From: a virus
Direction: 5' to 3' (one strand)
DNA length: 64,000 nt
IMG/VR virus record: IMGVR_UViG_3300037296_000046
Location: 1 to 64,000 of that record
Below the pieces are notes generated by a model. That model saw nothing but the letters and a program-made list of their open reading frames with translations, was not told the origin of the DNA and searched no databases. The translations under genes and the position numbers were made by a program. Of the stretch, positions 1 to 64,000 are shown one piece after another (positions within the stretch are counted from its first letter, which is position 1; the number at the start of each line of letters is the position of its first letter).

Positions 1-182
1 ACGCCGTGGCTTCTTACCACCAAGTAAGGCATCATCTGTCACGTATACCACCTCAAATTGATCCACTGCTAATTTCGTCAACGGTGAACCATACACAGCC
101 ACGACCTCTAGCTGATCTACAGCTAGGGCGTTTGTCGGGGAGCCTGTTACATAGACTGCCTCAAATTGGCTTACTGAGGTGC

Positions 183-1148
183 TCATGCACGGCTCCGAAC
201 ACCCGCCTGAAGCGCGTCTAGTTCAGCCCATGTAAAGGGCAACCCAGTTGCAGGATTGGTTTCAAAAACCGTCGAATAGCTTTTGAAAACCTCACTCATA
301 GCAATATCTGCACCATGATAATTTGCACCCCCTGACCGAACAACGTGGTTCAGATTTTGAGGCCCAGTTGCACCACGAGATGCACGACTATTTACAACCA
401 CCCCTCGAACACCCAGTGCCGTTGCTTGTGGTGGGGCTGCTAATGCGTAAGTGGTAACAACATCAGCGGTATCAGCAGTGATCATGCTAAGGTCATTCGG
501 TCCTGTATGGTTCACGTCGGCTACAGCACCGATGAAACCAGAATCATTACCCGCTGCATTAGGCTTAATGCTGCGAACTTTCATACCTCGTGTATCTTCT
601 GTGGCAAGAATTACCTCACTTACAGACATGTTACCATTTGTGTTAGTATTTAATACGTTAATCTTACTTACATTGGTTCCATACTTTTTGGTGTCACCTG
701 TCATTTCCACCATTAACACTTTATCAATATATAGCCGAATGAAGCCATCAGTTGCATGGATTTTAAAGTGTATATCTACAGCGAACTTAGTAGCTTCTGG
801 TATTATAGCAGTTGTGGTGCTTTGGGTATTTGAGCTTGCATAGTATACCCATATTTTTGCAACACCATTATACCCTTCTACAGAAAACAGAATTTGGCCT
901 GTTGAATCTCTAAAGCGTATAAGTGCTTCATCATAGAAGTTATCACCTGAAGCTAGATAGATAACCTCGTGAAACCACCCCTCATCTAGGGGCGCAATAT
1001 CCCTACTTAAAATTGCACTAGTTTTACTCAGCATTAGGGTATCACTTAAACCGTTATCGGTGTTTAAGTATGCGGCAGTGGTTTCTGCCGTTACATTCGC
1101 GTGACCGTCAAATCCAGCTAATGTGTTCGTTGCAAAAATAATGGCCAT
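183..1148 (-). CDS. Tail-associated / receptor-binding accessory protein (beta-rich, possibly lectin-like)
   Basis: 321 aa ORF translationally coupled (TAATG overlap at 1148) to the tail fibre; beta-strand-rich; late minus-strand operon. Confidence 0.55.
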   Translation of the reverse strand: MAIIFATNTLAGFDGHANVTAETTAAYLNTDNGLSDTLMLSKTSAILSRDIAPLDEGWFHEVIYLASGDNFYDEALIRFRDSTGQILFSVEGYNGVAKIWVYYASSNTQSTTTAIIPEATKFAVDIHFKIHATDGFIRLYIDKVLMVEMTGDTKKYGTNVSKINVLNTNTNGNMSVSEVILATEDTRGMKVRSIKPNAAGNDSGFIGAVADVNHTGPNDLSMITADTADVVTTYALAAPPQATALGVRGVVVNSRASRGATGPQNLNHVVRSGGANYHGADIAMSEVFKSYSTVFETNPATGLPFTWAELDALQAGVRSRA

Positions 1149-3481
1149 TAGAGTGTTCCTTTGATGGTGATTGCGATGTCCGAAAGAGTTGCGTCTGCCG
1201 CAGTGGCACCTGTAATGGTCAGAATGTCCAAGGCTTCAAAAACAGTTGGTTCTGCCATAGTAGCAATACCAACAGTGGAATTAGCAAACTCAATGGTAGC
1301 AAACGCTACATTGTTCTTTTTCAGAGTCAGAGTGTAAACGCTTGCTGATCCAGTGAGAGCTACACCTGTAATTTTGCTTGCATCCTTAATAGTTATATCC
1401 CGTGCGACAGGATGATATTGGACAATCTCAGACTCGCCAATAGTTGAGGCAACGAATGTGGACAGGATATACTCAGATACATGGGACAGCAAAGCCCAAT
1501 TAGGACTTCCGCTGCTAGGCAGTAGCTCAGTATCAGCCGTTGCGATATACCGTTTGCTATTCTCAACTACCATGTTGCCTTTAAGGAATGGTCCACCCGG
1601 TACGCTCGCAAAACCAAACCGGCTGATATAGACCGTATCATCACCAATATCACCGCTACCATCTTTGCGGTAATACAGTTGAATGATATGAGGTCCAGCA
1701 GGAACTAGGAATGAGTACTCATTCCAAGCACCAATTGCTTTACCATTTGTGGTATATACCTGAACGCCATCCATGAAAATCATGACGTAGTCGTAACCTA
1801 TTTCAGAGTTATTATTGTAGCGAAAATGTAATGTATCATCCGTAGGGTTATCAACCGCTAGGTTAATACCTACTTTACCACCGCTACTTGCCGGACCCAT
1901 ACGAAAGATTTTCTCTCCCGTTACAGGATCAAAATCACCTGTATAGTAAGGATTGGAAGTACTAAAACCTGATCCAGTAATTGGTGTTACAGTGGCGTTC
2001 GGGATACCAAATAGATCAAGCTCACTATAGCTTATCCCACCTAGCTCACCCACATATTCCAGATCAAGTGATCCACTACCGCTAGAAGCATTATCCCATG
2101 CTGTCAGAACTACAGGATCAATCGAGCGAACATCTACCTGAACGTGAACGTCGTTGGCATGGTAAGTGTTATCCCCAATAACAGGAGCTTTGGTGGCATA
2201 CCGGATTGAACCCTTAAACAGGATAAAGCCATCTGGGTCTGAATTAGGCTGTTCCCCCGGAAAAGAGACACCGACAGGAGATACGTTTGACCCATCTGTC
2301 CGCACAAATACAAATCCGTAGACACCTGCATCAAGCTCAACATTGTCTATGCCAATGTAGTATTTCTGTGAAACAGTATACGTTACTGGATCACTTTCAT
2401 ACACCACTTCAGTAATGGTTCCGGGATTTGCGGAATCAAGACGAACAATCATAAATTTCAGAGTTTGATTAGCACCTAGATATGACTCAATGCCAAAAAT
2501 AACTCGTGCTTTAGGTAACTCATAAATTGTACCTTTGGTCGCAAATCCAGATGTGCTTATGGATGTTGCTTTATTTGTTTTATAGAAGCTCTCAGCCACA
2601 ACATATTTAGTGATGGTTTCCCCACCACCACCACCACCACCGCCACCATCAGTAGCTTGGACAACAGACCATCCAGCGTCCTTACGAGCATACTGGTTGC
2701 CGTCCTGTGGGGCTTCTGGGATGCCTGTGTCTCCACCCGTATCTCCACCACCACCGCCTGTGGGAGCATCAACAAATGCAATCCCATTTCCGAAGTCTGT
2801 GACAGCGAGGAACTTGCCTGCATTGAAGGCAAAGGAGTTGGGCGTGTCAGACAGCTCTAGAAACGATGTAGCACCACCAGTGCCTCCACCGCCGCCTGAT
2901 GCTGGCTCAGCTTCTTCAAGCGTCACCACACGAGCAGCCAGAGCAGCTACGGAAGTATCCTGATCCTCATTGTAACCACTCAGTGCATCAAGCTCCGAGT
3001 TAATCAATGTGATCGCTTGGTTCAGCAGCGTAATAGAGCCTGCCTGAGACACCACAGTGTTGTTCAGTGTAGTGTGTGCAGCACCCTGTGTAGCGACCGT
3101 CTGAGCCAAGGCTGACACTGTGCCAGCTAGGTTGCTTGCCGTGGTATTGGTCTGCCCTAGAGCCAAGCTCAGAGCGTTTGTGGCTTGAGTACGCAAACCG
3201 ATTGCAGTCGTGATCTGGAAGGATAAAGCCGTTTCAGCTTCAGCAACCTTCTCATCGACATATTCACCAAGGTTGTTGATACGACTACCTACAGCGATAA
3301 TATCTGGGAAAGATGGAGCCAATGCGAACAGGGCATCAATCTCAGTTGTCTTATCTGCCAGAGAAACCAGTTGCTCTTTGACATCATAGAGGGATTCTAG
3401 GGTGAGCAGCAGAGCACCTACCCGCTGGTCTGCGAGTTGTACTGGGCTATCTTTATCCCCATAGTCAGTAGATGCACGCAT
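1148..3481 (-). CDS. Tail fibre protein (coiled-coil shaft, Gly linkers, foldon-like motif, carbohydrate-binding-like domains)
   Basis: 777 aa; heptad-like Ala/Leu/Thr N-terminal third; poly-Gly hinges; IPEAPQDGNQYARKDAGW resembles the T4 fibritin foldon; lies just downstream of the gp67-like gene as in N4-like phages. Confidence 0.8.
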   Translation of the reverse strand: MRASTDYGDKDSPVQLADQRVGALLLTLESLYDVKEQLVSLADKTTEIDALFALAPSFPDIIAVGSRINNLGEYVDEKVAEAETALSFQITTAIGLRTQATNALSLALGQTNTTASNLAGTVSALAQTVATQGAAHTTLNNTVVSQAGSITLLNQAITLINSELDALSGYNEDQDTSVAALAARVVTLEEAEPASGGGGGTGGATSFLELSDTPNSFAFNAGKFLAVTDFGNGIAFVDAPTGGGGGDTGGDTGIPEAPQDGNQYARKDAGWSVVQATDGGGGGGGGGETITKYVVAESFYKTNKATSISTSGFATKGTIYELPKARVIFGIESYLGANQTLKFMIVRLDSANPGTITEVVYESDPVTYTVSQKYYIGIDNVELDAGVYGFVFVRTDGSNVSPVGVSFPGEQPNSDPDGFILFKGSIRYATKAPVIGDNTYHANDVHVQVDVRSIDPVVLTAWDNASSGSGSLDLEYVGELGGISYSELDLFGIPNATVTPITGSGFSTSNPYYTGDFDPVTGEKIFRMGPASSGGKVGINLAVDNPTDDTLHFRYNNNSEIGYDYVMIFMDGVQVYTTNGKAIGAWNEYSFLVPAGPHIIQLYYRKDGSGDIGDDTVYISRFGFASVPGGPFLKGNMVVENSKRYIATADTELLPSSGSPNWALLSHVSEYILSTFVASTIGESEIVQYHPVARDITIKDASKITGVALTGSASVYTLTLKKNNVAFATIEFANSTVGIATMAEPTVFEALDILTITGATAADATLSDIAITIKGTL

Positions 3482-4179
3482 TAGACAAACCCTCGTTGTT
3501 CAAGTTTCGTATGGCTGTTGATCACCGAGTTGTTCACTAGGTTACGATTTTCAATCTCAGCACAGATGGATTGGAAGTTACCCATATGCTCAGCACCTTT
3601 AGCAGTGCTTTCAGGATTGTTCATGTGCGAAAAGCACTTGCCTGCCACATAAGACAAGAGGGCTTCCTCAAGATACCGTGGAACGTGGACCTCCTGACAA
3701 GGATTCGTACCAATCATCACAGGGTGCATGGCTTGGTAGATCACAGAGTAAAGCTGACCACGGTTGCTAGGAATCTGAATACAGTCAAATTCCGTGAGGA
3801 ACAGAGAGCTATCTTGACCCAGATCATCCACGAACTGTTGTTCCCCATGGCTGTCATAGATCGCTAGAATCTTGATGACATCCTCAGTGAACGGAGCAGA
3901 CTGGCTATCCAAGATATACTTGAATGGTACGGTTGCTGTGTTCGTTGTAGCAAACTCCTTACGCAAAAAGTAATGGGACACTGCTACGTTAGATTGTAGC
4001 AATGCCTCTTTTTGTAGGAGAATGAACTTTGAACAGAGCACCGTCAGTCCTTGGTTCAATGCGTTCAGCACCTTAGCCCGATGCTCTTGCTTGAGCATAG
4101 ACTTGTCGTTGGTGTCGATCATCGACGTGGTACTTAGCTCACCCAAGGAGAGCTTCATGGTGAATTCTCGAAAGTCCAT
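3481..4179 (-). CDS. N4 gp67-like virion structural (head-tail adaptor) protein
   Basis: 232 aa directly downstream of terminase; LSLGELS N-terminus and KLEQRGFV C-terminus typical of this family; synteny. Confidence 0.75.
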   Translation of the reverse strand: MDFREFTMKLSLGELSTTSMIDTNDKSMLKQEHRAKVLNALNQGLTVLCSKFILLQKEALLQSNVAVSHYFLRKEFATTNTATVPFKYILDSQSAPFTEDVIKILAIYDSHGEQQFVDDLGQDSSLFLTEFDCIQIPSNRGQLYSVIYQAMHPVMIGTNPCQEVHVPRYLEEALLSYVAGKCFSHMNNPESTAKGAEHMGNFQSICAEIENRNLVNNSVINSHTKLEQRGFV

Positions 4180-4191
4180 ATTCGCTTCTCG

Positions 4192-5850
4192 CTATACGAT
4201 GTAGGATGCTAACCCCGTAGTGTCTTGGTCGTTGTCGTCGTCAGCATCCCAACGGTTATTTTCATCTTTGCTCATAACCGTATCCTCTGTGGGTTTCCAC
4301 GGATTCATGTTCATCAGCATCGACACAGTGTCCAAGAAGTCATCCTTACCTTTAAGGCCATTGATCGTAGCTAGGGACAATTGGCTCATCATGATTTCCA
4401 TGATTTTGCTCTTACGCATTTCTTCTGGGAAATACATCTTGCCTGCTTTGAACAACGGTACGACTAGGTTGAACCGTGAAAGTTTGTTCGTAATAGGACG
4501 GATACCGGGCTTCGTTGCACCACTGTCTTTAGCGAAGTTGAACCAGATATTTCGGTGCATCATCTCACGCTCAAGCCACTGGATGAAAGCACCCTGCTGC
4601 CCTGTTATCTCTACACCTACTGATTGTGGACGGTAATCTGAGACTAACCGGAACAGATCATCAATTGATACGTCCATCGTTTGCCGAGCACAGACACCAT
4701 CAACCCAGAACCAGTCACCGTTTGAATTGTACGCCCACACAGAGATGACTGAGTAATCTGCTGTTTGTTTGTCCGATGTTGCAAAGTCGGTGGTAATGTA
4801 GAAATTGAATCGTCCCTTGTTGTTTAGCAAACTTGGACGGGAATACCAACGTATTTCCTCATCCTGTACCAAGCGTTCTTCAGCACTAGAAATGCGAAGC
4901 ATAAGCTCTTGGTTAAAGGCTGACAGCTTGCCACCTAGTTTAGACAAACGGTACTGCTCTGCTACAAAGTCATATGTGAAGCGATCTTCCCAAGCACCTT
5001 TGAAGTCCTCACGGCTACAAGGAAACTCCTCGCAGATCGGCCAGACAGATACATCCCATGCACCCGATTCGACAGCTTCATAGAGGATGTCTTCTTTGTT
5101 GAACGGCGTACCATTGAACACGATCTTGCGACGCGTAGGATCAAGCGCGTAGTCCACACCCTTATAGATCGTATCCTTGATGCTCTCCATGGACACCTTG
5201 GACTTGGCATCGTCATCGCTCACGAGGTCATCTAGGACAGCCAGCACAGGACGTTTACCGTTGATCTTCGTACCACGAAGACCTGTCTTGGCACCGAACA
5301 TCTTAATGCCCAGTTCTTTACCATCACGGTTCTTGAACGTAATAGCGTTGTCAGTAAACTTGGCATATGGGAGCCAATACTGAAGAAAGTCAGATTGGTT
5401 GTACCGGAATTCCAAGTTCTTTCGTGCAGACTTCACACCGTTGTCCATCGAATCAGAAACGTAGATCATCCCATCAATAGAACCAAAGCCCTCAATGCCA
5501 CCAAACACAGCGATATACGGAGCCAGATACTCAAACATCAGGGTCGTTTTAGCCATCCCGCGAGCACATAGATTCGCCACACGTTGCGTCTTACCACCGA
5601 TTTTATCCAGCATTTTCAAGTGGACAACAGGTGTCTTGTTGGCTTCTCCGACTGCGCCGTTGACCAGCTTAACGAAGTTCATAAAGTTCAAAGCGAATTT
5701 GCTTGGAACGTATGCACCACTATTCAATGATGCGTAATCTACTTCATCCAGCCAATCATCCACCGTCTTCTTACGATCATCGTCTTTGATAATCTTAATG
5801 ATCGGGTCTGGTTTCTTGGCTTGTGGTTCCTGCAATACAACGGGGTCCAT
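4192..5850 (-). CDS. terL: Terminase large subunit (N4 gp68-like)
   Basis: Walker A-like ARGMAKTT, Walker B AVLDDL, motif III NGTP, RNase H-like nuclease TTDFA...DYS and KDDFLD. Confidence 0.93.
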   Translation of the reverse strand: MDPVVLQEPQAKKPDPIIKIIKDDDRKKTVDDWLDEVDYASLNSGAYVPSKFALNFMNFVKLVNGAVGEANKTPVVHLKMLDKIGGKTQRVANLCARGMAKTTLMFEYLAPYIAVFGGIEGFGSIDGMIYVSDSMDNGVKSARKNLEFRYNQSDFLQYWLPYAKFTDNAITFKNRDGKELGIKMFGAKTGLRGTKINGKRPVLAVLDDLVSDDDAKSKVSMESIKDTIYKGVDYALDPTRRKIVFNGTPFNKEDILYEAVESGAWDVSVWPICEEFPCSREDFKGAWEDRFTYDFVAEQYRLSKLGGKLSAFNQELMLRISSAEERLVQDEEIRWYSRPSLLNNKGRFNFYITTDFATSDKQTADYSVISVWAYNSNGDWFWVDGVCARQTMDVSIDDLFRLVSDYRPQSVGVEITGQQGAFIQWLEREMMHRNIWFNFAKDSGATKPGIRPITNKLSRFNLVVPLFKAGKMYFPEEMRKSKIMEIMMSQLSLATINGLKGKDDFLDTVSMLMNMNPWKPTEDTVMSKDENNRWDADDDNDQDTTGLASYIV

Positions 5851-6542
5851 TATTCAATTACCTCCGCGTCAACAACTTCAGGCTTAACGAGCGACTGATG
5901 TGCAATGTCTTTCGTGGAATACCCACCTTTAGAGATGAGTTCTTGCTGAGTGGTTGCCATCTCACTGAGCTTGTCACGCAAGTCCTGCATCCCTGAAGTG
6001 TCCTTCAGGTCCATGGATAGCTCGACCTTCTGTGTCTCAGGCTTCTTGATGTGGGCCAGCAACGAGTTCGCTGCCTGCATCCGTACCATTTCACTCTTGG
6101 CGTTCATCATAAGATCGGCCTGAGTATTGATAGCACGCTGAACCAAGTCCTGATTCAAAACCCAAATAGGAATCAAGGTACGCTCAAGGATCAGGTTCAC
6201 TAGCTTGTTCTTATTGACGCCAGCAACGTAAGCACTGATGTCCTTCTCGGTAGCACCCTTGGCTACAAGACGCGCATAGCGTTCAGGATATGTCCGTGAA
6301 TACGCCTCATGGGCAGTGTAGCCCATCATCTTATAGCTAACATATACAACGGCTTCGACATATTGGTGCAGCTTGAACCGCCCCTCAGTCATAACCGAAG
6401 TGTATGAAATGAAGTTGTCTCGCATCGTCTCCGCAGCTTGTGGATCGACAGACAGATTATTTAGCTCATCTACCATTTGCTGAGAGACTTTAGTCTTTAG
6501 CTGAGATGGTAGTGCTCGCTCGACATCACTGATGGTCAGCAT
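5850..6542 (-). CDS. N4 gp69-like protein (putative terminase small subunit)
   Basis: 230 aa immediately upstream of TerL, coupled; SEMVRMQAANSLLAH motif; conserved N4 synteny. Confidence 0.75.
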   Translation of the reverse strand: MLTISDVERALPSQLKTKVSQQMVDELNNLSVDPQAAETMRDNFISYTSVMTEGRFKLHQYVEAVVYVSYKMMGYTAHEAYSRTYPERYARLVAKGATEKDISAYVAGVNKNKLVNLILERTLIPIWVLNQDLVQRAINTQADLMMNAKSEMVRMQAANSLLAHIKKPETQKVELSMDLKDTSGMQDLRDKLSEMATTQQELISKGGYSTKDIAHQSLVKPEVVDAEVIE

Positions 6543-6603
6543 GAGTTACCCTTTAGATTTATATCCCATAGCACATAGACCCATCTCTTTGATTATCCTA
6601 GTG

Positions 6604-6621
6604 GTTCTTTTTTGGGTTTTA
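6604..6621 (+). promoter_or_regulatory. Recurrent intergenic motif GTTC(G)TTTTTTGGGTTTTA (candidate middle promoter)
   Basis: Near-identical copy at 29381-29399; variants at 17918-17935 and 43891-43910; all intergenic and upstream of + strand genes. Confidence 0.45.
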
Positions 6622-6700
6622 TGATCAGGTATAGATCGTTGCTGCGGAACCAGAATGGGTCCATAACAGTTTTACTCGTAACAATTAGGAGCACTTCCCC

Positions 6701-7084
6701 ATGGCGAAGACACCACACACCAATGACAACGGCACAGTCAATCCTCCGATGAATCAAGAGGTCAAACTTGCTGCACCACCCAAGACACTGGACGAAAAAG
6801 AGTTCGGTCCCGGCGCTTGGGTCTTCTCTGAAGCACTGCAACGTCCCATTGTGACTGGCACCATTCCCGGCCCAGTCTCAGACCGGACGCTGTTGGATGC
6901 CAAGAACGTGGATGAGGCTCTGGCTGAATCCCGTGACAAAGGGCTGTACACAGCACAGAAAGCTGCTGGCGTGACTATCGTTGTTCAAGACGGTGATCAG
7001 AAAGTCATCAACGGCTCGAAGGCTAAAGAGGTTGAAGAAAAACCCAAAGCCAAAAAAGATACCAAGGCTGATAAGACAGAGTAA
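6701..7084 (+). CDS. Hypothetical protein
   Basis: 127 aa, AGGAG RBS, phage-like codon usage, followed by a terminator. Confidence 0.8.
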   Translation: MAKTPHTNDNGTVNPPMNQEVKLAAPPKTLDEKEFGPGAWVFSEALQRPIVTGTIPGPVSDRTLLDAKNVDEALAESRDKGLYTAQKAAGVTIVVQDGDQKVINGSKAKEVEEKPKAKKDTKADKTE

Positions 7085-7107
7085 GCTCCTGTGGTTGACT
7101 TGGTATA

Positions 7108-7134
7108 GGGGAGGGCTTCGGCTCTCCCTTTCTT
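7108..7134 (+). terminator. Rho-independent terminator
   Basis: GGGAGGGC-TTCG-GCTCTCCC followed by TTTCTT. Confidence 0.75.
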
Positions 7135-7165
7135 AAACTGAAATCCCTTATTGGAGGTAGAACCC

Positions 7166-7336
7166 ATGGGACTAGAGAAACAAGAAGACAAGAACGATGC
7201 AGCTATAGAAGGTATCTACACGATACTTGCATTGGCTGCCAAAACCTTTGACGGTACTGAAGCTATGAAGCTCAGTCAGGCAGCGGTTAATTCCTCAATG
7301 GCATTGCTGAACATCGCTGACTTCAAGAAGCGGTAA
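7166..7336 (+). CDS. Hypothetical protein
   Basis: GGAGG RBS then ATG at 7166; 56 aa; followed by a terminator. Confidence 0.7.
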   Translation: MGLEKQEDKNDAAIEGIYTILALAAKTFDGTEAMKLSQAAVNSSMALLNIADFKKR

Positions 7337-7342
7337 TTCATT

Positions 7343-7366
7343 GGAGGGGCTTCGGTCCCTCCTTTC
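7343..7366 (+). terminator. Rho-independent terminator
   Basis: GGAGGGGC-TTCG-GTCCCTCC-TTT. Confidence 0.7.
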
Positions 7367-7507
7367 TACATTCTAGTATGGGACATCCTATTCTAGAGTG
7401 TAGCCCTGAATCTCTCGACAGCTTTCTAATCCTTTGACTGTCTTTGATTTGGTCAGGCGTCTTACCAACGTCTTGGCACACTCGCTTAATTCTGAACCAA
7501 GGAACCA

Positions 7508-7732
7508 ATGATGGAACCCAACCTCGTCAACGTCCACCTCAACGGTATCCCATTAGATACCATGCACACTGCATTAGAAGTTTGTAAGAGCTTTGCTATG
7601 CAGTACCCAGATCGAGTAGGTATAAGAAGTCTAGTAGTCTATACCAAGGACTATGCTAATACCCCCTACAATTTCGTAGTCTATCGTACCCGTAAAGGTA
7701 GAATCGTTATTCGCCTCAGCCAAAAGGATTAG
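7508..7732 (+). CDS. Hypothetical protein
   Basis: AAGGA RBS, 74 aa, first of a tight run of small genes. Confidence 0.65.
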   Translation: MMEPNLVNVHLNGIPLDTMHTALEVCKSFAMQYPDRVGIRSLVVYTKDYANTPYNFVVYRTRKGRIVIRLSQKD

Positions 7733-7738
7733 AACACC

Positions 7739-7954
7739 ATGGAAGATACTCAGCCTAAGCGGCTCCTTTACCACATCATGCTGACCTACAAGACACCCAC
7801 CAATCGTGATGGCTCCGGTACATATCACAAACGTGGTGACACTGAGGAAGAAGCAATCCTCGAAGCAAAGAACCAATTGATAAATGATCCTCGTACTCGT
7901 GTCGCTGGCGGCATGGAAGGTATCACTGTCAAGGTCTACGGTGTGGATGACTGA
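7739..7954 (+). CDS. Hypothetical protein
   Basis: 71 aa, AAGGA RBS, tight spacing. Confidence 0.7.
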   Translation: MEDTQPKRLLYHIMLTYKTPTNRDGSGTYHKRGDTEEEAILEAKNQLINDPRTRVAGGMEGITVKVYGVDD

Positions 7955-7957
7955 ACC

Positions 7958-8194
7958 ATGTTGCACTACACAATGTATTCCCTGATCATCACAGGGTTCT
8001 TCATCAACTTCATCGGTATCATGATCATCTCGCTGAATAAGCCAGACAAATCAATGAGCTACCATGAGTACAAGCGGTTGTGGGAACGTCAGCAAGGCGG
8101 TCAACAACTCTGCATGTTTGGACTACTATCCCTCATCCTAGCTCTTATCATATACTTACTATTAACATTTGTAATGGATACCCCTATACAATGA
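7958..8194 (+). CDS. Small membrane protein (2 TM)
   Basis: Two hydrophobic segments; ATGA overlap with the next gene. Confidence 0.6.
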   Translation: MLHYTMYSLIITGFFINFIGIMIISLNKPDKSMSYHEYKRLWERQQGGQQLCMFGLLSLILALIIYLLLTFVMDTPIQ

Positions 8195-8502
8195 GAACCA
8201 GATGCCCACCATACAGCACCCTCATCACAGATCATCAGGTTGATGTAGTCCATCGTCATGCCAACTTTGGAGCCAATATCACCAAACGTCAGGTTTTAGA
8301 CCAAGGTGTTCTACGTGTAGTCTTCGGATATTCCATGGGCTTCACTCAATATCAGATTCTAAACGAGCATGGGTTACTTCTAGCCAACGCTCCCAAGGGT
8401 CAGCATCGTCTATCAATGAAGGGGTACAAGTACCTCAAGGCAGTCTACAACATTGCTGACTTTGAAAAATTTCTGGATGTAATCGACCCTTCCCCTGTCT
8501 AA
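8191..8502 (+). CDS. Hypothetical protein
   Basis: Likely start ATG 8191 (ATGA overlap), 103 aa. Confidence 0.65.
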   Translation: MRTRCPPYSTLITDHQVDVVHRHANFGANITKRQVLDQGVLRVVFGYSMGFTQYQILNEHGLLLANAPKGQHRLSMKGYKYLKAVYNIADFEKFLDVIDPSPV

Positions 8503-9063
8503 CCTACTGATCCCCCTATCAAAAAATCTCATGTGCATTTTTGCAATGCAGGTATGCATTTTTAGGGGGATTGACAGACCATTTTGCTCCCCATAGATCA
8601 GTCCCACCGGTACTCAATCCGGCAGGGGGTTTATGCTTGCCACAGGTCTGTTCAGAAACCGATAGCAAAGCTACCTCGAACCAATCAGATACGGTCAGCC
8701 GCCACTCAGGGTCAAACCCCTTCGGTTCTAACGCTTCCATCCTATCGGACGAAGACATCAGAACATTAGCGGCTGAGGCCCGTCTCTCCAAACTCCTCCT
8801 AGAGTTCTCATCCAAACCTCCCCCCTTAACTACATTCCAATGGCAAATCCTATTGAAAGATAAGATTCCATATTGTTAGATAGTAACCCATTAATAGGGT
8901 ATATTATATATATTTAGGGAAGTAGATATTGAAAATGTAACCCATTAGGGGATTTTCATCCATATGTTTCCTAGTAGTATTAACACTCCTAACACTAATA
9001 ACACAACATACCCCCCCGGTATTGTGTCCCTATGACGTACCACTATGCTGCCACCCTAGTCCT
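8503..9063. other. Probable genome-terminus / collapsed terminal-repeat region
   Basis: Long, mostly non-coding, partly AT-rich stretch between right-arm genes and the first early promoter; contains inverted and direct repeats; matches N4 genome architecture. Confidence 0.6.
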
Positions 9064-9082
9064 GAGCCTGCGGCTCCATTGG
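9064..9082 (+). promoter_or_regulatory. vRNAP early hairpin promoter P1
   Basis: GAGCC-TGC-GGCTC-CATT-GG: the template strand forms a 5-bp stem with C-G-closed GCA triloop, then a 4-nt spacer and +1 GG, the N4 promoter geometry. Confidence 0.85.
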
Positions 9083-9115
9083 CACTGTGTATGTCATCAA
9101 CCTTAGGAGCTAACT

Positions 9116-9469
9116 ATGTCCACTGTATATGGTACTACCCGTGACACTGCTATCGACGCACTGACTGTCGTTCGTACTGTCGCACAATCTACCTCTGCCC
9201 TTGTAGGCGGATTAGGATTAGGCATCGACGCTTTAACTAGCAAGATGCAAGACCTTCATGCTAATGTAACACATGAGGCTGAGGAAAAGAGAATCTCCAT
9301 GGTGGAGTTCTCCATGGCTGAGTTCGACAAGAACCACGCTATCCGTATGGTAAAGGCGGAAGCTGAACTAGACGCTAACCCTGCTGCTAAATCACGATAC
9401 ATGCGTATCCAGTCCGAACGGGCTGCCCGCAAGGCTGCTGCTGCTGAAGCGGCACCTGTTACTGAGTAA
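9116..9469 (+). CDS. First early protein (N4 gp1-like by position)
   Basis: AGGAG RBS, 117 aa helical, first gene after P1 and preceding the gp2 homologue. Confidence 0.65.
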   Translation: MSTVYGTTRDTAIDALTVVRTVAQSTSALVGGLGLGIDALTSKMQDLHANVTHEAEEKRISMVEFSMAEFDKNHAIRMVKAEAELDANPAAKSRYMRIQSERAARKAAAAEAAPVTE

Positions 9470-9473
9470 CGCT

Positions 9474-9505
9474 AAAGACTGTGCCTCACGCTGAGGTACA
9501 GCTTT
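9474..9505 (+). terminator. Hairpin / weak terminator after the first early gene
   Basis: CTGTGCCTCA-CGC-TGAGGTACAG followed by CTTT. Confidence 0.45.
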
Positions 9506-9611
9506 GCCCTAGGATAGTATAGTATACCTACTATACGTCCTTATACTAGGATAGTATACTCTATGCTAGGTTCTACTATCGCAAGACTAGCTTGGTTCCT
9601 CATATCTAGCT

Positions 9612-9630
9612 GGGACTGCGTCCCCAATGG
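9612..9630 (+). promoter_or_regulatory. vRNAP early hairpin promoter P2
   Basis: GGGAC-TGC-GTCCC-CAAT-GG: same loop, spacer and +1 as P1 with compensatory stem changes. Confidence 0.85.
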
Positions 9631-9700
9631 ATCGGTGAAACGTGGTGTTTCATCGGCCAAGTTTAGTGGTTCATCCACTCATGATTCAAAGGATTACATC

Positions 9701-10111
9701 ATGTCCCTATTCGATAACAATTCCACATCTGCTGGCAACACTTCCACTGGTGGTAAGAGTGATAAACCATCGGCTACAGTTTTCATCAATGTTGGTAAAA
9801 CTGTGAAATACGAGAACCCAGAATCGGGTGAGACGGAAGAAATGTTCTTGAGCCTACCTATGGGTATTGGCCTTGATAACATGGAAGAATTGGTTGCCAA
9901 AGGCACCTCTGAGACGTGGGCAAATACTGTCCAAGGTAAGAACGCTATTCGTGCGTTCTGTCTGTCTCTGGCTGCTGATCTGGAGCCGGGAGAAGGCTTG
10001 ATTGCAGATATGCTGCAAGTCGAGATTCGTCGTGTCAAAGATAAGATGGCACCACCTGCTCCGGGTACAAACCCGCTGCTGGAACAACTTGCTGCCTTTG
10101 GTATCAAGTAA
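9701..10111 (+). CDS. N4 gp2-like ssDNA-binding activator of RNAP II middle transcription
   Basis: FINVG...FLSLPMGIGLD...LEPGE...LQVEIRRVK closely parallels N4 gp2 as recalled; ATG 9701 with AAGGA RBS; follows P2. Confidence 0.85.
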   Translation: MSLFDNNSTSAGNTSTGGKSDKPSATVFINVGKTVKYENPESGETEEMFLSLPMGIGLDNMEELVAKGTSETWANTVQGKNAIRAFCLSLAADLEPGEGLIADMLQVEIRRVKDKMAPPAPGTNPLLEQLAAFGIK

Positions 10112-10186
10112 GCGTAGTTGGTTACAGGTATATAACTTGTAGCCAACTTAACCGTACTCAGTGCCAACTGTATGGTTCCGCAAAGA

Positions 10187-10239
10187 AACCCAGTCAGCTA
10201 GTTACATTATGTGTAGCTAGTTGGCTGGGTTCTTTTTTT
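10187..10239 (+). terminator. Long-stem Rho-independent terminator
   Basis: 21-bp stem (with G-U pairs) AACCCAGTCAGCTAGTTACAT/GTGTAGCTAGTTGGCTGGGTT then CTTTTTTT. Confidence 0.8.
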
Positions 10240-10333
10240 ATGGGTAGCATCATCTAAATGCTATCTTTTGAAAAGATGTACTTTTTGACTAAGGATTACC
10301 TAAGTCTCAACCCTTGAAATGGAGGTTACTACA

Positions 10334-10507
10334 ATGGGCTATAGTATCGTGATTATACCACAAGGTGGTGGCTGTGTGAGCCGTGACCAAGGTAATGTTA
10401 CTGAGGCTGTAGCTGTTGCTAGAGCCAAGGAGAGACGGTTGGACTTTCCGACTGCAACTGAGGTTCGTGTCATCCAACATGGTGTTGGTGTCATTCATTC
10501 ATTCTGA
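10334..10507 (+). CDS. Hypothetical protein
   Basis: GGAGG RBS, ATG 10334, 57 aa. Confidence 0.65.
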   Translation: MGYSIVIIPQGGGCVSRDQGNVTEAVAVARAKERRLDFPTATEVRVIQHGVGVIHSF

Positions 10508-10525
10508 TCTTGAAGGAGAACTACT

Positions 10526-10927
10526 ATGGGCAATGCTCTGAAGACTATCGCTGAACTAGGTTTGGCACTTGGTGTGAACTTGCTTCAGCCACCTCGTCAG
10601 CCCTCTGGTGAGGATTTCTGTGTATGGCCTGACGGCACATGCTGCACTCGTGATGAGCTTGAGGATTATCTCAGCTTTATGAGTGATGACTTTATGGTGG
10701 TTCCTTTGGATCATCCTGATTATCAACTTTACGCTGATGATGGTTTTGTCCCTACTGCTGAAGACATCTGGGAGGCTCGTGTACACGATGCTAAGCGGCT
10801 AGGGCTTGAGTTGTGTGAGTTCACCTATCCTCGTGAGGACGGTGATACTGGTGTACGCACTGTAGGCGCTGTGCTGGCCTCTCAGGGGCTATCAGCGAAC
10901 CTCTACACCGGAGGTGACAACTGGTGA
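10526..10927 (+). CDS. Hypothetical acidic early protein
   Basis: AAGGAG RBS; 133 aa; WPDGT..DEL.DYL.FMSDDF segment. Confidence 0.75.
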   Translation: MGNALKTIAELGLALGVNLLQPPRQPSGEDFCVWPDGTCCTRDELEDYLSFMSDDFMVVPLDHPDYQLYADDGFVPTAEDIWEARVHDAKRLGLELCEFTYPREDGDTGVRTVGAVLASQGLSANLYTGGDNW

Positions 10928-11085
10928 TGGATGCTCTGCGTAAGCTCACCTTTGGCCTCGCTGTAGTGATGATGCTTGTAGGCATCTACACCATGAACCC
11001 AACCGTTGCCCTCTGGGCTGCGGGACTATCTGTGTTGGCTCTTGTGGTCAACGTGGTTTCAATCTTTAATCCTACTGAGGAGTAA
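10927..11085 (+). CDS. Small membrane protein (not in ORF track)
   Basis: TGATG overlap, GGAGG RBS; MDALRKLTFGLAVVMMLVGIYTMNPTVALWAAGLSVLALVVNVVSIFNPTEE, 52 aa, two TM segments. Confidence 0.65.
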   Translation: MDALRKLTFGLAVVMMLVGIYTMNPTVALWAAGLSVLALVVNVVSIFNPTEE

Positions 11086-11089
11086 TACA

Positions 11090-11224
11090 ATGAAGACGGT
11101 CACAGCACCAACCCTAGAAGGGTTCTTCGCATCAACCCAATTTGAAATCTATGGCATTGCTATGGCCGCCATCTTGGTCCTCGTTATCGTGAACTATGCA
11201 ATTGATGCGTTCATGAAGCACTAA
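11090..11224 (+). CDS. Small membrane protein
   Basis: GAGGAG RBS, ATG 11090, 44 aa with one TM helix. Confidence 0.6.
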   Translation: MKTVTAPTLEGFFASTQFEIYGIAMAAILVLVIVNYAIDAFMKH

Positions 11225-11252
11225 TCTCAACTGTACAAAGGAACTGTGTACA

Positions 11253-11447
11253 ATGGCTAAATCCGCATATCGTGGACAAGACGCAACTCGTGAACTCATC
11301 CGTCAGAAGATGCAGGAGTGCAAAGCAACCATCCTCACGGGTAACGATTCTGCTATCTGGAATGATGCTTGTGATAAGCTCGCTGCTCAGATGACTGAGG
11401 AAGGGCTGCATACAACGGCAGCAACAGTGATGAACTACAAACACTGA
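11253..11447 (+). CDS. Hypothetical protein
   Basis: AAGGA RBS, 64 aa, followed by a terminator. Confidence 0.7.
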   Translation: MAKSAYRGQDATRELIRQKMQECKATILTGNDSAIWNDACDKLAAQMTEEGLHTTAATVMNYKH

Positions 11448-11467
11448 GTGTAATGAAGCGTAGCTAT

Positions 11468-11496
11468 AGCCTCACCCTAGCGGGTGGGGCTTTTTT
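11468..11496 (+). terminator. Rho-independent terminator
   Basis: AGCCTCACCC-TAGC-GGGTGGGGCT-TTTTT. Confidence 0.8.
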
Positions 11497-11523
11497 GATC
11501 TTTGATAGCCCAAGGAGCACATC

Positions 11524-11685
11524 ATGGGATTTGTTGAACTCAGAGCCAAGCTGGAAGCTGCTTATCACCAACGTGATCTTAACATCAATGATGATGAGTA
11601 TTGCGACTGCTACTCGAACTGGCTCAACACACTGAGCTTAAATGAATTCATCCAGTTTCTCAAAGATGTTGAGAACTTTCAATAG
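11524..11685 (+). CDS. Hypothetical protein (not in ORF track)
   Basis: AAGGAG RBS; MGFVELRAKLEAAYHQRDLNINDDEYCDCYSNWLNTLSLNEFIQFLKDVENFQ, 53 aa. Confidence 0.65.
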   Translation: MGFVELRAKLEAAYHQRDLNINDDEYCDCYSNWLNTLSLNEFIQFLKDVENFQ

Positions 11686-11696
11686 GAGATAGTATT

Positions 11697-12239
11697 ATGA
11701 ACTATGAGATGAACTACGAAGACTTTCGGTCTGAGTTGAGCCAAGTGTGTGATGCTGTGAAGCGTGACATTACTCGTGGTAGGTATCGTAATGGTATGAT
11801 CAATGAATCTGTACCAATGACACAGATCAATGCTCAACCTAGCTTTCGTGATCAGGTCATTGCTATGGATTTTGCTGATGCTGAATCCCGTATTGGTAGC
11901 TGGACACAAATGATGATCCAAGAGTTATTCAGTGCAGCAAAGCAACCTGCTTACCTTGATCGTTCACCTGCAAAGCCTGATACCCATAAAGCATCCGATG
12001 TTCTTGAACAGTGGGACTTGGGTGGAAGGCGACATACTGTCGAACATAAGATGCTAGGTGGACGTGCTGAATACATCTGGATGAATGAATGGCACAATAT
12101 TGAGTTTGAACCAGATGGCCGAGGCGACGAGAAAGACTGGGAACGTACTAAGTTTGTTTCTGGGGGTCCAACTCCACCAGATAAAGCTAAGCGTGCTAAA
12201 CTCAGAGCCAAGCGGAAGAAAGCCAATGGGAAAAGATAG
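11697..12239 (+). CDS. Hypothetical protein, basic C-terminus
   Basis: AGGAG RBS, 180 aa. Confidence 0.75.
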   Translation: MNYEMNYEDFRSELSQVCDAVKRDITRGRYRNGMINESVPMTQINAQPSFRDQVIAMDFADAESRIGSWTQMMIQELFSAAKQPAYLDRSPAKPDTHKASDVLEQWDLGGRRHTVEHKMLGGRAEYIWMNEWHNIEFEPDGRGDEKDWERTKFVSGGPTPPDKAKRAKLRAKRKKANGKR

Positions 12240-12417
12240 CCACATGACGCCTTACTATGAGGTAAGGCAGGCTGCGATTGATAATAGTCCTGATAAGGAT
12301 TCTATATTCAAGCAGCATCACAAGATAACGATGGAATACGATACCAGTCTAAAAGACGATCCTAGGTATTACTCCCTTCGTCATATCTACAAATATCAAC
12401 AGGAGAACAAATCGTGA
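12226..12417 (+). CDS. Hypothetical protein
   Basis: ATG 12226 or 12244; GTGA overlap with the next gene. Confidence 0.55.
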   Translation: MGKDSHMTPYYEVRQAAIDNSPDKDSIFKQHHKITMEYDTSLKDDPRYYSLRHIYKYQQENKS

Positions 12418-12839
12418 ACAAAGACACAATCATTCGTGACGTAAATATGGTATTCGTATTTGGTTCAAATCTGTCTGGCATCCATGGCGCTGGATCAGCA
12501 CGGGTAGCAGCTAAAGAGCGTAACTATCCCATGGGCAAAGGTGAAGGCTATCACCTTGATCCAAGGACAGGACTGGCGACATATGCTCTGCCTACTAAGG
12601 GCTTGAACATTACTGATATGAAGATTTATCAGATTCGTCGTCATGTTCAGAAATTCATTGAGTTTGCTCAGGCAAATCCAGAAATGAAATTCAAGGTCAC
12701 ACAAGTAGGCTGTGGATTGGCTGGTCATGTACCATCAATCATCAGTGCCATGTTTGAATCTGCTCCAAAGAATTGCTACTTCGATTCTAAATGGGCCAAA
12801 TACATGCGTGCTAACGTGTCGTATTGGGGAACATACTAA
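12414..12839 (+). CDS. Macrodomain-like phage protein (FVFGSN..G.HG.G family)
   Basis: VFVFGSNLSGIHGAGSA, YALPTK and VTQVGCGLAG motifs resemble the macro-fold Gly loops. Confidence 0.7.
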   Translation: MNKDTIIRDVNMVFVFGSNLSGIHGAGSARVAAKERNYPMGKGEGYHLDPRTGLATYALPTKGLNITDMKIYQIRRHVQKFIEFAQANPEMKFKVTQVGCGLAGHVPSIISAMFESAPKNCYFDSKWAKYMRANVSYWGTY

Positions 12840-13075
12840 TGGTGAAACGCTTGGTTCTCAAACAGGTGGGACACACAGCTAAGATGCTGTCAGCCATGAG
12901 TATTTATGGTGCGTCAGCTAAGGCTATCAGTGAAGACACAGGCATTGTGTATGATAGCTATGGCATGGTTCCACCTGCACCACCTGAAATGCCTGACATC
13001 AAAGAGGTGAAACAAGAGTTCATTCCGAATAATCGGGCTGGACGTAGGATGATGAAATCAAAGAAAGGTAAGTAA
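12839..13075 (+). CDS. Hypothetical protein
   Basis: TAATG overlap; C-terminal NRAGRR basic motif. Confidence 0.65.
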   Translation: MVKRLVLKQVGHTAKMLSAMSIYGASAKAISEDTGIVYDSYGMVPPAPPEMPDIKEVKQEFIPNNRAGRRMMKSKKGK

Positions 13076-13076
13076 T

Positions 13077-13466
13077 ATGCAGTGCATAGCTATGACTAAG
13101 AAAGGAGAACGCTGTAAATGTGGAGCAATGCACCATAATACAGTTTGCTATACTCATAGTTATGCTAGATTTGAGGTTGTCTCATCTCGTAGATATTACA
13201 TTGGGTTTAGCTTTAAACCTGCTGAGTATACTATCGTTAATGGATACCGTAAGTATAAGAAATACGCATATGCTAAGGTATTTGAAACTCAGGAAGAAGC
13301 TATGGCCTTCTTGAGTGCTAACTGGGATTTGATCTTTGGTCACTTCCCTAACAAATGGACTAATTACAAGGTCCGTAAAACGATGAGAGAACAGCGTGTA
13401 CTACGCTCTGCTTCAATTGAATCGTTCAACATCAACATCCCTAACCCTTTATTGGAGACACCATGA
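13077..13466 (+). CDS. Putative CCCH zinc-finger protein
   Basis: N-terminal C-x3-TKKGERC-x10-C-x2-H. Confidence 0.6.
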   Translation: MQCIAMTKKGERCKCGAMHHNTVCYTHSYARFEVVSSRRYYIGFSFKPAEYTIVNGYRKYKKYAYAKVFETQEEAMAFLSANWDLIFGHFPNKWTNYKVRKTMREQRVLRSASIESFNINIPNPLLETP

Positions 13467-14290
13467 CTGTTACGCCAACTGTAGATACTCAAATTGCATT
13501 TGAGAAACTGTACGATAAGAACCAAACGATGACACGTCTTCGGCGTGAGTATGACATCCCAGATGTGCGACAGCATCTCATGAAGAATGGTATCCCTCTC
13601 AAGTTTGGTATCGCTCTGATGTCCCAAATGGTGCTGCACAAGCGTACCACGATCAATGTGCTGGTAGGTATCCTGTACCATCACTTTAAGGACGAGGAGA
13701 ACCCATTCCAAGCCTGTGCTGATATGATCCTCAAGTCGATCCATGCCAACCTGTTGGACTACAACTCAATGGGCAACCAGTGCATCGTGCGTATCAACGT
13801 ATCTCAGGATGTGTGGGATGATCTGGAACGGTATCAGTATCCATTGCCCATGCTGATTGAGCCAATGCCTATCACTGACAACACTCAGACAGGCTATGTG
13901 ACACAGAAGGGCAGTGTCATCCTGCGTAACAATGCAACGGATGATGATGTATGCTTGGATACACTGAACAGTGCCAATAAGGTAGCTCTGACCATCAATC
14001 AGAACACTGCTCGCATGGTTCAAAACTCATGGGCTGATCTGGACAAGCAAAAGTCAGATGAAACATGGGATGAGTATCAGCAACGTGTTCGTGCATTTGA
14101 GAAGTATGATCGGTCATCCCGTGACATCATGGAGCACCTAGCCATCCATGGTAACTGCTTCTACCTGACCCATAGCTATGACAAGCGTGGTCGTCGCTAC
14201 TGCAACGGCTATCATGTTTCATATCAGGGAAACGAATGGAACAAAGCAGTTATTGAGTTTGCCAATGAGGAGGTAATCGACGTTGACTAA
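13463..14290 (+). CDS. RNA polymerase II subunit 1 (N4 gp15-like, T7-type N-half)
   Basis: YPLPML..P, YDKRGRRY.NGYH..YQG (DxRGR motif), 275 aa. Confidence 0.92.
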   Translation: MTVTPTVDTQIAFEKLYDKNQTMTRLRREYDIPDVRQHLMKNGIPLKFGIALMSQMVLHKRTTINVLVGILYHHFKDEENPFQACADMILKSIHANLLDYNSMGNQCIVRINVSQDVWDDLERYQYPLPMLIEPMPITDNTQTGYVTQKGSVILRNNATDDDVCLDTLNSANKVALTINQNTARMVQNSWADLDKQKSDETWDEYQQRVRAFEKYDRSSRDIMEHLAIHGNCFYLTHSYDKRGRRYCNGYHVSYQGNEWNKAVIEFANEEVIDVD

Positions 14291-14465
14291 ACGATTGAGA
14301 GTATGGCGTCACAATCAATACAAGGGACATGCTGCAATGACTATTAGCAACATGTACAACATTGTGCAATCTGACACAACAACACCGGAGGCCAAGCAAT
14401 TGGCCTCTGATATTATAACCAAAGCCAATCAATTGAAATTGGCGTTACAGACGAGGGTGGAATGA
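14283..14465 (+). CDS. Hypothetical protein
   Basis: GGAGG RBS before TTG; overlaps neighbours. Confidence 0.55.
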   Translation: MTKRLRVWRHNQYKGHAAMTISNMYNIVQSDTTTPEAKQLASDIITKANQLKLALQTRVE

Positions 14466-14671
14466 GTAAGCCTTATAAAGACTTCAGCAAGACACAGTTC
14501 TTGTTTGATAACTACGGCTATCTTCAGACATTCAAACGTCAGAAGCAACGTGCATTGTTCTCTCGTGAGACACATGCTTTCATTAGGTTCATATCTACAG
14601 GTGAACATAATGTAGAGGTAGCTCAAGATGAATACATCAAATCAGTATGGAGGTTGATACCCAATGGGTGA
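14462..14671 (+). CDS. Hypothetical protein
   Basis: GAGG RBS, ATGA overlap. Confidence 0.6.
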   Translation: MSKPYKDFSKTQFLFDNYGYLQTFKRQKQRALFSRETHAFIRFISTGEHNVEVAQDEYIKSVWRLIPNG

Positions 14672-15098
14672 TATGGCTGACAGCTATAATTACGGTAATG
14701 GATTCGATGACATGTTCGATGGCATGTTTGAAGAAGACGATTTCTATATCCGTGGTCGTAGTCGTAAGATACGAAAGGAATTCCAATCTGAAGACCCAAC
14801 TCTATGGCGGGATAAGACTGGGGTTGATCATGTAATTGCTGAGATGTCATCTAATCATCTTATCAATACCATACGATTCTTGGATGGTAGTGATCTAAAG
14901 GTTATCCAACGTGCTAACCTTGAGGCTGCACTTGAGAAATTAGCTAATGAATCCAAGGCTGTAGAGGATCGTGTGCGTGTACCACGTCCTCGTAAGACAT
15001 CACCCAAAGGCAAACTGTTTGGTAACGATGAGCCAAAGAGTGAGTATAGCACCAAATACGCATCACACGATGCAGACGGTAATGAAATAGATTTCTAA
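14664..15098 (+). CDS. Hypothetical protein (W..K.G...I.EM.S.HL.N motif)
   Basis: GGAGG RBS; 144 aa. Confidence 0.7.
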   Translation: MGDMADSYNYGNGFDDMFDGMFEEDDFYIRGRSRKIRKEFQSEDPTLWRDKTGVDHVIAEMSSNHLINTIRFLDGSDLKVIQRANLEAALEKLANESKAVEDRVRVPRPRKTSPKGKLFGNDEPKSEYSTKYASHDADGNEIDF

Positions 15099-15120
15099 AT
15101 CGTCTCACATCACTATATTG

Positions 15121-15146
15121 GGGCTGGCTTAATCGCTGGCCCTTTT
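15121..15146 (+). terminator. Rho-independent terminator
   Basis: GGGCTGGC-TTAATC-GCTGGCCC-TTTT. Confidence 0.6.
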
Positions 15147-15179
15147 GCATATTTAATCATCAGCACAAGGGAACACACT

Positions 15180-15557
15180 ATGTCTAAGTCTCGTAGAACC
15201 GCTTTCCAATCTATCTGCCTTGGTTCAGCCAAGCATGGTAAACTTGACACCCATGATGAACGCATTGGCTCTAATGGTAAATTTGCTAATCGTTCTATTC
15301 GTCAATGGTTGAAACTCGACACCAAAGCTCGTGTTACTCAGTATCACTTGGATCATGCTGATGACATGGAACACAACTACTGGGACTTGGAGGCTGAGCG
15401 TGAAGAATATGAATTCATGCTCGAAATGGAAGCCCATCTAGATGAAACGTATGCTCGTGAATATCGTGAATACGAACAATATCTAGCTGATTTGGATGAC
15501 CCAGAAAAAGACTGGGCTGATTCATGGACTAATTACGACCTGTATGAAACTGCTTAA
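15180..15557 (+). CDS. Hypothetical protein with highly acidic C-terminal half
   Basis: 125 aa, AAGGGA RBS. Confidence 0.7.
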   Translation: MSKSRRTAFQSICLGSAKHGKLDTHDERIGSNGKFANRSIRQWLKLDTKARVTQYHLDHADDMEHNYWDLEAEREEYEFMLEMEAHLDETYAREYREYEQYLADLDDPEKDWADSWTNYDLYETA

Positions 15558-15577
15558 TTCCTGAAAGGATTACCACA

Positions 15578-16789
15578 ATGACAATGACTATGCTTACAGC
15601 ACTGCAATACCTCAAGATCGACATCGCAGGCAACTTTGATGGTGCCGTTGATAAGATGGACTGGCTCGACAGGGTAGCGTACTTCGATAACCTCGTTGCT
15701 GCCAAAGACCATGATTACATCGTTGAGCACGCTGAGAACCCTGCTCTGACCTATGCTGGACTTCAAGCCTATCGTGCTGCACTGCGTGGCGATCCAAGTG
15801 GGTATCCCATCTCTTTGGATGCCTGTAGCTCTGGTCTACAAATCCTCTCAGTAATGGTAAACTGTGAGAAGTCTGCAAAGCTCTGTGGCGTAGTGTCTAC
15901 GGGCCACCGTGAGGACGCCTACACCATCATCTATCAGGACATGATGACTGCACTGGACAAAGCCTGTAAGATCACACGGGCTGACTGTAAACGGGCTATC
16001 ATGACTGCACTGTATAGCTCGACTGCTGTACCTAAGCAGGTGTTCGGTGAAGGTGAACAACTGGCAGCGTTCTATGCCTCTATGGAGAAGCTGGCACCCG
16101 GAGCATGGGAACTGAACAAGGCACTGTTAGGACTGTGGCAGCCATACGCTGACAGCCACGATTGGGTCATGCCTGACAACTTCAATGTACATGTGAAAGT
16201 GGAAGACCATGAGCGTCACCATGTACAATTCCTGAATGTACCCATTCCTGTAGACATCACTGTGAACAAGGGAACCAAGGAAGGTCGGTCACTACCAGCT
16301 AACATCACTCACTCTGTGGATGGCATGATCGTTCGTGAGATGGATCGTCGTTGTAACTTCAACGTGGATCGTATGCTGGTCATCATCCCTCTGCTCGGCA
16401 CTGAATGTGGCAAGCGTATGGAGACTGAGGATGACCTGATGGTAGCAAAGCTGTGGGAGCACTACACCCACTCTAAGTTCCTGTCAGCACGCATCTTGGA
16501 TCACCTGAACCCACATAACATGGGTCTGGTGGACCATAAGAAGATTGCTACTCTGGTCAAATGTATGCCTGAGAAGCGGTTTGAACTGATCGCTATCCAT
16601 GACTGCTTCCGTTGTTTGCCTAACTATGGCAATGACTTACGCCGTCAGTACAATCAGATCATGGCAGAGATTGCAGCATCAGACATGCTGTACTTCCTTG
16701 CATCTCAGGTTGTCGGCTATCAGTTGCCAGTTAAGAAACTTGGTAACATAGCTCTACAGTGTCTTGACGCTGACTACATGCTTTCATAG
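15578..16789 (+). CDS. RNA polymerase II subunit 2 (N4 gp16-like, catalytic)
   Basis: Motif A LDACSSGLQ, motif B R.DCK.AIMT.LY, ANITHSVDG, motif C IHDCF. Confidence 0.95.
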   Translation: MTMTMLTALQYLKIDIAGNFDGAVDKMDWLDRVAYFDNLVAAKDHDYIVEHAENPALTYAGLQAYRAALRGDPSGYPISLDACSSGLQILSVMVNCEKSAKLCGVVSTGHREDAYTIIYQDMMTALDKACKITRADCKRAIMTALYSSTAVPKQVFGEGEQLAAFYASMEKLAPGAWELNKALLGLWQPYADSHDWVMPDNFNVHVKVEDHERHHVQFLNVPIPVDITVNKGTKEGRSLPANITHSVDGMIVREMDRRCNFNVDRMLVIIPLLGTECGKRMETEDDLMVAKLWEHYTHSKFLSARILDHLNPHNMGLVDHKKIATLVKCMPEKRFELIAIHDCFRCLPNYGNDLRRQYNQIMAEIAASDMLYFLASQVVGYQLPVKKLGNIALQCLDADYMLS

Positions 16790-16802
16790 CATTAAACCCC
16801 TT

Positions 16803-16849
16803 GGGATAGCACATTTGATTTATATCATTTGTGCTATCCCTATTTTTTT
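16803..16849 (+). terminator. Rho-independent terminator
   Basis: GGGATAGCACA...TGTGCTATCCC followed by a T tract. Confidence 0.75.
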
Positions 16850-16904
16850 CTTGGGAACACTATAGCAGGATTTATCTGCTTTTACTCCAATGATAGGAAT
16901 TACG

Positions 16905-17663
16905 ATGCCCAAATGTAAAAATGATACTTACCTGCTCACGGTCCAAAGCCTTACAGGTGAGAAAGTCCGTTTGAAAATGAAGCAGGAACAGATGATCTAT
17001 TTCATCACCACCAATGTTCTGCCTGAACCAGTCGGTCAATTGTCCGATGATAACATGAAGCTGTATCTGGATGATTTCTCATCCTTCGCCATTCCTAATA
17101 CAAAGTGCAATAACTGCCGTAAGATGATCACTCAATTGCGTGATGCTGCTCGTGCTCGTCTGTCTTTGGACTTCGGTGGATATGAAGAATCTGAACCAAA
17201 CTTCGTAATGAAGGATATGCCTGACTTCAGTGGCATGATGGCCGAAGTGATGAAGAACGCCTTTGGCTCTCACTTCTACACTGAGACTGCTCGTCAAGAA
17301 CCAGACACAGATGGGCTGGATGAGCGTAAGGACACTGAGCAACAGGATGAGGCACCTTCGACTATGCCTATGGACCACATCCAACGTGAACTGCGTGAGG
17401 GTGAACTGTGCTGCATGACCCAGCTATCCACTCGTGATGGACGTATCACAGGCAATGCGATCATCTTCGACATCCGTTACAGCCACGGTATGACCATCTT
17501 TGATGTCATCACTGATGCCCGTAACATCATGTCCTTGTCTCTCGCAGAGATGACAGAGATGTTCTACTTGCCTAAGTACGTCCTTAGCTCGTATCCAAAC
17601 GATGATGAGTATGCTGTCAGCAACTACATCCAAGATTGGCATGATGCTCGTGTAGCACGCTAA
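16905..17663 (+). CDS. Hypothetical protein
   Basis: AGGA RBS, ATG 16905; C-terminal L.TRDGR.TGNAII domain. Confidence 0.75.
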   Translation: MPKCKNDTYLLTVQSLTGEKVRLKMKQEQMIYFITTNVLPEPVGQLSDDNMKLYLDDFSSFAIPNTKCNNCRKMITQLRDAARARLSLDFGGYEESEPNFVMKDMPDFSGMMAEVMKNAFGSHFYTETARQEPDTDGLDERKDTEQQDEAPSTMPMDHIQRELREGELCCMTQLSTRDGRITGNAIIFDIRYSHGMTIFDVITDARNIMSLSLAEMTEMFYLPKYVLSSYPNDDEYAVSNYIQDWHDARVAR

Positions 17664-17669
17664 ACTATC

Positions 17670-17707
17670 ATCCCTCACCGGTAACGGTGGGGGATATTTT
17701 TTTATTT
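17670..17707 (+). terminator. Rho-independent terminator
   Basis: ATCCCTCACCG-GTAA-CGGTGGGGGAT then T tract. Confidence 0.8.
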
Positions 17708-17726
17708 ATAATCATAGGTGATAGCC

Positions 17727-17909
17727 ATGGAACGATACTACTACGCTAATAAGATACTCAAGGTTGCCTTTGTATTTGATGAGGCTCCAATTGAGATACC
17801 AGAGGGATATGAATTCCTTGGTTCTACTACTAATCCTAGTGCTAAGATGGCTCTATCTGCCTTCATCCCTGAAGGTTTTGGATACACCATCAATTACGAC
17901 AAGGGTTGA
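17727..17909 (+). CDS. Hypothetical protein
   Basis: AGGTG RBS, 60 aa. Confidence 0.6.
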   Translation: MERYYYANKILKVAFVFDEAPIEIPEGYEFLGSTTNPSAKMALSAFIPEGFGYTINYDKG

Positions 17910-17954
17910 CATCTACTCTCTGTTTTTTGGTTGTATATATCAGGAGTATATCCC

Positions 17955-18149
17955 ATGGACCCAGCTTGGATGCTCATTGTGATCATCGCTGCCCACTCTG
18001 ATGAGGCAAGCTGTCGAGCACAAATCCCCCACGAACAGCAATATCTGATCGAAGCTGGGGAAGATTTCATCGTGACCTGTGCTGAAGCCTCCTTGGCTCC
18101 ACGGGAAACATTACGCCCAACCCTTAGACCAGATTGGTTCGACAAATGA
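17955..18149 (+). CDS. Small exported protein with Rhodobacteraceae-type xxRPxxRP motif
   Basis: AGGAG RBS; hydrophobic N-terminus, two Cys, LAPRETLRPTLRP. Confidence 0.6.
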   Translation: MDPAWMLIVIIAAHSDEASCRAQIPHEQQYLIEAGEDFIVTCAEASLAPRETLRPTLRPDWFDK

Positions 18150-18367
18150 ACATTGGTGCAACTCGTAATGCTACAATGGCAATTGCCATTAAGAGCTATT
18201 TCATTCAAACTCAACCTTCACCAGTTGAAGGCCCACATGCACAAGAGGTTCCTCGTGAAACATTCATGACCTCTGCTGCTGCTAACCCTCATGTCGCAAT
18301 TGAATTTGATGAACTCTATGAGTCATTGTATTTACGTTTCGACATTGATCGTTTGGATGTGGTCTGA
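18146..18367 (+). CDS. Hypothetical protein
   Basis: ATGA overlap, 73 aa. Confidence 0.55.
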   Translation: MNIGATRNATMAIAIKSYFIQTQPSPVEGPHAQEVPRETFMTSAAANPHVAIEFDELYESLYLRFDIDRLDVV

Positions 18368-18714
18368 TGGAAGTAGGATTCTTATTCAAATGTGCGATAG
18401 GAATATGGCTCTCTGGTGCTCTACTCTATGTAATTTCCCATTACCTAATGGAAGATAAACATACAGGGGGCATCATCGCTGCCATCACTGGGGTCGTAGG
18501 CATCATCTTCATGGTCTTCGGTATCGACATCAACCCTGATGACCCACCGTACTACTGGACTTGGGACGATGCTCGCATCGCTGATGGACTGTGCATCGCA
18601 CAAGAAACAGTCGAACGATCACCCGGAATAAGCTCTAGCAAGACAGCTTTACCTGAAGAACTGATGACTCGCTACACTTGCGAAGCCACTGAATTCTGGC
18701 GTAAAACCAAGTGA
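18367..18714 (+). CDS. Membrane protein (2 TM)
   Basis: TGATG overlap; two hydrophobic helices. Confidence 0.6.
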   Translation: MEVGFLFKCAIGIWLSGALLYVISHYLMEDKHTGGIIAAITGVVGIIFMVFGIDINPDDPPYYWTWDDARIADGLCIAQETVERSPGISSSKTALPEELMTRYTCEATEFWRKTK

Positions 18715-18860
18715 GACCTGCTCTTTAGGACACAATCCGCCTGCTCTGGTTTGACTTTTTGTGGGTTCGATGAAACCATATTGCTAACTTCAGGCGTTAG
18801 TATAACAAGGACGGCAAGTTTGTTGCCGTCCTCAATGCAACATTTAGGGAGACAGCAACC

Positions 18861-19055
18861 ATGGCAAACTCAGAGACATCCATCATGTATCACGCAAAAC
18901 AAGCTCATGTAGTCTATCCTATGCCGAATCTACATGTGCTTCGTGCTGAACCAATGAACGGACCTGAGCGTGACGATGATTGCGTTCCTAGTTTCCAGTC
19001 TATTTGCGCAACAACCCTTGGTATGATTGTCCTCTTAGCACTGATGTCTTTCTAA
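18861..19055 (+). CDS. Small protein with C-terminal TM anchor
   Basis: AGGGAG RBS; flanked by an upstream hairpin and a downstream terminator. Confidence 0.6.
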   Translation: MANSETSIMYHAKQAHVVYPMPNLHVLRAEPMNGPERDDDCVPSFQSICATTLGMIVLLALMSF

Positions 19056-19077
19056 TTTCATAAACACTTAGTGTTTT

Positions 19078-19114
19078 ATAGGCGGTGACTCTTATAGTCA
19101 TCGCCTATTTTTTT
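19078..19114 (+). terminator. Rho-independent terminator
   Basis: ATAGGCGGTGACT-CTTAT-AGTCATCGCCTAT then T tract. Confidence 0.8.
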
Positions 19115-19128
19115 GTTTGAGGTTCGAT

Positions 19129-19488
19129 ATGTCAAAATATCCTAAAGATATAGAAGTCTGGTATCGTGTAGAGGTACAAGGCTATAACGATCATGAGTTT
19201 GATATTCATTACGTTGAATACCGTGTCATAAACCATACTCCGAAAGGTGTCTGGCTAAAGGCATATGATGGTAAGAGATTTGTAACAGGCAACTGCCGTA
19301 AGCAATTGGCTCTACCAACCAAACAGCTTGCTTTACGAGATTTCATATTCCGTAAGAAAGCACACATCCGTCATTTGGAAATTAAATACCGTATGGCTCA
19401 TAATGCTATGCACTATGCGGAAACTGAATTCCAAACACTTTTTGATCCAGACAGGACATCAAGTCTTGCTGAGATAGACTACCATTAA
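19129..19488 (+). CDS. Hypothetical phage protein (VI..TPKGVW motif)
   Basis: GAGG RBS, ATG 19129. Confidence 0.7.
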   Translation: MSKYPKDIEVWYRVEVQGYNDHEFDIHYVEYRVINHTPKGVWLKAYDGKRFVTGNCRKQLALPTKQLALRDFIFRKKAHIRHLEIKYRMAHNAMHYAETEFQTLFDPDRTSSLAEIDYH

Positions 19489-19507
19489 ACCTTGAAAGGG
19501 TGCCAAC

Positions 19508-21565
19508 ATGTCTAAAGATTTTCCTAAGTTCTCCAAAGCTATCCGTGCCAACTGGGCTGACATCATCAACCATAACGTCAACCTGTTCCGTGTGGATATT
19601 GAGCGTGATCACCTGTGGGATCACTACCTTGCCTCGTTCCCCGAAGGCACTGACCCGATGTACCGTGAGCGCACTGAGCATGACTGCTCCTGCTGCCGCC
19701 AGTTCATCAAGAATGTCGCTGGTGCTGTTGCTATCAACCACACTGGTACTGGTCTGGTCACTGTCTGGTCTAGCATGGATGACATGGTAGAACCATACCG
19801 CACTGTGGCTGCTGCCATGGATCAACTAGTTAAATCTGCAATGATTGCCAACCACTATCGCACTGCCGAAGAACAATTCGGTGTCGATTCCAATTTCGAG
19901 ATGATCGCTGACAAGTCGATCACCTATCACCACTTCTCTGCCAAGATGCCTACCTATGTCCAGATGAGTAGCGATATGATCCCTACCTTCCTTGGTAAAG
20001 CTGCAACATCTATGCAGGTCTTCACTCGTGGTCTGACTGAACTGAAGCCTTCGGTTCTGGCTACAGTCTATGACCTGTGCTCCACCAAGGATGCCCTCTA
20101 TCGTGGTGACACTTACCTTCAATTGGTAAGCTCTTTCATCGAAGCACAGACAGGCTACCTGCTGCTGAACAGCGATCAGGCCCGTAACATCTACCTGTGG
20201 CAACGGTCTGCCTCTCCTGCCCTCATGCACTTCCGTAACAGTGCCATTGGCAACCTGTGCGTGAACCTGACTGAAGGCATGGACCTTGAAGAAGCTGTAC
20301 GCATGTTTGAGGCGTCTGTGGCACCTGAGAACTACAAGCGTACTACCAAGGTCGTGACCCAAGGGATGATCGACAAGGCTCTTGCTGACATTGATCTGCT
20401 GGGTCTACGCCCTGCTCTGGATCGTCGTCATGCAAAGCTGGATGACATCAGCATCAATAACGTGCTGTGGGCCTCTAACGAAGCTCAGACAACGATGAAG
20501 GATGGTCTGCGTGACCTACTGGTTAGCTCTGCTAAACCTGCTGCCACACCGAACTTTGACAATGCAACGGAAATCACCTTTGCAGAGTTTGAGCGTGAGG
20601 TTCTTCCCGGCGTCACATCCATGAAGACATTGATGAAATCTGAGCATCAGAGCCAATTGGTGAACGTGACTGCACCTGTCAACACACCAGAAGAAGGCCA
20701 CTTTGGCTTGTTCCCATGGGACAATGACTTTGCTTGGTCCTACAATGGTAATTTGGCAGATTCGTCCATTGCTACCCGTGTGAAGAAAGCTGGTGGACGT
20801 GTGGATAACGCTCTGATGCGTTTCTCTCTGGCATGGTTCAACACCGATGACCTCGACATCCATGTACGGCTACCTGATCGTACCTCAGTGAGCTTTAACA
20901 ATAAGCGTGGCTTGCTGGATGTGGACATGAACTGCTTCTCTAACCTGAAGCGGGATGCTGTCGAGAACGTCTCTTGGATGGATACACCTCCTGATGGTGT
21001 CTATCAGATCGTCATCAACAACTATCGTCAGCGTGAAACGATTGACGTAGGTTTTGAGGTTGAAGTCGTCTCTGGCGATAAGACCTACATGCTGACCTAT
21101 CCTCGTGCTGTCCGTGGTAACGTACATGTTGCCAATGTACTGGTAAAGAAGGGTCAGATCGAAACTATTGAGACTTTGGATACTGCCATCCGTGTTGATA
21201 GCGATACCAAATCTACCAAGATTTGGAATGTTGACACCAATACGATGGTAGATGTGACAACTGTAATGTACAGCCCTAACTTCTGGGATGGACAAGAAAG
21301 TGGTCTGCGTCACACCATGTTTATGCTGAAGGGTGCCTTTAACCCCGATGCTACTCGTGGCATCTACAATGAGTTCTTGGCACCTAGCCTGAATGAGAAC
21401 CGTCGTGTGTTCGACCTTCTGGGAGCCAAGACCATGATCCCCGCTGAGGAGGGTTTCGTTACCCAACTTGCAGGTCTAGGCTTTACTGCGGGTCGTGACT
21501 CCAAAAAACTGTCGGTAGTCGTGCAGGGTCCATCCCTTAACAAAGCCTATAACATCGTATTCTAA
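19508..21565 (+). CDS. Large conserved phage protein with HDCSCC motif and YfaP/DUF2135-like C-terminal domain
   Basis: 685 aa, strong phage codon usage; EHDCSCCRQFI; W.NTDDLDIHV...LDVDMN...ENVSW...GVYQIVINNY. Confidence 0.7.
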   Translation: MSKDFPKFSKAIRANWADIINHNVNLFRVDIERDHLWDHYLASFPEGTDPMYRERTEHDCSCCRQFIKNVAGAVAINHTGTGLVTVWSSMDDMVEPYRTVAAAMDQLVKSAMIANHYRTAEEQFGVDSNFEMIADKSITYHHFSAKMPTYVQMSSDMIPTFLGKAATSMQVFTRGLTELKPSVLATVYDLCSTKDALYRGDTYLQLVSSFIEAQTGYLLLNSDQARNIYLWQRSASPALMHFRNSAIGNLCVNLTEGMDLEEAVRMFEASVAPENYKRTTKVVTQGMIDKALADIDLLGLRPALDRRHAKLDDISINNVLWASNEAQTTMKDGLRDLLVSSAKPAATPNFDNATEITFAEFEREVLPGVTSMKTLMKSEHQSQLVNVTAPVNTPEEGHFGLFPWDNDFAWSYNGNLADSSIATRVKKAGGRVDNALMRFSLAWFNTDDLDIHVRLPDRTSVSFNNKRGLLDVDMNCFSNLKRDAVENVSWMDTPPDGVYQIVINNYRQRETIDVGFEVEVVSGDKTYMLTYPRAVRGNVHVANVLVKKGQIETIETLDTAIRVDSDTKSTKIWNVDTNTMVDVTTVMYSPNFWDGQESGLRHTMFMLKGAFNPDATRGIYNEFLAPSLNENRRVFDLLGAKTMIPAEEGFVTQLAGLGFTAGRDSKKLSVVVQGPSLNKAYNIVF

Positions 21566-21789
21566 TGGCACTACTATTGCCAAGAGATGTATATCTTGAT
21601 GGCATGTCACCCCAGAAAGCCATTAGGGTACTAACAGATTTGATAAACCGAGTATCTCCTAGCGATAGGAGATACTTGTTTATTGAAGAATACGAAGACA
21701 GTCTTGGCGATCCATTTTGCCAAAACCCAACGAAATGCCTTCGGCTAATACTGAAAAAACCCTCTGTTCATCAAGGAGAAAACCCATGA
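21565..21789 (+). CDS. Hypothetical protein
   Basis: TAATG and ATGA overlaps on both sides; AT-richer than neighbours. Confidence 0.55.
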   Translation: MALLLPRDVYLDGMSPQKAIRVLTDLINRVSPSDRRYLFIEEYEDSLGDPFCQNPTKCLRLILKKPSVHQGENP

Positions 21790-22205
21790 ACATCTTTGAA
21801 CGCGCATCACGCGCTAAACTCCGTCTGCAATCTGTTGCTGGTCCTCTGACCGTGGAACAACTGTGGGATTTACCACTGGTATCTAAGGGTGGCACCACTC
21901 GTGACATCAAGGTCGATCTGGACACTGTTGCACGCTCTGCTTTCAAAGCACTGGAAGAAGTCACAAGCCAGTCTTTTGTGGACACTACACCACACCCCAA
22001 GAAGGCAGAACGTGAGCTTGCTCTTGAAGTTGTGAAGCACATCATTGCTGATAAGCAGACCCGTGCTGCTGCACAGCAAGCTGCTGCTGAGAACAGCCAG
22101 AAGAAGCAGGTCTTGCTCTCTGCACTGGCTGACAAGCAGAACCAAGCGATTGGTGCCATGTCTGAAGAAGAAATTCGCAAACAGATTGCTGCACTGGAAG
22201 GCTAA
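21786..22205 (+). CDS. Conserved phage coiled-coil protein (FERASR.KLR...TVEQLWDLPL family)
   Basis: AAGGAG RBS, ATG 21786, 139 aa. Confidence 0.75.
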   Translation: MNIFERASRAKLRLQSVAGPLTVEQLWDLPLVSKGGTTRDIKVDLDTVARSAFKALEEVTSQSFVDTTPHPKKAERELALEVVKHIIADKQTRAAAQQAAAENSQKKQVLLSALADKQNQAIGAMSEEEIRKQIAALEG

Positions 22206-22293
22206 TTTCTACTAGCCCTACAGATAACATCTGCTAGAACCATGGTTCACACATATGGTTCTAGCAACCTCCAAACCCCCCAAGGATAGTAGT

Positions 22294-24582
22294 ATGTCAC
22301 CATTCACAGCCCCAATTGCTCAGCAAATTTGGGATAAAAAGTACCGTTTCAAACATGCTGATGGTACGCCTATCGACATGACTGTTCAGGATACATGGGG
22401 TCGAATTTCTGAAGCTCTATCTATGTCCGAACCTGAAGGTGAAATTCGTAATCGTCACCAACACGATTTCTACAAGGCTCTCGAAGACTGGAAATACCTG
22501 CCTGCTGGTCGCATCACTGCTGGTGCTGGTACTGAGCGTTCCGTGACCCTATTTAACTGCTTCGTCATGGGTACAATCCCTGACAGTATGCACGGCATCT
22601 TTGACATGCTCAAAGAGGCTGCTCTCACGATGCAACAAGGTGGGGGCATTGGTTATGATTTCAGTACCATTCGCCCTGCTGGTTCTCCTGTTATTGGTGT
22701 GGCTGCTGATGCTAGTGGTCCTCTAACATTCATGGATGTATGGGACGCTATGTGTCGTACAGTTATGAGTGCTGGCTCTCGTCGTGGTGCCATGATGGCT
22801 ACCATGCGTTGTGATCACCCTGATGTTTACGACTTCATTACAGCAAAGCAAGATGCTGCTCGTCTTCGTATGTTCAACATGAGCGTGCTCATCACCGATC
22901 CATTCATGGATGCTGTTAAGGCTGGTGCTGATTGGGATTTGCACTTCACCGATAAGCAAGGTGTCAAGACAGTCTATCGTACAGTTCCAGCCAATGATCT
23001 TTGGGATGCTATCATGGCGTCCACATATGATTACGCTGAGCCGGGTGTTATCTTCATTGATCGTATCAATGACATGAACAATCTGAACTACTGCGAAACC
23101 ATTGCTGCTACCAACCCCTGTGGTGAGCAACCTCTGCCTCCCTATGGTGCCTGTCTCCTTGGCTCCATCAACATGGCCAAGCTGATCGTCTACCCCTTCA
23201 CAGGCGTAGCTGAGATGGACATGGCCTTGTTGGATGATCTGGTACGTACTGCTGTCCGCATGATGGACAACGTGGTGGACGTGTCTAACTTCCCTCTGGA
23301 AGCTCAACGTCAGGAAGCTATCAACAAGCGCCGTATTGGCCTTGGTGTGACCGGTCTGGCTGACGCACTCATCATGATGGGTGAGACATATGGTTCTGAA
23401 GCTGCTGCTGCTCTTACAGATCACTGGATGCACCAGATTGCACGCTCTGCATATCTAGCCTCTGTTGATCTGGCCAAAGAAAAAGGTGCTTTCCCTCTGT
23501 TCGATGTTGATGCTTATCTTGCATCTGGCAACATGGAAAACATGGATGATGATGTCCGTGAAGCAATCCGTGAGCATGGTATTCGTAATGCCCTGCTGAC
23601 ATCTATTGCTCCTACTGGCACCATTTCTATGTATGCTGGCAACGTATCCTCTGGGATCGAACCAGTGTTTGCCTATGAGTATACCCGCAAGATTCTCAAC
23701 AAAGACGGTACACACCGTTATGAGGATGTCACAGATTACGCTCTGGAAGCCTATCGTCAGTTCTGTTCGGACAATGGCATGGATGTGCCTGACGTGAACA
23801 ATCTGCCAGACTACTTTGTGTCTGCTCAGACCCTAGCACCTGAAGCCCATGTGCATATGCAAGCTGCTGCACAGCGTTGGGTGGATAGCTCCATCTCTAA
23901 GACTGTGAACCTACCAGAAGACATCTCCTTTGATGACTTCAAGGCTGTCTATATGATGGCTTGGGACACAGGCTGCAAAGGCTGCACGACCTATCGTCCT
24001 AACGATGTCACAGGTTCGATCCTCTCTGTGAAGACTGAACCAAAGCCTGAGCCTATCAATGTTGGTTCTGCTTTGCCTGAGCCTCGTGGTGATGACCTTG
24101 CTGGTTCCACCTACAAGATCAAACTGGGCGACGATCACGCTACCTATATCACTCTCAACTATACTGAGATTAATGGTGTGAAGAAGCCCTTTGAAATCTT
24201 CATCAACTCCAAGAACGTGGATCATTTCGTATGGACCATGGCTCTGACACGGACAATCTCTGCTGTATTCCGTTCTTCACCTGATTCCACATTCCTTGTG
24301 GATGAGTTGAAGTCTGTATTCGATCCTAAAGGTGGTGGCTGGATGAAAGGGCGTTATGTTCCTTCTATCATTGCTGCGATTGGTATCACTATTGAGAAGT
24401 TTATGAAGGAAATTGGGTACATTCTACCCGATGAAACTTTAGCACTTCCAGAACTCGAAGAAACTACTGAGGTTTCTTTGGTTGGTACACCCCGTACATG
24501 CCAAAAGTGCTTTAGCACTAACCTTAAAATTGAAAGTGGTTGCCCAACCTGCCTTGATTGTGGTCATAGCAAATGCGGCTAA
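22294..24582 (+). CDS. nrdJ: Class II (adenosylcobalamin-dependent) ribonucleotide reductase with C-terminal TSCPD/Zn-ribbon region
   Basis: PAGRI, LFNCFV, GGGIGYDFS, RRGAMM, ATNPCGEQPL, IAPTGTIS, SISKTVN, KGCTTYR, C-terminal CxxC...CxxCxxCG.SKCG. Confidence 0.95.
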   Translation: MSPFTAPIAQQIWDKKYRFKHADGTPIDMTVQDTWGRISEALSMSEPEGEIRNRHQHDFYKALEDWKYLPAGRITAGAGTERSVTLFNCFVMGTIPDSMHGIFDMLKEAALTMQQGGGIGYDFSTIRPAGSPVIGVAADASGPLTFMDVWDAMCRTVMSAGSRRGAMMATMRCDHPDVYDFITAKQDAARLRMFNMSVLITDPFMDAVKAGADWDLHFTDKQGVKTVYRTVPANDLWDAIMASTYDYAEPGVIFIDRINDMNNLNYCETIAATNPCGEQPLPPYGACLLGSINMAKLIVYPFTGVAEMDMALLDDLVRTAVRMMDNVVDVSNFPLEAQRQEAINKRRIGLGVTGLADALIMMGETYGSEAAAALTDHWMHQIARSAYLASVDLAKEKGAFPLFDVDAYLASGNMENMDDDVREAIREHGIRNALLTSIAPTGTISMYAGNVSSGIEPVFAYEYTRKILNKDGTHRYEDVTDYALEAYRQFCSDNGMDVPDVNNLPDYFVSAQTLAPEAHVHMQAAAQRWVDSSISKTVNLPEDISFDDFKAVYMMAWDTGCKGCTTYRPNDVTGSILSVKTEPKPEPINVGSALPEPRGDDLAGSTYKIKLGDDHATYITLNYTEINGVKKPFEIFINSKNVDHFVWTMALTRTISAVFRSSPDSTFLVDELKSVFDPKGGGWMKGRYVPSIIAAIGITIEKFMKEIGYILPDETLALPELEETTEVSLVGTPRTCQKCFSTNLKIESGCPTCLDCGHSKCG

Positions 24583-24633
24583 GCTAACTGGTTACCCCTG
24601 TAATGGGGGGAGCCAAACCTGAAAGACACTGCC

Positions 24634-24813
24634 ATGACTGCTATTAACGATCACGACCGCTTTCTGGTGTATACTAGCAAGGATGTCCTTGTAGAGTCTG
24701 CACCTACCAAGGTAAGAGCCATGAGGGCTGTTGCACATTTAAATGACCAAGCTGAATTGAATGGTCGCCACACTACCTATTATTGGAAGGACAAAAACGA
24801 TGGCCGAAACTAA
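24634..24813 (+). CDS. Hypothetical protein (not in ORF track)
   Basis: 59 aa MTAINDHDRFLVYTSKDV...; fills the gap between nrdJ and the next gene. Confidence 0.5.
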   Translation: MTAINDHDRFLVYTSKDVLVESAPTKVRAMRAVAHLNDQAELNGRHTTYYWKDKNDGRN

Positions 24814-25132
24814 AACTGATAAGTTTGTTCGCCTTGCTGGTCAACGAGTTCCGAGAGCTGCTGATGCTATTCGCCTCATTGGTCAACTTGGTTCAGCAAA
24901 CTATGAAGCTCCTGAAGGTGCAGTTGATGAAATCAACACATATCTTCGTGCTTCTGTAGCTGATGCTATGAAGTCGCTGGGCCTTAAACTCCCTAAGACT
25001 GAAAATGGTGAACCTACACCACCCGATTACGGTGGGCCTGAATGGGCATTGGTTAGCGAAGCAATTGAAATGCTTGGCCTAGGCCATGTAGATATTGCCA
25101 AGCAAAAGCTGAAAGCTGCTATGTCGTTCTAA
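24800..25132 (+). CDS. Hypothetical protein (KF.RLA..RV..A...IRLIG.L motif)
   Basis: AAGGA RBS, ATG 24800, 110 aa. Confidence 0.7.
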   Translation: MAETKTDKFVRLAGQRVPRAADAIRLIGQLGSANYEAPEGAVDEINTYLRASVADAMKSLGLKLPKTENGEPTPPDYGGPEWALVSEAIEMLGLGHVDIAKQKLKAAMSF

Positions 25133-25151
25133 GACGTAGTACATTCTGAAG

Positions 25152-25185
25152 AAAAGAGGTGGGATAGTATCCTGCCTCTTTTTTT
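25152..25185 (+). terminator. Rho-independent terminator
   Basis: AAAAGAGGTGGGA-TAGTA-TCCTGCCTCTTTTTTT. Confidence 0.75.
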
Positions 25186-25206
25186 ATTTGAACTAAGGTA
25201 CACCCA

Positions 25207-26235
25207 ATGAAGTATACGCTTTCACCATCCAAAATCCGAGAAGAAATTCTTGAGATGTTTTCTCTTGGTCTTGTCCCTTATGTCCGATCTTCCCCCGGAC
25301 TAGGTAAGACCTCTATCTACCATCAGATTGCCAAAGACTATAATCTGAAGCTCATTGATCTGTCAGTAGGCACCGCTACACCTGAAGACTTCATGGGCTA
25401 CCCACACAAGGTAGGCAACAAAGCTACGTTCCTACCCTTTGACCATTTCCCCCTAGAAGGTGATGAGATTCCCAAGGGCTACAATGGCTGGCTCCTCTTT
25501 CTGGATGAGTTCTCCTCTGGCTCTAAAGCTGTGCAGGCTGCTGCTTATAAGCTGGTCCTGAGCCGCTTTGCAGGGTCTTACAAGCTGCATGACAACTGCC
25601 TGATTGCATGTGCTGGCAACCGTGAGATTGACAACGCTGTGGTAGTGAAACTGTCCACTGCAATGAAGTCTCGTCTGGTTCACTATGAGATGGTTGGCAA
25701 TGTCCCTGACTTCGTTGAATGGGCTACTGCTGAAGCTCTGGATTTCCGTGTAATCTCATTCGCTGAATTCATGCCAAGTGTCATTGAAAAGTTTGATCCA
25801 AACCATTCTGGTGAGACTTTCCCCTGTCCTCGTACCATTGCGATGCTTGGTAAAGCCATGATTGGTAAGACCATCAATGCTGACCTTGGACCTCGTATTG
25901 CTGGCATGGTTGGTGATGGAACGTGTGTTGAATTCTTAGGCTATGCTCGTGCTTTTGGACGTATCAAATCTTATAATGAGATTGTTAAGAACGCAGATTC
26001 TACTAGCGTTCCTGACGAATTGAGCGTGCGTCATGCTACAATTGCTATGTTAGCAAGCCAAGCTAAGTCCGAGGACTTAGATGCCATCCTTGTTTATGTC
26101 AAGAAATTCTCTTTGGAATTCCAAATTGTCTTCATGCGTAAACTTACAATCACGCAACCTACTTACCGCTATGACCATAAGGGCTTTGGCAAATACCTGA
26201 TGGACATGATGCGTTATCTATCTGGAGAACAGTAA
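25207..26235 (+). CDS. MoxR-like AAA+ ATPase (N4 gp24-like)
   Basis: Walker A SSPGLGKT, Walker B LFLDE, AGNR, SRL.H, PCPRT. Confidence 0.9.
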   Translation: MKYTLSPSKIREEILEMFSLGLVPYVRSSPGLGKTSIYHQIAKDYNLKLIDLSVGTATPEDFMGYPHKVGNKATFLPFDHFPLEGDEIPKGYNGWLLFLDEFSSGSKAVQAAAYKLVLSRFAGSYKLHDNCLIACAGNREIDNAVVVKLSTAMKSRLVHYEMVGNVPDFVEWATAEALDFRVISFAEFMPSVIEKFDPNHSGETFPCPRTIAMLGKAMIGKTINADLGPRIAGMVGDGTCVEFLGYARAFGRIKSYNEIVKNADSTSVPDELSVRHATIAMLASQAKSEDLDAILVYVKKFSLEFQIVFMRKLTITQPTYRYDHKGFGKYLMDMMRYLSGEQ

Positions 26236-27359
26236 TGGAAGATTTTTCTGAACATGAGAAACTGCTAGATCGTGCCAAAGCCAGCCTCTTTGTAGGCCAT
26301 GGCTCAGCGTTTCTAGGATCGCTGATGTGTGATATGGTTTTCAAATGGTCCAGAGAGATTCCTACTGCTGCTGTGGATGGTCTTACTCTATGGTGGAATC
26401 CTGATTTCTTTATGAAATTGCGTCCAACTGACCATACCACTATTCTAGCCCACGAACTCTGGCATGTGGCATTTCTCCATATGCTCCGTGGGCTAGGATT
26501 AGACCCAGACATTCACAATCAAGCTGCTGATCACGTCATCAATCTGATGCTTGAAGAAGCTGGCTACGATATGACTGGGTTCCCCTACCTCAAGGACAAT
26601 ATGTTCAAAGGTTGGTCTACAGATGATGTCTACCAATACCTCATCGACAACCTTCCACCACCACCTCCCATGGGTGGCCTAGGCTCTGACTTGGTTGAAC
26701 CAAAGGATCAAAAGATAGCTGATGCTATAACTGCTGAGATTGTCACTAAGGTTGTAGCTGCGTCTGTGTCTGCACGGATGGCTGATCAAGCTGGGGATAT
26801 TCCCGGTGAAATCTCGTTAGTTATCAATGAGTTTCTTAATCCTAAGCTGCCTTGGTACACGATCCTGTATCGCTTCTTCGAGGCACTGATTGACCAAGAC
26901 TACTCTATGAGCCGTCCCAATCGTCGCTTCGTAGATGAGCTAATGCTACCTAGTCTAGTTGGCACAACAGGTCTTCAGAACCTAGTCTACTTCCTTGACA
27001 TATCTGGCTCTGTGTCAGATGCTCACATCCTCCGGTTCAACTCTGAAGTGGCTTACATCAAGCGTGAGTTTAACCCTGAGCTACTGACACTTGTGACCTT
27101 CGACACTAAGATTCGAGATGTTTACACCTTTGAAAAAGATGATCCATTCGAGAAGATTATTGTCACTGGTCGTGGCGGTACAAACCTTAATCCTGTCATG
27201 GAATATGCTAAGAAGCTCAATCCAGATGCGATGATTATCTTTACAGATATGTACGTCAGTATTCCTCCTGTTGATCCCCAAATTCCCCTTATTTGGATTG
27301 CTCTCAACTCCAAAGTAACAAGCGTACCTTATGGTCAGCTAATTCACCTGAAAGATTGA
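26235..27359 (+). CDS. HExxH metallopeptidase-like + vWA domain protein (N4 gp25-like)
   Basis: HELWH motif, N.AAD..IN, MIDAS DISGS, GRGGT, IFTDM. Confidence 0.9.
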   Translation: MEDFSEHEKLLDRAKASLFVGHGSAFLGSLMCDMVFKWSREIPTAAVDGLTLWWNPDFFMKLRPTDHTTILAHELWHVAFLHMLRGLGLDPDIHNQAADHVINLMLEEAGYDMTGFPYLKDNMFKGWSTDDVYQYLIDNLPPPPPMGGLGSDLVEPKDQKIADAITAEIVTKVVAASVSARMADQAGDIPGEISLVINEFLNPKLPWYTILYRFFEALIDQDYSMSRPNRRFVDELMLPSLVGTTGLQNLVYFLDISGSVSDAHILRFNSEVAYIKREFNPELLTLVTFDTKIRDVYTFEKDDPFEKIIVTGRGGTNLNPVMEYAKKLNPDAMIIFTDMYVSIPPVDPQIPLIWIALNSKVTSVPYGQLIHLKD

Positions 27360-27360
27360 T

Positions 27361-27810
27361 ATGATTTGTAATGGCTCAAAACTGGCAGAGGCAGAACCTC
27401 TATCACCCATGTTCCATGAGAAGACAAAACTGTTTGGTGTTTCCTACGGTATGTCTGAAGCAGGCTATGATATTCGTATCAAACAAGATGTCCTGTTGAT
27501 GCCATTCAAACGCTTCTCTCTGGCAAGCTCCATTGAGAAGTTTCGTATGCCTACAAACCTCGTTGGTATTGTCCATGACAAGTCCACATGGGCGCGTAAG
27601 CGACTGAGTGTCTTCAACACGGTCATTGAGCCGGGATGGACAGGCTTCCTCACTCTTGAGCTAGTCTACCATGGCTATATGCCCCTACTCATCCGTGCTG
27701 GCTCTGGGATTGCCCAAGTCATCTTCCACGAAACCTCAACAAATATGCAGTATTCAGGTAAGTATCAGAACCAAGATGATCGCCCTGTTGCTGGCATTAT
27801 GGAAAGCTAA
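27361..27810 (+). CDS. dcd: dCTP deaminase
   Basis: SYG.SEAGYDIR, HDKSTWAR, NTVIEPGW.G.LTLE, Y.GKYQNQ. Confidence 0.92.
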   Translation: MICNGSKLAEAEPLSPMFHEKTKLFGVSYGMSEAGYDIRIKQDVLLMPFKRFSLASSIEKFRMPTNLVGIVHDKSTWARKRLSVFNTVIEPGWTGFLTLELVYHGYMPLLIRAGSGIAQVIFHETSTNMQYSGKYQNQDDRPVAGIMES

Positions 27811-27814
27811 AACG

Positions 27815-28822
27815 ATGTCAAAGAAACAAATGTTTGCTAGAGTTGTCCTTGGCTCTACAAGTCCAGAAGGTATTACAGCATGGTCGATCCATGCTCGTTA
27901 CCCTCGTCCTATCCATGGCGAAATGATGACGCATAAAGACTTCAGCCGTAACGCTGGTAGCTCTCGTGCAAAGCCTGTCCGATTCCTTTTGGATGAGGTC
28001 CGTAAAACCCCATATGTGCCTTGGCACTGGGGTGCTAATCAAAGCGGTATGCAGGCTGATCTTGAGTGCAATGAGCAGGTTGCTACAGTTACGCCGCTCT
28101 GGAATGAAACTTATGGTGAATATGATTCCATTGAAACCAATTTTGAGTCTCGTGAAACAGCTTGGGTTCAAGCAAGTATAAATGCTTGTAATAGTGCTGA
28201 AGCCTTTATGAACGCAGGCTACCACAAGCAAAACGTGAACCGTCTGCTTGAGCCATTCTCTTGGATCGACGTTCTGATTACATCTACGAACTGGGCCAAC
28301 TTCTTCAACCTGCGTGATCATCCTGATGCTGAGCCTCACATCCGTGATCTAGCCATTATGATCAAGAAAGCTATGGCAGGTTATCTGCCTCAGAAACTTG
28401 GTCGTGGTGAGTGGCACATGCCTTATGTAGGTGAAGCTGATCACTATGCTCTGGATAACGCAGACGATGACACACTGCGGATCATTGATGATCTTGGATG
28501 TGATCATCAGGAGCTTCTGAACATGCTCTCAGCGGCTCGCTGTGCGCGTATCAGCTATAAGCCTCACTCTGGGGAAGCACTCATCAGTCGTGACCTTGCT
28601 CTGTGCCAACAACTGATTGGTAATGGAGCCATCCACGCAAGCCCCTTCGAACATCAGGCTACACCTGACAAGCGTTCCTACACACCCGTCTATAACAAAG
28701 AAGGGCAATGTGGTTTCAAACGCGATTGGGAGAAGCCTGAGCTACACCGTAACCTTACTGGCTGGATTCAGAACCGTGCTCTGCTCCCCGGTGAATATGT
28801 AAAGGATGTCTGGGATGTCTGA
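27815..28822 (+). CDS. thyX: Flavin-dependent thymidylate synthase
   Basis: IHGEMMTHKDFSRNAGSSRA, HKQ.VNRLLEPF, NFF.LR.HPDA.P.I, SAARCARISY, HASPFEHQATP. Confidence 0.9.
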   Translation: MSKKQMFARVVLGSTSPEGITAWSIHARYPRPIHGEMMTHKDFSRNAGSSRAKPVRFLLDEVRKTPYVPWHWGANQSGMQADLECNEQVATVTPLWNETYGEYDSIETNFESRETAWVQASINACNSAEAFMNAGYHKQNVNRLLEPFSWIDVLITSTNWANFFNLRDHPDAEPHIRDLAIMIKKAMAGYLPQKLGRGEWHMPYVGEADHYALDNADDDTLRIIDDLGCDHQELLNMLSAARCARISYKPHSGEALISRDLALCQQLIGNGAIHASPFEHQATPDKRSYTPVYNKEGQCGFKRDWEKPELHRNLTGWIQNRALLPGEYVKDVWDV

Positions 28823-29378
28823 AATCACAGTTATTTTCGTCAATGGTAAACCTAAAGCTGGTAAAGATTCCTTTATCAATTTGATGGGATTCCATCTTGA
28901 TGAGTTGAATATTCCTCATCGGTCTTTCAGTAGTATTGATCCTATTCGTGATATGTTAGCGAATGTTGGTGCAAATGTTACCCAAAAAACAACTGCTGAT
29001 CGCGATCTGATGAGTGTCATTGGTGATCTTCTTGAAGATCATTCTAATATTCGTAGCAAAAGTTGCTTAAAAGCCATTATTTCTACAGCAAGTAATGGTA
29101 TTCTCACTGATCGTAATATTGTCTTGTTCCTTCATGTACGGGAGCCAAAGATTATCAATAAAATCAAGGCTCTAACTGCGGAAGAATTCAAGGATACAAA
29201 TACTGTAGTTAATTTTGTATCTATCTTGATCCAATCCTATCGCCAAGAAAAAGGTGATAGTAATACATCTGACGCTGGTGTATTGGGTATGAGCTATGAT
29301 TATAGCATCAACAATAGTGGCACTCGTGGTGAACTATATGATGCTGCAATTCATATGGTTGAACAACTGCAACTCTAA
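28806..29378 (+). CDS. Putative P-loop nucleotide (dNMP) kinase
   Basis: NGKPKAGKDS P-loop at N-terminus, FLHVREP, N.SD...YDY.INN.GT. Confidence 0.65.
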   Translation: MSGMSEITVIFVNGKPKAGKDSFINLMGFHLDELNIPHRSFSSIDPIRDMLANVGANVTQKTTADRDLMSVIGDLLEDHSNIRSKSCLKAIISTASNGILTDRNIVLFLHVREPKIINKIKALTAEEFKDTNTVVNFVSILIQSYRQEKGDSNTSDAGVLGMSYDYSINNSGTRGELYDAAIHMVEQLQL

Positions 29379-29435
29379 CTGTTCGTTTTTTGGGTTTTAA
29401 TAATTCAGAAATATCAACTTGAAAAGGAATTGGCT

Positions 29436-30239
29436 ATGCGCCTTTCATTCATCTCCTACGCTACTGTCGCTATCTTTGCGATTGCAAGCTCTGCCTTCGC
29501 TGCTGATCTGTCCATTGCTACTGGTAAGGAGGGCGGTGGATATGACGCTGCTGCCCGTACTGCTGCTACCAAGCTGGCTCAACGTGGTAATGTCGTGGAA
29601 GTCATCAACCTGAATGGCTCTGACGAAATCACTCTGGCTGTCTGCTCTGGTCGTGCCACTGCTGGTTACACCCAGATTGATGCTATGGATGCTCGTGCCA
29701 AAGAAGGCTGCAACCTGCGTCCACTGTCGAACTATGGTAACGGCGAATATGCTGTGATCCTGTTTCCACCTGACAGTGATCTTGATGCTCTGGATGACCT
29801 GACATCTGCGAACTCTGTGCTGGTCGATACAATCGGCTCTGGTACTTCCCTGTTCTGGGACACCATTGTGCGTATCGAAAAGACTGAAGGCTCTGGTGAT
29901 CCATGGTCTGAAGCCTCTGCTATCAACGATCCCTTGTCTATGGCTGAGCCATTGGCTAACTTCGGTGACATCGACGCTGTGATCATGGTCCGTACAGAGA
30001 CAAGCCCTGACATCGCCAATCTGGTTAGCCGTGGTTGGAAGATGGGTGAACTCTGGGACCGTCAGATTGACGATTACGAATTCAATGGCAAGCCGTTGTA
30101 TGAAGTCAGCAAGAAGGCTTTCACCATCAACAGCCGCAAGACAACTGCCTACACCTACAAGGTGCTCAGCTTTGCTGTGACCACCGAAGCCACGTCCCGT
30201 GACCGCGAACTATTCGCTATGCTCGCAGGGGCCATGTAA
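29436..30239 (+). CDS. Secreted TAXI-family (TRAP transporter) solute-binding-like protein
   Basis: Signal peptide ending AFA; IATG..GG.Y, GS.E...V..G.A..G.TQ.D, GSGT motifs of the TAXI/PBP2 fold. Confidence 0.8.
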   Translation: MRLSFISYATVAIFAIASSAFAADLSIATGKEGGGYDAAARTAATKLAQRGNVVEVINLNGSDEITLAVCSGRATAGYTQIDAMDARAKEGCNLRPLSNYGNGEYAVILFPPDSDLDALDDLTSANSVLVDTIGSGTSLFWDTIVRIEKTEGSGDPWSEASAINDPLSMAEPLANFGDIDAVIMVRTETSPDIANLVSRGWKMGELWDRQIDDYEFNGKPLYEVSKKAFTINSRKTTAYTYKVLSFAVTTEATSRDRELFAMLAGAM

Positions 30240-30277
30240 CTGCCAGAAGATCATACTGCCCTTTGATCTTCCACCTG

Positions 30278-30311
30278 AACCCCTTGGCTCTAGTAGCTAA
30301 GGGGTTTTTTT
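30278..30311 (+). terminator. Rho-independent terminator
   Basis: AACCCCTTGGCT-CTAGT-AGCTAAGGGGTTTTTTT. Confidence 0.8.
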
Positions 30312-30332
30312 ATTTGAAAAAGGAGTAGACCC

Positions 30333-32699
30333 ATGGAGGTCATTCACCACGAACAGTCAGATACCCATGTTGTTATGGGTGGCAAGAAAGTCCGTTCCTT
30401 CGGTATTTCCAACAACTCGACATTCATTACAATGTTGTCTGAGGGTCTATACTCTGACAAAGAATTAGCCGTTGTCCGTGAGGTCATGTGTAACGGTTGG
30501 GATATTCACATCAATACAAAGCGTGAAGCTACACCTATGAAGGTGACTGTTGATGAAAAAAAGATGGTCTTCCGTGATTACGGTACAGGCATCCACGACA
30601 ACATGATGGAACAGGTCTACTGTATCTATGGTAACTCTACCAAAGCTCACAACGGTGAGGAAAACGGTGGATTTGGCCTAGGTTCTAAGGCTCCATTCGC
30701 CTATTCCACACACTTTACTGTCACCTCATTCCATGAAGGTGTGAAGACTGTGTACGGTATCTCTCGTGGCTCCTTGGAGACAGAGAATAAGCCTGACATC
30801 CGAACCATGGTGTCTGTGCCTACCACTGAGACTGGCCTTGAGGTTTCTATCCCTCTAAAGACACCTCGTGATTCCCACCAATTCGTCCAACTGATCCGTG
30901 CTATTGCATTTCTGGGTCAGATGAATGTCGAAGTAAACGGTATCATTGCTGATAAGCTGGATGCAGATTTTGATAAGAACCATGTCAAAATGCTCACCCA
31001 GAATGAAGATAACATCCGTCGTCTTCAGATGCGTGAGGACATGTATATTCGTTATGGAACAGTGGTTTACCCTCTGGTTTCCCATGAGGAATATCAGGAT
31101 GAGTACGATCAACTTCGTCGTATCCTACCCAACCGTAACTACAGTGATTCTAAGTGCTTTATCATCCAAGCACAGCCTAACACCATTGCTGTGACACCTA
31201 CACGAGAGACGCTCTCTTATACGAACCAGACCAAGGCCAGCATTAAAGGTCTTCTTCAGAAGGCTATTGATGGTTTCAATGCTGTTGCACCTGAAGCATA
31301 CAAGGCATTGGTCAATGGTATTATCTCAGAGTATTCTGATCTGCAAATGCCTGACGATGATCTATTTGAAATGATTGGTCGTAGTGAGCCTGTTGGTGAT
31401 TCAGGTACTATTCGTAGTTATTTGGATGCTCTGAGTTCTTCACCTGTAGATATTATGCAGAACTACTTGTACTACAACAAAAAGTACAAAGAGATTTCTC
31501 ATGCCAGCTATCAGAGTGTAGAAGAACGGAATAAAATCCATAAAGATGCTATCTACAAATTCTTTCCCAATCACAAAGTGTTCTGGGACATGCTCTTTGC
31601 AGACGAGATTACTCTCCGTAGTAAACGTGATTGTATTCTTTGCTGGAACTGGAAGATGTACTACGATCTGGAAGGTGCTATCGGACCTGACAATATGAAA
31701 TTCCTTCATCGCTTTAGCGGTGGATACCACAATACGTTTGATCCGATGCAAACCCCTGATCAAATCAAAAAAGAATTCATGAATCATGTTCTGAATTTCA
31801 CTCAGTTTGAAGTAGGTTTCAGTCAGAAAGCTATTTCTGAAAATTCTGGTCGATATGAAAACAAGTCTGACTTCTGCTTTATTCCTAATCGGAAAAAAGA
31901 TGTTGGTGCTGATCTTGTTAGTAAACTACGTTTCGTAGGATTGGATGTTAAAGACCACCTTCAGTACACAACCTATGTACCGAAAGACCCCAATGCTAAG
32001 AAGCGACCCAAGGGCTACACCTTGCTCACTGAGGTCGTCCGTGGTGGTGATTATTGCCAAGGAAACCTAGGAAACTATGACCTAAAACGGTCTGAGACTG
32101 CCCCTGCTATCTTCAACGAAGCCACCTACAGTCATGAACGGATTATAGACAGCCTACGGGGTATTGATCTGAAGCATGTGACCCAATTGGTTCCAGATGC
32201 AGTCATTGTTTCTAGTCCTACTACTGCCCAAAATGCTATTGAAAAAAGCAATGGCACAATGCGTAGTGGTCAAGAGGTTCTCTGGGAGCGTATTGCTAAT
32301 TTGTATGTTAAGTATCCAGTTCTTGCTGAGCACTTTGCATATAAGGAATTGTCTGGTAGCATCATGTTCGATAGACTTCAGCGAATTGCTGAGTTCGATC
32401 CAGTGATTGCTGCCTACATTGGCTCTAAGTTCCCCGATGACAAAGACTATAATGCAGCCCTGTATCTAATTTGCCACTTTGTTAATCGGTACTCTATGGA
32501 TATACCCCATAGTGCTGCTCTGTTCCTTCGTGAATTCAAACGTGATTCTGGTAAAGCTGCTAGTGATAATCAGGTTATCAAGAAGGTATCAGGCAACATT
32601 CTTCTTGGCTCGTTGGATTTGTCTAAAATCTACACTGCTGTTCGTAACCAAAGTGAGCAATGTGACGACATGTTAGCAATGCTTCACCTCACCCTCTAA
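30333..32699 (+). CDS. rIIA: rIIA-like protein (GHKL ATPase N-terminus)
   Basis: LYSDKELAVVRE.MCNGWD, DYGTGI, Y..Y.NSTK, GGFGLGSKAPFAY. Confidence 0.9.
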   Translation: MEVIHHEQSDTHVVMGGKKVRSFGISNNSTFITMLSEGLYSDKELAVVREVMCNGWDIHINTKREATPMKVTVDEKKMVFRDYGTGIHDNMMEQVYCIYGNSTKAHNGEENGGFGLGSKAPFAYSTHFTVTSFHEGVKTVYGISRGSLETENKPDIRTMVSVPTTETGLEVSIPLKTPRDSHQFVQLIRAIAFLGQMNVEVNGIIADKLDADFDKNHVKMLTQNEDNIRRLQMREDMYIRYGTVVYPLVSHEEYQDEYDQLRRILPNRNYSDSKCFIIQAQPNTIAVTPTRETLSYTNQTKASIKGLLQKAIDGFNAVAPEAYKALVNGIISEYSDLQMPDDDLFEMIGRSEPVGDSGTIRSYLDALSSSPVDIMQNYLYYNKKYKEISHASYQSVEERNKIHKDAIYKFFPNHKVFWDMLFADEITLRSKRDCILCWNWKMYYDLEGAIGPDNMKFLHRFSGGYHNTFDPMQTPDQIKKEFMNHVLNFTQFEVGFSQKAISENSGRYENKSDFCFIPNRKKDVGADLVSKLRFVGLDVKDHLQYTTYVPKDPNAKKRPKGYTLLTEVVRGGDYCQGNLGNYDLKRSETAPAIFNEATYSHERIIDSLRGIDLKHVTQLVPDAVIVSSPTTAQNAIEKSNGTMRSGQEVLWERIANLYVKYPVLAEHFAYKELSGSIMFDRLQRIAEFDPVIAAYIGSKFPDDKDYNAALYLICHFVNRYSMDIPHSAALFLREFKRDSGKAASDNQVIKKVSGNILLGSLDLSKIYTAVRNQSEQCDDMLAMLHLTL

Positions 32700-32710
32700 G
32701 GAAAGACACT

Positions 32711-34237
32711 ATGCCAAAACTAATAATCGTTGCTGCAATTGCCGATGTGGATAACATCGTGCTGTATTGCAAAGACGGTGAAACGCATACTATCAACTCT
32801 GCGGATTACCGTACAAAGGCAATCATGGACAAAGTGATGCCTGCGATCAATAACAACAAATCTGTTGAGATTGAGATTGATGACTACAACCTTCACAACG
32901 AGTTCTCGGAACGTACTGGTGGCCTCATCAAGTTCTACCGTGTGCTCAAGAAGGCAGTCCTTGGTATCTTCGACAAGACACAACCTACTATGTCTGTCGA
33001 GGAAATCGAATCCACTGGAACCACCAAAGATGTCTCTCCTCTCAAGGAAGATGAAACGGTGGTTGCTGTCGTATCTGGTAAGGCTATTCCTAACATGGAA
33101 GCCATGGATCGTCAGATTAACCATGTGGTTAAGAACAACGCCAATCCTGCTGGTATGGTACGTTTCTTGGAACGTGTTGCCTCTGTCATTGATGAACGTG
33201 GTCACTCTGTTGAAGACCTGTTGAAGTTCATCAAAGACGCTGATCTGCCGATTGCAGATGATGGAACCATGGTGGCCTACAAGTCCCTCTCGTCTACGGA
33301 TTCAGACGGTGTCTATGTGGACCTTCATTCCCATAAGGTGAAGCAAGGCGTTGGTACACGGGTCTTTATGAGCGCCAAGCTCGTTGACCCTGATCGCCGC
33401 AATGACTGCTCCAATGGTCTGCACATCGCTCGTCGTGACTACATCCGTACCTTTAGCGGTAATGTCATGGTGATCTGTAAGATTGCACCAGAAGACATCA
33501 TTGCTGTACCTAAGTACAGCCCGTCTAAGATTCGTGTATGTGGTTATGACATCGTGGCACTCTTGGACAAGAAGTCTGAGGGTATTCTGCGTAGCAGCAA
33601 TAAAGCTATGACAGATAACCCTGATGCTGCACAGCTTCTTGGTGAAATCATCGCTGGTCGTCATGCAGCTATCACTAAGACAACTGAGATTACTGCTGCT
33701 TGTGGTGGTGGTCTGATCTACAATGAGATTAAGGGTGAAAGCCAAGTCAAATTTGTGGATGACAAAGCAGAAGTTCAGGAATTGAATGAAGCTAAAAGTA
33801 ATCGTCGCTTTGCTGATATTCCTGAGCCAGAGCCATTGCCTCCTGTAGCTCCTGTGAAGGCGCTCACAGCACTTGAGGTTGACCTGATGGAGAAAGACCC
33901 AACTCTTTCACCGAAGGCTCTCCGTGAGCAGGCTGACGCTATCTTGCTGCAACGCAAAGCAGACAAGGAAGCCAAAGCTAAGGCTAAGAAGGATGCAAAC
34001 CTTCCCAAGCTGGCAAAGACTGAGCCTACCAAGAAAGCAAAGAAGGGTAAGCAAGCTGCTACGACACCTTCCAAGCCTACTGCTGCTACCAAGACGATCC
34101 CTGAACAGGCTCGTGAGTTGTTCATGGCTCAGAAATTCACTGAGTTGAACGACTTCAAAAAGAAGAAAAAGAAAAGCTGGGATTCCCTTGGCTTCTCTGT
34201 CACCGAAGAAAATCAGATCAAAGCCAAGCTCGTCTGA
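32711..34237 (+). CDS. rIIB: rIIB-like protein
   Basis: LPIADDG..VAYK, VDPDRRNDCSNGLH, PEDII.VP.Y...K.RVC.Y; follows rIIA. Confidence 0.9.
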   Translation: MPKLIIVAAIADVDNIVLYCKDGETHTINSADYRTKAIMDKVMPAINNNKSVEIEIDDYNLHNEFSERTGGLIKFYRVLKKAVLGIFDKTQPTMSVEEIESTGTTKDVSPLKEDETVVAVVSGKAIPNMEAMDRQINHVVKNNANPAGMVRFLERVASVIDERGHSVEDLLKFIKDADLPIADDGTMVAYKSLSSTDSDGVYVDLHSHKVKQGVGTRVFMSAKLVDPDRRNDCSNGLHIARRDYIRTFSGNVMVICKIAPEDIIAVPKYSPSKIRVCGYDIVALLDKKSEGILRSSNKAMTDNPDAAQLLGEIIAGRHAAITKTTEITAACGGGLIYNEIKGESQVKFVDDKAEVQELNEAKSNRRFADIPEPEPLPPVAPVKALTALEVDLMEKDPTLSPKALREQADAILLQRKADKEAKAKAKKDANLPKLAKTEPTKKAKKGKQAATTPSKPTAATKTIPEQARELFMAQKFTELNDFKKKKKKSWDSLGFSVTEENQIKAKLV

Positions 34238-34331
34238 TTAGATACCCCATTGCATATTCTGTGCGATGGGGTATTCAACAATTCCCAATTAGTGTTGGCA
34301 ATCATGTCTAACACAATTCAAGGAGAGAACC

Positions 34332-34685
34332 ATGAACGATGTCACTACTGCACCTGCTGCTTCGCCTGTCAGCCTGTCTGACCTGAAAGCTGCTCGTGAC
34401 AAACTGAACGCACGCATTGCTGAAGAAACCAAGACCAACCGCAAGAACACCGTTGCGGAAATCAAAGCTCTGGTCGAAGCCTACGACATCCCACAAGATG
34501 AACTGGTTGCTTCTGTTTTCGGCAAAGCTCGCAAAGCTAAGGGTACGGCTACCAAAGCTGAACCTAAGTATCAGAACCCTGCGGACACTGACCAGACATG
34601 GACCGGTAAGGGCCGTCAACCTGAGTGGTACAAGACTGCCATCGAAGGTGGTCAATCCCCAGAGACGATGCTGATTAGCAAGTAA
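34332..34685 (+). CDS. hns: H-NS family nucleoid-associated protein (HvrA-like)
   Basis: N-terminal coiled-coil oligomerisation region; C-terminal PKYQNP...QTWTGKGRQPEW signature; AAGGAG RBS. Confidence 0.92.
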   Translation: MNDVTTAPAASPVSLSDLKAARDKLNARIAEETKTNRKNTVAEIKALVEAYDIPQDELVASVFGKARKAKGTATKAEPKYQNPADTDQTWTGKGRQPEWYKTAIEGGQSPETMLISK

Positions 34686-34703
34686 GCTGATCACATTACA
34701 TTT

Positions 34704-34737
34704 AAGCCCTCTAGTATTCGTACTAGGGGGCTTTTTT
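34704..34737 (+). terminator. Rho-independent terminator
   Basis: AAGCCCTCTAGTA-TTCG-TACTAGGGGGCTTTTTT. Confidence 0.85.
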
Positions 34738-34789
34738 CGTCTGAGGGTATGGGGTAGGCACTAGCATCCTCCCATATATCGAGAAAAAC

Positions 34790-34981
34790 ATGCCGATAGA
34801 CTTTGCAGACTCAGCCCAAGACCTACAAGAGCTTCTGCTGAAACGGACCCTAGAGAACCAAAGTCAGAAGACCTCTGCTGCCTTTTCTGGCTTCTGCTTA
34901 TCTTGTGAAGAACCAATTGAGAATCGTCGCTTTTGTGATTCAGATTGTCGGGAGGACTTCGAGAATAAGCACAAAAAATAA
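34790..34981 (+). CDS. TraR/DksA-like C4 zinc-finger protein
   Basis: N-terminal DFADSAQ (DxxDxA) helix plus CLSC...RRFCDSDC; upstream of the helicase as in N4-like phages. Confidence 0.7.
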   Translation: MPIDFADSAQDLQELLLKRTLENQSQKTSAAFSGFCLSCEEPIENRRFCDSDCREDFENKHKK

Positions 34982-34996
34982 TTGATTGGAAAACAC

Positions 34997-36295
34997 ATGC
35001 CACTGAACTTAGGGCAGAAAAATGCCTCGACAGAGTGTCTCCAATTCCTACTGTCACCAGATAAAGAGTTTCGTATCGCTGGGCCAGCAGGAGTTGGTAA
35101 GACATTCATGTTGAAATACATCATGAATACATTGATCAAGCAGTACGAACAGACATGTAAACTTCTGGGCATCAAGCCTACTGAGTTTGACATTGCTCTT
35201 ACTGCTACGACCAACAAAGCTGCTGAGGTGCTTGCCACTTCTACAGGATACCCAACCCAAACGATCCATAGCTTTATGAATCTACGGGTATACGACGATT
35301 ACTCTAGCGGAGTATCGAAGTGCAATAAGACCCGTTCATGGCATGTCCATCGTGAGACTATCATCTTCATTGATGAAGCCTCTATGGTAGATGAGAACCT
35401 GTACAAGTTCCTCATGGAAGGTACTGATAAGACATGTAAAATCATCTACATCGGTGATCGTCACCAGTTGGCACCTGTCTTTGAGAAGGTGTCCAAGGTC
35501 TATGCTACTGATCATAACTTGGTCGAATTGACTGAGCCAGTACGCAATGCTGACCAGCCTGCGTTGATGAATCTGTGTGAGCAGTTCCGTGATACGGTTA
35601 AGACAGGGGTGTTTAAACCTATTGTCGAAGTTCCCGGAGTCATTGACTTCATTGATGATACCAAATTGGCTCAAATGTTGGATGTCACTCTGAAGCCTGA
35701 AGATGTGGATGCTCGTATCCTCATGTTCACCAATCAGCGTGTCCATGACTATAACGAATATCTTCGTGAAGTTCGTGGACATGGTAAGATGTTTGCCAAA
35801 GGTGAAATCTTGGTAAACAATGCCTCTGTGGAAATCAGTGACAAGATTCAATTGTCAGTAGAACAGCAATTCTTAGTGCTACAAGCTGACACTGATGTTC
35901 GTGAGATTGTAGTATGCCGTAACGATAGTTCTATCGTAATGGACATCTACAAGATGCGGATCACCCATGCTACAAATCCAAATGGTGAAGGCTTTGATGT
36001 CCGTATCCCATACGACATGGAACACTACAAAAAGCTGATGAACTATTTCAGCAACAACAAGATGTGGCCAGATTTCTACAACCTTAAAAACAACTTTCCT
36101 GATCTACGGATGAAGGATGCCTCGACTGTCTATAAGGCTCAAGGCTCCACCTATGAATTCGTGATCCTAGACCTAACTAACATCGGTCTATGTAAGGATG
36201 CTGAACAAACAGCACGGATGCTCTACGTTGGCGTTTCTCGTCCAACCACACGCATTTTCCTTTACGGCAAGCTACCCCCTAAGTACGCTGGCTGA
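34997..36295 (+). CDS. SF1 (Dda/RecD-like) DNA helicase
   Basis: GPAGVGKT, TIHSF, IDEASM, GD.HQLAPV, TVYKAQGST, LYVGVSR. Confidence 0.92.
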   Translation: MPLNLGQKNASTECLQFLLSPDKEFRIAGPAGVGKTFMLKYIMNTLIKQYEQTCKLLGIKPTEFDIALTATTNKAAEVLATSTGYPTQTIHSFMNLRVYDDYSSGVSKCNKTRSWHVHRETIIFIDEASMVDENLYKFLMEGTDKTCKIIYIGDRHQLAPVFEKVSKVYATDHNLVELTEPVRNADQPALMNLCEQFRDTVKTGVFKPIVEVPGVIDFIDDTKLAQMLDVTLKPEDVDARILMFTNQRVHDYNEYLREVRGHGKMFAKGEILVNNASVEISDKIQLSVEQQFLVLQADTDVREIVVCRNDSSIVMDIYKMRITHATNPNGEGFDVRIPYDMEHYKKLMNYFSNNKMWPDFYNLKNNFPDLRMKDASTVYKAQGSTYEFVILDLTNIGLCKDAEQTARMLYVGVSRPTTRIFLYGKLPPKYAG

Positions 36296-36303
36296 ACAAG
36301 TTT

Positions 36304-36377
36304 GGTTCTATAGCTCAATTGGATAGAGCTTCCGCCTCCTAAGCGGGTCTGTGTGGGTTCGAGTCCTACTAGAACCA
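36304..36377 (+). tRNA. tRNA-Arg(CCU)
   Basis: Acceptor GGTTCTA/TAGAACC, D-arm GCTC-AATTGGATA-GAGC, anticodon loop CT-CCT-AA, T-loop TTCGAGT; followed by CCG (no complete encoded CCA). Confidence 0.92.
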
Positions 36378-36379
36378 CC

Positions 36380-36580
36380 GGAGTACGCAGTGGACCTAAG
36401 TTGCCACTGTGTAAGGTCAGGAGCCACCCCCACGGGGCTTCCTGATTACACCCTGCTGTGACCCTTAGAAAAGGTTACAGCGTGGTGGGTAGAGCCTAGC
36501 TCAAGCCCACTGTAGGTGGCTGAGAAGCCGCAGAGAAGGATGAAAGACCTTCGCATCTAGGTGGAAACCCTAGAACCAAC
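36380..36580 (+). ncRNA. Putative structured non-coding RNA (seven tandem hairpins)
   Basis: GC-rich, ORF-free, almost fully base-paired; last three hairpins capped by TGAGAA, ATGAAAGA and TGGAAAC loops; ends ...ACCA. Confidence 0.55.
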
Positions 36581-36596
36581 TCATTAGGAGAGACAT

Positions 36597-37088
36597 ATGC
36601 GGACTTACATCGGCACTAAAATCATCAAAGCCAAACCCATGACACGGGCTGAATACAACACCTATCGTGGGTGGGATTTACCGGAGAATGAAAACGGCGA
36701 TGATGGTGGTTATCTCGTTGAGTACGAAGCAGCACCAAATGTTGAGACAAATCATGTCGATCATGCGGGCTATATTTCGTGGTCCCCAGATTCCGTATTT
36801 GAGGAATCTTATCGTGGTCCGGGAACCATGAACTTCGGCCATGCTTTAGAGATTCTAAAGTCTGGTGGACGCGTCAGCCGTCAAGGTTGGAACGGCAAGA
36901 ACATGTTTATCTTCTTGGTAAACGGTTCAACTTTCACCGTAAATCGTGAGCCACTGCTTTCGATCCTAGGTGAAGGAACAGAGGTCAATTACCACGGCCA
37001 TGTGGATATGAAGACCGCTGACGGCATGATCGTTCCATGGCTCTGCTCGCAAACTGATATGCTTGCAGAAGATTGGGGCATTGCCTGA
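36597..37088 (+). CDS. DUF2829/Tad2-family anti-defence sponge fused to an N-terminal YIGTK...SWSP domain
   Basis: C-half MNFGHAL..LK.G.RV.R.GWNGK.MFI...PW..SQTDMLAEDW (DUF2829); N-half YIGTKIIKA.PM...GYLVEY...YISWSP..VFE.SY; AGGAG RBS. Confidence 0.8.
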   Translation: MRTYIGTKIIKAKPMTRAEYNTYRGWDLPENENGDDGGYLVEYEAAPNVETNHVDHAGYISWSPDSVFEESYRGPGTMNFGHALEILKSGGRVSRQGWNGKNMFIFLVNGSTFTVNREPLLSILGEGTEVNYHGHVDMKTADGMIVPWLCSQTDMLAEDWGIA

Positions 37089-37126
37089 TCAATGGGGCAG
37101 CGTGTTTACACGTTGTCCCAACCTTT

Positions 37127-37206
37127 GTCGGTGTCACTGTAAGTGATGAGTGGGGTTTGATCACCCTTGATCAACTCAGCAGGTGGGAACCCTGCCACCG
37201 GCTCCA
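37127..37206 (+). ncRNA. Non-canonical tRNA-like RNA
   Basis: Acceptor GTCGGTG/CACCGGC, discriminator T, encoded CCA, T-arm GCAGG-TGGGAAC-CCTGC, D-like arm TCAC-TGTAA-GTGA. Confidence 0.65.
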
Positions 37207-37225
37207 TATTACAAATGAGGATGTT

Positions 37226-37723
37226 ATGAGACTTGATTATCTCAAGCTCATCCCCTCCCTGATCGCTTCGGTCATGGGACCGGAGAAAGCTCGTTTCAAA
37301 AAGCTACGCAGCAAATTAGTTGAGGATAACATGAAGTTAGGCGGTAACGTCCTTGGCTTCAGGCACCTTGGCTTGCGCTATAGCAACAACCATCCCCGCG
37401 ATACCAAAGGTGTTCACTTGCCTGCTGTGGAACCATCCTTTAAGGGTGAGGTCCAGCGATTCGAGGCTCTTGTCCTACGGGCAGAACGTGATGAGCAGCG
37501 TCTTCGCCAGTCTCTCACAGTTGTTCTACCGATGTGTGAAAGCCTACAAGACATCCGTGATGTTTTGCCAGAGGTATTCGTAACCGAAATTACACAGCTA
37601 AGCTCTCTCGTAAGAACCAGAGAGGCAGGCTACATACTGAGGGAGCATCCAGTGTTAAAGACCCAATACGATCAAGCTGTAGAGATTGCTCTATTCTACA
37701 CCGTCAATCGTCTGGTATTTTAA
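37226..37723 (+). CDS. N4 gp38-like hypothetical protein
   Basis: GAGG RBS, ATG 37226; C..LQDIRD.LPE...L.RTRE motif; coupled to DNA polymerase. Confidence 0.75.
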   Translation: MRLDYLKLIPSLIASVMGPEKARFKKLRSKLVEDNMKLGGNVLGFRHLGLRYSNNHPRDTKGVHLPAVEPSFKGEVQRFEALVLRAERDEQRLRQSLTVVLPMCESLQDIRDVLPEVFVTEITQLSSLVRTREAGYILREHPVLKTQYDQAVEIALFYTVNRLVF

Positions 37724-40359
37724 TGAAGTATCTGACCTTTGGTAAGACTGAGGCTACTCAGTACAAGATTGCGATCTTGGCATCATCCCTGAACACCGCA
37801 CAGTTCAATACCCACTACATTGAACCATACATGGAAGACTTTCGGGATGATGTAATTGCATACAGTCTTCACAAGTCAGGTAAGAAAACCTCTGTGGCAA
37901 CACAGAAGGAATACCTAGAAGACCTATTGCCTGTCCTCATGGACCTTGGTGTCAAATATCTAGTCGTCACAGATGGCGAGTACTTTAAGACACTCACAAA
38001 ATCCTCCACAATTGATGCTTCCATTGGCTACGTCATGGATTGCATCGTGGGGGATTTTAAAATCGTTTATGCTCCTAACTATGCTCAGGTCTTCTACGAT
38101 CCTGACAAAGTTAAAGTCAAAATGGAACGTGGTTTCTCTGCTCTCAAGGATCATATGGCTGGCACCTATGTCGATCCCGGAGATAGCATCATCCACTATG
38201 CTGATTATCCCAAGACACCTACTGAGATTAAAGCATGGCTGGACAAGCTCTTAGAGCTAAACCTACCCCTCACTGCTGACATCGAAGGCTTCTCCCTGAA
38301 GCACTATGATAGTGGCATTGGTTCCATTACATTCTGCTGGGGTAAGAATGAGGGTATCGCCTTCCCTATTGATATTCGTGAAGCCTATGGACCTCTGAAA
38401 CAGGGTCAAAAGCTAGAGCGATTTCATAACACAGAAGTGCGAGCACTTCTCAAGGATTTCTTTTTGAAATTCAAGAACAAACTGATCTGGCATAACATTT
38501 CCTTTGACGTATACATTCTGGTTTACCAGTTGTTTATGGATCACCTTCTGGACACCGAAGGTCTACTAGAGGGAATGGATGTACTTCTTAACAATTGGGA
38601 ATGTACTAAGCTAATCACCTACTTAGCTACGAATTCCTGTGCAGGAAACAAGCTGGGCCTCAAGTCTCAGTCACATGAATATGCAGGCAATTACGCAGTT
38701 GAAGACATCAAAGACATCACCAAGATACCCATTGATGAGTTGCTAGAATACAACTTGATCGACGGTCTATCCACATGGTTCACCTACGATAAGCACTACG
38801 ATACGATGATCGCTGACCAGCAAGAATCTATCTATGTGGACATCTTCAAGAAGTCGATCTTGGAGATTATCCAGATGCAGCTAACAGGCTTGCCTGTTGA
38901 TATGGCTCAGGTGATTAAGACATCTGACATTCTGGATGGTGAGAATAACATCGTCAAATCTAAGATGATGAATTCGATGGTCGTCCAAGGGTTCACTCCC
39001 TACCTTCGTCAGAAGTGGATGGACACCATGCACTCTAAGTGGAAGGTGAAACGGATCACATTGGCTGAGGTTCCTGTTCGTAAGGAAACCACCTTCAATC
39101 CCGGCAGTCCTGTACAGCTTCAGAAGCTCCTCTTTGATGAGGACTTTATGGGTCTACCTGTTCTTGAACTTACCGACTCCAAACAACCAGCTACAGGTGG
39201 TGATGTCTTAGAGAAGCTCAAGAACCATACGACCAACCCAGAATACCTAGCTTTTCTAGATTATCTGATTGAGTACAAGACCCTCGCAATCATCATCAGC
39301 ACCTTCATTCCAGCCCTCAAGAACGCCTCTCTGGCTCCTGATGGGTGGCACTACATGTTTGGCAGCTTCAACCTAGGAGGCACGCTCTCAGCCCGTCTGA
39401 GCAGCAGTAATCCTAACCTGCAAAACATTCCTGCCTCTGGTGCAACCAAGGCTAAGCAACGCTTGGCCAAGATGATCAAGAAGTGCATCAAAGCCCCTCC
39501 GGGCTGGCTTTTCGTGGGTTTAGATTTCTCGTCACTGGAAGACAGAATATCTGCCGTTACAACCCGTGATCCAATGAAGCTGAAGGTCTACACCGATGGC
39601 TTCGATGGTCACTGTCTTCGGGCATATGCTTACTTCAGTGATCAGATGCCTGACATCATTGGGGATAGTGTCAAATCTATCAACTCTATTTCCAAGATGT
39701 ATAAGCACCTTCGTCAGATCAGCAAGGCTCCAACTTTTGCCCTGACATACCAAGGCACCTATCACACGCTCATGGCTAACTGTGGGTTCAGTGAGGAACT
39801 GGCTAAGGCAATCGAGGCTAGTTACCACAAGCTGTACGTTGTCTCTGACGAGTGGGTGGCTGACAAGCTGAAGCAGGCAAGCAAAGACGGTTATATCACG
39901 GCAGCATTTGGTCTGCGTGTTCGTACCCCCTTGCTCAAGCAGGTGATTCTTGGCACCAAGTCCACTCCGTTCGAGGCAGCAGCCGAGGGACGGACAGCAG
40001 GTAACGCTCTGGGGCAGTCATGGGGTTTGCTCAACAACCGAGCAGCTTCAGAGTTTATGGCTAAGGTCCGTAAGAGCAAATACCGTCTGACAATACGTCC
40101 CTGTGCTCATATCCATGATGCTCAGTATTATATCATCAAGGATGATCTAGAGCATGTAGAATGGATGAATACTCATCTCGTAAAAGCAGTCCAATGGCAG
40201 GAGCATCCTGACATTGCTAACGATGATGTGAAATTGGGTGGAGAACTTTCGATCTTCTATCCAGACTGGTCAGTAGAATTGGAAATTCCCAATGGTGCAG
40301 ATCAGAATAAAATATCTGAAATGGCTGAACAGCATTACTTAGAGAAATGCGCAGCTTAA
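37723..40359 (+). CDS. Family A DNA polymerase (N4 gp39-like)
   Basis: Exo DIEG, HNISFD, YNLID; RLSSSNPNLQNIP; motif A DFSSLEDR; motif B R..SKAPTFALTYQG; motif C IHDA. Confidence 0.95.
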   Translation: MKYLTFGKTEATQYKIAILASSLNTAQFNTHYIEPYMEDFRDDVIAYSLHKSGKKTSVATQKEYLEDLLPVLMDLGVKYLVVTDGEYFKTLTKSSTIDASIGYVMDCIVGDFKIVYAPNYAQVFYDPDKVKVKMERGFSALKDHMAGTYVDPGDSIIHYADYPKTPTEIKAWLDKLLELNLPLTADIEGFSLKHYDSGIGSITFCWGKNEGIAFPIDIREAYGPLKQGQKLERFHNTEVRALLKDFFLKFKNKLIWHNISFDVYILVYQLFMDHLLDTEGLLEGMDVLLNNWECTKLITYLATNSCAGNKLGLKSQSHEYAGNYAVEDIKDITKIPIDELLEYNLIDGLSTWFTYDKHYDTMIADQQESIYVDIFKKSILEIIQMQLTGLPVDMAQVIKTSDILDGENNIVKSKMMNSMVVQGFTPYLRQKWMDTMHSKWKVKRITLAEVPVRKETTFNPGSPVQLQKLLFDEDFMGLPVLELTDSKQPATGGDVLEKLKNHTTNPEYLAFLDYLIEYKTLAIIISTFIPALKNASLAPDGWHYMFGSFNLGGTLSARLSSSNPNLQNIPASGATKAKQRLAKMIKKCIKAPPGWLFVGLDFSSLEDRISAVTTRDPMKLKVYTDGFDGHCLRAYAYFSDQMPDIIGDSVKSINSISKMYKHLRQISKAPTFALTYQGTYHTLMANCGFSEELAKAIEASYHKLYVVSDEWVADKLKQASKDGYITAAFGLRVRTPLLKQVILGTKSTPFEAAAEGRTAGNALGQSWGLLNNRAASEFMAKVRKSKYRLTIRPCAHIHDAQYYIIKDDLEHVEWMNTHLVKAVQWQEHPDIANDDVKLGGELSIFYPDWSVELEIPNGADQNKISEMAEQHYLEKCAA

Positions 40360-40373
40360 AACGAGGAAATACG

Positions 40374-40706
40374 ATGTCTACAGATAATAAACTGCACTAC
40401 TTTATGGTAGCTGCCGATGTGGTCTATTCGCGCAAAGATAAGAACGATGTTGCTACCACCAAGAAGAAAACCCTGAACTGTGTTGTGACCCACAACAAAA
40501 AGCTCATCACCTTCTCTCTGATGGAAGAAGCTCGCAAGGCTATCCTTCAGCGTTGCTTTGAGGAACTGAACATTGAAGTCACTGACGTTGCTGACTTCAT
40601 TTTCCTCAACTGGGTCTACATGGGCGTCATGTCTGATGCTGAATTCAATGACCACAAGCAGCATACGGGTGTGAAGAAGATCAAAGCAAACCCTTACGAT
40701 AGCTAG
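40374..40706 (+). CDS. Conserved N4-like hypothetical protein
   Basis: GAGG RBS, ATG 40374; Y.G.MS.AEF C-terminal motif; synteny. Confidence 0.7.
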   Translation: MSTDNKLHYFMVAADVVYSRKDKNDVATTKKKTLNCVVTHNKKLITFSLMEEARKAILQRCFEELNIEVTDVADFIFLNWVYMGVMSDAEFNDHKQHTGVKKIKANPYDS

Positions 40707-40715
40707 GATTTAGTC

Positions 40716-41708
40716 ATGAAAGCCACCATCAAGAATCAAAATGGTATGAGCCTAGCTGCCGCTGTGTGGTTGGCTCATGACACCTACGACAATGGGGCTA
40801 GTGCAGCACCGGAACAGGATACTATTTCGGTCACTACCCTGTTGAAGCCTACTCGTGCTTTCATTCTGGCACAGCAGGTTGATCCAAACGATGAGAGCCA
40901 AATGCTCGATGTCACGGACATGATCCCTTCACGTCTAGGCCATGCTATCCACGATTCCATTGAGGATGCTTGGCGTAATGGGTATCGGAATTCTATGGCT
41001 AAACTGGGGTATCCTCAGAAAGCTATTGATGCTGTCCGTATCAATCCTGAAACAGATGATGGGACTATCTTTCCTGTCTATCTGGAACAACGGTTCTTCC
41101 GTGAGATTGATGGGGTAATCATCTCAGGTAAGTTTGACCAAATTATCAATGGTGATCTGGTCGATACCAAATCCACTTCGGTTTGGGCTTACATGAATGG
41201 TTCTAAACTTGAGGATTATATCCTTCAGTTGTCCATCTATCGTTGGATCAATCCTGATAAGGTCACATCTGATGTTGCCTATATTCAGCACGTCTTTACT
41301 GATTGGCAACGGAATCAAGTTGGAACCAATCCCAACTATCCCAAGTATCGTGTGACTGAAATCAAAGTCGAATTGATGACCATTGGTCAGACAGAGCGTT
41401 GGATTCGTACCAAGCTGGCTGACATCCGTAAGAATGGTCCACTCAAGCAAGAGTTCATGGTTCGTTGTACTGACAAAGAGCTTTGGAAATCTGAACCTCA
41501 ATACAAATACTATGCTGATCCTGCAAAGGCTGAGCTTGGGGGTCGATCCACCAAGAACTTTGATAGTTTTCATGCCGCCGATAAGCACCGAAAGGATGCG
41601 GGCAAAGGTGTTGTTGTAACCAAGCCCGGAGAAGTCAAAGCATGTCCATATTGCAAAGCCTTCTCTGTGTGTGAACAGAAAGATGAGTATTTCGATGTCG
41701 CTGCCTGA
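40716..41708 (+). CDS. PD-(D/E)xK exonuclease (N4 gp42-like)
   Basis: ISVTTLLKP, G.AIH..IE, EQR, SGKFD...D.KST, Q.SIY, C-terminal CPYC.....C. Confidence 0.85.
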   Translation: MKATIKNQNGMSLAAAVWLAHDTYDNGASAAPEQDTISVTTLLKPTRAFILAQQVDPNDESQMLDVTDMIPSRLGHAIHDSIEDAWRNGYRNSMAKLGYPQKAIDAVRINPETDDGTIFPVYLEQRFFREIDGVIISGKFDQIINGDLVDTKSTSVWAYMNGSKLEDYILQLSIYRWINPDKVTSDVAYIQHVFTDWQRNQVGTNPNYPKYRVTEIKVELMTIGQTERWIRTKLADIRKNGPLKQEFMVRCTDKELWKSEPQYKYYADPAKAELGGRSTKNFDSFHAADKHRKDAGKGVVVTKPGEVKACPYCKAFSVCEQKDEYFDVAA

Positions 41709-43839
41709 TCTAGAAACGATTGACCATCACCCTGCGATTGAGGAAATCGTGGACGTGATGTGCAACAAGACCCAGAACACTGATCGGGGTTTCTTCCGTG
41801 TAGAGGTGGCCTATTTTCTTGCGAAGATGGCCGCTTCTATGCGTTCTGAGATTCTGACTAAGGATCGGGGCAACATCCCTGTGAACGTCTATGCTCTTGC
41901 CATGGCTACATCTGGCTTTGGTAAGGGTCACAGTGTTCACATCATGGAAGAACAATTCATGAAGGGTTTCAAACGCCGTTTCATGGAGGATACATTTCCA
42001 ACTATTGCTGACACTCATCTGTGGAAGCTGGCATTTCAACGTGCTGGCACAAACGGTACTGAGGAGCAGGAAGAACGGGATAAGCTAGAGAAAGAGTTTA
42101 TCCAAGCTGGTGCATTGCCCTTCACTTTTGATAGTGGCACTGGTCCTGCCGTGAAGCAGCTTCGTCAGAAGTTGATGCTGGCAGACTGTGGGGCTGTGAA
42201 CCTACAGATTGACGAGATTGGCTCTAACCTTGTCGGTAACGTCGAGGTTCTGACCATGTTCTTGGAGCTATACGATCAAGGCTTGGTCAAACAGAAGCTC
42301 GTCAAGAACACCCATGACAACCAACGTGGGCAAGAGATGGATGGTAAGACACCAACCAACGCATTGCTCTTTGGCACCCCTTCTAAGCTCTTGGATGGGG
42401 GTCAGACTGAAGACCAGTTCTACTCCTTCCTTGAGACAGGCTACGCTCGTCGTTGTCTCTTTGGGTGGGGTGAGCATATCCCCTCTGAAATCGAACTGAC
42501 ACCCAAGGAGGTCTACGAACGCCTGATTGACACAGGTAACGTGACCACTGTGGACCGTTGGTCAGATCACTTCGCTTTACTTGCTGACAGCACCAAATTT
42601 GGCTGGCAGATGAGTGTGAGCGATGAGGTAGGTGTTGCTCTCATCACCTATAAAATCCAGTGTGAGAAGCTGGCTGCCACCTACGCAGAGCATGAGGACA
42701 TTCGTAAAGCTGAGATGTCACACCGATATTTCAAATGCCTTAAACTAGCAGGTGCGTTTGCCTTCGTGGATCAATCATCTGACATTACGCTAGACCATCT
42801 CTACTCGTCCATGAAACTGGTCGAGGAGTCTGGCATAAGTTTCCAGCGATTGCTGACACGGGAAAAGACCTACGTTAAATTGGCTAAGTTTATCGCATCC
42901 TCTACGGATGAATTGACCCATGCTGATCTACACGAAGCTCTGCCTTTCTATAAGTCCAGTCAATCTGCTCGTAATGAGATGATGACCATGGCTACTGCAT
43001 GGGGCTACAAACAGCATATCGTCATCAAGAAGACATTCTTGGATGGTATCGAATTCTTCACAGGGGAAACCCTTGAGGAAACTAATCTGGATGAGATGCT
43101 TATCAGTTACTCTGATAACTTCGCGTTCAACTATTCATTCGAGCGTCAGCCAATGAGTAGTATGCACCTATTGACCCAATCCGTTGGGAACCATTGGTGT
43201 AATCACGGTTTCTCTAACAACCACCGTTCCGAGGAAAATGTAGTTCCCGGCTTTAACATAGTGGTTATTGACTGTGATGGTGGTGTCCAATTGTCGTTGG
43301 TCCATGAGCTTCTCAAAGAGTATGAGTTCATGACATACACCACTAAGAGCCATACTGAGGCAGAGAATCGGTTCCGACTGATGATCCCTATTAGCTATGT
43401 CCTTGAGTTGGATCGTGATGACTATAAAGAATTCATGAACAACATTATGGATTGGCTACCATTTCCTTCTGATGAAGCCGCTAACCAGCGATCTAAGAAA
43501 TGGGAAACCTATTCAGGTGGCAAATACTCCGTGAACCATGGTGAGCTACTCGACCCTTTGAAGTTTGTACCAAAGACCTCAAAGAACGAGCAGCACCGTA
43601 CATCCATGACCAAGCTGGAAAGCCTAGACAACTTCGAGCGTTGGTTCGCATCACGGATTGCTAACGGCAACCGTAACAACCAGATGATCAAGTTTGCATT
43701 AGCCCTTGTAGATCAAGGACTTAACTACAACGATGTCGAGAGTTGTGTCGTCAGTTTCAACAATAAGTTGGCCGATGGGCTGACTGAGACTGAGCTACGG
43801 AGCACCATCCTACAGACTGTTGCCAAGAAGTTTAGCTAG
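41695..43839 (+). CDS. Primase-like replication protein (N4 gp43-like)
   Basis: SGFGKG P-loop, IDEIG, D.DGG and YTTKSH primase motifs, C-terminal GNRNN PriCT-like domain. Confidence 0.85.
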   Translation: MSLPDLETIDHHPAIEEIVDVMCNKTQNTDRGFFRVEVAYFLAKMAASMRSEILTKDRGNIPVNVYALAMATSGFGKGHSVHIMEEQFMKGFKRRFMEDTFPTIADTHLWKLAFQRAGTNGTEEQEERDKLEKEFIQAGALPFTFDSGTGPAVKQLRQKLMLADCGAVNLQIDEIGSNLVGNVEVLTMFLELYDQGLVKQKLVKNTHDNQRGQEMDGKTPTNALLFGTPSKLLDGGQTEDQFYSFLETGYARRCLFGWGEHIPSEIELTPKEVYERLIDTGNVTTVDRWSDHFALLADSTKFGWQMSVSDEVGVALITYKIQCEKLAATYAEHEDIRKAEMSHRYFKCLKLAGAFAFVDQSSDITLDHLYSSMKLVEESGISFQRLLTREKTYVKLAKFIASSTDELTHADLHEALPFYKSSQSARNEMMTMATAWGYKQHIVIKKTFLDGIEFFTGETLEETNLDEMLISYSDNFAFNYSFERQPMSSMHLLTQSVGNHWCNHGFSNNHRSEENVVPGFNIVVIDCDGGVQLSLVHELLKEYEFMTYTTKSHTEAENRFRLMIPISYVLELDRDDYKEFMNNIMDWLPFPSDEAANQRSKKWETYSGGKYSVNHGELLDPLKFVPKTSKNEQHRTSMTKLESLDNFERWFASRIANGNRNNQMIKFALALVDQGLNYNDVESCVVSFNNKLADGLTETELRSTILQTVAKKFS

Positions 43840-43970
43840 TATCTAACTAGCAAAACTGGTAGTATCTGTGGACTATCTTAGGGCTATTTGATTCGGTTTT
43901 TCGGGTATTACAATTCCCGTTTAAATCGGATTTGATAGCCCTTTCACACCCTGTCGAGAGAGCACACCAT

Positions 43971-44717
43971 ATGAGTGAAGATTCTGATACACTACCAGAG
44001 GTGAACATCAACGATCAGCTTGCTCTGATTTCTGGTGAATCTGCTTCTGGTAAGTCTGCATCACTCCGCGATCTACAAGATCAAGAAGGCGTAATGTATT
44101 TGAATTGTGAAGCTGGTAAACGGCTTCCATTCAAAAACGGTTTTCAAACTGCTGTCGTTACTGACCCTTATCAGGTCTATTCGTCCATCGAATACGCAAC
44201 TGGTAATCCTGACTTTCATACTATCGTTATTGATACGATCACATTCCTCATGGATATGTATGAGTCGATGTATATCGTTGGTTCTTCCAACACTATGCAA
44301 GGTTGGGGTGACTACAATCAGTATTTCAAAAATCTGATGCAGGACTACGTTGCCAAGACAGATAAGAACGTATTGATCCTTGGTCATACACGTTCTGAGA
44401 CTGAAGGCATCGAAACAAAAACCTCTGTCCCCATCAAGGGTGCATTGAAGAACAATGGTATTGAAGCCTACTTCTCTACTGTTGTCTCTGCGAAGAAGAT
44501 CAAGATTAAAGATTTGGGTGAATACGACCCAGAGCTTTTACATGTGACTGAGGACGACACCGACCTTGGTTACAAGCACGTCTTCCAGACACGGCTTACC
44601 AAAGCTACTGTCGGGGAACGTATTCGTTCACCCATGGGCCTGTTCAACAAGCGTCAGACCTTTATGGATAACGATGCCCAACTGCTGCTGAATCACCTTA
44701 AAGCCTACTACGGCTAA
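43971..44717 (+). CDS. Sak4-like AAA ATPase (N4 gp44-like)
   Basis: GESASGKS, IVIDT, LGH; ATG 43971. Confidence 0.85.
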   Translation: MSEDSDTLPEVNINDQLALISGESASGKSASLRDLQDQEGVMYLNCEAGKRLPFKNGFQTAVVTDPYQVYSSIEYATGNPDFHTIVIDTITFLMDMYESMYIVGSSNTMQGWGDYNQYFKNLMQDYVAKTDKNVLILGHTRSETEGIETKTSVPIKGALKNNGIEAYFSTVVSAKKIKIKDLGEYDPELLHVTEDDTDLGYKHVFQTRLTKATVGERIRSPMGLFNKRQTFMDNDAQLLLNHLKAYYG

Positions 44718-44754
44718 TCGGCAGACAATTCAAAAAACTATACAGGAGTCCAAC

Positions 44755-45519
44755 ATGGACAATGTTTTCGGAAATATGAGCACTGAAGGCTACGGTACTG
44801 AGGAGGATCGCCTTGGTGGCGGTGGCACCGTAGAAACCGATTTCTACATCGGCAAGATCAAGATGGCCTACGTTGGCAAATCCAAGGCTGAAGGCTCGAA
44901 TTCGAGTGCTGTGGTTCTTGAGATTGACCTGCCACAAGGCAAAGGCGTCTTCAACTACCGTGAGTCGATCTATGTGACCAACCGTGATGGTGTGAACACA
45001 TACGACGACAAGAACCAAGCTGGTGTGAAGCACCTTCTTCCCGGCTGGCAGTCCATTGATGCTCTCTGCATGATCGTCACTGGCTCTGACCTGAAGAACC
45101 AGACGATGGAAACCAAGTCCGTGGGTATCTACGACTTTGAATCCAAGAAGGACGTTGCCACAGAGGTTCCTGTGCTGACTGATCTGATCGGTCAGGAAAT
45201 CGGTCTGGGTATCCTCAAGATTCTGGAAGACGTTCAGAAGAAAGAGAATGGCAAATACGTCAACACTGGTGAAACCCGTGAGAAGAACGAGATTGATAAG
45301 TTCTTCCACCCTGAATTGCTGATCACTCTGTCTGAGGGTCTTGCAGGTCAGGAAACCCCAACCTTCCAGCCAGCATGGCTTGAGAAGAACAAGGGTAAGA
45401 CCAAGGACAAAACCGACAAAAAGGGCGGTGCCAAGAAAGGTGCTCCCGGAAAGCCAGATGCAGGCGATAAGTCTGCACCCGGAAAAGCTGCTGGTGCAGC
45501 ACTGTTCGGCAAGAAGTAA
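44755..45519 (+). CDS. ssb: Single-stranded DNA-binding protein (N4 gp45-like)
   Basis: Position after gp44-like; EEDRLGG, LPG, NEIDKFF, C-terminal basic ...LFG tail; AGGAG RBS. Confidence 0.8.
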   Translation: MDNVFGNMSTEGYGTEEDRLGGGGTVETDFYIGKIKMAYVGKSKAEGSNSSAVVLEIDLPQGKGVFNYRESIYVTNRDGVNTYDDKNQAGVKHLLPGWQSIDALCMIVTGSDLKNQTMETKSVGIYDFESKKDVATEVPVLTDLIGQEIGLGILKILEDVQKKENGKYVNTGETREKNEIDKFFHPELLITLSEGLAGQETPTFQPAWLEKNKGKTKDKTDKKGGAKKGAPGKPDAGDKSAPGKAAGAALFGKK

Positions 45520-45558
45520 ACACTATAGAGAGGCTCTCAGAACGCTGGGAGCCTCTCT

Positions 45559-46602
45559 ATGATTCTGGACCTACCTACCTCTGTTATGGTGTCAAAGAAG
45601 AAGAAATTCTATCTTAACCTTAACCAGTATCGTAATACTCACTTCACTGTATTGAATAATGCTAAGATTGCTTTCAGCAATATAGTGATTAAAAGAGTGC
45701 AAGCTCTGCCATCATATGATGTGATTAAACTTACCTATACACTGTTCCCCAAAACAAGAGCACTCTGTGACGTAGCGAATGTATGTAGTATAGTTGATAA
45801 GTTCTTTTCTGATGTGATGACACACTGTGGTAGAATCCAAGATGACAACTACCTCTTTCTCCCTGAAGTAACCTATCGCTTTGGGGAGATTGATAAAGAG
45901 AACCCTCGTGTCGAAGTTCTAATTGAAAGTTTCAATACCACTATGACACAAATCACCGAAACACCCAAGGAGCCTGATCCAATGCGTACTACGCTTAATG
46001 ATCAAGAAATCAAACTGGCAATTGCCGAGTTTGTTCAGAACCGTTTCAAAGGCACCATCAATGAAGCAGTAGAAATGATCGTCACATCTGACGAGAATGG
46101 CCTGTCTGCTACGATGGAGCTTACCCCTAATGCCATGGAGGGTAATGTAGCTGCCCCTTTGGCTCAATCGGTAGAGTCTGTGGTGCAAACTTCAGCCCCT
46201 ACCCCAAACCCCGTAAAGGCAGAGAAGGCGGATACGAAGCCTACTTCTTCCCCGAAAGCTGAACCAAAGAAGCAGGAGGCTAAACCTACTGTGAAAAGCC
46301 TCTTTGGTAATCAGAAGAACAAGGCAGAAATCAGCGAAAGCAATGATGCTGCCAAGGCTGAAAACGCTGCTGCAAACATCTCTGCTGGGGATGACGTAGA
46401 GCGTGAAGACCCTAAGCAGGTTGAGGCTGAGGCACCTGAGACAGTAGCAGAGGAAGTCACTGAGACATCTGGTGCAACTGCTCAACAGCCCTACGCTGAA
46501 GACGATAACGAGCAAGAGGTGGACCCTGAAGCAGTGATGCAACAGGAAGAAGCCAAAGCTGAACAGCCACGTCCATCCATTTTCGGCTTCGGTAAGAAGT
46601 AA
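45559..46602 (+). CDS. RusA-like Holliday junction resolvase N-domain in frame with a second low-complexity protein
   Basis: LNLNQYRN...DVAN..SIVDKF..D.....G.I.DDN...DKENPRVEV (RusA-like); internal AAGGAG RBS + ATG at 45982. Confidence 0.75.
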   Translation: MILDLPTSVMVSKKKKFYLNLNQYRNTHFTVLNNAKIAFSNIVIKRVQALPSYDVIKLTYTLFPKTRALCDVANVCSIVDKFFSDVMTHCGRIQDDNYLFLPEVTYRFGEIDKENPRVEVLIESFNTTMTQITETPKEPDPMRTTLNDQEIKLAIAEFVQNRFKGTINEAVEMIVTSDENGLSATMELTPNAMEGNVAAPLAQSVESVVQTSAPTPNPVKAEKADTKPTSSPKAEPKKQEAKPTVKSLFGNQKNKAEISESNDAAKAENAAANISAGDDVEREDPKQVEAEAPETVAEEVTETSGATAQQPYAEDDNEQEVDPEAVMQQEEAKAEQPRPSIFGFGKK

Positions 46603-46604
46603 GA

Positions 46605-46790
46605 ATGGGGAACGCCAAGGCGATAATTCAAGCTGTAGTGGCATTGGTTATCATCTTGGCGATAGGGGTGGCTATATCTTTTGCAGCTACACTTATCGCT
46701 ATTTTGGTAGTCCCTGCATTGATATTTGGAGCACTGTTCCTCATATTCAAATTGATGAACGACGACACAGAAACGAAGCCTCCAGAGTAA
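46605..46790 (+). CDS. Small membrane protein
   Basis: 61 aa, nearly entirely hydrophobic. Confidence 0.7.
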   Translation: MGNAKAIIQAVVALVIILAIGVAISFAATLIAILVVPALIFGALFLIFKLMNDDTETKPPE

Positions 46791-46805
46791 TCTGGGGGCT
46801 TTTTT
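46777..46805 (+). terminator. Rho-independent terminator
   Basis: AAGCCTCCAGA-GTAA-TCTGGGGGCTTTTTT. Confidence 0.75.
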
Positions 46806-46819
46806 ATTAGGAGAATATC

Positions 46820-47278
46820 TTGAATAGACCAGTAACAAGGTTCATTTCATATGGTCAGCCTATCATGGATTATGAAGGACAAAACATGATAGCCTTCTGG
46901 GCTATGAATAAACAAACAGAAAATCAACGATTAGCCTTTATGTCTTCTGATTCTATATTAGGAGCCAAGACCTACAGTGCCTCAATAGATGAAGCAGAGC
47001 TAAACTCTACTTCACGAATCCTGACTGTAGAGGAACGAAATGGTATTTGGTATGCTGGATACCAGACAGTGCAGAAAGACTTTGAACAGCATCCATGGTT
47101 CATAGTCTCACCATTGACCGGACCACATTCCCTACATGATGCTGCTATGATGATCCTGAATGATCACCATTTCAAAAACTTCTTTGGTGCATCTTCAGGT
47201 ATGCCCCAAATAGATAATGTCTATGCTCGCTTTGAACATTACACCAAGCATTTGGATGCTAGAAAACGTGGACGTTAA
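46820..47278 (+). CDS. Hypothetical protein
   Basis: AGGAG RBS before TTG; 152 aa; last + strand gene. Confidence 0.65.
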   Translation: MNRPVTRFISYGQPIMDYEGQNMIAFWAMNKQTENQRLAFMSSDSILGAKTYSASIDEAELNSTSRILTVEERNGIWYAGYQTVQKDFEQHPWFIVSPLTGPHSLHDAAMMILNDHHFKNFFGASSGMPQIDNVYARFEHYTKHLDARKRGR

Positions 47279-47318
47279 AAACAAAAACCCTACCAGCATC
47301 ACCACACTGGTAGGGTTT
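47277..47318 (-). terminator. Terminator of the late (vRNAP) transcript
   Basis: Minus strand AAACCCTACCAG-loop-CTGGTAGGGTTTTTGTTTT between convergent genes. Confidence 0.75.
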
Positions 47319-47360
47319 CAGGAAAGATATGCACGATGCCAACTGCATGGCTCATGTATA

Positions 47361-50300
47361 TCAGCTTGACAGGTTAATCCAAGGGTTAAGTGATGGGAAC
47401 GACCACAACATGTCCCAGCCCACAGAGTAGCCCAGACGATCACTCAGCCACACAGCCATGAAGTTATCCGTCACTGGGGAGCCAAGGTCCAGACCAGCCA
47501 TGCCAACGCCTGTTGTGAGCATCATGGTACGCAGTGGGTTCTCACGAGCCATAGCCAGAGCAGTCTTCATTATCCGAAGTTTAAAGTTCCAGAACCAAGT
47601 GAGGCCAATGCTCTCAGAGTAGGAACGGGTACGGCCCGGATTGATGTTAAAGTTCACAAACTCATTGGAAACCTTATCCATTGCATCCTGTGGTGACAGC
47701 TTATCCGTATCTAGGATATGCTGATACATGATCGCTTTACCCAAGAAGTCACCATACTGAACAGCACGGCTCATACCCTGATACAATGACGTGTTTGGTT
47801 CAACCAAAGCGTTATCATAGATGGCTTTACCAGTGTCATTCAGTTCCACTTTGAACTTCTTGCTGACCTTTTCTACCTGATCCTTGATCCAATCCACATA
47901 CCCACCATTGGTTAGGCTCTCATCAAGCTCAGTCATACCCTCAGAGATGGTCGAGAACTCACCAGCGGCAAGCAGTGGTGCAATGCTCAGACGACGCTCA
48001 GCGTCGAGCACAGCCTCTCTACGGGCATTGAGCTTACGCAGCTTGTTGGTGTCACCACCAGCAGCGTTAATCTCTGTGTCGATCAGCTTTAGTTTCTTCT
48101 GGTTACGAATGTGGGCAGTGATTTCCACAATCACCTTACGCATACCTTTGAAGATGTCACGATATGGGACACCACGGCTGGCAAGCTGTTGGATGTTCGA
48201 TGCGATGTTGATCGAAGGAACCACCACAGACCGGATCACGATCCAATCCTTAGCTGTACTGACAGCAGTTTGCAGTGCTTTCTCACCAGTCACGATGTAC
48301 CGGAAGCTATCCATACCGAAGAAGTCAGAGATTTCCTTAGAAAACTTCTCAGACCATTCCTTTGGCACACGGGTTGCACCAGTCCACAGATCACCAACAC
48401 TAGGATTACGATACCCTAGAGCGTTGTTGATAAGGTCTTCACGGACCATGAAGCCACCATTCTCACCATACACTTTGGCGATATAAGCCTTAGTAGCAGG
48501 TGGGATTGTACCCCAAGTGTCCTTCCAAACCTTGTCACTGGAAGCTGAGATGTCGATATACTCCCGTTCACGATTGGTCTTCTTGTCTTCAATCCAACGC
48601 TCATGCAGGCGATCTACAAGAGCCTGATTGAATTGCTGAGCCATGGATTCCTCTGACTGACGACCAGCCCAAGCACCCATCATTTCGATGAGGTTCTCTT
48701 TACGGTTCAAAGTGGTAGCCACTTCTGGATCAACAGAACGCTCATAACCAATCACATCACCCTTGTCATTGAAGATTGGCAAGAGGCTCTCATTAGGGTT
48801 GTTCTCAGCATTATTGCCAAGACCCTGACGCTTGCTGATCCATTTGGTCACAGCACCGACTGTATCACCACCATATGAGCCAGACACGAGGATGCCACTG
48901 GTTGTACGACCCGTCATAGGATCGACACCAAAGTAGCTATCCTGAACCGTTTGCATCACGCCTTGAAGGTAGGAAGATTTCCCCGATACCGTGGAAAAAT
49001 AGTACCCTTTACGAGTGCGATCAATGCTACGACCTTCCCCCACATAATCCTTTACCCGAATGAAGCCCTGACGGATCATCTTTTCGTGGTCCGAATCATC
49101 TGCAATTGTCAGCTTCACACCGTCCTGTGCCTCATGTGGAATGAAGCCATGGTAAGCATTGAGCTTAGCAGTCAGCATCTTGCCATTCTCTTTCTTGCTT
49201 TCAGCAAGGCTTTGAGCAGCAACAGTAAGCATCATGAAGCTAAGAGCATCATAATCTTCTTCTGCCAGACGCTTCATGGTGTCTTTAGCAACTTGCTCTT
49301 GGCCTTCCATACCATAGAGAGTGACCAATTCACGGATGGCTTTCACCATGTCAGCTTTAGGAACACCGATCTTATCAGTGGTATTCAGCAGACGGGCAAT
49401 TGCATCAGCGTTGCGAAGCAGGTTGTCACCAGCAATGCCAGTCACGTTGAACTTAGCTAACTGCTTGGATTTGCTGATATATTGAGCACCTTTAGGGTGC
49501 TTACCAATCTCAGTTTCCAGCTTCTTAATACGATCTAGCAGCTTGCTCTCATCAGTGAACATGTCAATGATCTGAGAAACCTTCAAAGAACCTACGTTTG
49601 CAATGCCAGTCTTACCAATAGCTTGGAACAAGTGCTTGTGCTCTTGCTCAGTCAGCTTAGTCTTAAACTTGCTATTCAGGATCACTGGCAGGTCAATACG
49701 ATAGTGTTGACGCTGAGCAGACACCTTAGCTTTCACGATATTAAGCATACGCAGGACTGCTTTATTCTCATCAGTCATACCAATAACTTCGATGAGGATT
49801 TCCTTCATCGGAATTACATGGGTGTTCTTATTCTGGTTAGCAAAAGCAATGGCAGCATCAGCCAATGCAGCACCACGAGTTTGGCTCATGATACCAGACA
49901 TTAAGTTCATGCTCTGGAAAGCAGCACGCTTCAGCTTGTTCGTTTCACCCTTCAGGCTCTTGTCAGCAAAGCTACCCAGACGCTCACCATTACGGTCCAT
50001 GAACTTAGAGATGCGTGCATCTCCTGCTTCAGCAAGCCCCTGTACGGTGTTCTCAAGCAGAGTGTTGGTATCAACCTCAATGGCACCCAGTGTCTCTGTC
50101 AGGTTGTCCAGAGCCTCTTGTACGTTGCTGTTCTTGGCTCCTTCATTCTTGATGCTGACACTCAGCAGATCGACAAAGGAGTTACCCAAAGAGTCCACAG
50201 CTTTATCCATAGAGGAGAAATCTAGCTGGGCAGCTTTAGGTATAGCCTTACGAGCCAAGACCTCACGGAAGCCTTCATCCGTTTGGTTCAGAGCCAAGAA

Positions 50301-53300
50301 CGAGGACAGCAGCGACGAGTTACCCTGTGCATCCTTGAAGATACCATTGCCACCAGTGAGGGTTTGAAACTTCTTGTTAGCCTCAACCCACTCGCTAGGA
50401 GCGTTGTTCTGAGGGTCTTCCATCTCAGGGTTCTCTAGGAAGTCAGCAGGTGTCAGGTCTTCCATGACCAGATCGTAGAGCTTCTGAGCACGAACCAGAG
50501 CCAAGCTATCCATCTTCATCACTGTGGCCATAGCCGTGGTGACGCTCATGAAGGTTTGACGCTGCAAGGCATCCATAGGGAAGCCATTGCTGGCAAATGC
50601 AGCAGCAGTGTTTGAAGCCAGAATGGCACCCTTCACATCAGCAAATTCTGTGTTCTCATAGATGAATGGATCAACGATGCTCTCACGGGTCAGGATACTG
50701 GCCACCTTCTCATCAAAGCGTTGTGCCACAGCCTTCAGGCGTGACTTGCTAGATGGGAAAGACTGGTTCAACCGAACCACAGCAGGGACATTGTAGGTAT
50801 ACCCATTGTCATCATTCAGCACCAATTGAGTGTTGAACAGGACGTTGGAGAAGATGTCACCCTTATTGGAGCCAAACAAACGAGCCATCAGGGTTTTAAC
50901 CTTCTTGGTCAGTTGGGTCAGCACGTTCATATTACGCGATTCTTTAGCCAGCTTGATGAGGTTCTGGTTGGTCAGTGTCCAAGCCATGTACTCATTCAAT
51001 GCACCAGCTTGAGCCAGAGCACCAAGTTTGCTTTCCTTAGATTTCCATTTCTGGATTTGAGCCTTAGCGTTATCAGCCACTTCCTGCATCTGAGGAGTGT
51101 CATATGTCATATCCGAATTCATGAAGTCATTCATGAAAGCCTCAAGACGCTTCACAGCATCCTGTGCAGCAGGCTTCAAGGTATTCTGGTTCATGTAGTA
51201 GGAATAGATTTTCTGGAACGTAGCAGCGTGAACAGCTTCGTGCATGGCAGTCTCAGCAGACTGGTTTGCTACATAGACGATGTTGTTGTCAAAGTCGATT
51301 TGTCCCTTAGAAATCCGGGACTTAGCAGCACCTTTGATCGGCATAAGATCACGATACTCAGTCAAATCCTTGGCAGAACCAAAGGCAAAGGTCATCCCCT
51401 TTGGCATGTTGCCCTTCATAGTGGACAGCAGGATTTTAAGATCATCGCTTAGGTTTGGATCATTCTCCATCATAGTGATGTAGGTTTCACCATCCATAAC
51501 AGTCATGCCCATGCCTTCAATCTCTTGGCCATACTTTTTGACCAATGCTTTGAAAGGCTTATTCTGCTTTTCTACTTTATCACCTTCATCTGTAATACGC
51601 TCATACGCCTCACGAGTACGCTTATTAAGCTCATCAACGATGTCACCCTCAATAAGATCACCTTCATGGGTATAGGCAGATTCAGCAGAAGCCATGTGGT
51701 CAGTAGAAGACAGAATTGAACTCATAGCCTCAATGCGTGCATCACGCTTATTGGACATAGTATTCAGGTTCTTATGAACCGATTTCATCATGATACCCAA
51801 GGTGGTACGAGCATCAAGAGTATCCTCATATGGACTAACCAGCTTGAAGATTTCATGCACTACATCATCACTGAATTCGGCCAGTGGGTCCAACCGCATG
51901 AAGGCATTGAAGCTGTTCGACACAGGACGGATAGCATTGATCTGCCAGCCCTCAAACGAGGCTTGGTTCATGTCCTGAGACACCTTGTCCATCTCATCGG
52001 CAGCAGCTTCCTGACCGTCAAAGACAGGCAGTGTACGGATGCTATAATCAATCATCTGGTAGTAGATGTTCATCATGTTCGCATCACCACGAGAGATGGT
52101 CAGAGAAGGCGAAATACGGACACCAGCAATGGATGGAGACTGGATGCTAGAGGCACCAGCCAGCTTGTCATCCATTGTCGTAGCCAGTGTGTATTCGCTC
52201 TCACCCTTACGGGCTGAACCAACGTCGATGGGTTGGAAGTCATCACCAATCACTGCACCGTAGGGCATCAATTCACGATAGATGGCACCCAATTCTGCAT
52301 CACTAAGGAAGTCAGCATTAGCATTGCCTTCTTCCTGACGGATTTCTTCCAGACGTTCAGCTACACGAGCATTGAACATTTTGATCATCACAGCAGACTG
52401 GATTTGAGTAGCCTTCTGAAGCATCTCAGTTGTCAGACTGGTTTCACCCATCAGCTTATCAATAGAGTTACCCATTGGATCAACCAACAAAATGCGGATG
52501 TTGTTCTTAGCATTTTCAAACTGCTTACCAGAGAAGGTAAAACCTACTTTATCACTGAAAGCTAAGTCACCTACTGGGGCATCATCTAACCAGTATTTGC
52601 CTTTCTTAGTGATACGGATTTTACCATCGAACAACAACCGGATGTCATCTTCAAACTTGGTTTCACCTTCAGCGTATTCATCCTCGAATACAGCATCTTC
52701 ATCCAGCTTGATAAAGTAATCACTGATATTGGACTGATTACCCTGCATGTCATTAGTCATGGATTCGTAGATCATTTCCATCATGGCATTGGTGACGTTA
52801 GAAGCAATACCATCCTGACCAGAACCATATACGGTAATGGTAAGTGGGTTCTTCAGAACACCCCGGCCAATCTCATATTCACCACTATCTTCGTTAAACT
52901 TCAGTTCACCGAATTTGCTCAGAAGACGCATCATAGCATCAAAGCGATCAATGACTTCTTCATTGCCTTGCTGACGTAGCTTAATGCTTAGGTCACTCAA
53001 TTCACGCTTCAGGTCTTGTGCAGCTTCGTCATACAGGTCTTCTGATTCACCCTCTGCACGGTTTTGGTAATGATCATTCAGCGTCTTATCACGGACGTTT
53101 GCAAACCAACCACCTTTAGCCAACAGACGCAATTGCTCTGCGGTAAAGGCACCAGTCACATAGTGCATCATAGCGTTGATTGGACCGTCAGTTTTACCGT
53201 CAGCCTCCAAGGAAAGCATGTGCTCAAACTCAGTGATTTCAGTGAAGTCCTGAGAAGCCAGTGCATAGTTCAGCTTGGCTACAGCCAGCAGGGAGTGCAT

Positions 53301-56300
53301 CAGTTTGGCAGAGCCACCCTGACCAATCTCAGCCTTCATTGCCTCAATCTCACTAGGCAGCATTTGCTCATCTGCACGGCCAGTCTCACGGCTACGAGCA
53401 TACCATTGAACCATGGCTTCTAGGGATTCCCCATATTTCTTATTCAACTTATCCTGTACTGTTTCAATGCTAACAGAACGGAATTGATATTCTGTTTTTA
53501 CAATCCCAGAGGATTGAGCAACAGTCATCCAGAACAATTGCTGATCTTCAGGCTTGCTCATATCCAGTTTGGATACAGTAGCAATGAAAGCCTCACGAGC
53601 AATCTTATCGGACTGAGGACCAAAGCCTTCCATATGGTGACGGCCAACCTTGGTGATGTACCAGTTGTAATAGCTAGGTGTCTGATTTGCATCAGCACCA
53701 TTTTCCAAAGCCCATTCCTTAACTCGTGCATCATGATCCATGACACCATCAAAACCATTACGCAGGGAAGTATTCTTACCTACGATGGATTCCAAATGGT
53801 TCTTGTTAGTCAGGGTATCATCTTCAGATTTAGAGCCAAGAAGGAATTCAAATTCCTGCTTACCAATAGCCTGCATCATCCCCAAGAATGGGGAGTTACG
53901 CATAAAGGCAATGTTCTGCAAAGCCTTCAGGGTCTTTTGCTCATAGTCTGTGATGTCGATGTACTTGTTATTCTTCTGGGTCTTAGGCAGAGCAGTATGC
54001 TTGGAGCCAATACGAACCTTAGTATCAGACTTCTCCTCGAAGCTCATATCCTCAAACATAGAGATTGCAGGACCAACCTCCTCTTTGATGTTAGCCACCA
54101 AAGGAGTTTTGCCAGAGATACTCAGCATCTCAATGGTGACATCCTTGCCACCAATCTCACGGACGATCTGGAATTTCTTACGAGTAAAGAAGCCAGATTT
54201 AGAATCCTTCTCTACATACCCACTGTCATTGTAGTTACCGTCTTTATCTTTGCTACGCTTGTTAGCAAGAATTTCCTGATCATTGGTCATCACCATGAAC
54301 AGTTCAGCACCTAGGGCTTCTGCAAGACCCTGAGTGTTGGACAGCGATTGCTTGCTATCAACCTTAACACCCCAGAAGCGCATGATTTCACGACCCATTT
54401 CCTCACGGATTTGCTCGCTAGGTTTACCGAAGTTGAAAGCATTGACCTCATTCTGTGTGATGTTACCTTCCTCTAAGCCCATGATTTCAGCGATGTCTTT
54501 CCGTGATTTGAACGGAGCATCGAATGTAGTCATGGCATAGTGCATGGCAGCAATCACAGCAGTCTCAACCAACCGCTTGTCGTATTTCTGGGTCTTCATA
54601 TCTACCAGAGACAGAGCCAGACCACGGCGCATATCTAGGACCGAAGCACCAGCTTTGGACTTCTGACCCTCAAGATCATTGAGGGCATCCAGCATAGATA
54701 CACCCTTAGTAAACATGACTGTTTTCAGACGCTCGTTCACGTTCTTAACAATCTCAGGTGCAGAGATTTCCATCAGTTCTTGGAAAGCCATAGTACGCTT
54801 ACGGTTGATCCGATATTCCGTAGGATTACGCATGAAGTCCTTGATAGCATCATCACCTTTATTGATGACAGCCATCAGATCAGTCAGTGGAGACAGCAGA
54901 TCAGCGATCTTAGATTTGTCTTTCACACGGGTCAGAGCAGAGACAAAGCGGTTCAGCTTACCCGGAACAGCAGCCAGATTTGGGTTCATTTCCGTAGCTG
55001 GATCGACTGGCTCAACAGCTTCCTCTACCTCTGCTTCCACAGGAGCATTAGCAGCCTTCTCAGCAGCTTCCATGGCATCAGCTTCACTCAGGTTCAGCAG
55101 AGCATCCTCAGCCTCAATCTGAGCGTCCTTGAGGCCAGTACCAGCCTTAACGGGTCGAGCAGGAGCCACAGGTTCAGCAACAGTTTCCACAGCCTCTACA
55201 GGCTTCTTGGCAGCTTCTTCAAAGGCAGTAGCCTCAGACATCTCAGCAATACGCTTTTCTTCAGCGATCACATCGGCTTCTGCTTTAGCTTTACGAGCAG
55301 CTTCCTCAGCAATGTCAGCCTCTAAGGCAGCAGTCTCTAGAGCCTGTTCAGCAAGACGAGCATCTTCAGCTTCGATCAAGACATCCTTCATAGATGCTTT
55401 GCCCGTAGGTGCAGCAGGAGCTTCAGGTGTCTTAGGCTTAGGTGGAACCACCACAGCTTCAGGTGCAGCCTCATCCGACTTGGTACGCTTGCCAAATACA
55501 GGAGCCAAGGCAACCTTCTCAATCTTGGTCCCACCCAATTCAGGGTAGGTTTCGACCACATCATTATACAGGTCGATTGCCAAGTTTGTATCACTCTCAA
55601 CCAGACGAGCAGTGCTCACATGGTTAGGATTGGTAGGCTGACTATATGCTTCACCATACAGTTCTTTATCTTCATTCATTTCCAATGGCTTGAAGATGTT
55701 CACAGTCTGGTAGAATTGCTTGTTGTCCTTGCTACGATCACTGGACGAGATACCAGCAGATTCGTTGTAGGCGTTCAGCTTGTTGATCTGGTGCTGTACG
55801 AAATTGCCAAGGATTTGTAGTTGCTCAGGAGCAGTACGGTCTTCACCGTTTTGATCTACAGATGTACCCTTGTTCACAGCATTTGTGATGTTGATCAGGT
55901 GCTTGCTCAAGGATGGCAGGGTAATAGATGTACCATTGCTAAGACGTAGCTTGTAGTCTTTGGCGATGATTTCTTGACGTACATCCTTGAAATTCTTACC
56001 ATTTTTGAGTTTGGTTTCTTCCTCACGGCCTTGGTTCTGAGACTCGATACGTTCTTCTTCGATGTCTACACGATCCTGAGCAGCCTTGCTGGCGTTCTCT
56101 GAGAAGTTGGCAGCAGTCTTCAGCTTCTTCTTACGAGGCTCATTGTAGGTTGCGTCACCATCGTCTTCTTGATCCAGAACCACACGAGCAAACTCAGGGT
56201 TCACACCACCGGGATTTACATCTGCTACGGCATCAACACGAGCTACGGAGCTAGGAGTGACTTCAGGTGCAGGGGCAGCACTGTCATCAATCTGAGCCAA

Positions 56301-58331
56301 GCTCTTGATGGAGTTTACAATAGACGGGTTACTGGCAATGACAGTCAGAGCACTGTCCATCGTACCCAGCAGTTCACGGACCATCTCAGAGTTTTCATTC
56401 TCTGGTAGGTTCGCATTATTTACAGTCTGGGTGACAGAGGCAAAACGATCCAGTTCATTCCGAAGGTAGACATACATGTCAACTTTCTGGTCTTCAGTGG
56501 TAGCTTTGTCTTCCAGCTTTTGAAGCACCTTGTTGAACACCTGCATACGGTGAACAGCTTCGACAGGAGCACCAGTCTCATCCGTGATGTCTAGGATCAA
56601 ATCCTGCATCGTACCGGACTGTTGATCCAAGATGTCTAGGTTTACAAAGCTCTGGTCCTTGATCAGAGCAGCAGTATCCAAGTCTTCAGGTGTCTCAGAG
56701 GCTTCCAGTGCAGTGATCGTAGCAGCAGTAGCAGCTACCGTCCCGTCAATCGTTTCCAGAGTAGCCTTCTTACCCGATGGGTTAGAGGCATCCATATTGG
56801 CACGGTTCGTCTCTTTGACTGCTTCAATCTCTTTCTTAGCGAAGTCACGAGCACCATTCACACCTTTAGCAATGGTATTTCCGATACCATCACCAAGATC
56901 ATTTACAGCTTTGACACCTTCAACAGCAGTGTTGATAGCACCTGTAGCCAGCAATTGTGGACCCTGAGTACCAGCCACCATACCGATACCACCAGCGGCA
57001 CCCTGTGCAGTGTTCTCACCCACACCTTCCATGATGTCCTGAGTAGTATCAGCACCCGTAGAGATGGCGTAGTTCGTAGCCATTTGGCCCGTACCACCTT
57101 GGTATGCTTCTTCAGCAGTCTCACGGAACAGGTTGCCAATGATTTCAGCACGGCCAGCTTTAGCCAGTGGGTTAGCTTCAAAGTTTTTGACAGCGAAACC
57201 AGCCAACATAGCAACAGGCAATTGGATCGCAGCAGCCTTGATACCAGTCATGTTTGCAACACGGCTCTTGGCAGCATCAGGCTCCATGCCTTGTTCAATC
57301 AGTTCGTTATAATCTGGGGAGTTAGCTACCAGTTCCTCAGTTGTCATATCCATGACAGCAGTGACGGTCTGAGAGTGGACACCAGCAGCTTCAGTACCAG
57401 CAATGGAGGCAGGCACAGCAACACGAGCCAAGGTGTTAGCCATGGTTTCTTTGGCACTCATACCACCAAGCTGATTGATCAGAGCACGCTCAGTCTTCGT
57501 TACGAGGAATGGAGCAGCAGCTTTAGCTACCGTACCAGCAATCTTTGCCGATGGACCCAGAGAGCCAAGACCTTGAGCAGCTACAGATGCAAATTCTGTA
57601 GGGTTTTCAAGCAGCAGGCCACCAGAGTCCATGATGTCCAAACCAAAGCGGTGCAGTCCAGCAGTAAACTCACCAACTGTAGGATTAGATTTAGCCCATT
57701 CTTTCGTCTCACGAGCATTGTCAGCAGCATCACCTTGACGCTGGATACCCAAAATTTCTTGACGATCCTGATCTTCTTGGCTCTTACTCTTATTGGCCAA
57801 CTCGCTGAAATCATTGACACCTTCAATGACAGCGTTACCCCATTTGCTGAGGTAGTTGTCTTCAGAACCCATAGCTTCCAGAGCCATGCCCTCAAGGCTC
57901 AGACCAGCACCTAGGATTGAACCAGCAATGCCAACCGTACCATTGACTACATCTACGGAGAGGTCAGCAGCAGTGTCATACAAGCCACGATCTACTTCGA
58001 GCTTCTTAGCTACATTCTGACGAGCTTCATTTCCTTTGAAAGCACCATAGGCCACTTCTTCCCCATACTTCTGAACCAATCCACCAAAGGATTCGTTCTC
58101 GAAGTCAGCCATAACCTGAGCACCAATAGCTTCGTTGTTGTTATCACGAAGGGCATATTGCTGTTCAGCAAACGCAGGATCACCCAACATACGTTGAGCA
58201 ATCTCTTGGTTTGTAGGCATGTTAGGGACAGGGTTCAGTGGTGTCTCAGTGACAGCAGCTACGGCACCGAAGGTATTCAGTCCTTGGGAGAGGCTAGTTG
58301 TAGAAACTTTATTGCCTGCATCAGCGACCAT
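47361..58331 (-). CDS. Virion-encapsidated RNA polymerase (N4 gp50-like vRNAP)
   Basis: ~3650 aa; TKVGRH, motif A LEADGKTDGP, motif B RGVLKNPLTITVYGSG, motif C VFDG; no Cys seen; ATG 58331 with AAGGA RBS. Confidence 0.96.
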   Translation of the reverse strand: MVADAGNKVSTTSLSQGLNTFGAVAAVTETPLNPVPNMPTNQEIAQRMLGDPAFAEQQYALRDNNNEAIGAQVMADFENESFGGLVQKYGEEVAYGAFKGNEARQNVAKKLEVDRGLYDTAADLSVDVVNGTVGIAGSILGAGLSLEGMALEAMGSEDNYLSKWGNAVIEGVNDFSELANKSKSQEDQDRQEILGIQRQGDAADNARETKEWAKSNPTVGEFTAGLHRFGLDIMDSGGLLLENPTEFASVAAQGLGSLGPSAKIAGTVAKAAAPFLVTKTERALINQLGGMSAKETMANTLARVAVPASIAGTEAAGVHSQTVTAVMDMTTEELVANSPDYNELIEQGMEPDAAKSRVANMTGIKAAAIQLPVAMLAGFAVKNFEANPLAKAGRAEIIGNLFRETAEEAYQGGTGQMATNYAISTGADTTQDIMEGVGENTAQGAAGGIGMVAGTQGPQLLATGAINTAVEGVKAVNDLGDGIGNTIAKGVNGARDFAKKEIEAVKETNRANMDASNPSGKKATLETIDGTVAATAATITALEASETPEDLDTAALIKDQSFVNLDILDQQSGTMQDLILDITDETGAPVEAVHRMQVFNKVLQKLEDKATTEDQKVDMYVYLRNELDRFASVTQTVNNANLPENENSEMVRELLGTMDSALTVIASNPSIVNSIKSLAQIDDSAAPAPEVTPSSVARVDAVADVNPGGVNPEFARVVLDQEDDGDATYNEPRKKKLKTAANFSENASKAAQDRVDIEEERIESQNQGREEETKLKNGKNFKDVRQEIIAKDYKLRLSNGTSITLPSLSKHLINITNAVNKGTSVDQNGEDRTAPEQLQILGNFVQHQINKLNAYNESAGISSSDRSKDNKQFYQTVNIFKPLEMNEDKELYGEAYSQPTNPNHVSTARLVESDTNLAIDLYNDVVETYPELGGTKIEKVALAPVFGKRTKSDEAAPEAVVVPPKPKTPEAPAAPTGKASMKDVLIEAEDARLAEQALETAALEADIAEEAARKAKAEADVIAEEKRIAEMSEATAFEEAAKKPVEAVETVAEPVAPARPVKAGTGLKDAQIEAEDALLNLSEADAMEAAEKAANAPVEAEVEEAVEPVDPATEMNPNLAAVPGKLNRFVSALTRVKDKSKIADLLSPLTDLMAVINKGDDAIKDFMRNPTEYRINRKRTMAFQELMEISAPEIVKNVNERLKTVMFTKGVSMLDALNDLEGQKSKAGASVLDMRRGLALSLVDMKTQKYDKRLVETAVIAAMHYAMTTFDAPFKSRKDIAEIMGLEEGNITQNEVNAFNFGKPSEQIREEMGREIMRFWGVKVDSKQSLSNTQGLAEALGAELFMVMTNDQEILANKRSKDKDGNYNDSGYVEKDSKSGFFTRKKFQIVREIGGKDVTIEMLSISGKTPLVANIKEEVGPAISMFEDMSFEEKSDTKVRIGSKHTALPKTQKNNKYIDITDYEQKTLKALQNIAFMRNSPFLGMMQAIGKQEFEFLLGSKSEDDTLTNKNHLESIVGKNTSLRNGFDGVMDHDARVKEWALENGADANQTPSYYNWYITKVGRHHMEGFGPQSDKIAREAFIATVSKLDMSKPEDQQLFWMTVAQSSGIVKTEYQFRSVSIETVQDKLNKKYGESLEAMVQWYARSRETGRADEQMLPSEIEAMKAEIGQGGSAKLMHSLLAVAKLNYALASQDFTEITEFEHMLSLEADGKTDGPINAMMHYVTGAFTAEQLRLLAKGGWFANVRDKTLNDHYQNRAEGESEDLYDEAAQDLKRELSDLSIKLRQQGNEEVIDRFDAMMRLLSKFGELKFNEDSGEYEIGRGVLKNPLTITVYGSGQDGIASNVTNAMMEMIYESMTNDMQGNQSNISDYFIKLDEDAVFEDEYAEGETKFEDDIRLLFDGKIRITKKGKYWLDDAPVGDLAFSDKVGFTFSGKQFENAKNNIRILLVDPMGNSIDKLMGETSLTTEMLQKATQIQSAVMIKMFNARVAERLEEIRQEEGNANADFLSDAELGAIYRELMPYGAVIGDDFQPIDVGSARKGESEYTLATTMDDKLAGASSIQSPSIAGVRISPSLTISRGDANMMNIYYQMIDYSIRTLPVFDGQEAAADEMDKVSQDMNQASFEGWQINAIRPVSNSFNAFMRLDPLAEFSDDVVHEIFKLVSPYEDTLDARTTLGIMMKSVHKNLNTMSNKRDARIEAMSSILSSTDHMASAESAYTHEGDLIEGDIVDELNKRTREAYERITDEGDKVEKQNKPFKALVKKYGQEIEGMGMTVMDGETYITMMENDPNLSDDLKILLSTMKGNMPKGMTFAFGSAKDLTEYRDLMPIKGAAKSRISKGQIDFDNNIVYVANQSAETAMHEAVHAATFQKIYSYYMNQNTLKPAAQDAVKRLEAFMNDFMNSDMTYDTPQMQEVADNAKAQIQKWKSKESKLGALAQAGALNEYMAWTLTNQNLIKLAKESRNMNVLTQLTKKVKTLMARLFGSNKGDIFSNVLFNTQLVLNDDNGYTYNVPAVVRLNQSFPSSKSRLKAVAQRFDEKVASILTRESIVDPFIYENTEFADVKGAILASNTAAAFASNGFPMDALQRQTFMSVTTAMATVMKMDSLALVRAQKLYDLVMEDLTPADFLENPEMEDPQNNAPSEWVEANKKFQTLTGGNGIFKDAQGNSSLLSSFLALNQTDEGFREVLARKAIPKAAQLDFSSMDKAVDSLGNSFVDLLSVSIKNEGAKNSNVQEALDNLTETLGAIEVDTNTLLENTVQGLAEAGDARISKFMDRNGERLGSFADKSLKGETNKLKRAAFQSMNLMSGIMSQTRGAALADAAIAFANQNKNTHVIPMKEILIEVIGMTDENKAVLRMLNIVKAKVSAQRQHYRIDLPVILNSKFKTKLTEQEHKHLFQAIGKTGIANVGSLKVSQIIDMFTDESKLLDRIKKLETEIGKHPKGAQYISKSKQLAKFNVTGIAGDNLLRNADAIARLLNTTDKIGVPKADMVKAIRELVTLYGMEGQEQVAKDTMKRLAEEDYDALSFMMLTVAAQSLAESKKENGKMLTAKLNAYHGFIPHEAQDGVKLTIADDSDHEKMIRQGFIRVKDYVGEGRSIDRTRKGYYFSTVSGKSSYLQGVMQTVQDSYFGVDPMTGRTTSGILVSGSYGGDTVGAVTKWISKRQGLGNNAENNPNESLLPIFNDKGDVIGYERSVDPEVATTLNRKENLIEMMGAWAGRQSEESMAQQFNQALVDRLHERWIEDKKTNREREYIDISASSDKVWKDTWGTIPPATKAYIAKVYGENGGFMVREDLINNALGYRNPSVGDLWTGATRVPKEWSEKFSKEISDFFGMDSFRYIVTGEKALQTAVSTAKDWIVIRSVVVPSINIASNIQQLASRGVPYRDIFKGMRKVIVEITAHIRNQKKLKLIDTEINAAGGDTNKLRKLNARREAVLDAERRLSIAPLLAAGEFSTISEGMTELDESLTNGGYVDWIKDQVEKVSKKFKVELNDTGKAIYDNALVEPNTSLYQGMSRAVQYGDFLGKAIMYQHILDTDKLSPQDAMDKVSNEFVNFNINPGRTRSYSESIGLTWFWNFKLRIMKTALAMARENPLRTMMLTTGVGMAGLDLGSPVTDNFMAVWLSDRLGYSVGWDMLWSFPSLNPWINLSS

Positions 58332-58350
58332 GGTGAATTCCTTGAATGGC

Positions 58351-58379
58351 AAAAAGGGGAGAAACTTGTTCCCCCCCTT
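58351..58379 (-). terminator. Rho-independent terminator just upstream of vRNAP
   Basis: Minus strand AAGGGGGGAA-CAAG-TTTCTCCCCCTTTTT. Confidence 0.65.
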
Positions 58380-58419
58380 CTAACAGTAGTGTTCAATCTA
58401 AGGCCAGAGGATTGTGACC

Positions 58420-60792
58420 TTAGCTTTGGTTCGTTTGCTGCAAGATAAGAGCCAAGTCTTGCATGATCTGGGCCTTCTGTGGACTAGGAACCATTTGGTT
58501 CTCATTCACTTCAGCCATAGCCTGTTGAACAGCAGCAGACCGTTCAGCAGCAGGCATATCAGCAGACATGATTGCCCCACCAAGACCGGTCAGTTTCTCA
58601 ACCATATTCATGGATTCGTTCATGGTTTCAGTAATACCCGGACGACCATCAAGACCAACCGTAGTATTATTACGGTTTACAGCAGCACTGATACCATCTG
58701 CACCTGCATTTGGGTTATCCCCATTAGCAACGTCTTTTTGACCTTGGTTAAGAGCCTGACTATTACCCTGAGCAGACATCATCTGTTGAATCAGATCATC
58801 ACGAGTTTTGATCATCTCATCAGTTGGGCCTTTACCAGTGCCATTTTTCAGACGTTCTTCTTCCAATTGGATCGCATTAGATTTCAATTGGATGCTGTTA
58901 TTGATTTGATCCAATTGAGCACGTTCATTGTCCAACTGGCTGGAACGAGTAGCAGCATCACGCTGTGCTTGTGGTGTCCAACGCTCTTTGATCAGCTTGT
59001 TAGCAACCTGAATGTCGATCTGACGTTCACCTACGTTGGCTGCATCACGATAACCTGCACCAGTACCAGCCCACTGAAAGTCGAGAGGGTTTGAACCACG
59101 AACAGATTCGACCAAGAATTCTTTAGCTACTGCGGGAGAAAGATTTGGGTTTTCTTTCAACAGGTAATTAATTGCATCAACGATCTGAGTTTCAGTGTTA
59201 CCTACACTTGGCAAATCTGTAAGCAGTTCAGCAGCAACAGCAGTAGCATCCATACCATCTTCGGCACGGCGAACCGAACGAAGAACAGGATCACCATCCT
59301 CAGCAATGTTAAGAGCACTCAGGGTAGTATCGTAAGCTGTCTTCAGTGCGCCTGCCTGTGGAATAACAGGTGCATTAAGTGGGGTCTGGAAGTCAGCAGC
59401 AGCTACACCACCTTCAGCACCAAACTGGCCTAGAGCAGCCTTTAGCAGATCAGGAGCCAAGCCTAGACCTTGAAGCTGTGCCTTAGCCTCTGCTTCAGTA
59501 GTAGTCGTCATGGCAGCCTTTTGAGCAAGGCTCAAGGAGTCAGTAGCTACCTGTGAATCACTACGACGAATGTTCTCATTGTAGACATCGTTTGCAAAAG
59601 TGAAATCACTTGTGCGATCTGCCTGACGCTGTTCTTGACCAATACCAAATGCGTCTTGGTTTCCTTTAGTGAATTCAAGCCACTTCTCAGGAGATACAGC
59701 ATTACCTTCAATACCAGCTAGACCAGCCAAGCTACTTTGGAAGTCAGCATTACTAGCCCGACCAGTACCAGTACCGCCAGTCATACGAAGCATGTTTGCT
59801 TCTTCTTGACGACGACCAGCATTGACGCCTTCGTTATGCCCCTTCAAGCCTTCGATACCTTTAGCAGCACCTTCAAAGTCACCATTACGGAGAGCAGCAG
59901 CAATTGGTTTAGCGTAATCTTTATCCCAGAACCCTGTACCATAGTTATAAGTAATAGAGTCTACAGCAGCTTGCTGAGTAGAGTTCATACCACTGTAAAC
60001 ACTATCACCAACAGCAGCTACAACAGCAGGACGGAATTCAGTATCAATACGGCGTTGAAGATCACGAGAAGCATCTTCACGAGTTACCGTAGTACCTTTG
60101 TTCACACGCTCAATGCTACCATCTGGACGTGTTACCGTATCAGAACCAAAGCCTGTACGTTGAGCCGTGACATCAAAGTAGGCACCTTCACTAAAGCCTT
60201 CTTTGGAAGCGATGTAGTCGAACGAGTTGGTTCCCCCACCAGAATTGGGAGCACCAGAGTTCTGATGACCAATGCCAAAGTTACCACCAATAGCACCTTC
60301 ACGAGCACCAACGATGTCACCAGCTTGGCTCATAAGCTGATCTTCAGAGGCAATACGACGAGTGAAGTCGATACCTGTACGACCTTCAGCACCACGTTCA
60401 CTGTCAGCCTGAGCATTGTAGAGATTGCCCTGAGCATCATACAGACCACTCTTGGAGCCTTCTGTACCAGCTTGGGAACGAGTGAGAGCGTTGCCTGTGG
60501 CATCCTTACGAAGCCCAAGCATAGCTTCACGCAGAGCAGGAGACATGTTCTCAGGGGCTACGTTCTTGCTAACGTAGTCCAAGAAGCCGGGAATTTCAGC
60601 CTCATTTTTGACACCGACCAGTTCAGGGATCGCCCCGTTACTGACACGTTCCTGAGTACGCAAACGGCTGCTCTCTAGGGTTTGACCCAGAGCATCGAAC
60701 CCATTGTTGAAGCTCGAATTAGCATTACGTAGGATGTCAGATGCACCAGTCAGGTTAGGTGCAGCAATTTGATCCCATTTTAGATCAGCCAT
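58420..60792 (-). CDS. Ejection/internal virion protein (N4 gp51-like) with lysozyme (GH24-like) domain
   Basis: W..I.AP N-terminus; KEGF...AY.D.....TGFG, YNYG, RRQEEANML lysozyme motifs; no Cys seen. Confidence 0.8.
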   Translation of the reverse strand: MADLKWDQIAAPNLTGASDILRNANSSFNNGFDALGQTLESSRLRTQERVSNGAIPELVGVKNEAEIPGFLDYVSKNVAPENMSPALREAMLGLRKDATGNALTRSQAGTEGSKSGLYDAQGNLYNAQADSERGAEGRTGIDFTRRIASEDQLMSQAGDIVGAREGAIGGNFGIGHQNSGAPNSGGGTNSFDYIASKEGFSEGAYFDVTAQRTGFGSDTVTRPDGSIERVNKGTTVTREDASRDLQRRIDTEFRPAVVAAVGDSVYSGMNSTQQAAVDSITYNYGTGFWDKDYAKPIAAALRNGDFEGAAKGIEGLKGHNEGVNAGRRQEEANMLRMTGGTGTGRASNADFQSSLAGLAGIEGNAVSPEKWLEFTKGNQDAFGIGQEQRQADRTSDFTFANDVYNENIRRSDSQVATDSLSLAQKAAMTTTTEAEAKAQLQGLGLAPDLLKAALGQFGAEGGVAAADFQTPLNAPVIPQAGALKTAYDTTLSALNIAEDGDPVLRSVRRAEDGMDATAVAAELLTDLPSVGNTETQIVDAINYLLKENPNLSPAVAKEFLVESVRGSNPLDFQWAGTGAGYRDAANVGERQIDIQVANKLIKERWTPQAQRDAATRSSQLDNERAQLDQINNSIQLKSNAIQLEEERLKNGTGKGPTDEMIKTRDDLIQQMMSAQGNSQALNQGQKDVANGDNPNAGADGISAAVNRNNTTVGLDGRPGITETMNESMNMVEKLTGLGGAIMSADMPAAERSAAVQQAMAEVNENQMVPSPQKAQIMQDLALILQQTNQS

Positions 60793-60814
60793 GATGTTTT
60801 CCTATACCTTGAAA

Positions 60815-61366
60815 TTACAGTTTGTGTTCATCAAGGTACGAATTAGCTTCGTCACTGGACTTGCCCTCGAATTTATACCGAGACTTAATACGATCTTCTA
60901 ATGTCGTATTATAGTTCTGGGTAGTATTTTCAAGGTTAGTTTGGTAAGCCTCTTTCTGGAAGCTCAGTTGCTCACGAGCCATCTTGGTTTGCTGATACGA
61001 GTTGTACAAGTTGCCAAATGCCTGAAGGCCACCCACCAAGGTCTGAGCCGTACCCATGTTCCAACCGAAACCAGAGCCACCATCTGCACCAGCAATGGCC
61101 GTTTTGCCAAGACCAGCTTGAGGATCACCGTTCAGAATGTTCGCTGTCACAGCACTGATGTCAGTAGCAGGAGCACCCACAGTTGCACCTACACCACCCA
61201 TGACACCAGTTGGTGCAGCAATAGCAGGTGCAGAGATAGCAGGAGGTGCCACTTGTGGCATCATCGCATTACCCATGCCCCATTGACCCATGGCGTTAGG
61301 ATCGGCTGCCCCTACTCCGGGATAGCTATAGCCACCAGTAGCCACCCCCATATCTGTATAATTCAT
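60815..61366 (-). CDS. N4 gp52-like small virion/ejection protein
   Basis: Gly/Ala-rich, AREQL.FQK...TN...NYNT.LEDR C-terminus; synteny. Confidence 0.8.
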   Translation of the reverse strand: MNYTDMGVATGGYSYPGVGAADPNAMGQWGMGNAMMPQVAPPAISAPAIAAPTGVMGGVGATVGAPATDISAVTANILNGDPQAGLGKTAIAGADGGSGFGWNMGTAQTLVGGLQAFGNLYNSYQQTKMAREQLSFQKEAYQTNLENTTQNYNTTLEDRIKSRYKFEGKSSDEANSYLDEHKL

Positions 61367-61379
61367 ATCCAGTCCTCAC

Positions 61380-64000
61380 TTAGCTGTCTGGTAGTTGAAG
61401 GTTAATAGCCACATAATCATAGATCATAGAGTAGCTTAGGTCGATCAGGTCAGTACCAACCATCGTAGTTCGTCCAATAAACTCACTAGATGTTTCATCT
61501 GTATAGACATCCTCAAATGCGTTTGTGAACATCATTGGATTGATAACTGCACCGGAGGAGGTCAAATCCTGCATCTTCTCATTGAGAGCAGCAGATTCAG
61601 TCTCGTACTCTTTTTGTGCCGCTTCCATCTCTGCATAGGTTTCAAGAATGTCTGCCCGTGCCCAACCACTATAGGCGTTTACGCCCACGTTGGTAAGCTG
61701 CAAAAGGTTATCCATTCGCATCATGTTACCCCAGTTCATGCCAATCTGACCGTCAGTCATATAACTGGTCATGCCCTGCATCGCTACAAAGCCAGCAATA
61801 GCACCAATAACAGCACCCCATTTGGCACCGAATAGCTTCACACTGACTTCACTGATGAGGCTTGTAAGGATCATTGCTGCAATGGCATTAACGGCAGCAC
61901 CCACAAGCAAGGCCGAGGTTCCTGACAGTCCCAGCAAGCCTCCTACGGCTGCGTTGGTTCCAAGGATACCACCCGTCACAGCACCAGCAGGAGCAAAATA
62001 GACAGTGATTACAGCAATGGCGATCACGAAGATGACCTTAAAGATACCCTTCTGATACCACTTCTGTTTAGTCACCTTGTAGCAATTGAAGATCAGAAAC
62101 GTATTACAAGTTGTAAGCTGTGTAGAATCAACAATGCTAAGCTCACGCATAGTCGGGTTGTGCATTGGGATAAGCAATGCAGATTCATCTAGATCAGCCA
62201 AAGCATCTTTAGAATGAGTATCTACAGAACGACCATCGTATACGAAATTTTGATGAACCAAGCCACGAACTGTCAGACGGCGATATGAATCATCCGTGTC
62301 CTGCCAGTCGATATATAGGTTATGAATTTCAGATACGTCATACTGTTTGTTGTCACCACTCTCAGTGAGAGTACCGATTTCTTCTTCCCAGACATCTGAT
62401 GGCCCATGGCTCATACGGATGTCATTGTATTTAATATTGGAAGCAATCTTACCCTGAATGATTTCCTCTTTAATAGTGACCCAATTGAGTCGCATATCAT
62501 AGGATTCCACACGCTCATCATTAGATTTGATATTGATCGTGGTGAACTGTGGTGTCGTTAAAGTAGACTTTGCAGGTGCAGGTGTACCGTACCGAGCAGA
62601 TTCGGTATTCTGTTGCTGAGTGTACCAGTCTTCATAATTGGAGATAGCACCTTGGTGTAAGTCTTTCTCCAATAAGAAATTCTCATAGTCAGTACCACTG
62701 GTTCCTTGAAATGGAATCAGGTTACGGAAGAACTGATAGAGATACCGTTTACCAGCACGATCTTTAGCATTGAGTGGAACACCAAAAACCATGAAACAAT
62801 AGTCGATGTCGTCAATGGATTCATTGTCATTAACACTATCCAAGATTTTACTGATGTTATCACCAGTAAGTTTACGGTAGGCAGCATTACAGGCAGGATA
62901 AAAATCCTCACCATACTCTGTGCCACCAAGATCAAAACCTAGAATACCCCCACCAAACTTGTCTTCATCAATGCTGGAATTCTTGATCCGCAAAGGAATG
63001 AATGGAAAGAACTCTTGAAGGTCTTCAGCACTCTCAGTCTGCAAGCCATTGAGTGCAGTACGAGCACCACCAAGACGGTAGACCATGATCTTATATTCAC
63101 CCACTCGTTCATCAGGGTAGTTGTAATACACGTCATCACGATACTTCCAACGAGGAGCCAAGAACTCAACCGTCTCAGTTGTCGTTGTGGTTTTGGTTAC
63201 ACCACCACCCATATCTTCTTCAACGACTGTGACAGTATCAGTGCTATCTACAAACGCATATCGCCACACACGGTGAGTATCAATTCGACTACGAGGACGG
63301 ATGCTATTCTGAATACCTTCATATTCTTCAAATGTGTAAGACAACCGTTCTTCGTATTTGGTATCTGTATAGGGCTGAACCGTAGTAGTGGATTCAGGAG
63401 GTGTGGCATCCGAATAGGTTACGTCTACAACAGTTGTTTCATTCAAAGAGACAGCTTCATTGGTCAGAACCAATGTCTCATCCAGAACGTAATTATCAAA
63501 GGTAGGCAGCAGAGTTTCATCATAGAAGAACTCGCTTGGATCACCTAGCTCAAGAGCACTGCTCTCTTCTGGCTTAGAGAAGTAGTAATATGCAATGACG
63601 TAATCCTTGAACTTATCATAGCCTGTGGCATCAATGATTTCTACTGAGGTATCCTCATACTGAATGATAATCTCATTATCTTCAGAATTGTAATCACAGG
63701 TCCAGTTGCTATCAATCAACTCAGGATATGTGGCAAAGATATACTTCTCAGCAAGGTAAAAGTAGTTTGCAGCTTCTACAAATGCACGTTGTACAACAGT
63801 CACCAACCCTTCAGGTGGAGGGAACTCATCAATGATGAGTTGTTTGTCTACAGGGAAACTGGATGTAATAGAACTGGTTGGCATACCCAGAGCATAGTTA
63901 TTCTTCGCCCATGTGAAGAAGCGGCGTTGCTTCATTCCCGGACCATTCAAGTGAGCATTAACGAGTGTCTCACCTAGTCCCTTGTCTAGATCATTAGCAA
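61380..64000 (-). CDS. N4 gp53-like structural protein (5' truncated by window edge)
   Basis: Frame stays open to the window end (ANDLDKGLGETLVNAHLNGPG...); FFPFIPLR, KWYQKGIFK plus hydrophobic C-terminal region. Confidence 0.8.
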   Translation of the reverse strand, partial: ANDLDKGLGETLVNAHLNGPGMKQRRFFTWAKNNYALGMPTSSITSSFPVDKQLIIDEFPPPEGLVTVVQRAFVEAANYFYLAEKYIFATYPELIDSNWTCDYNSEDNEIIIQYEDTSVEIIDATGYDKFKDYVIAYYYFSKPEESSALELGDPSEFFYDETLLPTFDNYVLDETLVLTNEAVSLNETTVVDVTYSDATPPESTTTVQPYTDTKYEERLSYTFEEYEGIQNSIRPRSRIDTHRVWRYAFVDSTDTVTVVEEDMGGGVTKTTTTTETVEFLAPRWKYRDDVYYNYPDERVGEYKIMVYRLGGARTALNGLQTESAEDLQEFFPFIPLRIKNSSIDEDKFGGGILGFDLGGTEYGEDFYPACNAAYRKLTGDNISKILDSVNDNESIDDIDYCFMVFGVPLNAKDRAGKRYLYQFFRNLIPFQGTSGTDYENFLLEKDLHQGAISNYEDWYTQQQNTESARYGTPAPAKSTLTTPQFTTINIKSNDERVESYDMRLNWVTIKEEIIQGKIASNIKYNDIRMSHGPSDVWEEEIGTLTESGDNKQYDVSEIHNLYIDWQDTDDSYRRLTVRGLVHQNFVYDGRSVDTHSKDALADLDESALLIPMHNPTMRELSIVDSTQLTTCNTFLIFNCYKVTKQKWYQKGIFKVIFVIAIAVITVYFAPAGAVTGGILGTNAAVGGLLGLSGTSALLVGAAVNAIAAMILTSLISEVSVKLFGAKWGAVIGAIAGFVAMQGMTSYMTDGQIGMNWGNMMRMDNLLQLTNVGVNAYSGWARADILETYAEMEAAQKEYETESAALNEKMQDLTSSGAVINPMMFTNAFEDVYTDETSSEFIGRTTMVGTDLIDLSYSMIYDYVAINLQLPDS

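Follow-up and report, generated by a model that had tools for sequence, protein, structure and literature searches.

An H-NS family gene in a conserved slot beside the replication genes in a branch of N4-like phages

A full-length H-NS protein was reported in phage EPV1 by Skennerton et al. (2011), who proposed that it silences the CRISPR and restriction genes of the host, so that silencing of defence by a phage H-NS was already on record in 2011 (PMC3097231). A 2020 review named the EPV1 protein as the only phage H-NS and noted that experimental evidence was lacking (PMC7074111), and Pinilla-Redondo et al. (2020) put forward the same silencing idea for mobile elements in general (PMC7648647). 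The plasmid protein Sfh is a precedent for an H-NS carried on a mobile element. Host silencers themselves target AT-rich incoming DNA, and phages counter them, for example with T7 gp5.5 (PMC3097231). Other phages supply a chromatin protein of their own, such as TF1 (HU family) of SPO1, Lsr2 of actinophages and MotB of T4; TF1 acts on phage DNA, and the phage Lsr2 proteins are xenogeneic-silencer homologues found mostly in temperate phages (PMC7074111, PMC7827196). The folds and families of these proteins, however, are unrelated to H-NS. Our literature search returned no paper linking H-NS with Schitoviridae in substance, and the paper on the OLIVR phages, which belong to this family, does not mention their H-NS gene.

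Here we analyzed an H-NS family gene in the window, a stretch of 64 kb that forms the first part of a 75,869-bp virus record with direct terminal repeats, estimated to be 100% complete. The locus resembles that of EPV1 in that both are metagenome-derived and virulent-looking, both encode a full-length phage H-NS with oligomerisation and DNA-binding parts, and a silencing role has been proposed. EPV1, however, is not N4-like, and its H-NS is 47% identical to that of the presumed host, which was read as a recent capture (PMC3097231), whereas the window's gene keeps its synteny throughout a phage lineage, and a close bacterial donor was not seen. Phage H-NS genes were already known, and what is modestly new here is a complete virulent genome with an intact gene, together with synteny throughout a lineage. 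We consider it close to an even call that the gene encodes a functional nucleoid protein of the middle phase, inherited vertically in a branch of the N4-like phages and acting mainly on phage DNA.

The genome encodes a virion RNA polymerase (a 3656-aa ORF matching phrog_2206, E 0) and a DNA polymerase 58% identical to those of E. coli phage N4 and Sinorhizobium phage ort11. An N4-type SSB, a major head protein and a portal were also identified, and no integrase was found in the phage genome. Taken together with the rII genes, these features indicate a virulent N4-like phage of the Schitoviridae, in agreement with the preliminary description, which had called the phage lytic. The genome also falls within the ~70-76 kb of that family, and the giant virion RNA polymerase, the N4-type polymerase, SSB, portal and head, and the terminal repeats are further family marks. 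A megablast search with the 3.6-kb neighbourhood of the H-NS gene gave no match among cultured phages, and there is no near cultured relative.

The H-NS gene lies on the plus strand at 34332..34685 and encodes 117 aa plus the stop, with matches to PF00816 (E 2e-14) and phrog_10171 (5.6e-18). The PF00816 (Histone_HNS) match spans residues 78-115 and the full model (positions 1-38 of 38) with 53.5 bits against a cut-off of 25.6, and it was recovered also by a family search of the whole genome. The C-terminal DNA-binding domain is thus encoded at 34563..34676 on the plus strand. Within it, the loop TWTGKGRQP (residues 89-97, nt 34596-34622) fits the family pattern T-W-[TS]-G-x-G-R-x-P, whose AT-hook-like G-R enters the minor groove, and aligns to TWTGQGRTP of H-NS, TWSGRGRQP of Bv3F and SGVGRQP of Ler. 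A HMMER search, run exhaustively, recovered 3270 homologues (E<=1e-3), the majority 100-130 aa long and aligned over residues ~11-115, whereas a word-indexed protein search returned only 2 matches. The closest homologue in the HMMER search was 44% identical; P0003, one of the closest metagenomic homologues, showed 44% identity. In an alignment of 37 homologues, P83, W90, G92, G94, P97 and W99 were invariant and K or R was frequent at position 93; the conserved parts were the N-terminal helix, a short second helix ending in EL, and the motif PKYxNPxDxxQTWTGRGRQPxW. We have very little doubt that this is a genuine H-NS family protein. The size and loop given in the preliminary description were thus borne out, and so was its wording "full-length", as the protein aligns end to end with H-NS proteins of 100-130 aa. 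An antisense ORF of 128 aa at 34308-34694 had no Pfam match and was taken as spurious.

An AlphaFold2 model built on the 37-sequence alignment had a mean pLDDT of 88, rising to ~96 over residues 80-110. It showed a helix of 37 residues (15-51), a second helix (55-63), a less ordered linker, and a C-terminal domain made of a beta-hairpin and two helices. The N-terminal helical region (34374..34520, plus strand; pLDDT 90-97) is the predicted oligomerisation domain; it shares homology with the N-terminal halves of short H-NS proteins and with model positions 45-83 of H-NS/StpA. No Pfam or PDB N-domain matched this region, and Foldseek and PDB profile searches with the helix returned coiled-coil noise only, such as apolipoprotein E. 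The linker KARKAKGTATKAE (34524..34562, plus strand) is basic, with a net charge of +4, and appears flexible, the pLDDT dropping to about 75. The C-terminal domain matched the solved domains of Ler, Bv3F, H-NS and StpA in sequence. In Foldseek the top matches were Bv3F (2l92; TM 0.64 on the target, rmsd 1.9 A, 41 columns, probability 0.99) and then Ler (2lev), with E-values of 0.08-0.17 that are weak because the domain is small; viral models gave no Foldseek match.

The best match in structure and sequence for the C-terminal domain was therefore found among the short bacterial H-NS proteins (Burkholderia Bv3F, PDB 2l92; Rhodobacter HvrA/SPB type). These share with the window's protein a length of ~100-120 aa, a long and a short helix, a basic linker and a TW[TS]G[RK]GRQP loop; they differ in being chromosomal, only 30-45% identical and outside any phage context. 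E. coli H-NS and StpA have the same C-terminal domain and central dimerisation region, but their first ~45 model positions, including the N-terminal dimerisation site, are unmatched. The NCBIfam models NF008193 and NF007656 (H-NS/StpA) scored 26.7 and 28.4 bits, far under their equivalog cut-offs of 211 and 202, and aligned from position ~45 only (45-134). An assignment as orthologue of enterobacterial H-NS/StpA was therefore rejected, and the protein is a complete member of the short H-NS type, as in alpha- and betaproteobacteria, judged by its sequence.

It is likely that the protein binds DNA and oligomerises. DNA binding through the AT-hook-like loop and the basic linker is a well-supported prediction, and homology and the single-chain model are consistent with multimerisation via the N-terminal helices. 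The C-terminal domain would insert its TWTGKGRQP loop into the DNA minor groove with the assistance of the linker, and the long and short N-terminal helices would join molecules head to head and tail to tail. Loop insertion and helix joining together would let the protein coat and bridge DNA, so that RNA polymerases would be hindered or blocked.

The start codon is preceded by the Shine-Dalgarno sequence AAGGAG (34320..34325, plus strand), read directly 6 nt before the ATG and among the longest such matches of the genome; the strong ribosome-binding site described earlier was thus confirmed. In codon adaptation index, calculated with the major head, portal and two further structural genes of the phage as reference, the gene ranked 2nd of 60 ORFs, with only the major head gene above it. 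The codons are therefore optimised, as had been claimed, relative to the structural genes of the phage, the reference being phage genes and not those of a host. The GC content (51.7%) and GC3 (50.8%) were inside the range of the other phage genes. Codon use and the ribosome-binding site suggest that the protein is probably made in large amounts, and the codon index fits a protein of which enough is required to coat DNA. The gene stands between rII and the replication genes for helicase and polymerase, the middle class in N4, and from this position it would be expressed together with the middle genes. A search of 33500-35500 gave no sigma-70-like promoter.

Two hairpins flank the gene. The upstream stem-loop (34241..34275, plus strand) begins 3 nt after the rIIB stop codon and has 16 pairs, including two G-U, a 3-nt loop and no T-run; its folding energy was -23.9 kcal/mol (z -7.0), and none of 200 shuffled sequences was equally stable. 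It may be either a weak terminator distal to rIIB or an RNA 3'-end or processing structure, and among the N4-like loci examined a comparable hairpin 5' of the H-NS gene was present only in L003 and L069. Downstream, an intrinsic-terminator-like hairpin with a T-run occupies 34704..34739 on the plus strand (hairpin 34704-34733, 13-bp stem, 4-nt loop, dG -20.1, z -5.7). In 11 of the 12 N4-like loci that were compared, the H-NS gene is followed by a GC-rich hairpin and a T-run, indicating that a transcription unit regularly closes with this gene, immediately ahead of the helicase. In Rfam, neither hairpin reached the threshold of any family. The bracketing noted in the preliminary description was thus real for both elements but is not special to this gene, because strong intergenic hairpins and terminators were found throughout the early and middle region of the genome. 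Other very stable intergenic hairpins that had no T-run were seen at 7366-7403, 22232-22266 and 45524-45561 (dG -19 to -30), and the phage may use hairpins of this kind generally for RNA processing or as 3' ends. A short motif directly 3' of the terminator T-run was also observed (TTTTCGTCTGAGG, TTTTCATCTGAGG, TTTGTCTGG, TTTGCCTGG), at 34734-34750 in the window, at ~6424-6440 in L003, and just past the H-NS terminators of L018, L008 and L051. As a candidate middle promoter, the motif may be where the helicase transcription unit begins.

The H-NS gene is located downstream of rIIA and rIIB and upstream of genes for a DksA-like zinc finger and a Dda-like helicase. The rIIB-like gene (32711..34237, plus strand; phrog_2886 RIIB, E 2.9e-132) is immediately 5' of the H-NS locus. 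The DksA/TraR-like C4 zinc-finger gene (34790..34981, plus strand; phrog_54, 2.7e-13) is the conserved downstream neighbour in the window's clade, and the Dda-like SF1 helicase (34982..36295, plus strand; phrog_325, 1.6e-107; AAA_30 and UvrD_C_2 domains) is the conserved anchor of the slot. A zinc-finger gene of 62-68 aa (phrog_54) separates the H-NS terminator from the helicase in all four members of this clade (window 34790-34981, L003 6488-6676, L163 2649-2936, L170 2780-2986). The L003 copy was 63% identical to the window's, and tblastn did not find the gene in the clade with long-type H-NS. As TraR-like proteins bind RNA polymerase, two putative transcription modulators would stand side by side. 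Directly 3' of the helicase is a tRNA-Arg(CCT) at 36304-36379, followed by a 163-aa protein (36597-37088) with a Tad2-like (anti-Thoeris) domain in its C-terminal half (PF11195, 2.8e-25); accessory and counter-defence genes are thus found within the replication module. A further ORF of 267 aa (29436-30239) lies just 5' of rIIA with a terminator of its own at 30277-30307, and a single-protein scan of 185,579 reference genomes found no close relative of it.

We surveyed the distribution of this arrangement in IMG/VR. Single-protein scans with the H-NS or the helicase gave no match, and alignment-based scans were needed. An alignment-based pattern scan detected 415 viral contigs encoding H-NS relatives, the best 80 of which contained 11 distinct N4-like loci with H-NS directly 5' of a Dda-like helicase. 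The gene order at these loci was H-NS, Dda-like helicase, a gp38-like ORF and DNA polymerase. Among them was Agrobacterium phage OLIVR1, whose gp69 is annotated "H-NS histone family protein"; Ochrobactrum phage ZX86 showed the same arrangement with its H-NS gene annotated as hypothetical. A second, independent survey examined the 80 IMG/VR loci with the most similar helicases (best 80 of 193). Of these, 17 had an H-NS match no more than 850 bp upstream of the helicase and in every case on the helicase strand, 58 had none, including E. coli N4 and ort11, and the remaining 5 were too short to assess. The slot upstream of the helicase is therefore filled in at least 15 distinct N4-like phages, including the cultured OLIVR1-3 and ZX86. 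Cultured carriers of related proteins were few: in a tblastn search of 50,697 cultured phage records, only about 25 matched three phage H-NS queries, including Phaeobacter phage MD18, Burkholderia phage BCSR5 and Ralstonia phage records.

These surveys bear on several points of the preliminary description. It had stated that H-NS is not an N4 core gene, which agrees with the absence from N4, ort11 and 58 of 75 assessable nearby loci. It had placed the gene between rIIB and the zinc-finger/helicase genes as a stand-alone inserted cassette; the position was correct, but the same slot is occupied in at least 15 N4-like phages, and the gene is a lineage-conserved slot gene instead. The wording that the phage "carries its own" H-NS implied a private, recent acquisition, which sits poorly with the occurrence at 17 of 80 N4-like loci in two helicase clades. 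It had described the phage DNA as relatively AT-rich; H-NS-carrying loci range from 39 to 61% GC, with nearly equal means for carriers (51.9%) and non-carriers (51.0%), and a link of carriage to AT-richness was rejected. The candidate roles that it had put forward were that the protein may silence defence islands, as suggested for EPV1 in 2011 (PMC3097231), poison host H-NS, or gate cruciform promoters.

In a tree of the helicases, carriers fell into two clades, the window's clade of five rows (support 100) and a clade of 16 rows with 14 carriers; the remaining 60 rows had no H-NS carrier. Presence and absence of H-NS required 3 changes on this tree, against a mean of 16 for shuffled data. In a tree of 144 H-NS proteins, the window's protein had that of L003 as its partner (support 98), in a group made up of viral sequences only. 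The AU test did not reject a single clade comprising all 11 N4-like H-NS proteins (p-AU 0.80), and the tree constrained to this single origin was 21.6 log-likelihood units better. The survey, the two trees, the AU test and ZX86 together point to an old gene, kept vertically in a sub-lineage of N4-like phages with occasional loss, as far as sequence comparison can tell.

The bacterial sequences in the tree were selected by the motif TWTG[KR]GRQP and are biased to such proteins, so that the tree cannot name a donor. Among the named bacterial matches listed, the closest were mostly from Rhodobacteraceae of the Roseobacter group (35-45% identity, full length), and others came from Moraxellaceae, Rhodocyclales and Massilia. 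The comparison with Rhodobacteraceae HvrA/Spb that the preliminary description had proposed was apt for these matches, whereas the protein itself groups with phages, outside that set. The gene might instead be a recent passenger (moron) of Rhodobacteraceae host origin that contributes little or nothing to infection, as the Roseobacter-group matches and the absence of the gene from most N4-like phages would allow. Against this, identity to any bacterial protein is low, the viral grouping of the window with L003 lies outside the Rhodobacteraceae, and the codon use is like that of the most expressed phage genes. Moreover, helicases of the carrier phages are only 44-51% identical, and yet synteny and terminator are kept. 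We therefore regard a recent passenger as very improbable.

The phage H-NS proteins are of two forms. The short form (105-119 aa) was found in the window, L003, L163 and probably P0007, a contig of 75,969 bp that is probably another N4-like phage. The long form (156-212 aa) was found in OLIVR1, ZX86, L004, L005, L008, L018 and others of the larger clade; it has an N-terminal extension of 70-90 aa, an acidic stretch enriched in Pro, Glu, Asp and Ala with a net charge between -10 and -17; its loop reads WSGRGKEP, and its last helix is shortened. Compared with the window's protein, gp69 of OLIVR1-3 (Schitoviridae, Oliverunavirus) and ZX86_53 share the slot between rIIB and helicase, the terminator that follows and the PF00816 match, but they have 183-212 aa, a disordered acidic extension, a WSGRGKEP-type loop and a shortened C-terminal helix, with about 31% identity. 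The extension was observed in L001 5764-6315 (OLIVR1 gp69), L244 4156-4794 (ZX86_53), L004, L005, L008, L018, L051 and L069, and a short motif, L-T-x-R-L-x-F-D ... I-P-x-F-L-K-K, is conserved within it. The extension may serve as an autoinhibitory tail or mimic DNA.

Variation of the loop was also observed. L163 (2232-2549) and L170 (2434-2601) have GKGDAP/GKGEAP in place of GKGRQP, the minor-groove Arg being replaced by an acidic residue. In L163 the 105-aa ORF is intact and still above the Pfam threshold despite Asp for Arg. In L170 (2390-2604; IMGVR_UViG_3300048582_000136), H-NS is reduced to a C-terminal frame of 56 aa that lacks an ATG and is preceded by a stop codon; the translation of the adjacent frame resembles that of a tRNA fragment (MAHPTGFEPVT...), although ARAGORN found no tRNA there, and the gene may be decayed, broken by a tRNA-like insertion.

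Such variants raise the alternative that the protein is an anti-silencer or decoy, which would compete or co-oligomerise with the host xenogeneic silencer on phage DNA and so keep phage genes transcribable, in the manner of Ler, H-NST or T7 gp5.5. The replacement of the DNA-contacting Arg by Asp in L163, with the N-terminal helix and frame kept, hints at a function carried in part by protein-protein contacts. Within the window's clade, the N-terminal domain is 24-35% identical and the C-terminal domain 47-71%, and this faster N-terminal divergence would be expected if the protein tracked different host partners. The hosts of OLIVR1 and ZX86, however, are reported to rely on MucR-type silencers and not on H-NS, which would preclude co-oligomerisation there. 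The window's protein retains all DNA-binding residues, and the L170 copy looks decayed, so the loss of Arg may simply mean lost function. Although phages are known to counter host silencers (T7 gp5.5, PMC3097231), we consider a decoy unlikely.

A different target would be the host genome. The phage H-NS could coat AT-rich host loci such as defence islands, CRISPR-cas and restriction-modification genes, or act on host transcription generally, and either weaken host defences or free host RNA polymerase for phage late genes. The DNA-binding part and the predicted oligomerisation part are intact, as this would require, and accessory or anti-defence genes (rIIA/B, the Tad2-like gene and the tRNA) surround the gene. 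As a middle gene by position, however, H-NS would act after defence proteins exist, and silencing at the level of transcription takes long compared with a lytic cycle. The kept synteny and the unrejected single origin are also unlike the patchy turnover of counter-defence genes. The genomes of Agrobacterium and Ochrobactrum, the hosts of cultured carriers, are GC-rich, so that phage DNA (44-49% GC) would be the preferred substrate in these hosts. Silencing of the host has been proposed for EPV1 and for plasmid-borne H-NS (PMC3097231, PMC7648647); for the present gene we judge it a possible reading that falls well short of an even chance, and it ranks above the decoy.

We suggest that the protein would act mainly on the replicating DNA of the phage itself, as a phage chromatin protein that sets the timing of transcription, occupies phage DNA in place of host silencers, or both. 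This target was ranked first, ahead of host silencing and then of a decoy or dominant-negative role, with a recent passenger considered unlikely. The ranking was made because the gene appears to be retained vertically across deeply diverged phages, in a fixed slot that closes the rII unit and adjoins the replication genes, because its codon use is like that of the capsid genes, and because its expression, in the middle phase by position, would come too late for existing defence proteins. Several observations speak against it. The genome is even in GC (46.4%, sd 4.8%) with a single clear AT-rich island at 8821-9000, and carriage of H-NS is uncorrelated with phage GC. Coating could interfere with late phage transcription, which host RNA polymerase carries out, the gene is missing from most N4-like phages, and the nearby Tad2-like anti-defence gene would allow a counter-defence role. 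Phage DNA as the main target is thus the best single candidate, held with somewhat less than even confidence. A bolder form of this proposal, which we advance only tentatively, is that in one branch of the N4-like phages H-NS is a semi-core viral chromatin protein, passed on vertically and made in capsid-like amounts, that coats replicating phage DNA and helps to time the hand-over between the three RNA polymerases of the N4 programme or shields the DNA from a host silencer. The protein has two structural forms, short and long, and in the long one the acidic tail may gate DNA binding.

A conserved, syntenic H-NS in a branch of the Schitoviridae that includes cultured Agrobacterium and Ochrobactrum phages makes the role of such a silencer in a lytic phage testable. 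Its long-term conservation argues for a role built into the infection programme and not for an expendable accessory of an arms race. If the semi-core reading is true, a xenogeneic silencer would have been turned to self-regulation by a virulent virus.

Follow-up and report, generated by a model that had tools for sequence, protein, structure and literature searches.

An uncultured N4-like phage carries a 930-nt insert (36296 through 37225) in its replication (middle) operon, between the stop codon of the helicase gene and the start codon of a gp38-like gene. Positions are those of the window, the 64,000-nt stretch of phage DNA that was analyzed. An earlier note on this DNA had described a tRNA, a hairpin-array RNA, a Tad2-fusion gene, a hairpin, and a tRNA-like RNA lying in one orientation between the helicase and the gp38-like and polymerase genes, and we found all five where it had placed them, on the + strand. 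The features of the locus, with the evidence for each, are as follows.

34982 through 36295, +: Dda-like SF1 helicase, N4 gp37 homolog (phrog_325, 1.6e-107)
36296 through 37225, +: accessory insert (helicase stop to gp38-like start; relatives without such a block)
36304 through 36379, +: tRNA-Arg, anticodon CCU, canonical cloverleaf (ARAGORN; Rfam tRNA; model R1)
36380 through 36578, +: structured RNA of seven hairpins, H1 to H7, 199 to 217 nt (fold energy; hairpins)
36556 through 36578, +: H7, a 6-bp hairpin with loop UGGAAAC, followed by ACCA (sequence; motif scans)
36579 through 36596, +: short leader with ribosome-binding site AGGAGAG for the Tad2-fusion gene (sequence)
36597 through 37088, +: two-domain Tad2-fusion gene, 163 aa, N4 gp49 family (Pfam PF11195; phrog_872)
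37093 through 37120, +: hairpin of 12 to 14 bp without a U-tract (−19.6 kcal/mol; 5 nt past the Tad2 stop codon)
37127 through 37206, +: tRNA-like RNA, 80 nt (unique architecture scan match; 13.9 bits on R1)
37226 through 37723, +: gp38-like gene, true start at 37226 (phrog_4881, 3.6e-16; 30 to 36% identity to ort11 and N4 gp38)
37723 through 40359, +: family A DNA polymerase, N4 gp39 homolog, intact (Pfam DNA_pol_A, phrog_17; 58% identity to N4 and ort11)

A Discrete Insertion in a Conserved Operon

In N4 and ort11, gp38 follows the helicase gene after 9 to 10 nt and the polymerase gene comes next. In L002, a third relative, a gp38-sized open reading frame begins ahead of the helicase stop codon, and the polymerase gene lies ∼530 nt past that stop. 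Nothing comparable follows the helicase gene in N4, ort11, or L002, which makes the block an insertion, discrete and co-oriented within a conserved operon. The 36296 through 37225 interval is the longest non-coding stretch of the genome, and its GC content (0.47 to 0.54) is higher than that of the adjacent genes (0.40 to 0.45). Close relatives of the phage were sought with two proteins. The gp38-like protein returned nothing from IMG/VR or metagenomes; the polymerase gave three loci only (45 to 60% identity), none with a tRNA found near the polymerase gene, with open reading frames read for L002 only.

A scan of the non-coding parts of the insert on the + strand gave no promoter-like or terminator-like site, which bears out the remark of the earlier note that no obvious U-tract terminator is present; strong U-tract terminators occur elsewhere in the same phage genome. 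One weak promoter-like match (9 of 12) lies within the Tad2 open reading frame (36639 through 36668), and the counts of such matches are not above those in shuffles. The tRNA begins 8 nt after the helicase stop codon. Encoded CCA ends at 36578 (the end of H7) and 37206 (the end of the tRNA-like RNA) precede the Tad2-fusion and gp38-like start codons by 18 and 19 nt, respectively, and both starts have ribosome-binding sites. Because the gap between helicase and tRNA is so short, the non-coding parts hold no promoter or terminator signal, and the hairpins lack U-tracts, we propose that the insert is transcribed by read-through. Judged from these signals, the block could plausibly be co-transcribed and then cut at its tRNA-shaped ends.

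The Gene Encodes a Tad2 Domain with an Additional N-Terminal Domain

Residues 78 through 162 of the 163-aa protein match the Tad2-like family PF11195 in Pfam with 89 bits (cut-off 25; 2.8e-25), and the whole protein matches phrog_872 (1e-55). It belongs to the same two-domain family as N4 gp49, with which it shares 46% identity. The sequence also matches Tad2 and AcrIIA7 proteins of solved structure (E 6e-19 to 4e-13), and the AF2 model (pLDDT 92) is matched by Foldseek to ModTad2 (5e-9; TM 0.8 by target). The C-terminal domain is Tad2 by sequence match and fold. The N-domain (residues 1 through 76) has no Pfam family and gave no Foldseek match against the PDB; its structural matches in the ESM Atlas are N-domains of proteins with Tad2, Sequestin, Acb4, or Acb2/Tad1-hairpin domains.

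Known Tad2 sponges are SPO1 Gp34.65, ModTad2, SptTad2, and HgmTad2, which is AcrIIA7 (10.1101/2023.05.01.538930; 10.1101/2023.11.15.567273). The C-terminal domain is like them in sequence and fold, and may, as expected of a Tad2, form a homotetramer that binds gcADPR or cyclic dinucleotides and cancels Thoeris; unlike them, the present protein has an extra N-domain of ∼76 aa. Fused sponges have also been described, namely Acb4-Tad2 of Pasteurella phage Pm86, Tad2-Sequestin, and Sequestin-Acb4 (10.1101/2025.07.12.664507). As in these fusions, a Tad2 domain is joined to a second small domain, but the partner in the present protein falls outside the named sponge families. A search of the present phage for Acb4 and Sequestin detected neither; the control genomes gave no match to these either. 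The idea that fragments of a DNA polymerase gene had been carried along with the Tad2 gene was dropped, as neither tblastx nor blastn gave a signal.

A Canonical tRNA-Arg(CCU) with Little Codon Demand

The tRNA-Arg(CCU) scores 62 bits against the Rfam tRNA family RF00005 (cut-off 29) and 74.1 bits on R1, a phage-tRNA model built for the present analysis, and has the features of a canonical tRNA, including a 7-nt anticodon loop. It is the sole tRNA that ARAGORN finds in the 75.9-kb genome. Its 3′ end reads ACC-G, so that a complete CCA is not encoded. The Rfam mascRNA model matches just the T arm of this true tRNA (15.8 bits; cut-off 42.5). A 9-mer, CTAGAACCA, occurs twice at a distance of 201 nt and can form 9 bp with the 5′ end of the tRNA. 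We considered whether it marks an att-like copy of the 3′ end of the tRNA and rejected this, as the register is wrong for a T arm that has been duplicated.

AGG is the rarest Arg codon of the phage (3.4% of Arg codons; 1.5 per 1,000). Rare-codon supply is therefore a weak reason for carrying tRNA-Arg(CCU), and we dropped it as the role of this tRNA. The scarcity of AGG speaks for the model of the earlier note, in which the tRNA, the structured RNA, and the tRNA mimic work in trans, as decoys or as replacements, against defenses that cleave tRNAs or sense RNA and form, together with the sponge, one multi-layer counter-defense unit. So does the precedent that phage tRNAs rescue PARIS-cleaved tRNA-Lys and retron-Eco7-cleaved tRNA-Tyr. 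On the other side, we know of no phage defense system that targets tRNA-Arg(CCU).

A Seven-Hairpin RNA Precedes the Tad2-Fusion Gene

The 217 nt from 36380 through 36596 fold with a predicted energy of −90.5 kcal/mol (z −5.68), and none of 200 shuffles is as stable. The opposite strand reaches −80.4 kcal/mol (z −2.58); the fold is strand-specific in the sense that it is stronger on the transcribed + strand than on the − strand. The insert might also be a set of chance neighbors in an accessory-gene hot spot, where a tRNA, the decayed remains of others, and a mobile Tad2-fusion gene came to lie side by side and the folded RNAs have no function; the 217-nt stretch is far more stable than its shuffles, particularly on the transcribed strand, which argues against this. 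The individual hairpins have energies of −6 to −17 kcal/mol, and the loops of H5 to H7 have the T-loop form U-G-R-R-A. In the R1 alignment, H7 forms a stem with ACCA after it, but its score of 5.3 bits is not significant. A search of 36380 through 36596 against Rfam matched no family.

Two origins for the hairpin array were considered. As a decayed or permuted tRNA array it shares just short words with the tRNA-Arg, not above the level of shuffles, and this origin was rejected. A paralogous relationship to the downstream tRNA-like fold was likewise set aside: 7 of 300 shuffles reach the alignment score, which is suggestive only.

The array ends 18 nt ahead of the start codon and abuts the ribosome-binding site, and its chief role might be to act in cis, as a leader that governs timing, translation, or stability of the mRNA for the Tad2 fusion. 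Against such a role, the ribosome-binding site is weakly paired in the predicted fold, the closest homologs of the gene have leaders of 8 to 20 nt, and Rfam matched no known riboswitch; we consider it unlikely.

A tRNA-Like RNA and a Hairpin Follow the Gene

The 80-nt RNA at 37127 through 37206 has a 7-bp acceptor stem, a mini D hairpin of 4 to 5 bp, an extended central arm, a 5-bp T stem with the T loop UGGGAAC, the discriminator U, and an encoded CCA. A genome scan for a 7-bp acceptor stem next to a T stem of 5 bp with a U..A loop, plus NCCA, found this site as the single match and none across 60 shuffled genomes. In its 7-bp and 5-bp stems, U54, A58, discriminator, and CCA, the element is an acceptor/T-arm minihelix; the two stems make up a 12-bp stack followed by UCCA. 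R1 gives it 13.9 bits, the best non-tRNA match in the window (window-wide E ∼0.1), with an alignment that spans both ends, pairs up acceptor stem, T arm, and CCA, and skips the D and anticodon arms. By sequence reading, a U at −1 and a G at +1 are found at both 36304 and 37127, the 5′ ends of the tRNA and of the tRNA-like RNA; these bases and the 12-bp stack with UCCA are features that would suit RNase P.

Tested as a canonical tRNA, the element matched nothing in Rfam at E values up to 10 and was not called by ARAGORN, intron mode included; in ARAGORN, the relaxed mitochondrial mode alone picks it up, and this mode makes 7 more calls within 1.1 kb. A canonical D arm, an anticodon arm, and a UUC T-loop are absent. 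Their loss would fit the decayed remains expected among chance neighbors, but decay should break stems, and all 26 of the 26 modeled pairs are intact, which argues against simple decay. The energy of the fold taken alone is unremarkable (z −1.8).

Between gene and tRNA-like RNA lies the hairpin that the earlier note had given as 11 bp at 37094 through 37119; the hairpin is there, with a measured extent of 12 to 14 bp at 37093 through 37120. It was rejected as an intrinsic terminator: the stem is present, but the tail, AACCUUUGU, has no U-tract and was not called.

Homologs of the two folded RNAs were sought in several ways. Comparison with 50,697 phage genomes by blastn returned generic tRNA matches only. 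Neither blastn nor nhmmer found a homolog in 80 IMG/VR and 80 metagenome loci with Tad2 genes, nor did three pattern scans of IMG/VR, and a single-sequence covariance model, R2, found nothing in 15 N4-like records. Rfam searches of the insert gave no tmRNA, Y-RNA-like (YrlA) RNA, group I intron, known riboswitch, or ribozyme, and ARAGORN found no tmRNA. As these searches gave no homolog of the two RNAs, which is also what functionless remains would predict, their structures are predictions from one sequence.

Tad2 Genes and tRNAs in Other Phages

The Tad2-fusion homologs that are 55 to 72% identical, from ∼20 loci, all lie within split DNA-polymerase genes, some with an HNH endonuclease; this count leaves out two 76%-identical Logan proteins, P0002 and P0003. 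No tRNA or related RNA was found beside these ∼20 genes. Such a gene moves alone, as a chance assembly of neighbors would have it, and 144 of 160 Tad2 loci in a wider set likewise have no tRNA in their flanks. Where a tRNA does occur nearby, it lies on the same strand as the Tad2 gene (16 of 16 loci) and, in 8 of 10 distinct groups, within 600 nt, which chance would not predict.

A tRNA-flanked Tad2 gene also occurs in Listeria phage P100. In the P100/A511 group, the Tad2-like gp169 sits in a tRNA array; in P100, it lies between tRNA-Leu and tRNA-Tyr, and, as in the insert, a tRNA, a short spacer, the Tad2 gene, a second short spacer, and a tRNA or tRNA-like element follow one another on one strand. 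P100 differs in coming from a phage family unrelated to the present one; its Tad2 gene encodes a single domain and has a true tRNA on either side, and a multi-hairpin RNA is absent. No tRNA lies near the SPO1-like Tad2 gene.

A further parallel is found within the same phage family. In N4 and other Enquatrovirinae, tRNAs and tRNA-like RNAs are followed by Acb4 (PF13876) and the Tad2-fusion gp49 (PF11195) just before the virion RNA polymerase (vRNAP) gene, and the cluster of Klebsiella phage PW7 adds Sequestin (PF21825). These N4-group clusters hold several weak tRNA-like elements (14 to 38 bits), which, like the tRNAs, lie on the same strand as the adjoining Acb4, Tad2-fusion, or Sequestin genes. 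The insert is similar in combining a tRNA and a sub-canonical tRNA-like element on the strand of the sponge gene. Unlike those clusters, it lies at the helicase/gp38 junction rather than beside the vRNAP gene and has one tRNA, not four.

The clusters also share a rare T-loop hairpin with the loop UGGRAWC, with two copies in the insert and a single copy in each of three RNA clusters, those of N4 (NC_008720; loop UGGAAUC), PW7, and CU10EC, against a chance expectation of ∼0.2 per Mb. Two of its stem pairs differ between copies by changes on both sides. A further match, in record G027, was dropped, being not a hairpin and probably coding sequence. The 13-nt hairpin motif is the only thing that insert and N4-group clusters have in common at the sequence level; local alignments are not above shuffles. 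The recurrence of this unusual T-loop, with compensating stem changes, again argues against functionless neighbors, and on the whole we hold an origin by chance to be possible but rather unlikely.

The same comparisons bear on the combined anti-defense unit of the earlier note. In favor of such a unit, the elements form a co-oriented insertion, and Tad2 genes recur beside tRNA or tRNA-like clusters: Tad2, Acb4, and Sequestin genes do so in the N4 group and Tad2 also in P100. On the other hand, in N4 a strong terminator stands between the RNA cluster and the sponge genes. As to gene order, which the earlier note had proposed to compare, the parts are not inherited together: the closest Tad2-fusion homologs are without the RNAs, which goes part of the way toward refuting the unit. 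In the form of trans-acting decoys or replacements, we find it very unlikely.

Discussion

From its sequence, the insert looks like a compact, relocated form of the N4-group locus in which tRNAs, tRNA-like RNAs, and sponge genes adjoin the vRNAP gene. Starting from the observed anatomy, insertion, Tad2 fold, and tRNA-like architecture, we favor, with about even confidence, the reading that it is an accessory insert with a sponge gene that is read through and cut at tRNA-shaped ends, and that its RNAs serve as punctuation or are stable RNAs. The insert would be transcribed by read-through within the helicase-gp38-polymerase transcript. Host RNase P would cut at 36304 and 37127, and 3′ trimming would produce the CCA ends at 36578 and 37206, freeing the tRNA together with two further RNAs, a stable one of ∼200 nt and the tRNA-like one of 80 nt. 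What remained would be a Tad2 mRNA with a short leader, its 3′ end shielded by the hairpin at 37093 through 37120, and a gp38/polymerase mRNA that is also left with a short leader. The 163-aa protein would sequester Thoeris-type, possibly CBASS-type, nucleotide signals; the N-domain probably serves either as another sponge or as a module for assembly. The RNAs would most likely act in cis as processing or stability punctuation, or be "stable RNAs" of the kind found in tRNA clusters.

There are precedents for the individual steps. The stable RNAs of the T4 tRNA cluster, rnaC and rnaD (species 1 and 2), and those of the T5 tRNA region are small folded RNAs of unexplained function that are co-transcribed with tRNAs and cut by host tRNA-processing enzymes. 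The present RNAs are likened to them by description; they differ in flanking a protein gene within a replication operon. In mascRNA/MALAT1 and the Escherichia coli tufB operon, a tRNA-shaped fold in a longer transcript recruits RNase P or 3′ processing and thereby defines the ends of the neighboring RNA. The insert resembles these in having a tRNA-shaped fold within what would be a longer RNA, and its processing is proposed by analogy. The corresponding gap in LUZ7, an N4-like phage, gives rise to small RNAs, of which one seems to be a product of processing (PMC9163698).

A broader proposal is that tRNA-punctuated counter-defense cassettes are built by Schitoviridae and by certain phages outside that family (the P100 group), with sponge genes set among tRNAs and UGGRAWC-marked tRNA mimics. 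The mimics would recruit RNase P or 3′ processing, thus timing and stabilizing the sponge mRNA, or would titrate a tRNA-binding host factor or defense nuclease, and the insert would be the minimal portable form of such a cassette. We regard this extension as speculative and improbable.

Tad2 sponges and phage tRNAs are established counter-defense tools, and the small stable RNAs of phage tRNA clusters have, to our knowledge, been unexplained since T4. The insert unites a sponge, a tRNA, and small folded RNAs in 930 bases with clean geometry, a size that makes cloning and testing easy, and it can be set beside N4, a laboratory phage that itself keeps tRNA-like RNAs adjoining Acb4 and Tad2 genes, and PW7, which adds Sequestin. 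If the RNAs do not control or assist the sponge genes, the insert is another accessory-gene hot spot. If they do, this would give the stable RNAs a function and the phage a way to insulate a new gene within an essential operon.

A 930-nt insertion carries RNAs and a sponge gene

The source IMG/VR virus record is complete (75,869 bp, with direct terminal repeats; the window is its first 64 kb), and the phage is N4-like, a member of the Schitoviridae; its DNA polymerase shares 58% identity with the counterparts in coliphage N4 and Sinorhizobium phage ort11. Its virion RNA polymerase (vRNAP) gene, with a 3,663-aa product, lies on the strand opposite to the island; no close relatives were found in the phage genome collection, IMG/VR or the metagenome set. 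In N4 and ort11, 9-10 nt separate the helicase gene from gp38, and the polymerase gene comes next; in an IMG/VR relative (L002), a gp38-sized ORF begins upstream of the helicase stop codon and the polymerase gene lies ∼530 nt past it. Here the helicase and gp38-like genes are 930 nt apart, an interval including the genome's longest noncoding gap, and judged by gene order this block is an insertion. All the elements that the earlier note had listed were found where it placed them, on the + strand; the list also sets out the last hairpin of the structured stretch:

36304-36379, +: tRNA-Arg(CCU); ARAGORN call, 62 bits with Rfam, 74 bits with our own phage-tRNA model
36380-36596 (217 nt), +: stretch of seven hairpins; fold of -90.5 kcal/mol, z -5.68
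36556-36574, +: last hairpin of that stretch; loop UGGAAAC, then ACCA
36597-37088, +: Tad2-fusion ORF (163 aa), its C-terminal half a Tad2 domain
37093-37120, +: hairpin of 12-14 bp, -19.6 kcal/mol, beginning 5 nt past the Tad2-fusion stop codon
37127-37206, +: tRNA-like fold; found by a scan for acceptor stem, T arm and NCCA and with the generic tRNA model

The tRNA-Arg(CCU) is canonical and is the sole tRNA of the whole genome. Codon supply explains its presence poorly, as AGG makes up no more than 3.4% of Arg codons in the phage. An imperfect 21-nt direct repeat (AGTACGC-N9-AAGTT; 36282-36302 and 36382-36402) flanks this tRNA at a spacing of exactly 100 nt, and the tRNA's 3' word CTAGAACCA (36369-36377) turns up again where the structured RNA ends (36570-36578). 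There the tRNA 5' end (36302-36310) can pair with it over 9 bp (36571-36579). All these features may be traces of block assembly, or chance.

The complementary strand of the seven-hairpin stretch folds more weakly by 10 kcal/mol (z -2.58), which fits an RNA transcribed from the + strand. The loop of its last hairpin is near-identical to the T-loop of the tRNA-like fold, which comprises a 7-bp acceptor stem, a mini D hairpin, an extended central arm and a 5-bp T stem with loop UGGGAAC, followed by U and CCA. This fold is the only genomic site returned by the scan (0 of 60 shuffled genomes gave one) and the top non-tRNA match in the window to the generic model (13.9 bits), to which the acceptor stem, T arm and CCA alone align. 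It is not a decoding tRNA, and neither Rfam nor standard ARAGORN calls it. Its 5' part (37131-37144) is complementary to Tad2-fusion codons 3-7 (36603-36616, 11/14 bases) and its central arm (37164-37173) to the stop-codon region (37086-37095, 9/10 bases), possibly by chance. At the sequence level both folded RNAs are new and known from one genome, and their structures are therefore without covariation support.

Geometry suggests a processed transcript

Between the helicase stop codon and the tRNA-Arg there are 8 nt. Each CCA end precedes a start codon with a ribosome-binding site, the distance being 18 nt from 36578 and 19 nt from 37206. The two tRNA-shaped 5' ends share a U at -1 and a G at +1, and that of the tRNA-like fold is 6 nt downstream of the strong hairpin. 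The earlier note's reading that the block lacks an obvious U-tract terminator holds: the hairpin at 37093-37120 has no U-tract, and neither promoter-like nor terminator-like sites were predicted in the noncoding parts, the single match in the block being a weak promoter-like site within the Tad2 ORF. Strong U-tract terminators are present elsewhere in the phage. The intergenic stretch 10112-10306 (195 nt; -83.4 kcal/mol, z -9.4), with perfect hairpins of 14 and 20 bp and a U7 run after the latter, looks like an early-region terminator cluster.

In the simplest reading, replication-operon transcription would read through the block and host tRNA-processing enzymes would then cut the transcript, freeing the tRNA and two small RNAs and leaving a Tad2 mRNA whose leader is short and whose 3' end is protected by the hairpin.

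The Tad2-fusion gene also travels alone

Assignment of the Tad2 domain is based on Pfam, on sequence matches to solved Tad2 and AcrIIA7 structures, and on its predicted fold (AF2 pLDDT 92, Foldseek match at 5e-9). Its N-domain (residues 1-76; 36597-36824) matches no Pfam family and no PDB fold. Structural matches in the ESM Atlas are to stand-alone 78-aa phage proteins and to the N termini of proteins with Tad2, Sequestin plus Acb4, or Acb2/Tad1-hairpin domains. The N-domain is a free-standing module and, from these matches, a candidate further sponge or assembly module. Other loci noted for it are L007:1501-1704, L073, L077-L079 and L084-L087; it occurs in a 266-aa ORF of a relative (G001, 65% identity).

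The closest homologues of the fusion gene (55-72% identity, ∼20 IMG/VR and metagenome loci) all sit at a single spot, past residue 645 of an N4-type polymerase gene that is split there, in some cases together with an HNH endonuclease; the sponge gene is there cargo in a gene in pieces. These homologues have leaders of 8-20 nt and neither a tRNA nor a related RNA close by. The gene also travels alone. The split-polymerase clade of N4-like phages includes L010, L011 (918-4186), L012, L014, L015, L097-L107 and L110.

RNA clusters beside sponge genes recur

In N4 (NC_008720 32112-34485; L089:24114-26486) the homologue of the two-domain gene is gp49 (RefSeq record), just before the vRNAP gene. It adjoins an Acb4-family gene (PF13876), and a 1.5-kb stretch free of protein genes, with four tRNAs and further weak tRNA-like elements, lies directly upstream. 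Klebsiella phage PW7 (L090) and Escherichia phage CU10EC (L091) share this layout, PW7 also having a Sequestin gene (PF21825). The sponge-gene row of these N4-group phages lies directly downstream of the tRNA cluster; several unannotated tRNA-like elements in the clusters score 14-38 bits with the generic model, and a strong terminator stands 20 nt upstream of Acb4 in N4. Acb4, Tad2 and Sequestin are sponges with experimental support and are frequently fused together (10.1101/2025.07.12.664507). Our phage has neither an RNA cluster beside its vRNAP gene nor a second Tad2 gene.

In the N4-like phage LUZ7, the equivalent-position gap yields late-infection small RNAs, one apparently via processing (PMC9163698). 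This sRNA1-3 region (NC_013691 42644-43041; L179:9645-10042), equivalent in position to the N4 tRNA cluster, lies between gp46/47-like genes and small ORFs preceding the vRNAP gene; it contains no tRNA-like match, and the three small ORFs downstream match no Pfam family.

A hairpin with the unusual T-loop UGGRAWC and stem NNAGG/CCUNN is present in two copies in the island and in a single copy in the RNA clusters of N4, PW7 and CU10EC alike, with both-sided changes between copies in its two outer stem pairs; it was not found as a hairpin in ∼3 Mb of other phage DNA. Outside this motif, similarity between the island RNAs and the N4-group clusters is not significant, and the single-sequence covariance model of the tRNA-like fold had no match in 15 N4-like records.

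A tRNA lies in the flanks of 16 out of 160 Tad2 loci, always on the strand of the Tad2 gene and at ≤600 nt in 8 of 10 distinct groups; the association is thus recurrent and tight where present, but a minority pattern. In Listeria phage P100 (L177, DQ004855 126367-129690), tRNA-Leu and tRNA-Tyr flank the Tad2-like gp169 within a tRNA array, whose strand in the GenBank record is opposite to that given by ARAGORN; no tRNA was found near the SPO1-type Tad2 gene. The association may partly arise from tRNA regions being hot spots for accessory genes.

The island can reasonably be regarded as a physically compact RNA-plus-sponge unit, and it is probably one processed transcript. Its layout is similar to that in N4-group phages and P100. 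The earlier note had gone further, to a combined anti-defence unit; a role of the RNAs as decoys in such a unit has no support yet. Among the gene's closest homologues the parts are not inherited together. The island resembles a known kind of arrangement, in which stable RNAs of phage tRNA clusters lie beside anti-defence genes.

Follow-up and report, generated by a model that had tools for sequence, protein, structure and literature searches.

GOLLD and ROOL are large RNAs that are often found beside phage and prophage tRNA genes, and RNAC and RNAD of phage T4 are discrete RNAs of ~120 to 140 nt made from tRNA precursor transcripts. In Escherichia coli, the 3' external transcribed spacer of the glyW-cysT-leuZ transcript is a functional tRNA-trailer RNA of ~50 nt that binds Hfq and ends in a terminator. 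The N4-type phages, for their part, use DNA hairpins with 3-nt loops as early promoters in their early region. It has been reported that the tRNA region of T4 yields two small RNAs of unknown role (PMC3014915; PMC9697503) and that RNase P also acts on substrates other than tRNA, among them phage RNAs and mRNAs (PMC11143913). The locus described here belongs to an uncultured, N4-like phage known from a metagenome and carries an array of seven hairpins between a tRNA-Arg gene and a Tad2-like (anti-Thoeris) gene. Its source is an IMG/VR virus record of 75,869 bp with direct terminal repeats; the window, meaning the whole stretch of DNA analyzed as one piece, is the first 64 kb (64,000 nt) of that record.

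The locus runs in a single direction on the plus strand, in the order helicase, tRNA-Arg, array, Tad2-like gene, second non-coding stretch, a gene of ~165 amino acids, and polymerase (Table 1). The Dda-like helicase shares 44 to 47% identity with its counterparts in Schitoviridae (N4-like) phages infecting Agrobacterium, Sinorhizobium, Rhizobium, Pseudomonas, and Erwinia, and the nearest helicases among 5.8 billion proteins, which come from Logan assemblies, are 58 to 60% identical. Since the best of these matches is only 60% identical, the phage is without a close relative among those sequenced. The ~165-amino-acid gene and the polymerase stand directly after the helicase, with nothing between, in Zuri, OLIVR1, and Ea9-2, and the distance from helicase to polymerase is ~500 to 620 nt in most of 78 N4-like loci from IMG/VR, compared with 1428 nt here. 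The longer spacing and the direct adjacency in those three phages point to an accessory island of ~930 bp. Judged by this comparison, the island, which consists of the tRNA, the array, the Tad2-like gene, a hairpin, and a tRNA-like element, is an insertion between the helicase and the polymerase module. The junction of the helicase and the ~165-amino-acid gene is an insertion hot spot, with several N4-like loci carrying unrelated extra small ORFs (L097, L149, L161, L168, and L173).

The tRNA is the only one of this phage, and its codon, AGG, accounts for 4.9% of the arginine codons (52 of 1069, from crude ORF calls over the whole genome), so it serves a rare codon. Because the gene ends in ACC-G, its CCA end is incompletely encoded. 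In the Tad2-like protein, the N-terminal ~75 residues find separate matches elsewhere at 50 to 64% identity (viral loci L065-L071 and L076-L079) and, from these matches, look like an independent domain.

Table 1. Features of the helicase-to-polymerase interval, in window coordinates. Hairpins of the array are numbered H1 to H7; stems and loops are as predicted.
Feature	Position	Strand	Evidence or measure
Dda-like helicase	34982-36295	+	Pfam AAA_30, AAA_19, UvrD_C_2
tRNA-Arg, anticodon CCT	36304-36379	+	ARAGORN; Rfam RF00005, 62 bits
H1: 10 bp including one G.U, 10-nt loop	36384-36413	+	pair probability 0.87-1.00
H2: 13 bp, two bulges, two basal G.U pairs	36415-36447	+	pair probability 0.89-0.99
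H3: 10 bp, 9-nt loop	36454-36482	+	predicted fold
H4: 7 + 4 bp around an internal loop	36484-36511	+	predicted fold
H5: 6 bp, GAGA tetraloop closed by U-A (alternatively read UGAGAA)	36516-36531	+	p 0.55, least certain
H6: 5-bp stem, loop AUGAAAGA including GAAA	36533-36554	+	predicted fold
H7: 6 bp, 7-nt T-loop-format loop UGGAAAC closed by G-C	36556-36574	+	predicted fold
ACCA after H7	36575-36578	+	
CTAGAACCA, exact direct repeat of the tRNA 3' acceptor end (36369-36377)	36570-36578	+	repeat search
Shine-Dalgarno AGGAG, 6 nt before the ATG of the Tad2-like gene	36586-36590	+	unpaired or weakly paired
Tad2-like (anti-Thoeris) gene, 163 aa	36597-37088	+	PF11195, E 2.8e-25, residues 78-162 (C-terminal)
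12-bp hairpin with weak U-run, just 3' of the Tad2-like stop codon	37093-37120	+	
tRNA-like second element: 7-bp acceptor stem, T-arm loop UGGGAAC, U-CCA	37127-37206	+	MFE -31.1 kcal/mol
Conserved N4-type gene, ~165 aa	37226-37723	+	
Family A DNA polymerase	37723-40359	+	Pfam

By its computed folding, the array is a real sense-strand RNA structure and the strongest-folded stretch of this genome in raw energy. The plus strand of 36380-36597 folds to -90.5 kcal/mol (z -5.35), and none of 200 dinucleotide-shuffled controls is equally stable, a test that the dense pairing noticed in a preliminary description of this DNA withstands. The minus strand reaches a z-score of -2.55. Of the 62 pairs in the structure, 8 are G.U, and since these become C.A mismatches on the opposite strand, the asymmetry between the strands points to an RNA of the plus strand. 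The seven hairpins of that description, with ACCA behind them, are all present in both the MFE and the centroid folds. When folded in a context of 345 nt, every hairpin except H5 has a pair probability of 0.82 to 1.0, and the positional entropy of the array is below that of the flanking tRNA and coding sequence. Its longest linker is 6 nt, about two-thirds of its 5' 200 nt is base-paired, and its GC content of 0.54 (0.56 in H1-H4) is above that of the genome (0.46) and that of the Tad2-like gene (0.48). As had been noted before, the region is free of coding sequence, and no ORF of at least 60 amino acids overlaps it.

The array's rank among the folded regions of the genome depends on the measure. 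In 200-nt windows along the 75.9 kb, it has the lowest raw folding energy of all; after GC correction, it is the third locus, behind a putative terminator cluster at ~10.1 kb and a window near 41.8 kb, and several other intergenic regions have z-scores equal to or better than its own. Most of the other strongly folded intergenic regions examined consist of a long perfect stem followed by a U-run, the pattern of an intrinsic terminator. The scan of 36296-36596 found no U-tract, terminator-like site, or sigma-70-like promoter site in the array, and the T-rich motif that recurs after the terminators of this phage is likewise absent from it. Thus, the array should be read through. The nearest terminator upstream of the island lies at 34704-34733 and the next only beyond the island. 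The earlier proposal of co-transcription with the tRNA is therefore the simplest reading, as there is no promoter-like or terminator-like site between the two.

Some features elsewhere in the genome deserve a record of their own. The gap of 195 nt between convergent genes at 10112-10306 has the strongest z-score of the genome (-9.9 on the plus strand); besides a hairpin of 14 bp and other stems, it has a perfect one of 20 bp with a U-run behind it, and it is probably a terminator cluster, as far as the predicted folds can tell. The windows at 41761 and 41801 (41761-42000), inside the ORF at 41671-43839, rank second after GC correction, with a residual z of about -3.8. A T-run followed by an ATTTGAA-like sequence stands right after the terminators in at least three intergenic regions (17695-17707, 25179-25190, and 30305-30316) and may be a phage-specific promoter or restart motif. 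A gene for an H-NS-like protein at 34332-34685 (PF00816, E 2e-14) has a 16-bp hairpin ahead of it (34241-34275) and a strong terminator behind it (34704-34733).

The hairpins had been described as tandem T-loop-like elements, and this description survives for one of them. H7 has a 7-nt loop of the form U..RA.. closed by a G-C pair, but none of the other hairpins qualifies, and H5 to H7 can be read equally well as GNRA tetraloops (GAGA, GAAA, and GAAA) with an extra 5' U or a mismatch. A pseudoknot between ACCU and AGGU, also suggested at first, has to be given up as sterically implausible in the modeled structure: it would need a zero-length loop across a 10-bp stem, and its 3' strand belongs to the base of H2. 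A 5-bp loop-loop contact between CUUAG in the loop of H3 and CUAAG in that of H1 is possible on paper.

It is important to consider which known classes of RNA the array could have belonged to. ARAGORN finds no tRNA in 36380-36596 at default or 80% thresholds; its relaxed matches, which might have indicated an array of tRNA pseudogenes, are noise, and the matches to tmRNA are just implausible low-threshold ones on the minus strand. No covariance model of GOLLD, ROOL, or another Rfam phage RNA matches at E <= 10. The same holds for a T-box leader, which would also leave the missing terminator-like site and an at most weakly paired ribosome-binding site unaccounted for. An intrinsic terminator is excluded in the same way, with none found in 36296-36596 and no U-tract. 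Tandem Repeats Finder reports nothing at a minimum score of 30, against a ToxI-like or other tandem-repeat RNA, and a repeat search found no hairpin-sized family of direct repeats in the array (ToxI-like repeats are about 34 to 40 nt). The longest helix, in H2, has 13 bulged pairs and the others have 5 to 11, short of the ~20 or more continuous base pairs of an RNase III stalk. By inspection, GGA lies wholly in a loop only in H7 and spans the stem-loop junction in H1 and H6, which does not fit a sponge of the CsrB/RsmZ type. On the basis of these comparisons, the array belongs to no described RNA family.

The search for relatives was equally negative. Rfam cmscan matched the real tRNA (36304-36377) alone, both at the gathering score and when 36100-37400 was searched with permissive filters at E <= 10. 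Among 50,697 phage records and 72,556 plasmids, blastn returned matches to the tRNA only or none, and its distant mode likewise gave none for the array in the phage records. A covariance model built from the array's single sequence and structure found isolated hairpin noise only in 255 loci and 50 whole viral records (24 with a completeness of 90% or more). The loci used as anchors were of three kinds, with 80 of each: viral loci with a Tad2 homologue, metagenome loci with one, and N4-like loci with the helicase; the array is absent from the 160 Tad2-homologue loci and from 78 N4-like loci. In the 80 metagenome Tad2 loci, which reach 72% identity, DNA similarity starts at the start codon or within ~11 nt of it, and the 80 viral ones have chance-level matches only to the array. 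In the four closest full-length homologues with readable gene calls (65 to 72% identical), the Tad2 gene lies 7 nt behind the upstream ORF. Scanning viral contigs for a 17-mer of H7 gave 12 matches, the level of chance, which have nothing else in common with the array. Pattern scans of IMG/VR for the 3' half of the tRNA and for the two motifs described below gave no matches, and the sole match to the 5' half in genome contigs is a tRNA-Arg(TCG) of a spirochaete and is unrelated. In L108 and L111, two N4-like phages that also have a tRNA-Arg close to the helicase, a gene comes directly after the tRNA, so the array is not a general habit of N4-like phages. Within the reach of these searches, the array appears to be known from this phage lineage only.

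A separate observation concerns a 73-kb viral contig in which a Tad2 homologue (61% identical) is followed by a strongly folded gap of 175 nt (L006:3498-3673). This gap folds to -72.5 kcal/mol for 191 nt and has no sequence similarity to the elements of the island.

Within the phage itself, the array does share sequence with one other region. Exact copies of GGTGGRAACCC occur just twice in the 64 kb, at 36560 and 37182, which bears out an earlier remark on the likeness of the last loop to that of the element at 37127. Both copies form the loop and stem of the last hairpin in the non-coding regions that flank the Tad2-like gene, and they lie 22 and 30 nt upstream of the next start codons, those of two consecutive genes. 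The H7 motif AGGTGGRAACCCT is common to 37181-37193 in the second element. A second motif, CACTGTARGTG, lies 51 and 46 nt upstream of GGTGGRAACCC in the two regions, and the local alignment of the array's 3' part with the second element is better than that of shuffled sequences (p about 0.01 to 0.02). The cloverleaf-like fold of the second element is its MFE fold (region 37089-37225, z -3.2); it escapes both ARAGORN at default settings and the Rfam tRNA model. In relaxed or mitochondrial mode, ARAGORN draws 36511-36582 as a cloverleaf whose acceptor stem has 5 of its 7 pairs and whose anticodon loop has 8 nt; this fold is 7.7 kcal/mol less stable than three separate hairpins. From these shared motifs, the 3' third of the array is a probable diverged copy of the tRNA-like module. 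On the contrary, the similarity of H1-H4 to tRNA is at chance level (p 0.5), and they have no detectable relation to the second element either.

The proposal that the array is an undescribed non-coding RNA can be kept in part. What is supported is a real structure that favors the sense strand and has no match among the Rfam families at E <= 10; nothing, however, shows a discrete RNA rather than a leader, and the ribosome-binding site of the Tad2-like gene begins 8 nt after the last hairpin. Our preferred explanation, which we put forward tentatively and with appreciable doubt, is that the array is a processing and stability leader in a tRNA-punctuated transcript, where it would serve tRNA-Arg(CCU) as a 3' trailer and the Tad2-like mRNA as a 5' leader. 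The island would be transcribed through as part of the helicase-polymerase operon, and the tRNA would be excised by RNase P and the 3' tRNA-maturation enzymes. The downstream RNA would then begin with a compact array containing almost no single-stranded A/U-rich sequence. Such a beginning could protect the Tad2-like mRNA against attack requiring a free 5' end, block exonucleases, and prevent adjacent sequence from pairing wrongly with the tRNA or the ribosome-binding site. The shared T-arm-like hairpin motif and the tRNA-like element would serve as further punctuation, with the tRNA and the tRNA-like fold giving RNase P a site on either side of the coding unit, and the array or its H1-H4 part may also build up as a stable by-product RNA.

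Several observations are consistent with a leader of this kind. Folding is strong and specific to one strand, with its complement of G.U pairs and high pair probabilities in context. The array occupies the entire gap between the tRNA and the Shine-Dalgarno sequence, from 4 nt past the encoded CC of the tRNA, which ends at 36379, to 8 nt before the Shine-Dalgarno (the tRNA is a good one by its score and, as had been recognized earlier, lies directly ahead of the array). The spacing of the island compared with N4-like relatives and the motif shared by the regions on both sides of the Tad2-like gene also fit. On the other hand, no homologue was found in anything searched, and hence there is no covariation. 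A single 5' hairpin suffices to slow RNase E, so that seven hairpins over 200 nt exceed the need. The H7 region is, on paper, a poor substrate for RNase P, given its incomplete acceptor stem and the energy penalty of the cloverleaf. Not one of the 160 Tad2-homologue loci has such a leader, and with the closest of these genes set so tightly behind an ORF, Tad2 can in general be expressed without one. It is because a shorter element would do, and because Tad2 genes elsewhere manage without one, that we keep this explanation short of a probable one.

The same folding energy, strand bias, and GC enrichment would be expected if the array, or H1-H4, were cut out and acted alone in trans as a free-standing non-coding RNA, for example, by serving as a sponge or decoy that engages an RNA-binding factor of the host or an RNA-sensing or tRNA-targeting defense, alongside the Tad2-like sponge protein. 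The array lies between a processing-competent tRNA on its 5' side and a possible tRNA-like domain at its 3' end, adjoins a counter-defense gene, and is larger than a leader needs to be, and RNAC and RNAD of T4 show that phage tRNA regions can give small RNAs. However, it has no terminator, no promoter of its own, and no closing helix; no phage searched carries a homologue, and no target or partner can be named. We consider a trans-acting RNA unlikely on this balance.

The sequence repeats raise another question, namely, whether the region is evolutionary debris, that is, a recombination scar together with decayed tRNA-like duplicates left by the assembly of the island and rich in hairpins by virtue of a tRNA-type origin. 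The 9-nt sequence CTAGAACCA stands at both the tRNA 3' end and the array end, where it is also complementary to the 5' acceptor strand of tRNA-Arg, and it may be a recombination scar. As regards a possible transposon or MITE insertion, its two copies bracket a unit of 201 bp, with no terminal inverted repeats visible at 36378 or 36569. The 3' third resembles the second element through the collinear CACTGTARGTG and AGGTGGRAACCCT, similarly spaced, and relaxed ARAGORN takes part of it for a degraded cloverleaf; the whole is an orphan region at an insertion hot spot of N4-like phages. Nevertheless, repeats of 9 nt are common locally, and with four exact ones in 1.1 kb, this repeat is weak evidence for a scar. 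Decay should also have eroded the stems, whereas here they reach 10 to 13 bp with few mismatches in the most stable fold of the genome, the GC content is above that of the flanking genes, and H1-H4 are no closer to tRNA than chance. We consider debris unlikely as well.

Two further possibilities have less in their favor. The first is a cis-regulatory leader that would switch the translation of the Tad2-like gene as a riboswitch-like element, a thermosensor, or a protein-binding operator. The position directly upstream of the ribosome-binding site would suit such a role, H5 is only half-populated in the ensemble, and an alternative long-range pairing exists between 36422-36440 and 36503-36521, which are 79% complementary. 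The ribosome-binding site, however, is barely paired in the predicted folds, where it has a stem of 3 bp (MFE) or no stem at all (centroid); a terminator and antiterminator pair is missing, no Rfam riboswitch or T-box matches at E <= 10, and nothing is conserved upstream of the 160 Tad2 homologues. A switch of this kind is accordingly improbable. The second is that the array represents a new class of stable, tRNA-linked phage non-coding RNA and makes up an RNA-plus-protein counter-defense module with the Tad2-like sponge and with the tRNA and tRNA-like RNA on its flanks; its GNRA or T-loop hairpins might, for instance, be decoys that divert a nuclease or sensor of the host directed at tRNA or at structured phage RNA. 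We give this idea only a slim chance. Least credible of all is an element acting as DNA, be it a replication origin, a recombination site, or a set of N4-type hairpin promoters, since, even though such promoters are known and a crossover could have its core in the 9-nt direct repeat, the other strand folds much more weakly, with its C.A mismatches in place of G.U pairs, the loops of 4 to 10 nt and the site inside the replication operon are unlike the N4 early promoters, and inspection of the sequence found no inverted terminal repeats around the 201-bp unit.

Should the array prove functional, it would add to the unannotated RNA elements that phages pack around their tRNA genes, here tied to an anti-defense gene, and an accessory gene would have entered an essential operon with its own RNA punctuation and protection. 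The evidence is one sequence and its thermodynamics, and the array is accordingly a candidate RNA rather than an established RNA class.

Set beside the systems described at the outset, the array resembles each in part. The initial comparison with GOLLD and ROOL is apt as regards the position beside a tRNA gene and does not extend to the architecture: the array is several times shorter, matches neither at E <= 10, and is a row of short hairpins, each independent of the others, that neither a closing helix nor a multi-branch core holds together. Like the E. coli glyW-cysT-leuZ spacer, an RNA sponge of small RNAs, it would come from a tRNA trailer; unlike that spacer, it is 200 nt long and GC-rich and has no U-tail or known pairing partner. 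The likeness to RNAC and RNAD of T4 is one of description, as non-coding RNAs beside phage tRNA genes, but the array is known from its sequence alone and runs straight into a ribosome-binding site. Finally, there are the systems in which tRNAs or tRNA-like signals punctuate a transcript, namely, mitochondrial tRNA punctuation, the t-elements of plant mitochondria, and mascRNA. In contrast to these, the seven-hairpin array is not itself tRNA-like and punctuation alone does not explain it, and processing is here a proposal; as in these systems, a tRNA and a tRNA-like fold flank a coding unit.

Follow-up and report, generated by a model that had tools for sequence, protein, structure and literature searches.

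The phage gene analysed here encodes a 163-aa protein built from two domains, a C-terminal immune-signal sponge of the Tad2 family and an N-terminal module that recurs beside other sponges and has no name. The explanation that we favor, at roughly even odds, is that it is a phage counter-defence protein in which a Tad2 sponge is joined to a dimerising accessory module. The C-terminal half would be a conventional short-insertion Tad2 sponge, tetrameric by homology, that sequesters a TIR-made ADP-ribose-derived signal; the N-terminal 76 residues would form a separate, highly constrained module for dimerisation or assembly. A first-pass annotation had proposed a two-domain protein with two sponge halves, the N-terminal one possibly Acb4-like, that would act against both Thoeris and CBASS. 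Its two-domain architecture is borne out: the C-terminal half is a Tad2-family sponge with the gcADPR pocket conserved, and the N-terminal half is a separate domain that accompanies immune-signal sponges.

The coding sequence, with an ATG start, occupies positions 36597..37088 (+ strand, stop codon included) of the window, the 64,000-nucleotide stretch of viral DNA that was analysed (positions 1 to 64,000 of IMG/VR record IMGVR_UViG_3300037296_000046), and a Shine-Dalgarno sequence, AGGAG, stands 6 nt before the ATG (36586..36590, +). According to IMG/VR, the source record is complete, at 75,869 bp with direct terminal repeats. It is an N4-like phage, and among its genes are that of a virion RNA polymerase (vRNAP) of 3663 codons (47361..58352, − strand), a Dda-like helicase (34982..36295), a family-A DNA polymerase (37723..40359) and primase, SSB and resolvase-like genes. 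The nearest cultured relative by DNA is Stenotrophomonas phage Philippe, which is weakly similar. The protein as a whole belongs to an established phage family, since phrog_872 matches residues 1-162, its whole length, at E = 1.1e-55. There are 2392 homologues of the full protein at E ≤ 1e-3, the best 120 of which cover 94-100% of the query, and the closest full-length homologue among the matches listed is 76% identical. A PF11195 search of the 75.9-kb record found one Tad2 domain, the match in this gene being recovered on the genome; equivalent searches for Acb4 (PF13876) and Sequestin gave no match across the record and were silent in control genomes too.

Several features of the surrounding DNA are recorded here as observations in their own right. 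A tRNA-Arg gene with anticodon CCT lies right behind the helicase gene at 36304-36379 (+), 217 nt 5′ of the two-domain gene (ARAGORN; Rfam tRNA, 62 bits). The intergenic stretch that follows (36380-36596, +) can fold into some seven strong hairpins in succession, with a minimum free energy of −90.5 kcal/mol compared with −66.3 for shuffled sequences (z −5.7; none of 200 shuffles as good); this row matched no Rfam family, and Rfam detected only the tRNA over 36200-37400. Just 3′ of the stop codon, a 12-bp hairpin (37093-37120) precedes a branched fold (37086-37230, +; z −3.0); the terminator scan detected no terminator with a T-run behind the gene in this interval, and no promoter or terminator signal scanned for around the gene exceeded shuffle expectation. 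The next open reading frame (37073-37723, +) has a listed TTG start that overlaps the end of the Tad2 gene; from its in-frame ATG at 37226 it would encode a 165-aa protein with a whole-length match to phrog_4881, a family of unknown function. Upstream, the 117-aa product of 34332-34685 (+) carries an H-NS C-terminal DNA-binding domain (PF00816, E = 2e-14) and is a phage-encoded H-NS-like protein.

The first-pass assignment of the C-terminal ~85 residues to DUF2829 is confirmed by sequence and fold alike. The Pfam family PF11195 (Tad2-like) matches residues 78-162 (36828..37082, +) at E = 2.8e-25, with 89.1 bits against a cut-off of 25 and 72 of 73 profile positions aligned. Phmmer searches of PDB sequences matched ModTad2, SPO1 Tad2 and HgmTad2 at E = 6e-19 to 1e-14 and 43-46% identity. 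The full-length AlphaFold2 (AF2) model (pLDDT 94.4, pTM 0.79) retrieved ModTad2, SptTad2, HgmTad2 and SPO1 Tad2 in Foldseek at E = 5.6e-9 to 4e-6, with 40-49% identity and target-normalised TM scores of 0.67-0.90; ModTad2 scored best (E = 5.6e-9, TM 0.83-0.90).

To evaluate the pocket, we used the phmmer alignment to locate the ligand contacts described by Yirmiya et al. and Li et al., which for gcADPR in SPO1 Tad2 are W25, N26, I63, T65, D67, H71, W73, S76, T78 and D79. Nine of these ten positions are kept or conservatively replaced. W25 and N26 correspond to W98 and N99 in the GWNGK loop (G97-K101; 36885..36899, +), and I63, T65 and D67 to M138, T140 and D142, with M138 equal to M76 of HgmTad2. 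W73, S76, T78 and D79 correspond to W148, S151, T153 and D154 in the motif WLCSQTD (W148-D154; 37038..37058, +), which also aligns with W87, L88, S90, T92 and D93 of HgmTad2. The sole contact change is that of the water-coordinating H71 of SPO1 Tad2 to V146. In HgmTad2 and SptTad2, an insertion of 35-41 residues between β2 and β5 forms a cyclic-dinucleotide (CDN) pocket; the corresponding insertion here, between β2 and the next core strand, is ~26 residues (109-134), near the 24 of SPO1 Tad2 and short of the length that marks the CDN-binding subgroup. Because the insertion is short and SPO1-like and the contacts are kept, this half looks gcADPR-competent and looks like a gcADPR-type sponge lacking the known CDN pocket.

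Ligand specificity is not readable from sequence within the Tad2 family, where the ligand may be gcADPR, His-ADPR, N7-cADPR, a cyclic dinucleotide or cUMP, depending on the member: ModTad2, which is equally close to the present protein, has His-ADPR and cUMP as its ligands and is inactive against type I Thoeris. The pocket motif nevertheless favors gcADPR, since the SQTD found here is that of SPO1 Tad2 and HgmTad2 and not the SVSD of ModTad2. Judged from the alignment, the ligand is most likely the 1''-3'/1''-2' gcADPR of type I Thoeris. Tad2 proteins are homotetramers with two pockets between non-dimeric protomers, and the same assembly would be expected of this half. Database labels suggest another function, an anti-CRISPR activity of the AcrIIA7 type: phage records carry homologues under the label 'anti-CRISPR protein', and the PDB gives HgmTad2 entries the title AcrIIA7 or 'Inhibitor of Type II CRISPR-Cas system'. 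Yirmiya et al. argue, however, that the system which DUF2829 proteins counter is Thoeris and not CRISPR, and we regard this function as very improbable.

The N-terminal half (residues 1-76; 36597..36824, +) is likewise a domain in its own right, as the first-pass annotation had proposed for the N-terminal ~75 residues. The AF2 model of residues 1-76 has a pLDDT of 94.7 and a beta-alpha-beta-beta-alpha order of elements (strand 10-16, helix 17-24, strand 37-43, strand 60-64, helix 65-71), and residues 1-76 match no Pfam family. A phmmer search of 1.84 billion representatives returned 1516 with the domain at E ≤ 1e-3, placed at the N-terminus, in the middle, at the C-terminus or alone in proteins of 76 to 416 aa. 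A profile search with the N-domain alignment as query found 6529 proteins of 41-209 aa among 90%-identity clusters; the single-sequence word-index search, by comparison, returned 1 protein, which reflects an index limit. The family is part of phrog_872, phrog_9467 and phrog_32732, and its members come from phages of Proteobacteria, Clostridium and Bacteroides.

Conservation in this family is high and does not depend on the neighboring domain. The N-domain is ~50-70% identical across proteins whose other domains differ in fold, and the motifs singled out in the first-pass annotation (YIGTK, PM, GYLVEY, SWSP and VFE..Y) are indeed conserved columns. Fourteen polar or aromatic residues (K8, R17, Y20, N21, R24, W26, E32, D36, E42, Y43, N52, Y59, S61 and S63) are 90-100% conserved, and they are kept equally in Tad2, Sequestin, Acb4, stand-alone and unrecognised-partner contexts.

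Known structures offered no convincing match for this fold. Foldseek against the PDB gave a best E of 1.9, and the top-scoring of 48,161 chains compared by VIA-align reached Z 3.9 (DUF1653, 3be3; rmsd 2.0 Å over 50 aligned residues), which is within noise; further VIA-align matches, to Tudor, chromo and CarD-like barrels at Z 2.5-3.4, lie within the tool's stated noise as well. In BFVD, the matches were to uncharacterised phage proteins of the domain's own family only, including the RyR-domain protein of Yersinia phage TG1. The N-domain profile searched against PDB sequences gave weak Tad2 rows only, from fused partners.

The more specific proposal that the N-domain is Acb4-like is not supported by sequence or profile comparison. 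Acb4 corresponds to PF13876 (Chang et al. 2024), which has no match in the 163-aa protein at E ≤ 1; hhalign gives a probability of 23% over 12 edge columns only; and elsewhere Acb4 adjoins the N-domain as a separate domain, as in proteins P0180, P0186 and P0228. The structure of SPO1 Acb4 (PDB 9E4W) is absent from the Foldseek and VIA-align match lists of the N-domain, an absence that does not exclude a shared fold. Two other identities were rejected. Sequestin (PF21825) is an all-helical antiparallel dimer, whereas the N-domain model is mainly beta, with no Pfam match and an hhalign probability of 0.4%. A degenerate duplicate of the C-terminal strands of Tad2, which the resemblance of SWSP..VFE..Y to W..SQTD..EDW might suggest, received hhalign probabilities of 0.1-0.3%.

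The N-domain does have one relative in a protein that has been studied experimentally. RyR Tad, gp68 of Pectobacterium phage vB_PatP_CB1, is a two-domain protein described by Fedorova et al. 2026 (bioRxiv 10.64898/2026.06.04.730250). The N-domain is 32% identical to gp68 over 71 residues by BLASTP (E = 3e-5), and its profile aligns to gp68 residues 3-70 in hhalign with a probability of 96.3% (E = 1.9e-9). On the strength of these two matches, the N-domain and the N-terminal domain of gp68 belong to one family. In the reported gp68 crystal dimer, the N-domain is swapped: β1 enters the other protomer and completes a five-stranded sheet (Fedorova et al. 2026).

A homodimer model of residues 1-76 points to the same arrangement. 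Its ipSAE is 0.50 (runs 0.52, 0.50 and 0.49), compared with 0.00 for the best of three controls; of proteins with known structures, 20 of 30 solved as one-chain pairs attained a mark of 0.50, as did 1 of 23 solved as single chains. Between runs, at least 96% of contacts agree, with partner pLDDT of at least 83, and the tightest predicted contacts are between residues 1-6 of one copy and 7-13 of the other. In the monomer model residues 1-10 have a lower pLDDT (75), which fits an exchanged strand. The β1 exchange predicted in this way, which expresses model confidence and not a measurement, matches the crystal description for gp68.

These results suggest how the accessory module might work. Strand β1 (residues 1-6) of one chain would join the sheet of the other chain, and this exchange may hold sponge protomers together in pairs or connect sponge oligomers, the N-domain itself binding no signal. 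Assembly of this kind would explain why β1 exchange is predicted and why residues 1-10 are modelled less confidently in the monomer, and it is the only explanation with experimental support, which comes through gp68.

The company that the N-domain keeps argues for a different role, namely that it is itself a sponge for another signal, with a pocket at the dimer interface and a fold that is not Acb4-like. We took a census of partners over the best 150 of the 1516 N-domain representatives. The partners recognised by Pfam were Tad2 (45), Sequestin (PF21825, 45), Acb4 (PF13876, 15), the Acb2/Tad1 hairpin (3, at E ≤ 1e-3) and RyR (1). Domain parsing of the same 150 gave 38 N-Tad2 proteins, 35 N-Sequestin proteins and 9 with the N-domain alone; combinations with Acb4 were also present, including the triple fusions Acb4-N-Sequestin and N-Acb4-Tad2. 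Given that PF13876 is Acb4 and PF21825 is Sequestin, every recognisable partner in this set is a published immune-signal sponge. Sequestin was itself found through its fusion to Tad2 and Acb4 (Tal et al. 2025), so the same fusion logic, extended by the triple fusions, would mark the N-domain as a sponge; the fusion screen of that study used Pfam, where the N-domain is absent.

By the same domain parsing, 35 of the 150 representatives join the N-domain to an unrecognised region, the largest cluster of such partners comprising 7 regions that are Acb2/Tad1-like. In P0132, P0139, P0152, P0168, P0230, P0248 and ~30 others, partner regions of 45-340 aa had no match to Pfam, Tad2, Sequestin or Acb4; by the logic that led to Sequestin, these regions are candidates for further sponge families.

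The N-domain also occurs by itself, which counts for a second sponge as well. Stand-alone genes include P0148 (76 aa) and P0382 (78 aa); proteins of 77-93 aa form Atlas clusters that have 78-114 members, and BFVD contains entries of 65-92 aa. Some apparent stand-alones, P0126 and P0138 among them, are truncated Tad2 fusions. A second sponge would also account for R17, Y20, N21, R24, W26, E32, E42, N52 and Y59 being invariant to partner. Moreover, several conserved N-domain residues fall in the predicted dimer interface, and known sponges hold their ligands at such interfaces.

Against a second sponge, the N-domain has no fold match to solved sponges or nucleotide-binding proteins at the scores given above, and the gp68 experiments favor the other half. 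By itself, gp68_N (residues 1-86) is reported to show no apparent effect on type I Thoeris, while the RyR-like C-terminal half alone inhibited type I Thoeris and bound gcADPR; in the available text on the RyR Tad crystal, the pocket for 1''-3' gcADPR belongs to the C-terminal domain, with none mentioned in the N-domain (Fedorova et al. 2026). The one defence system mentioned in that text for the split halves is type I Thoeris. In addition, gp68_N is a divergent member of the family that lacks R17, N21, R24, W26, E42 and the N52 loop; with most of the conserved polar residues gone, its negative result transfers only weakly to the present protein. A second sponge thus appears to have good circumstantial support and one weakly transferable negative experiment against it. 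We consider it a serious but less probable account that this ~70-aa module is an unrecognised family of immune-signal binders, bolted onto sponges to cover an additional signal; the pocket at the dimer interface is likewise possible rather than probable.

Alternatively, the N-domain could bind a host or phage protein, either to block a defence sensor or effector, as Tad3-Tad8 do, or to shield the sponge from Panoptes-type sensing. Conserved surface residues that are independent of the partner domain would suit such a role, homodimeric protein-binding Thoeris inhibitors are known (e.g., Tad3), and because sponges trigger Panoptes, selection for a protective add-on is conceivable. The weak likeness to small β-barrel protein and peptide binders (Tudor, chromo and the RNA-polymerase-interacting domain of CarD/Mfd, at Z 2.5-3.4) points the same way, but these fold matches are at noise level and the partner protein is hypothetical. 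As the domain occurs in phages of Proteobacteria, Clostridium and Bacteroides, the target would also need very wide conservation. We judge protein binding to be rather unlikely.

The assembly module that we favor leaves three points unexplained. A pure dimerisation module would not be expected as a free-standing gene, yet stand-alone forms exist. The partner-independent conservation of polar and aromatic residues looks more like that of a binding site than of a mere interface. Finally, the partner sponges Tad2, Acb4 and Sequestin already form oligomers by themselves, which leaves no obvious need for a further dimerising unit. It is these three points, together with the weak transfer of the gp68_N negative, that hold the accessory module to about an even chance, with a second sponge appreciably behind and a protein binder well behind that.

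An anti-signalling hotspot in N4-like phages has been defined by Fedorova et al. 2026 (bioRxiv 10.64898/2026.06.04.730250), and in the cultured N4-like phages ECBP1, KP8 and Bas96 the same N-Tad2 gene lies within it, directly upstream of the vRNAP gene. The ECBP1 copy is ECBP1_0057, of 163 aa; that of KP8 is gp095, which has an Acb4 gene close by with one small ORF in between. In the present phage, the gene has a different address from that in the cultured phages, between the helicase/tRNA-Arg genes and the DNA polymerase gene, and the canonical hotspot between the SSB and vRNAP genes is occupied by a resolvase-like gene and a 152-aa ORF. The first of these (45559-46602, +), at the Bes1 position, encodes a 347-aa Holliday-junction-resolvase-like protein (phrog_1682, E = 1.9e-34); the second (46820-47278, +), at the Bes2 position, matched no Pfam or PHROG family. 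tRNA genes are also found near the N-Tad2 genes of ECBP1, KP8 and Bas96. At the Bas96 locus (1501-1968), the N-domain match begins at 1501 but the annotated CDS Bas96_0022 only at 1534, and the start as deposited probably cuts short the strand exchanged in the dimer.

Since Tad2 sponges are well understood, the C-terminal half adds only another member to its family. The useful result is the N-terminal half, a small, very conserved and unnamed domain that occurs with at least five unrelated sponge families and also alone, in a family of more than 6,500 clusters at 90% identity (proteins of 41-209 aa) that has no Pfam entry. Should the domain be a structural clamp, it would show phages building multivalent sponge assemblies from interchangeable parts. 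Should it bind a signal or a defence protein, it would constitute a new counter-defence family missed by Pfam-based fusion screens; and if it is a new family of binders, its unrecognised partners (~38 of 150) would point to further sponge families. Because the same gene is present in the cultured E. coli and Klebsiella N4-like phages ECBP1, KP8 and Bas96, the question of what the N-domain does is directly testable.

Comparison with known systems places the protein closest to Tad2 in one half and to RyR Tad in the other. The C-terminal 86 residues resemble SPO1 Tad2, HgmTad2 and ModTad2 in sequence and fold, in the motifs GWNGK and W..SQTD..EDW and in having a short insertion of the SPO1 type; the 76-aa N-terminal domain, by contrast, is absent from every solved Tad2. 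The N-domain motifs had no occurrence in those supplements of Hadary et al. 2025 that were available, which were checked for an assayed two-domain Tad2, and the TVC preprint (10.64898/2026.07.21.739742) does not mention Tad2 or Sequestin. Acb4, of the N4 gp49 family (PF13876), shares with the N-domain its company alone, in that both occur among phage anti-signalling genes and sometimes in the same polypeptide; Acb4 has no sequence or profile similarity to the N-domain, and the present phage record is without a PF13876 match. Lockin, with its curved β-rich protomer, cog-like hexamer and K/S/T/K pocket, is unlike the 76-aa beta-alpha-beta-beta-alpha model, a comparison made by description only.

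Sponge-sponge fusions such as Acb4-Tad2 of Pm86, Tad2-Sequestin, and Acb4-Sequestin of Ab09 gp59 (Tal et al. 2025; Fedorova et al. 2026) resemble the present protein in carrying anti-signalling modules on one polypeptide, and the N4-like genomic setting is common to this gene as well; in those fusions both halves are demonstrated sponges, whereas the N-domain is a candidate sponge only. RyR Tad is the nearest parallel in architecture, having an N-terminal domain of the same family, likewise N-terminal to a gcADPR-sponge domain and likewise in an N4-like phage. The two proteins differ in the sponge half, which is helical and RyR Repeat12-like in RyR Tad and here is Tad2, β-rich and tetrameric in its family. 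They differ also in the shared domain: gp68_N is divergent, whereas the N-domain of the present protein belongs to the mainstream, highly conserved clade that keeps R17, N21, R24, W26, E42 and N52.
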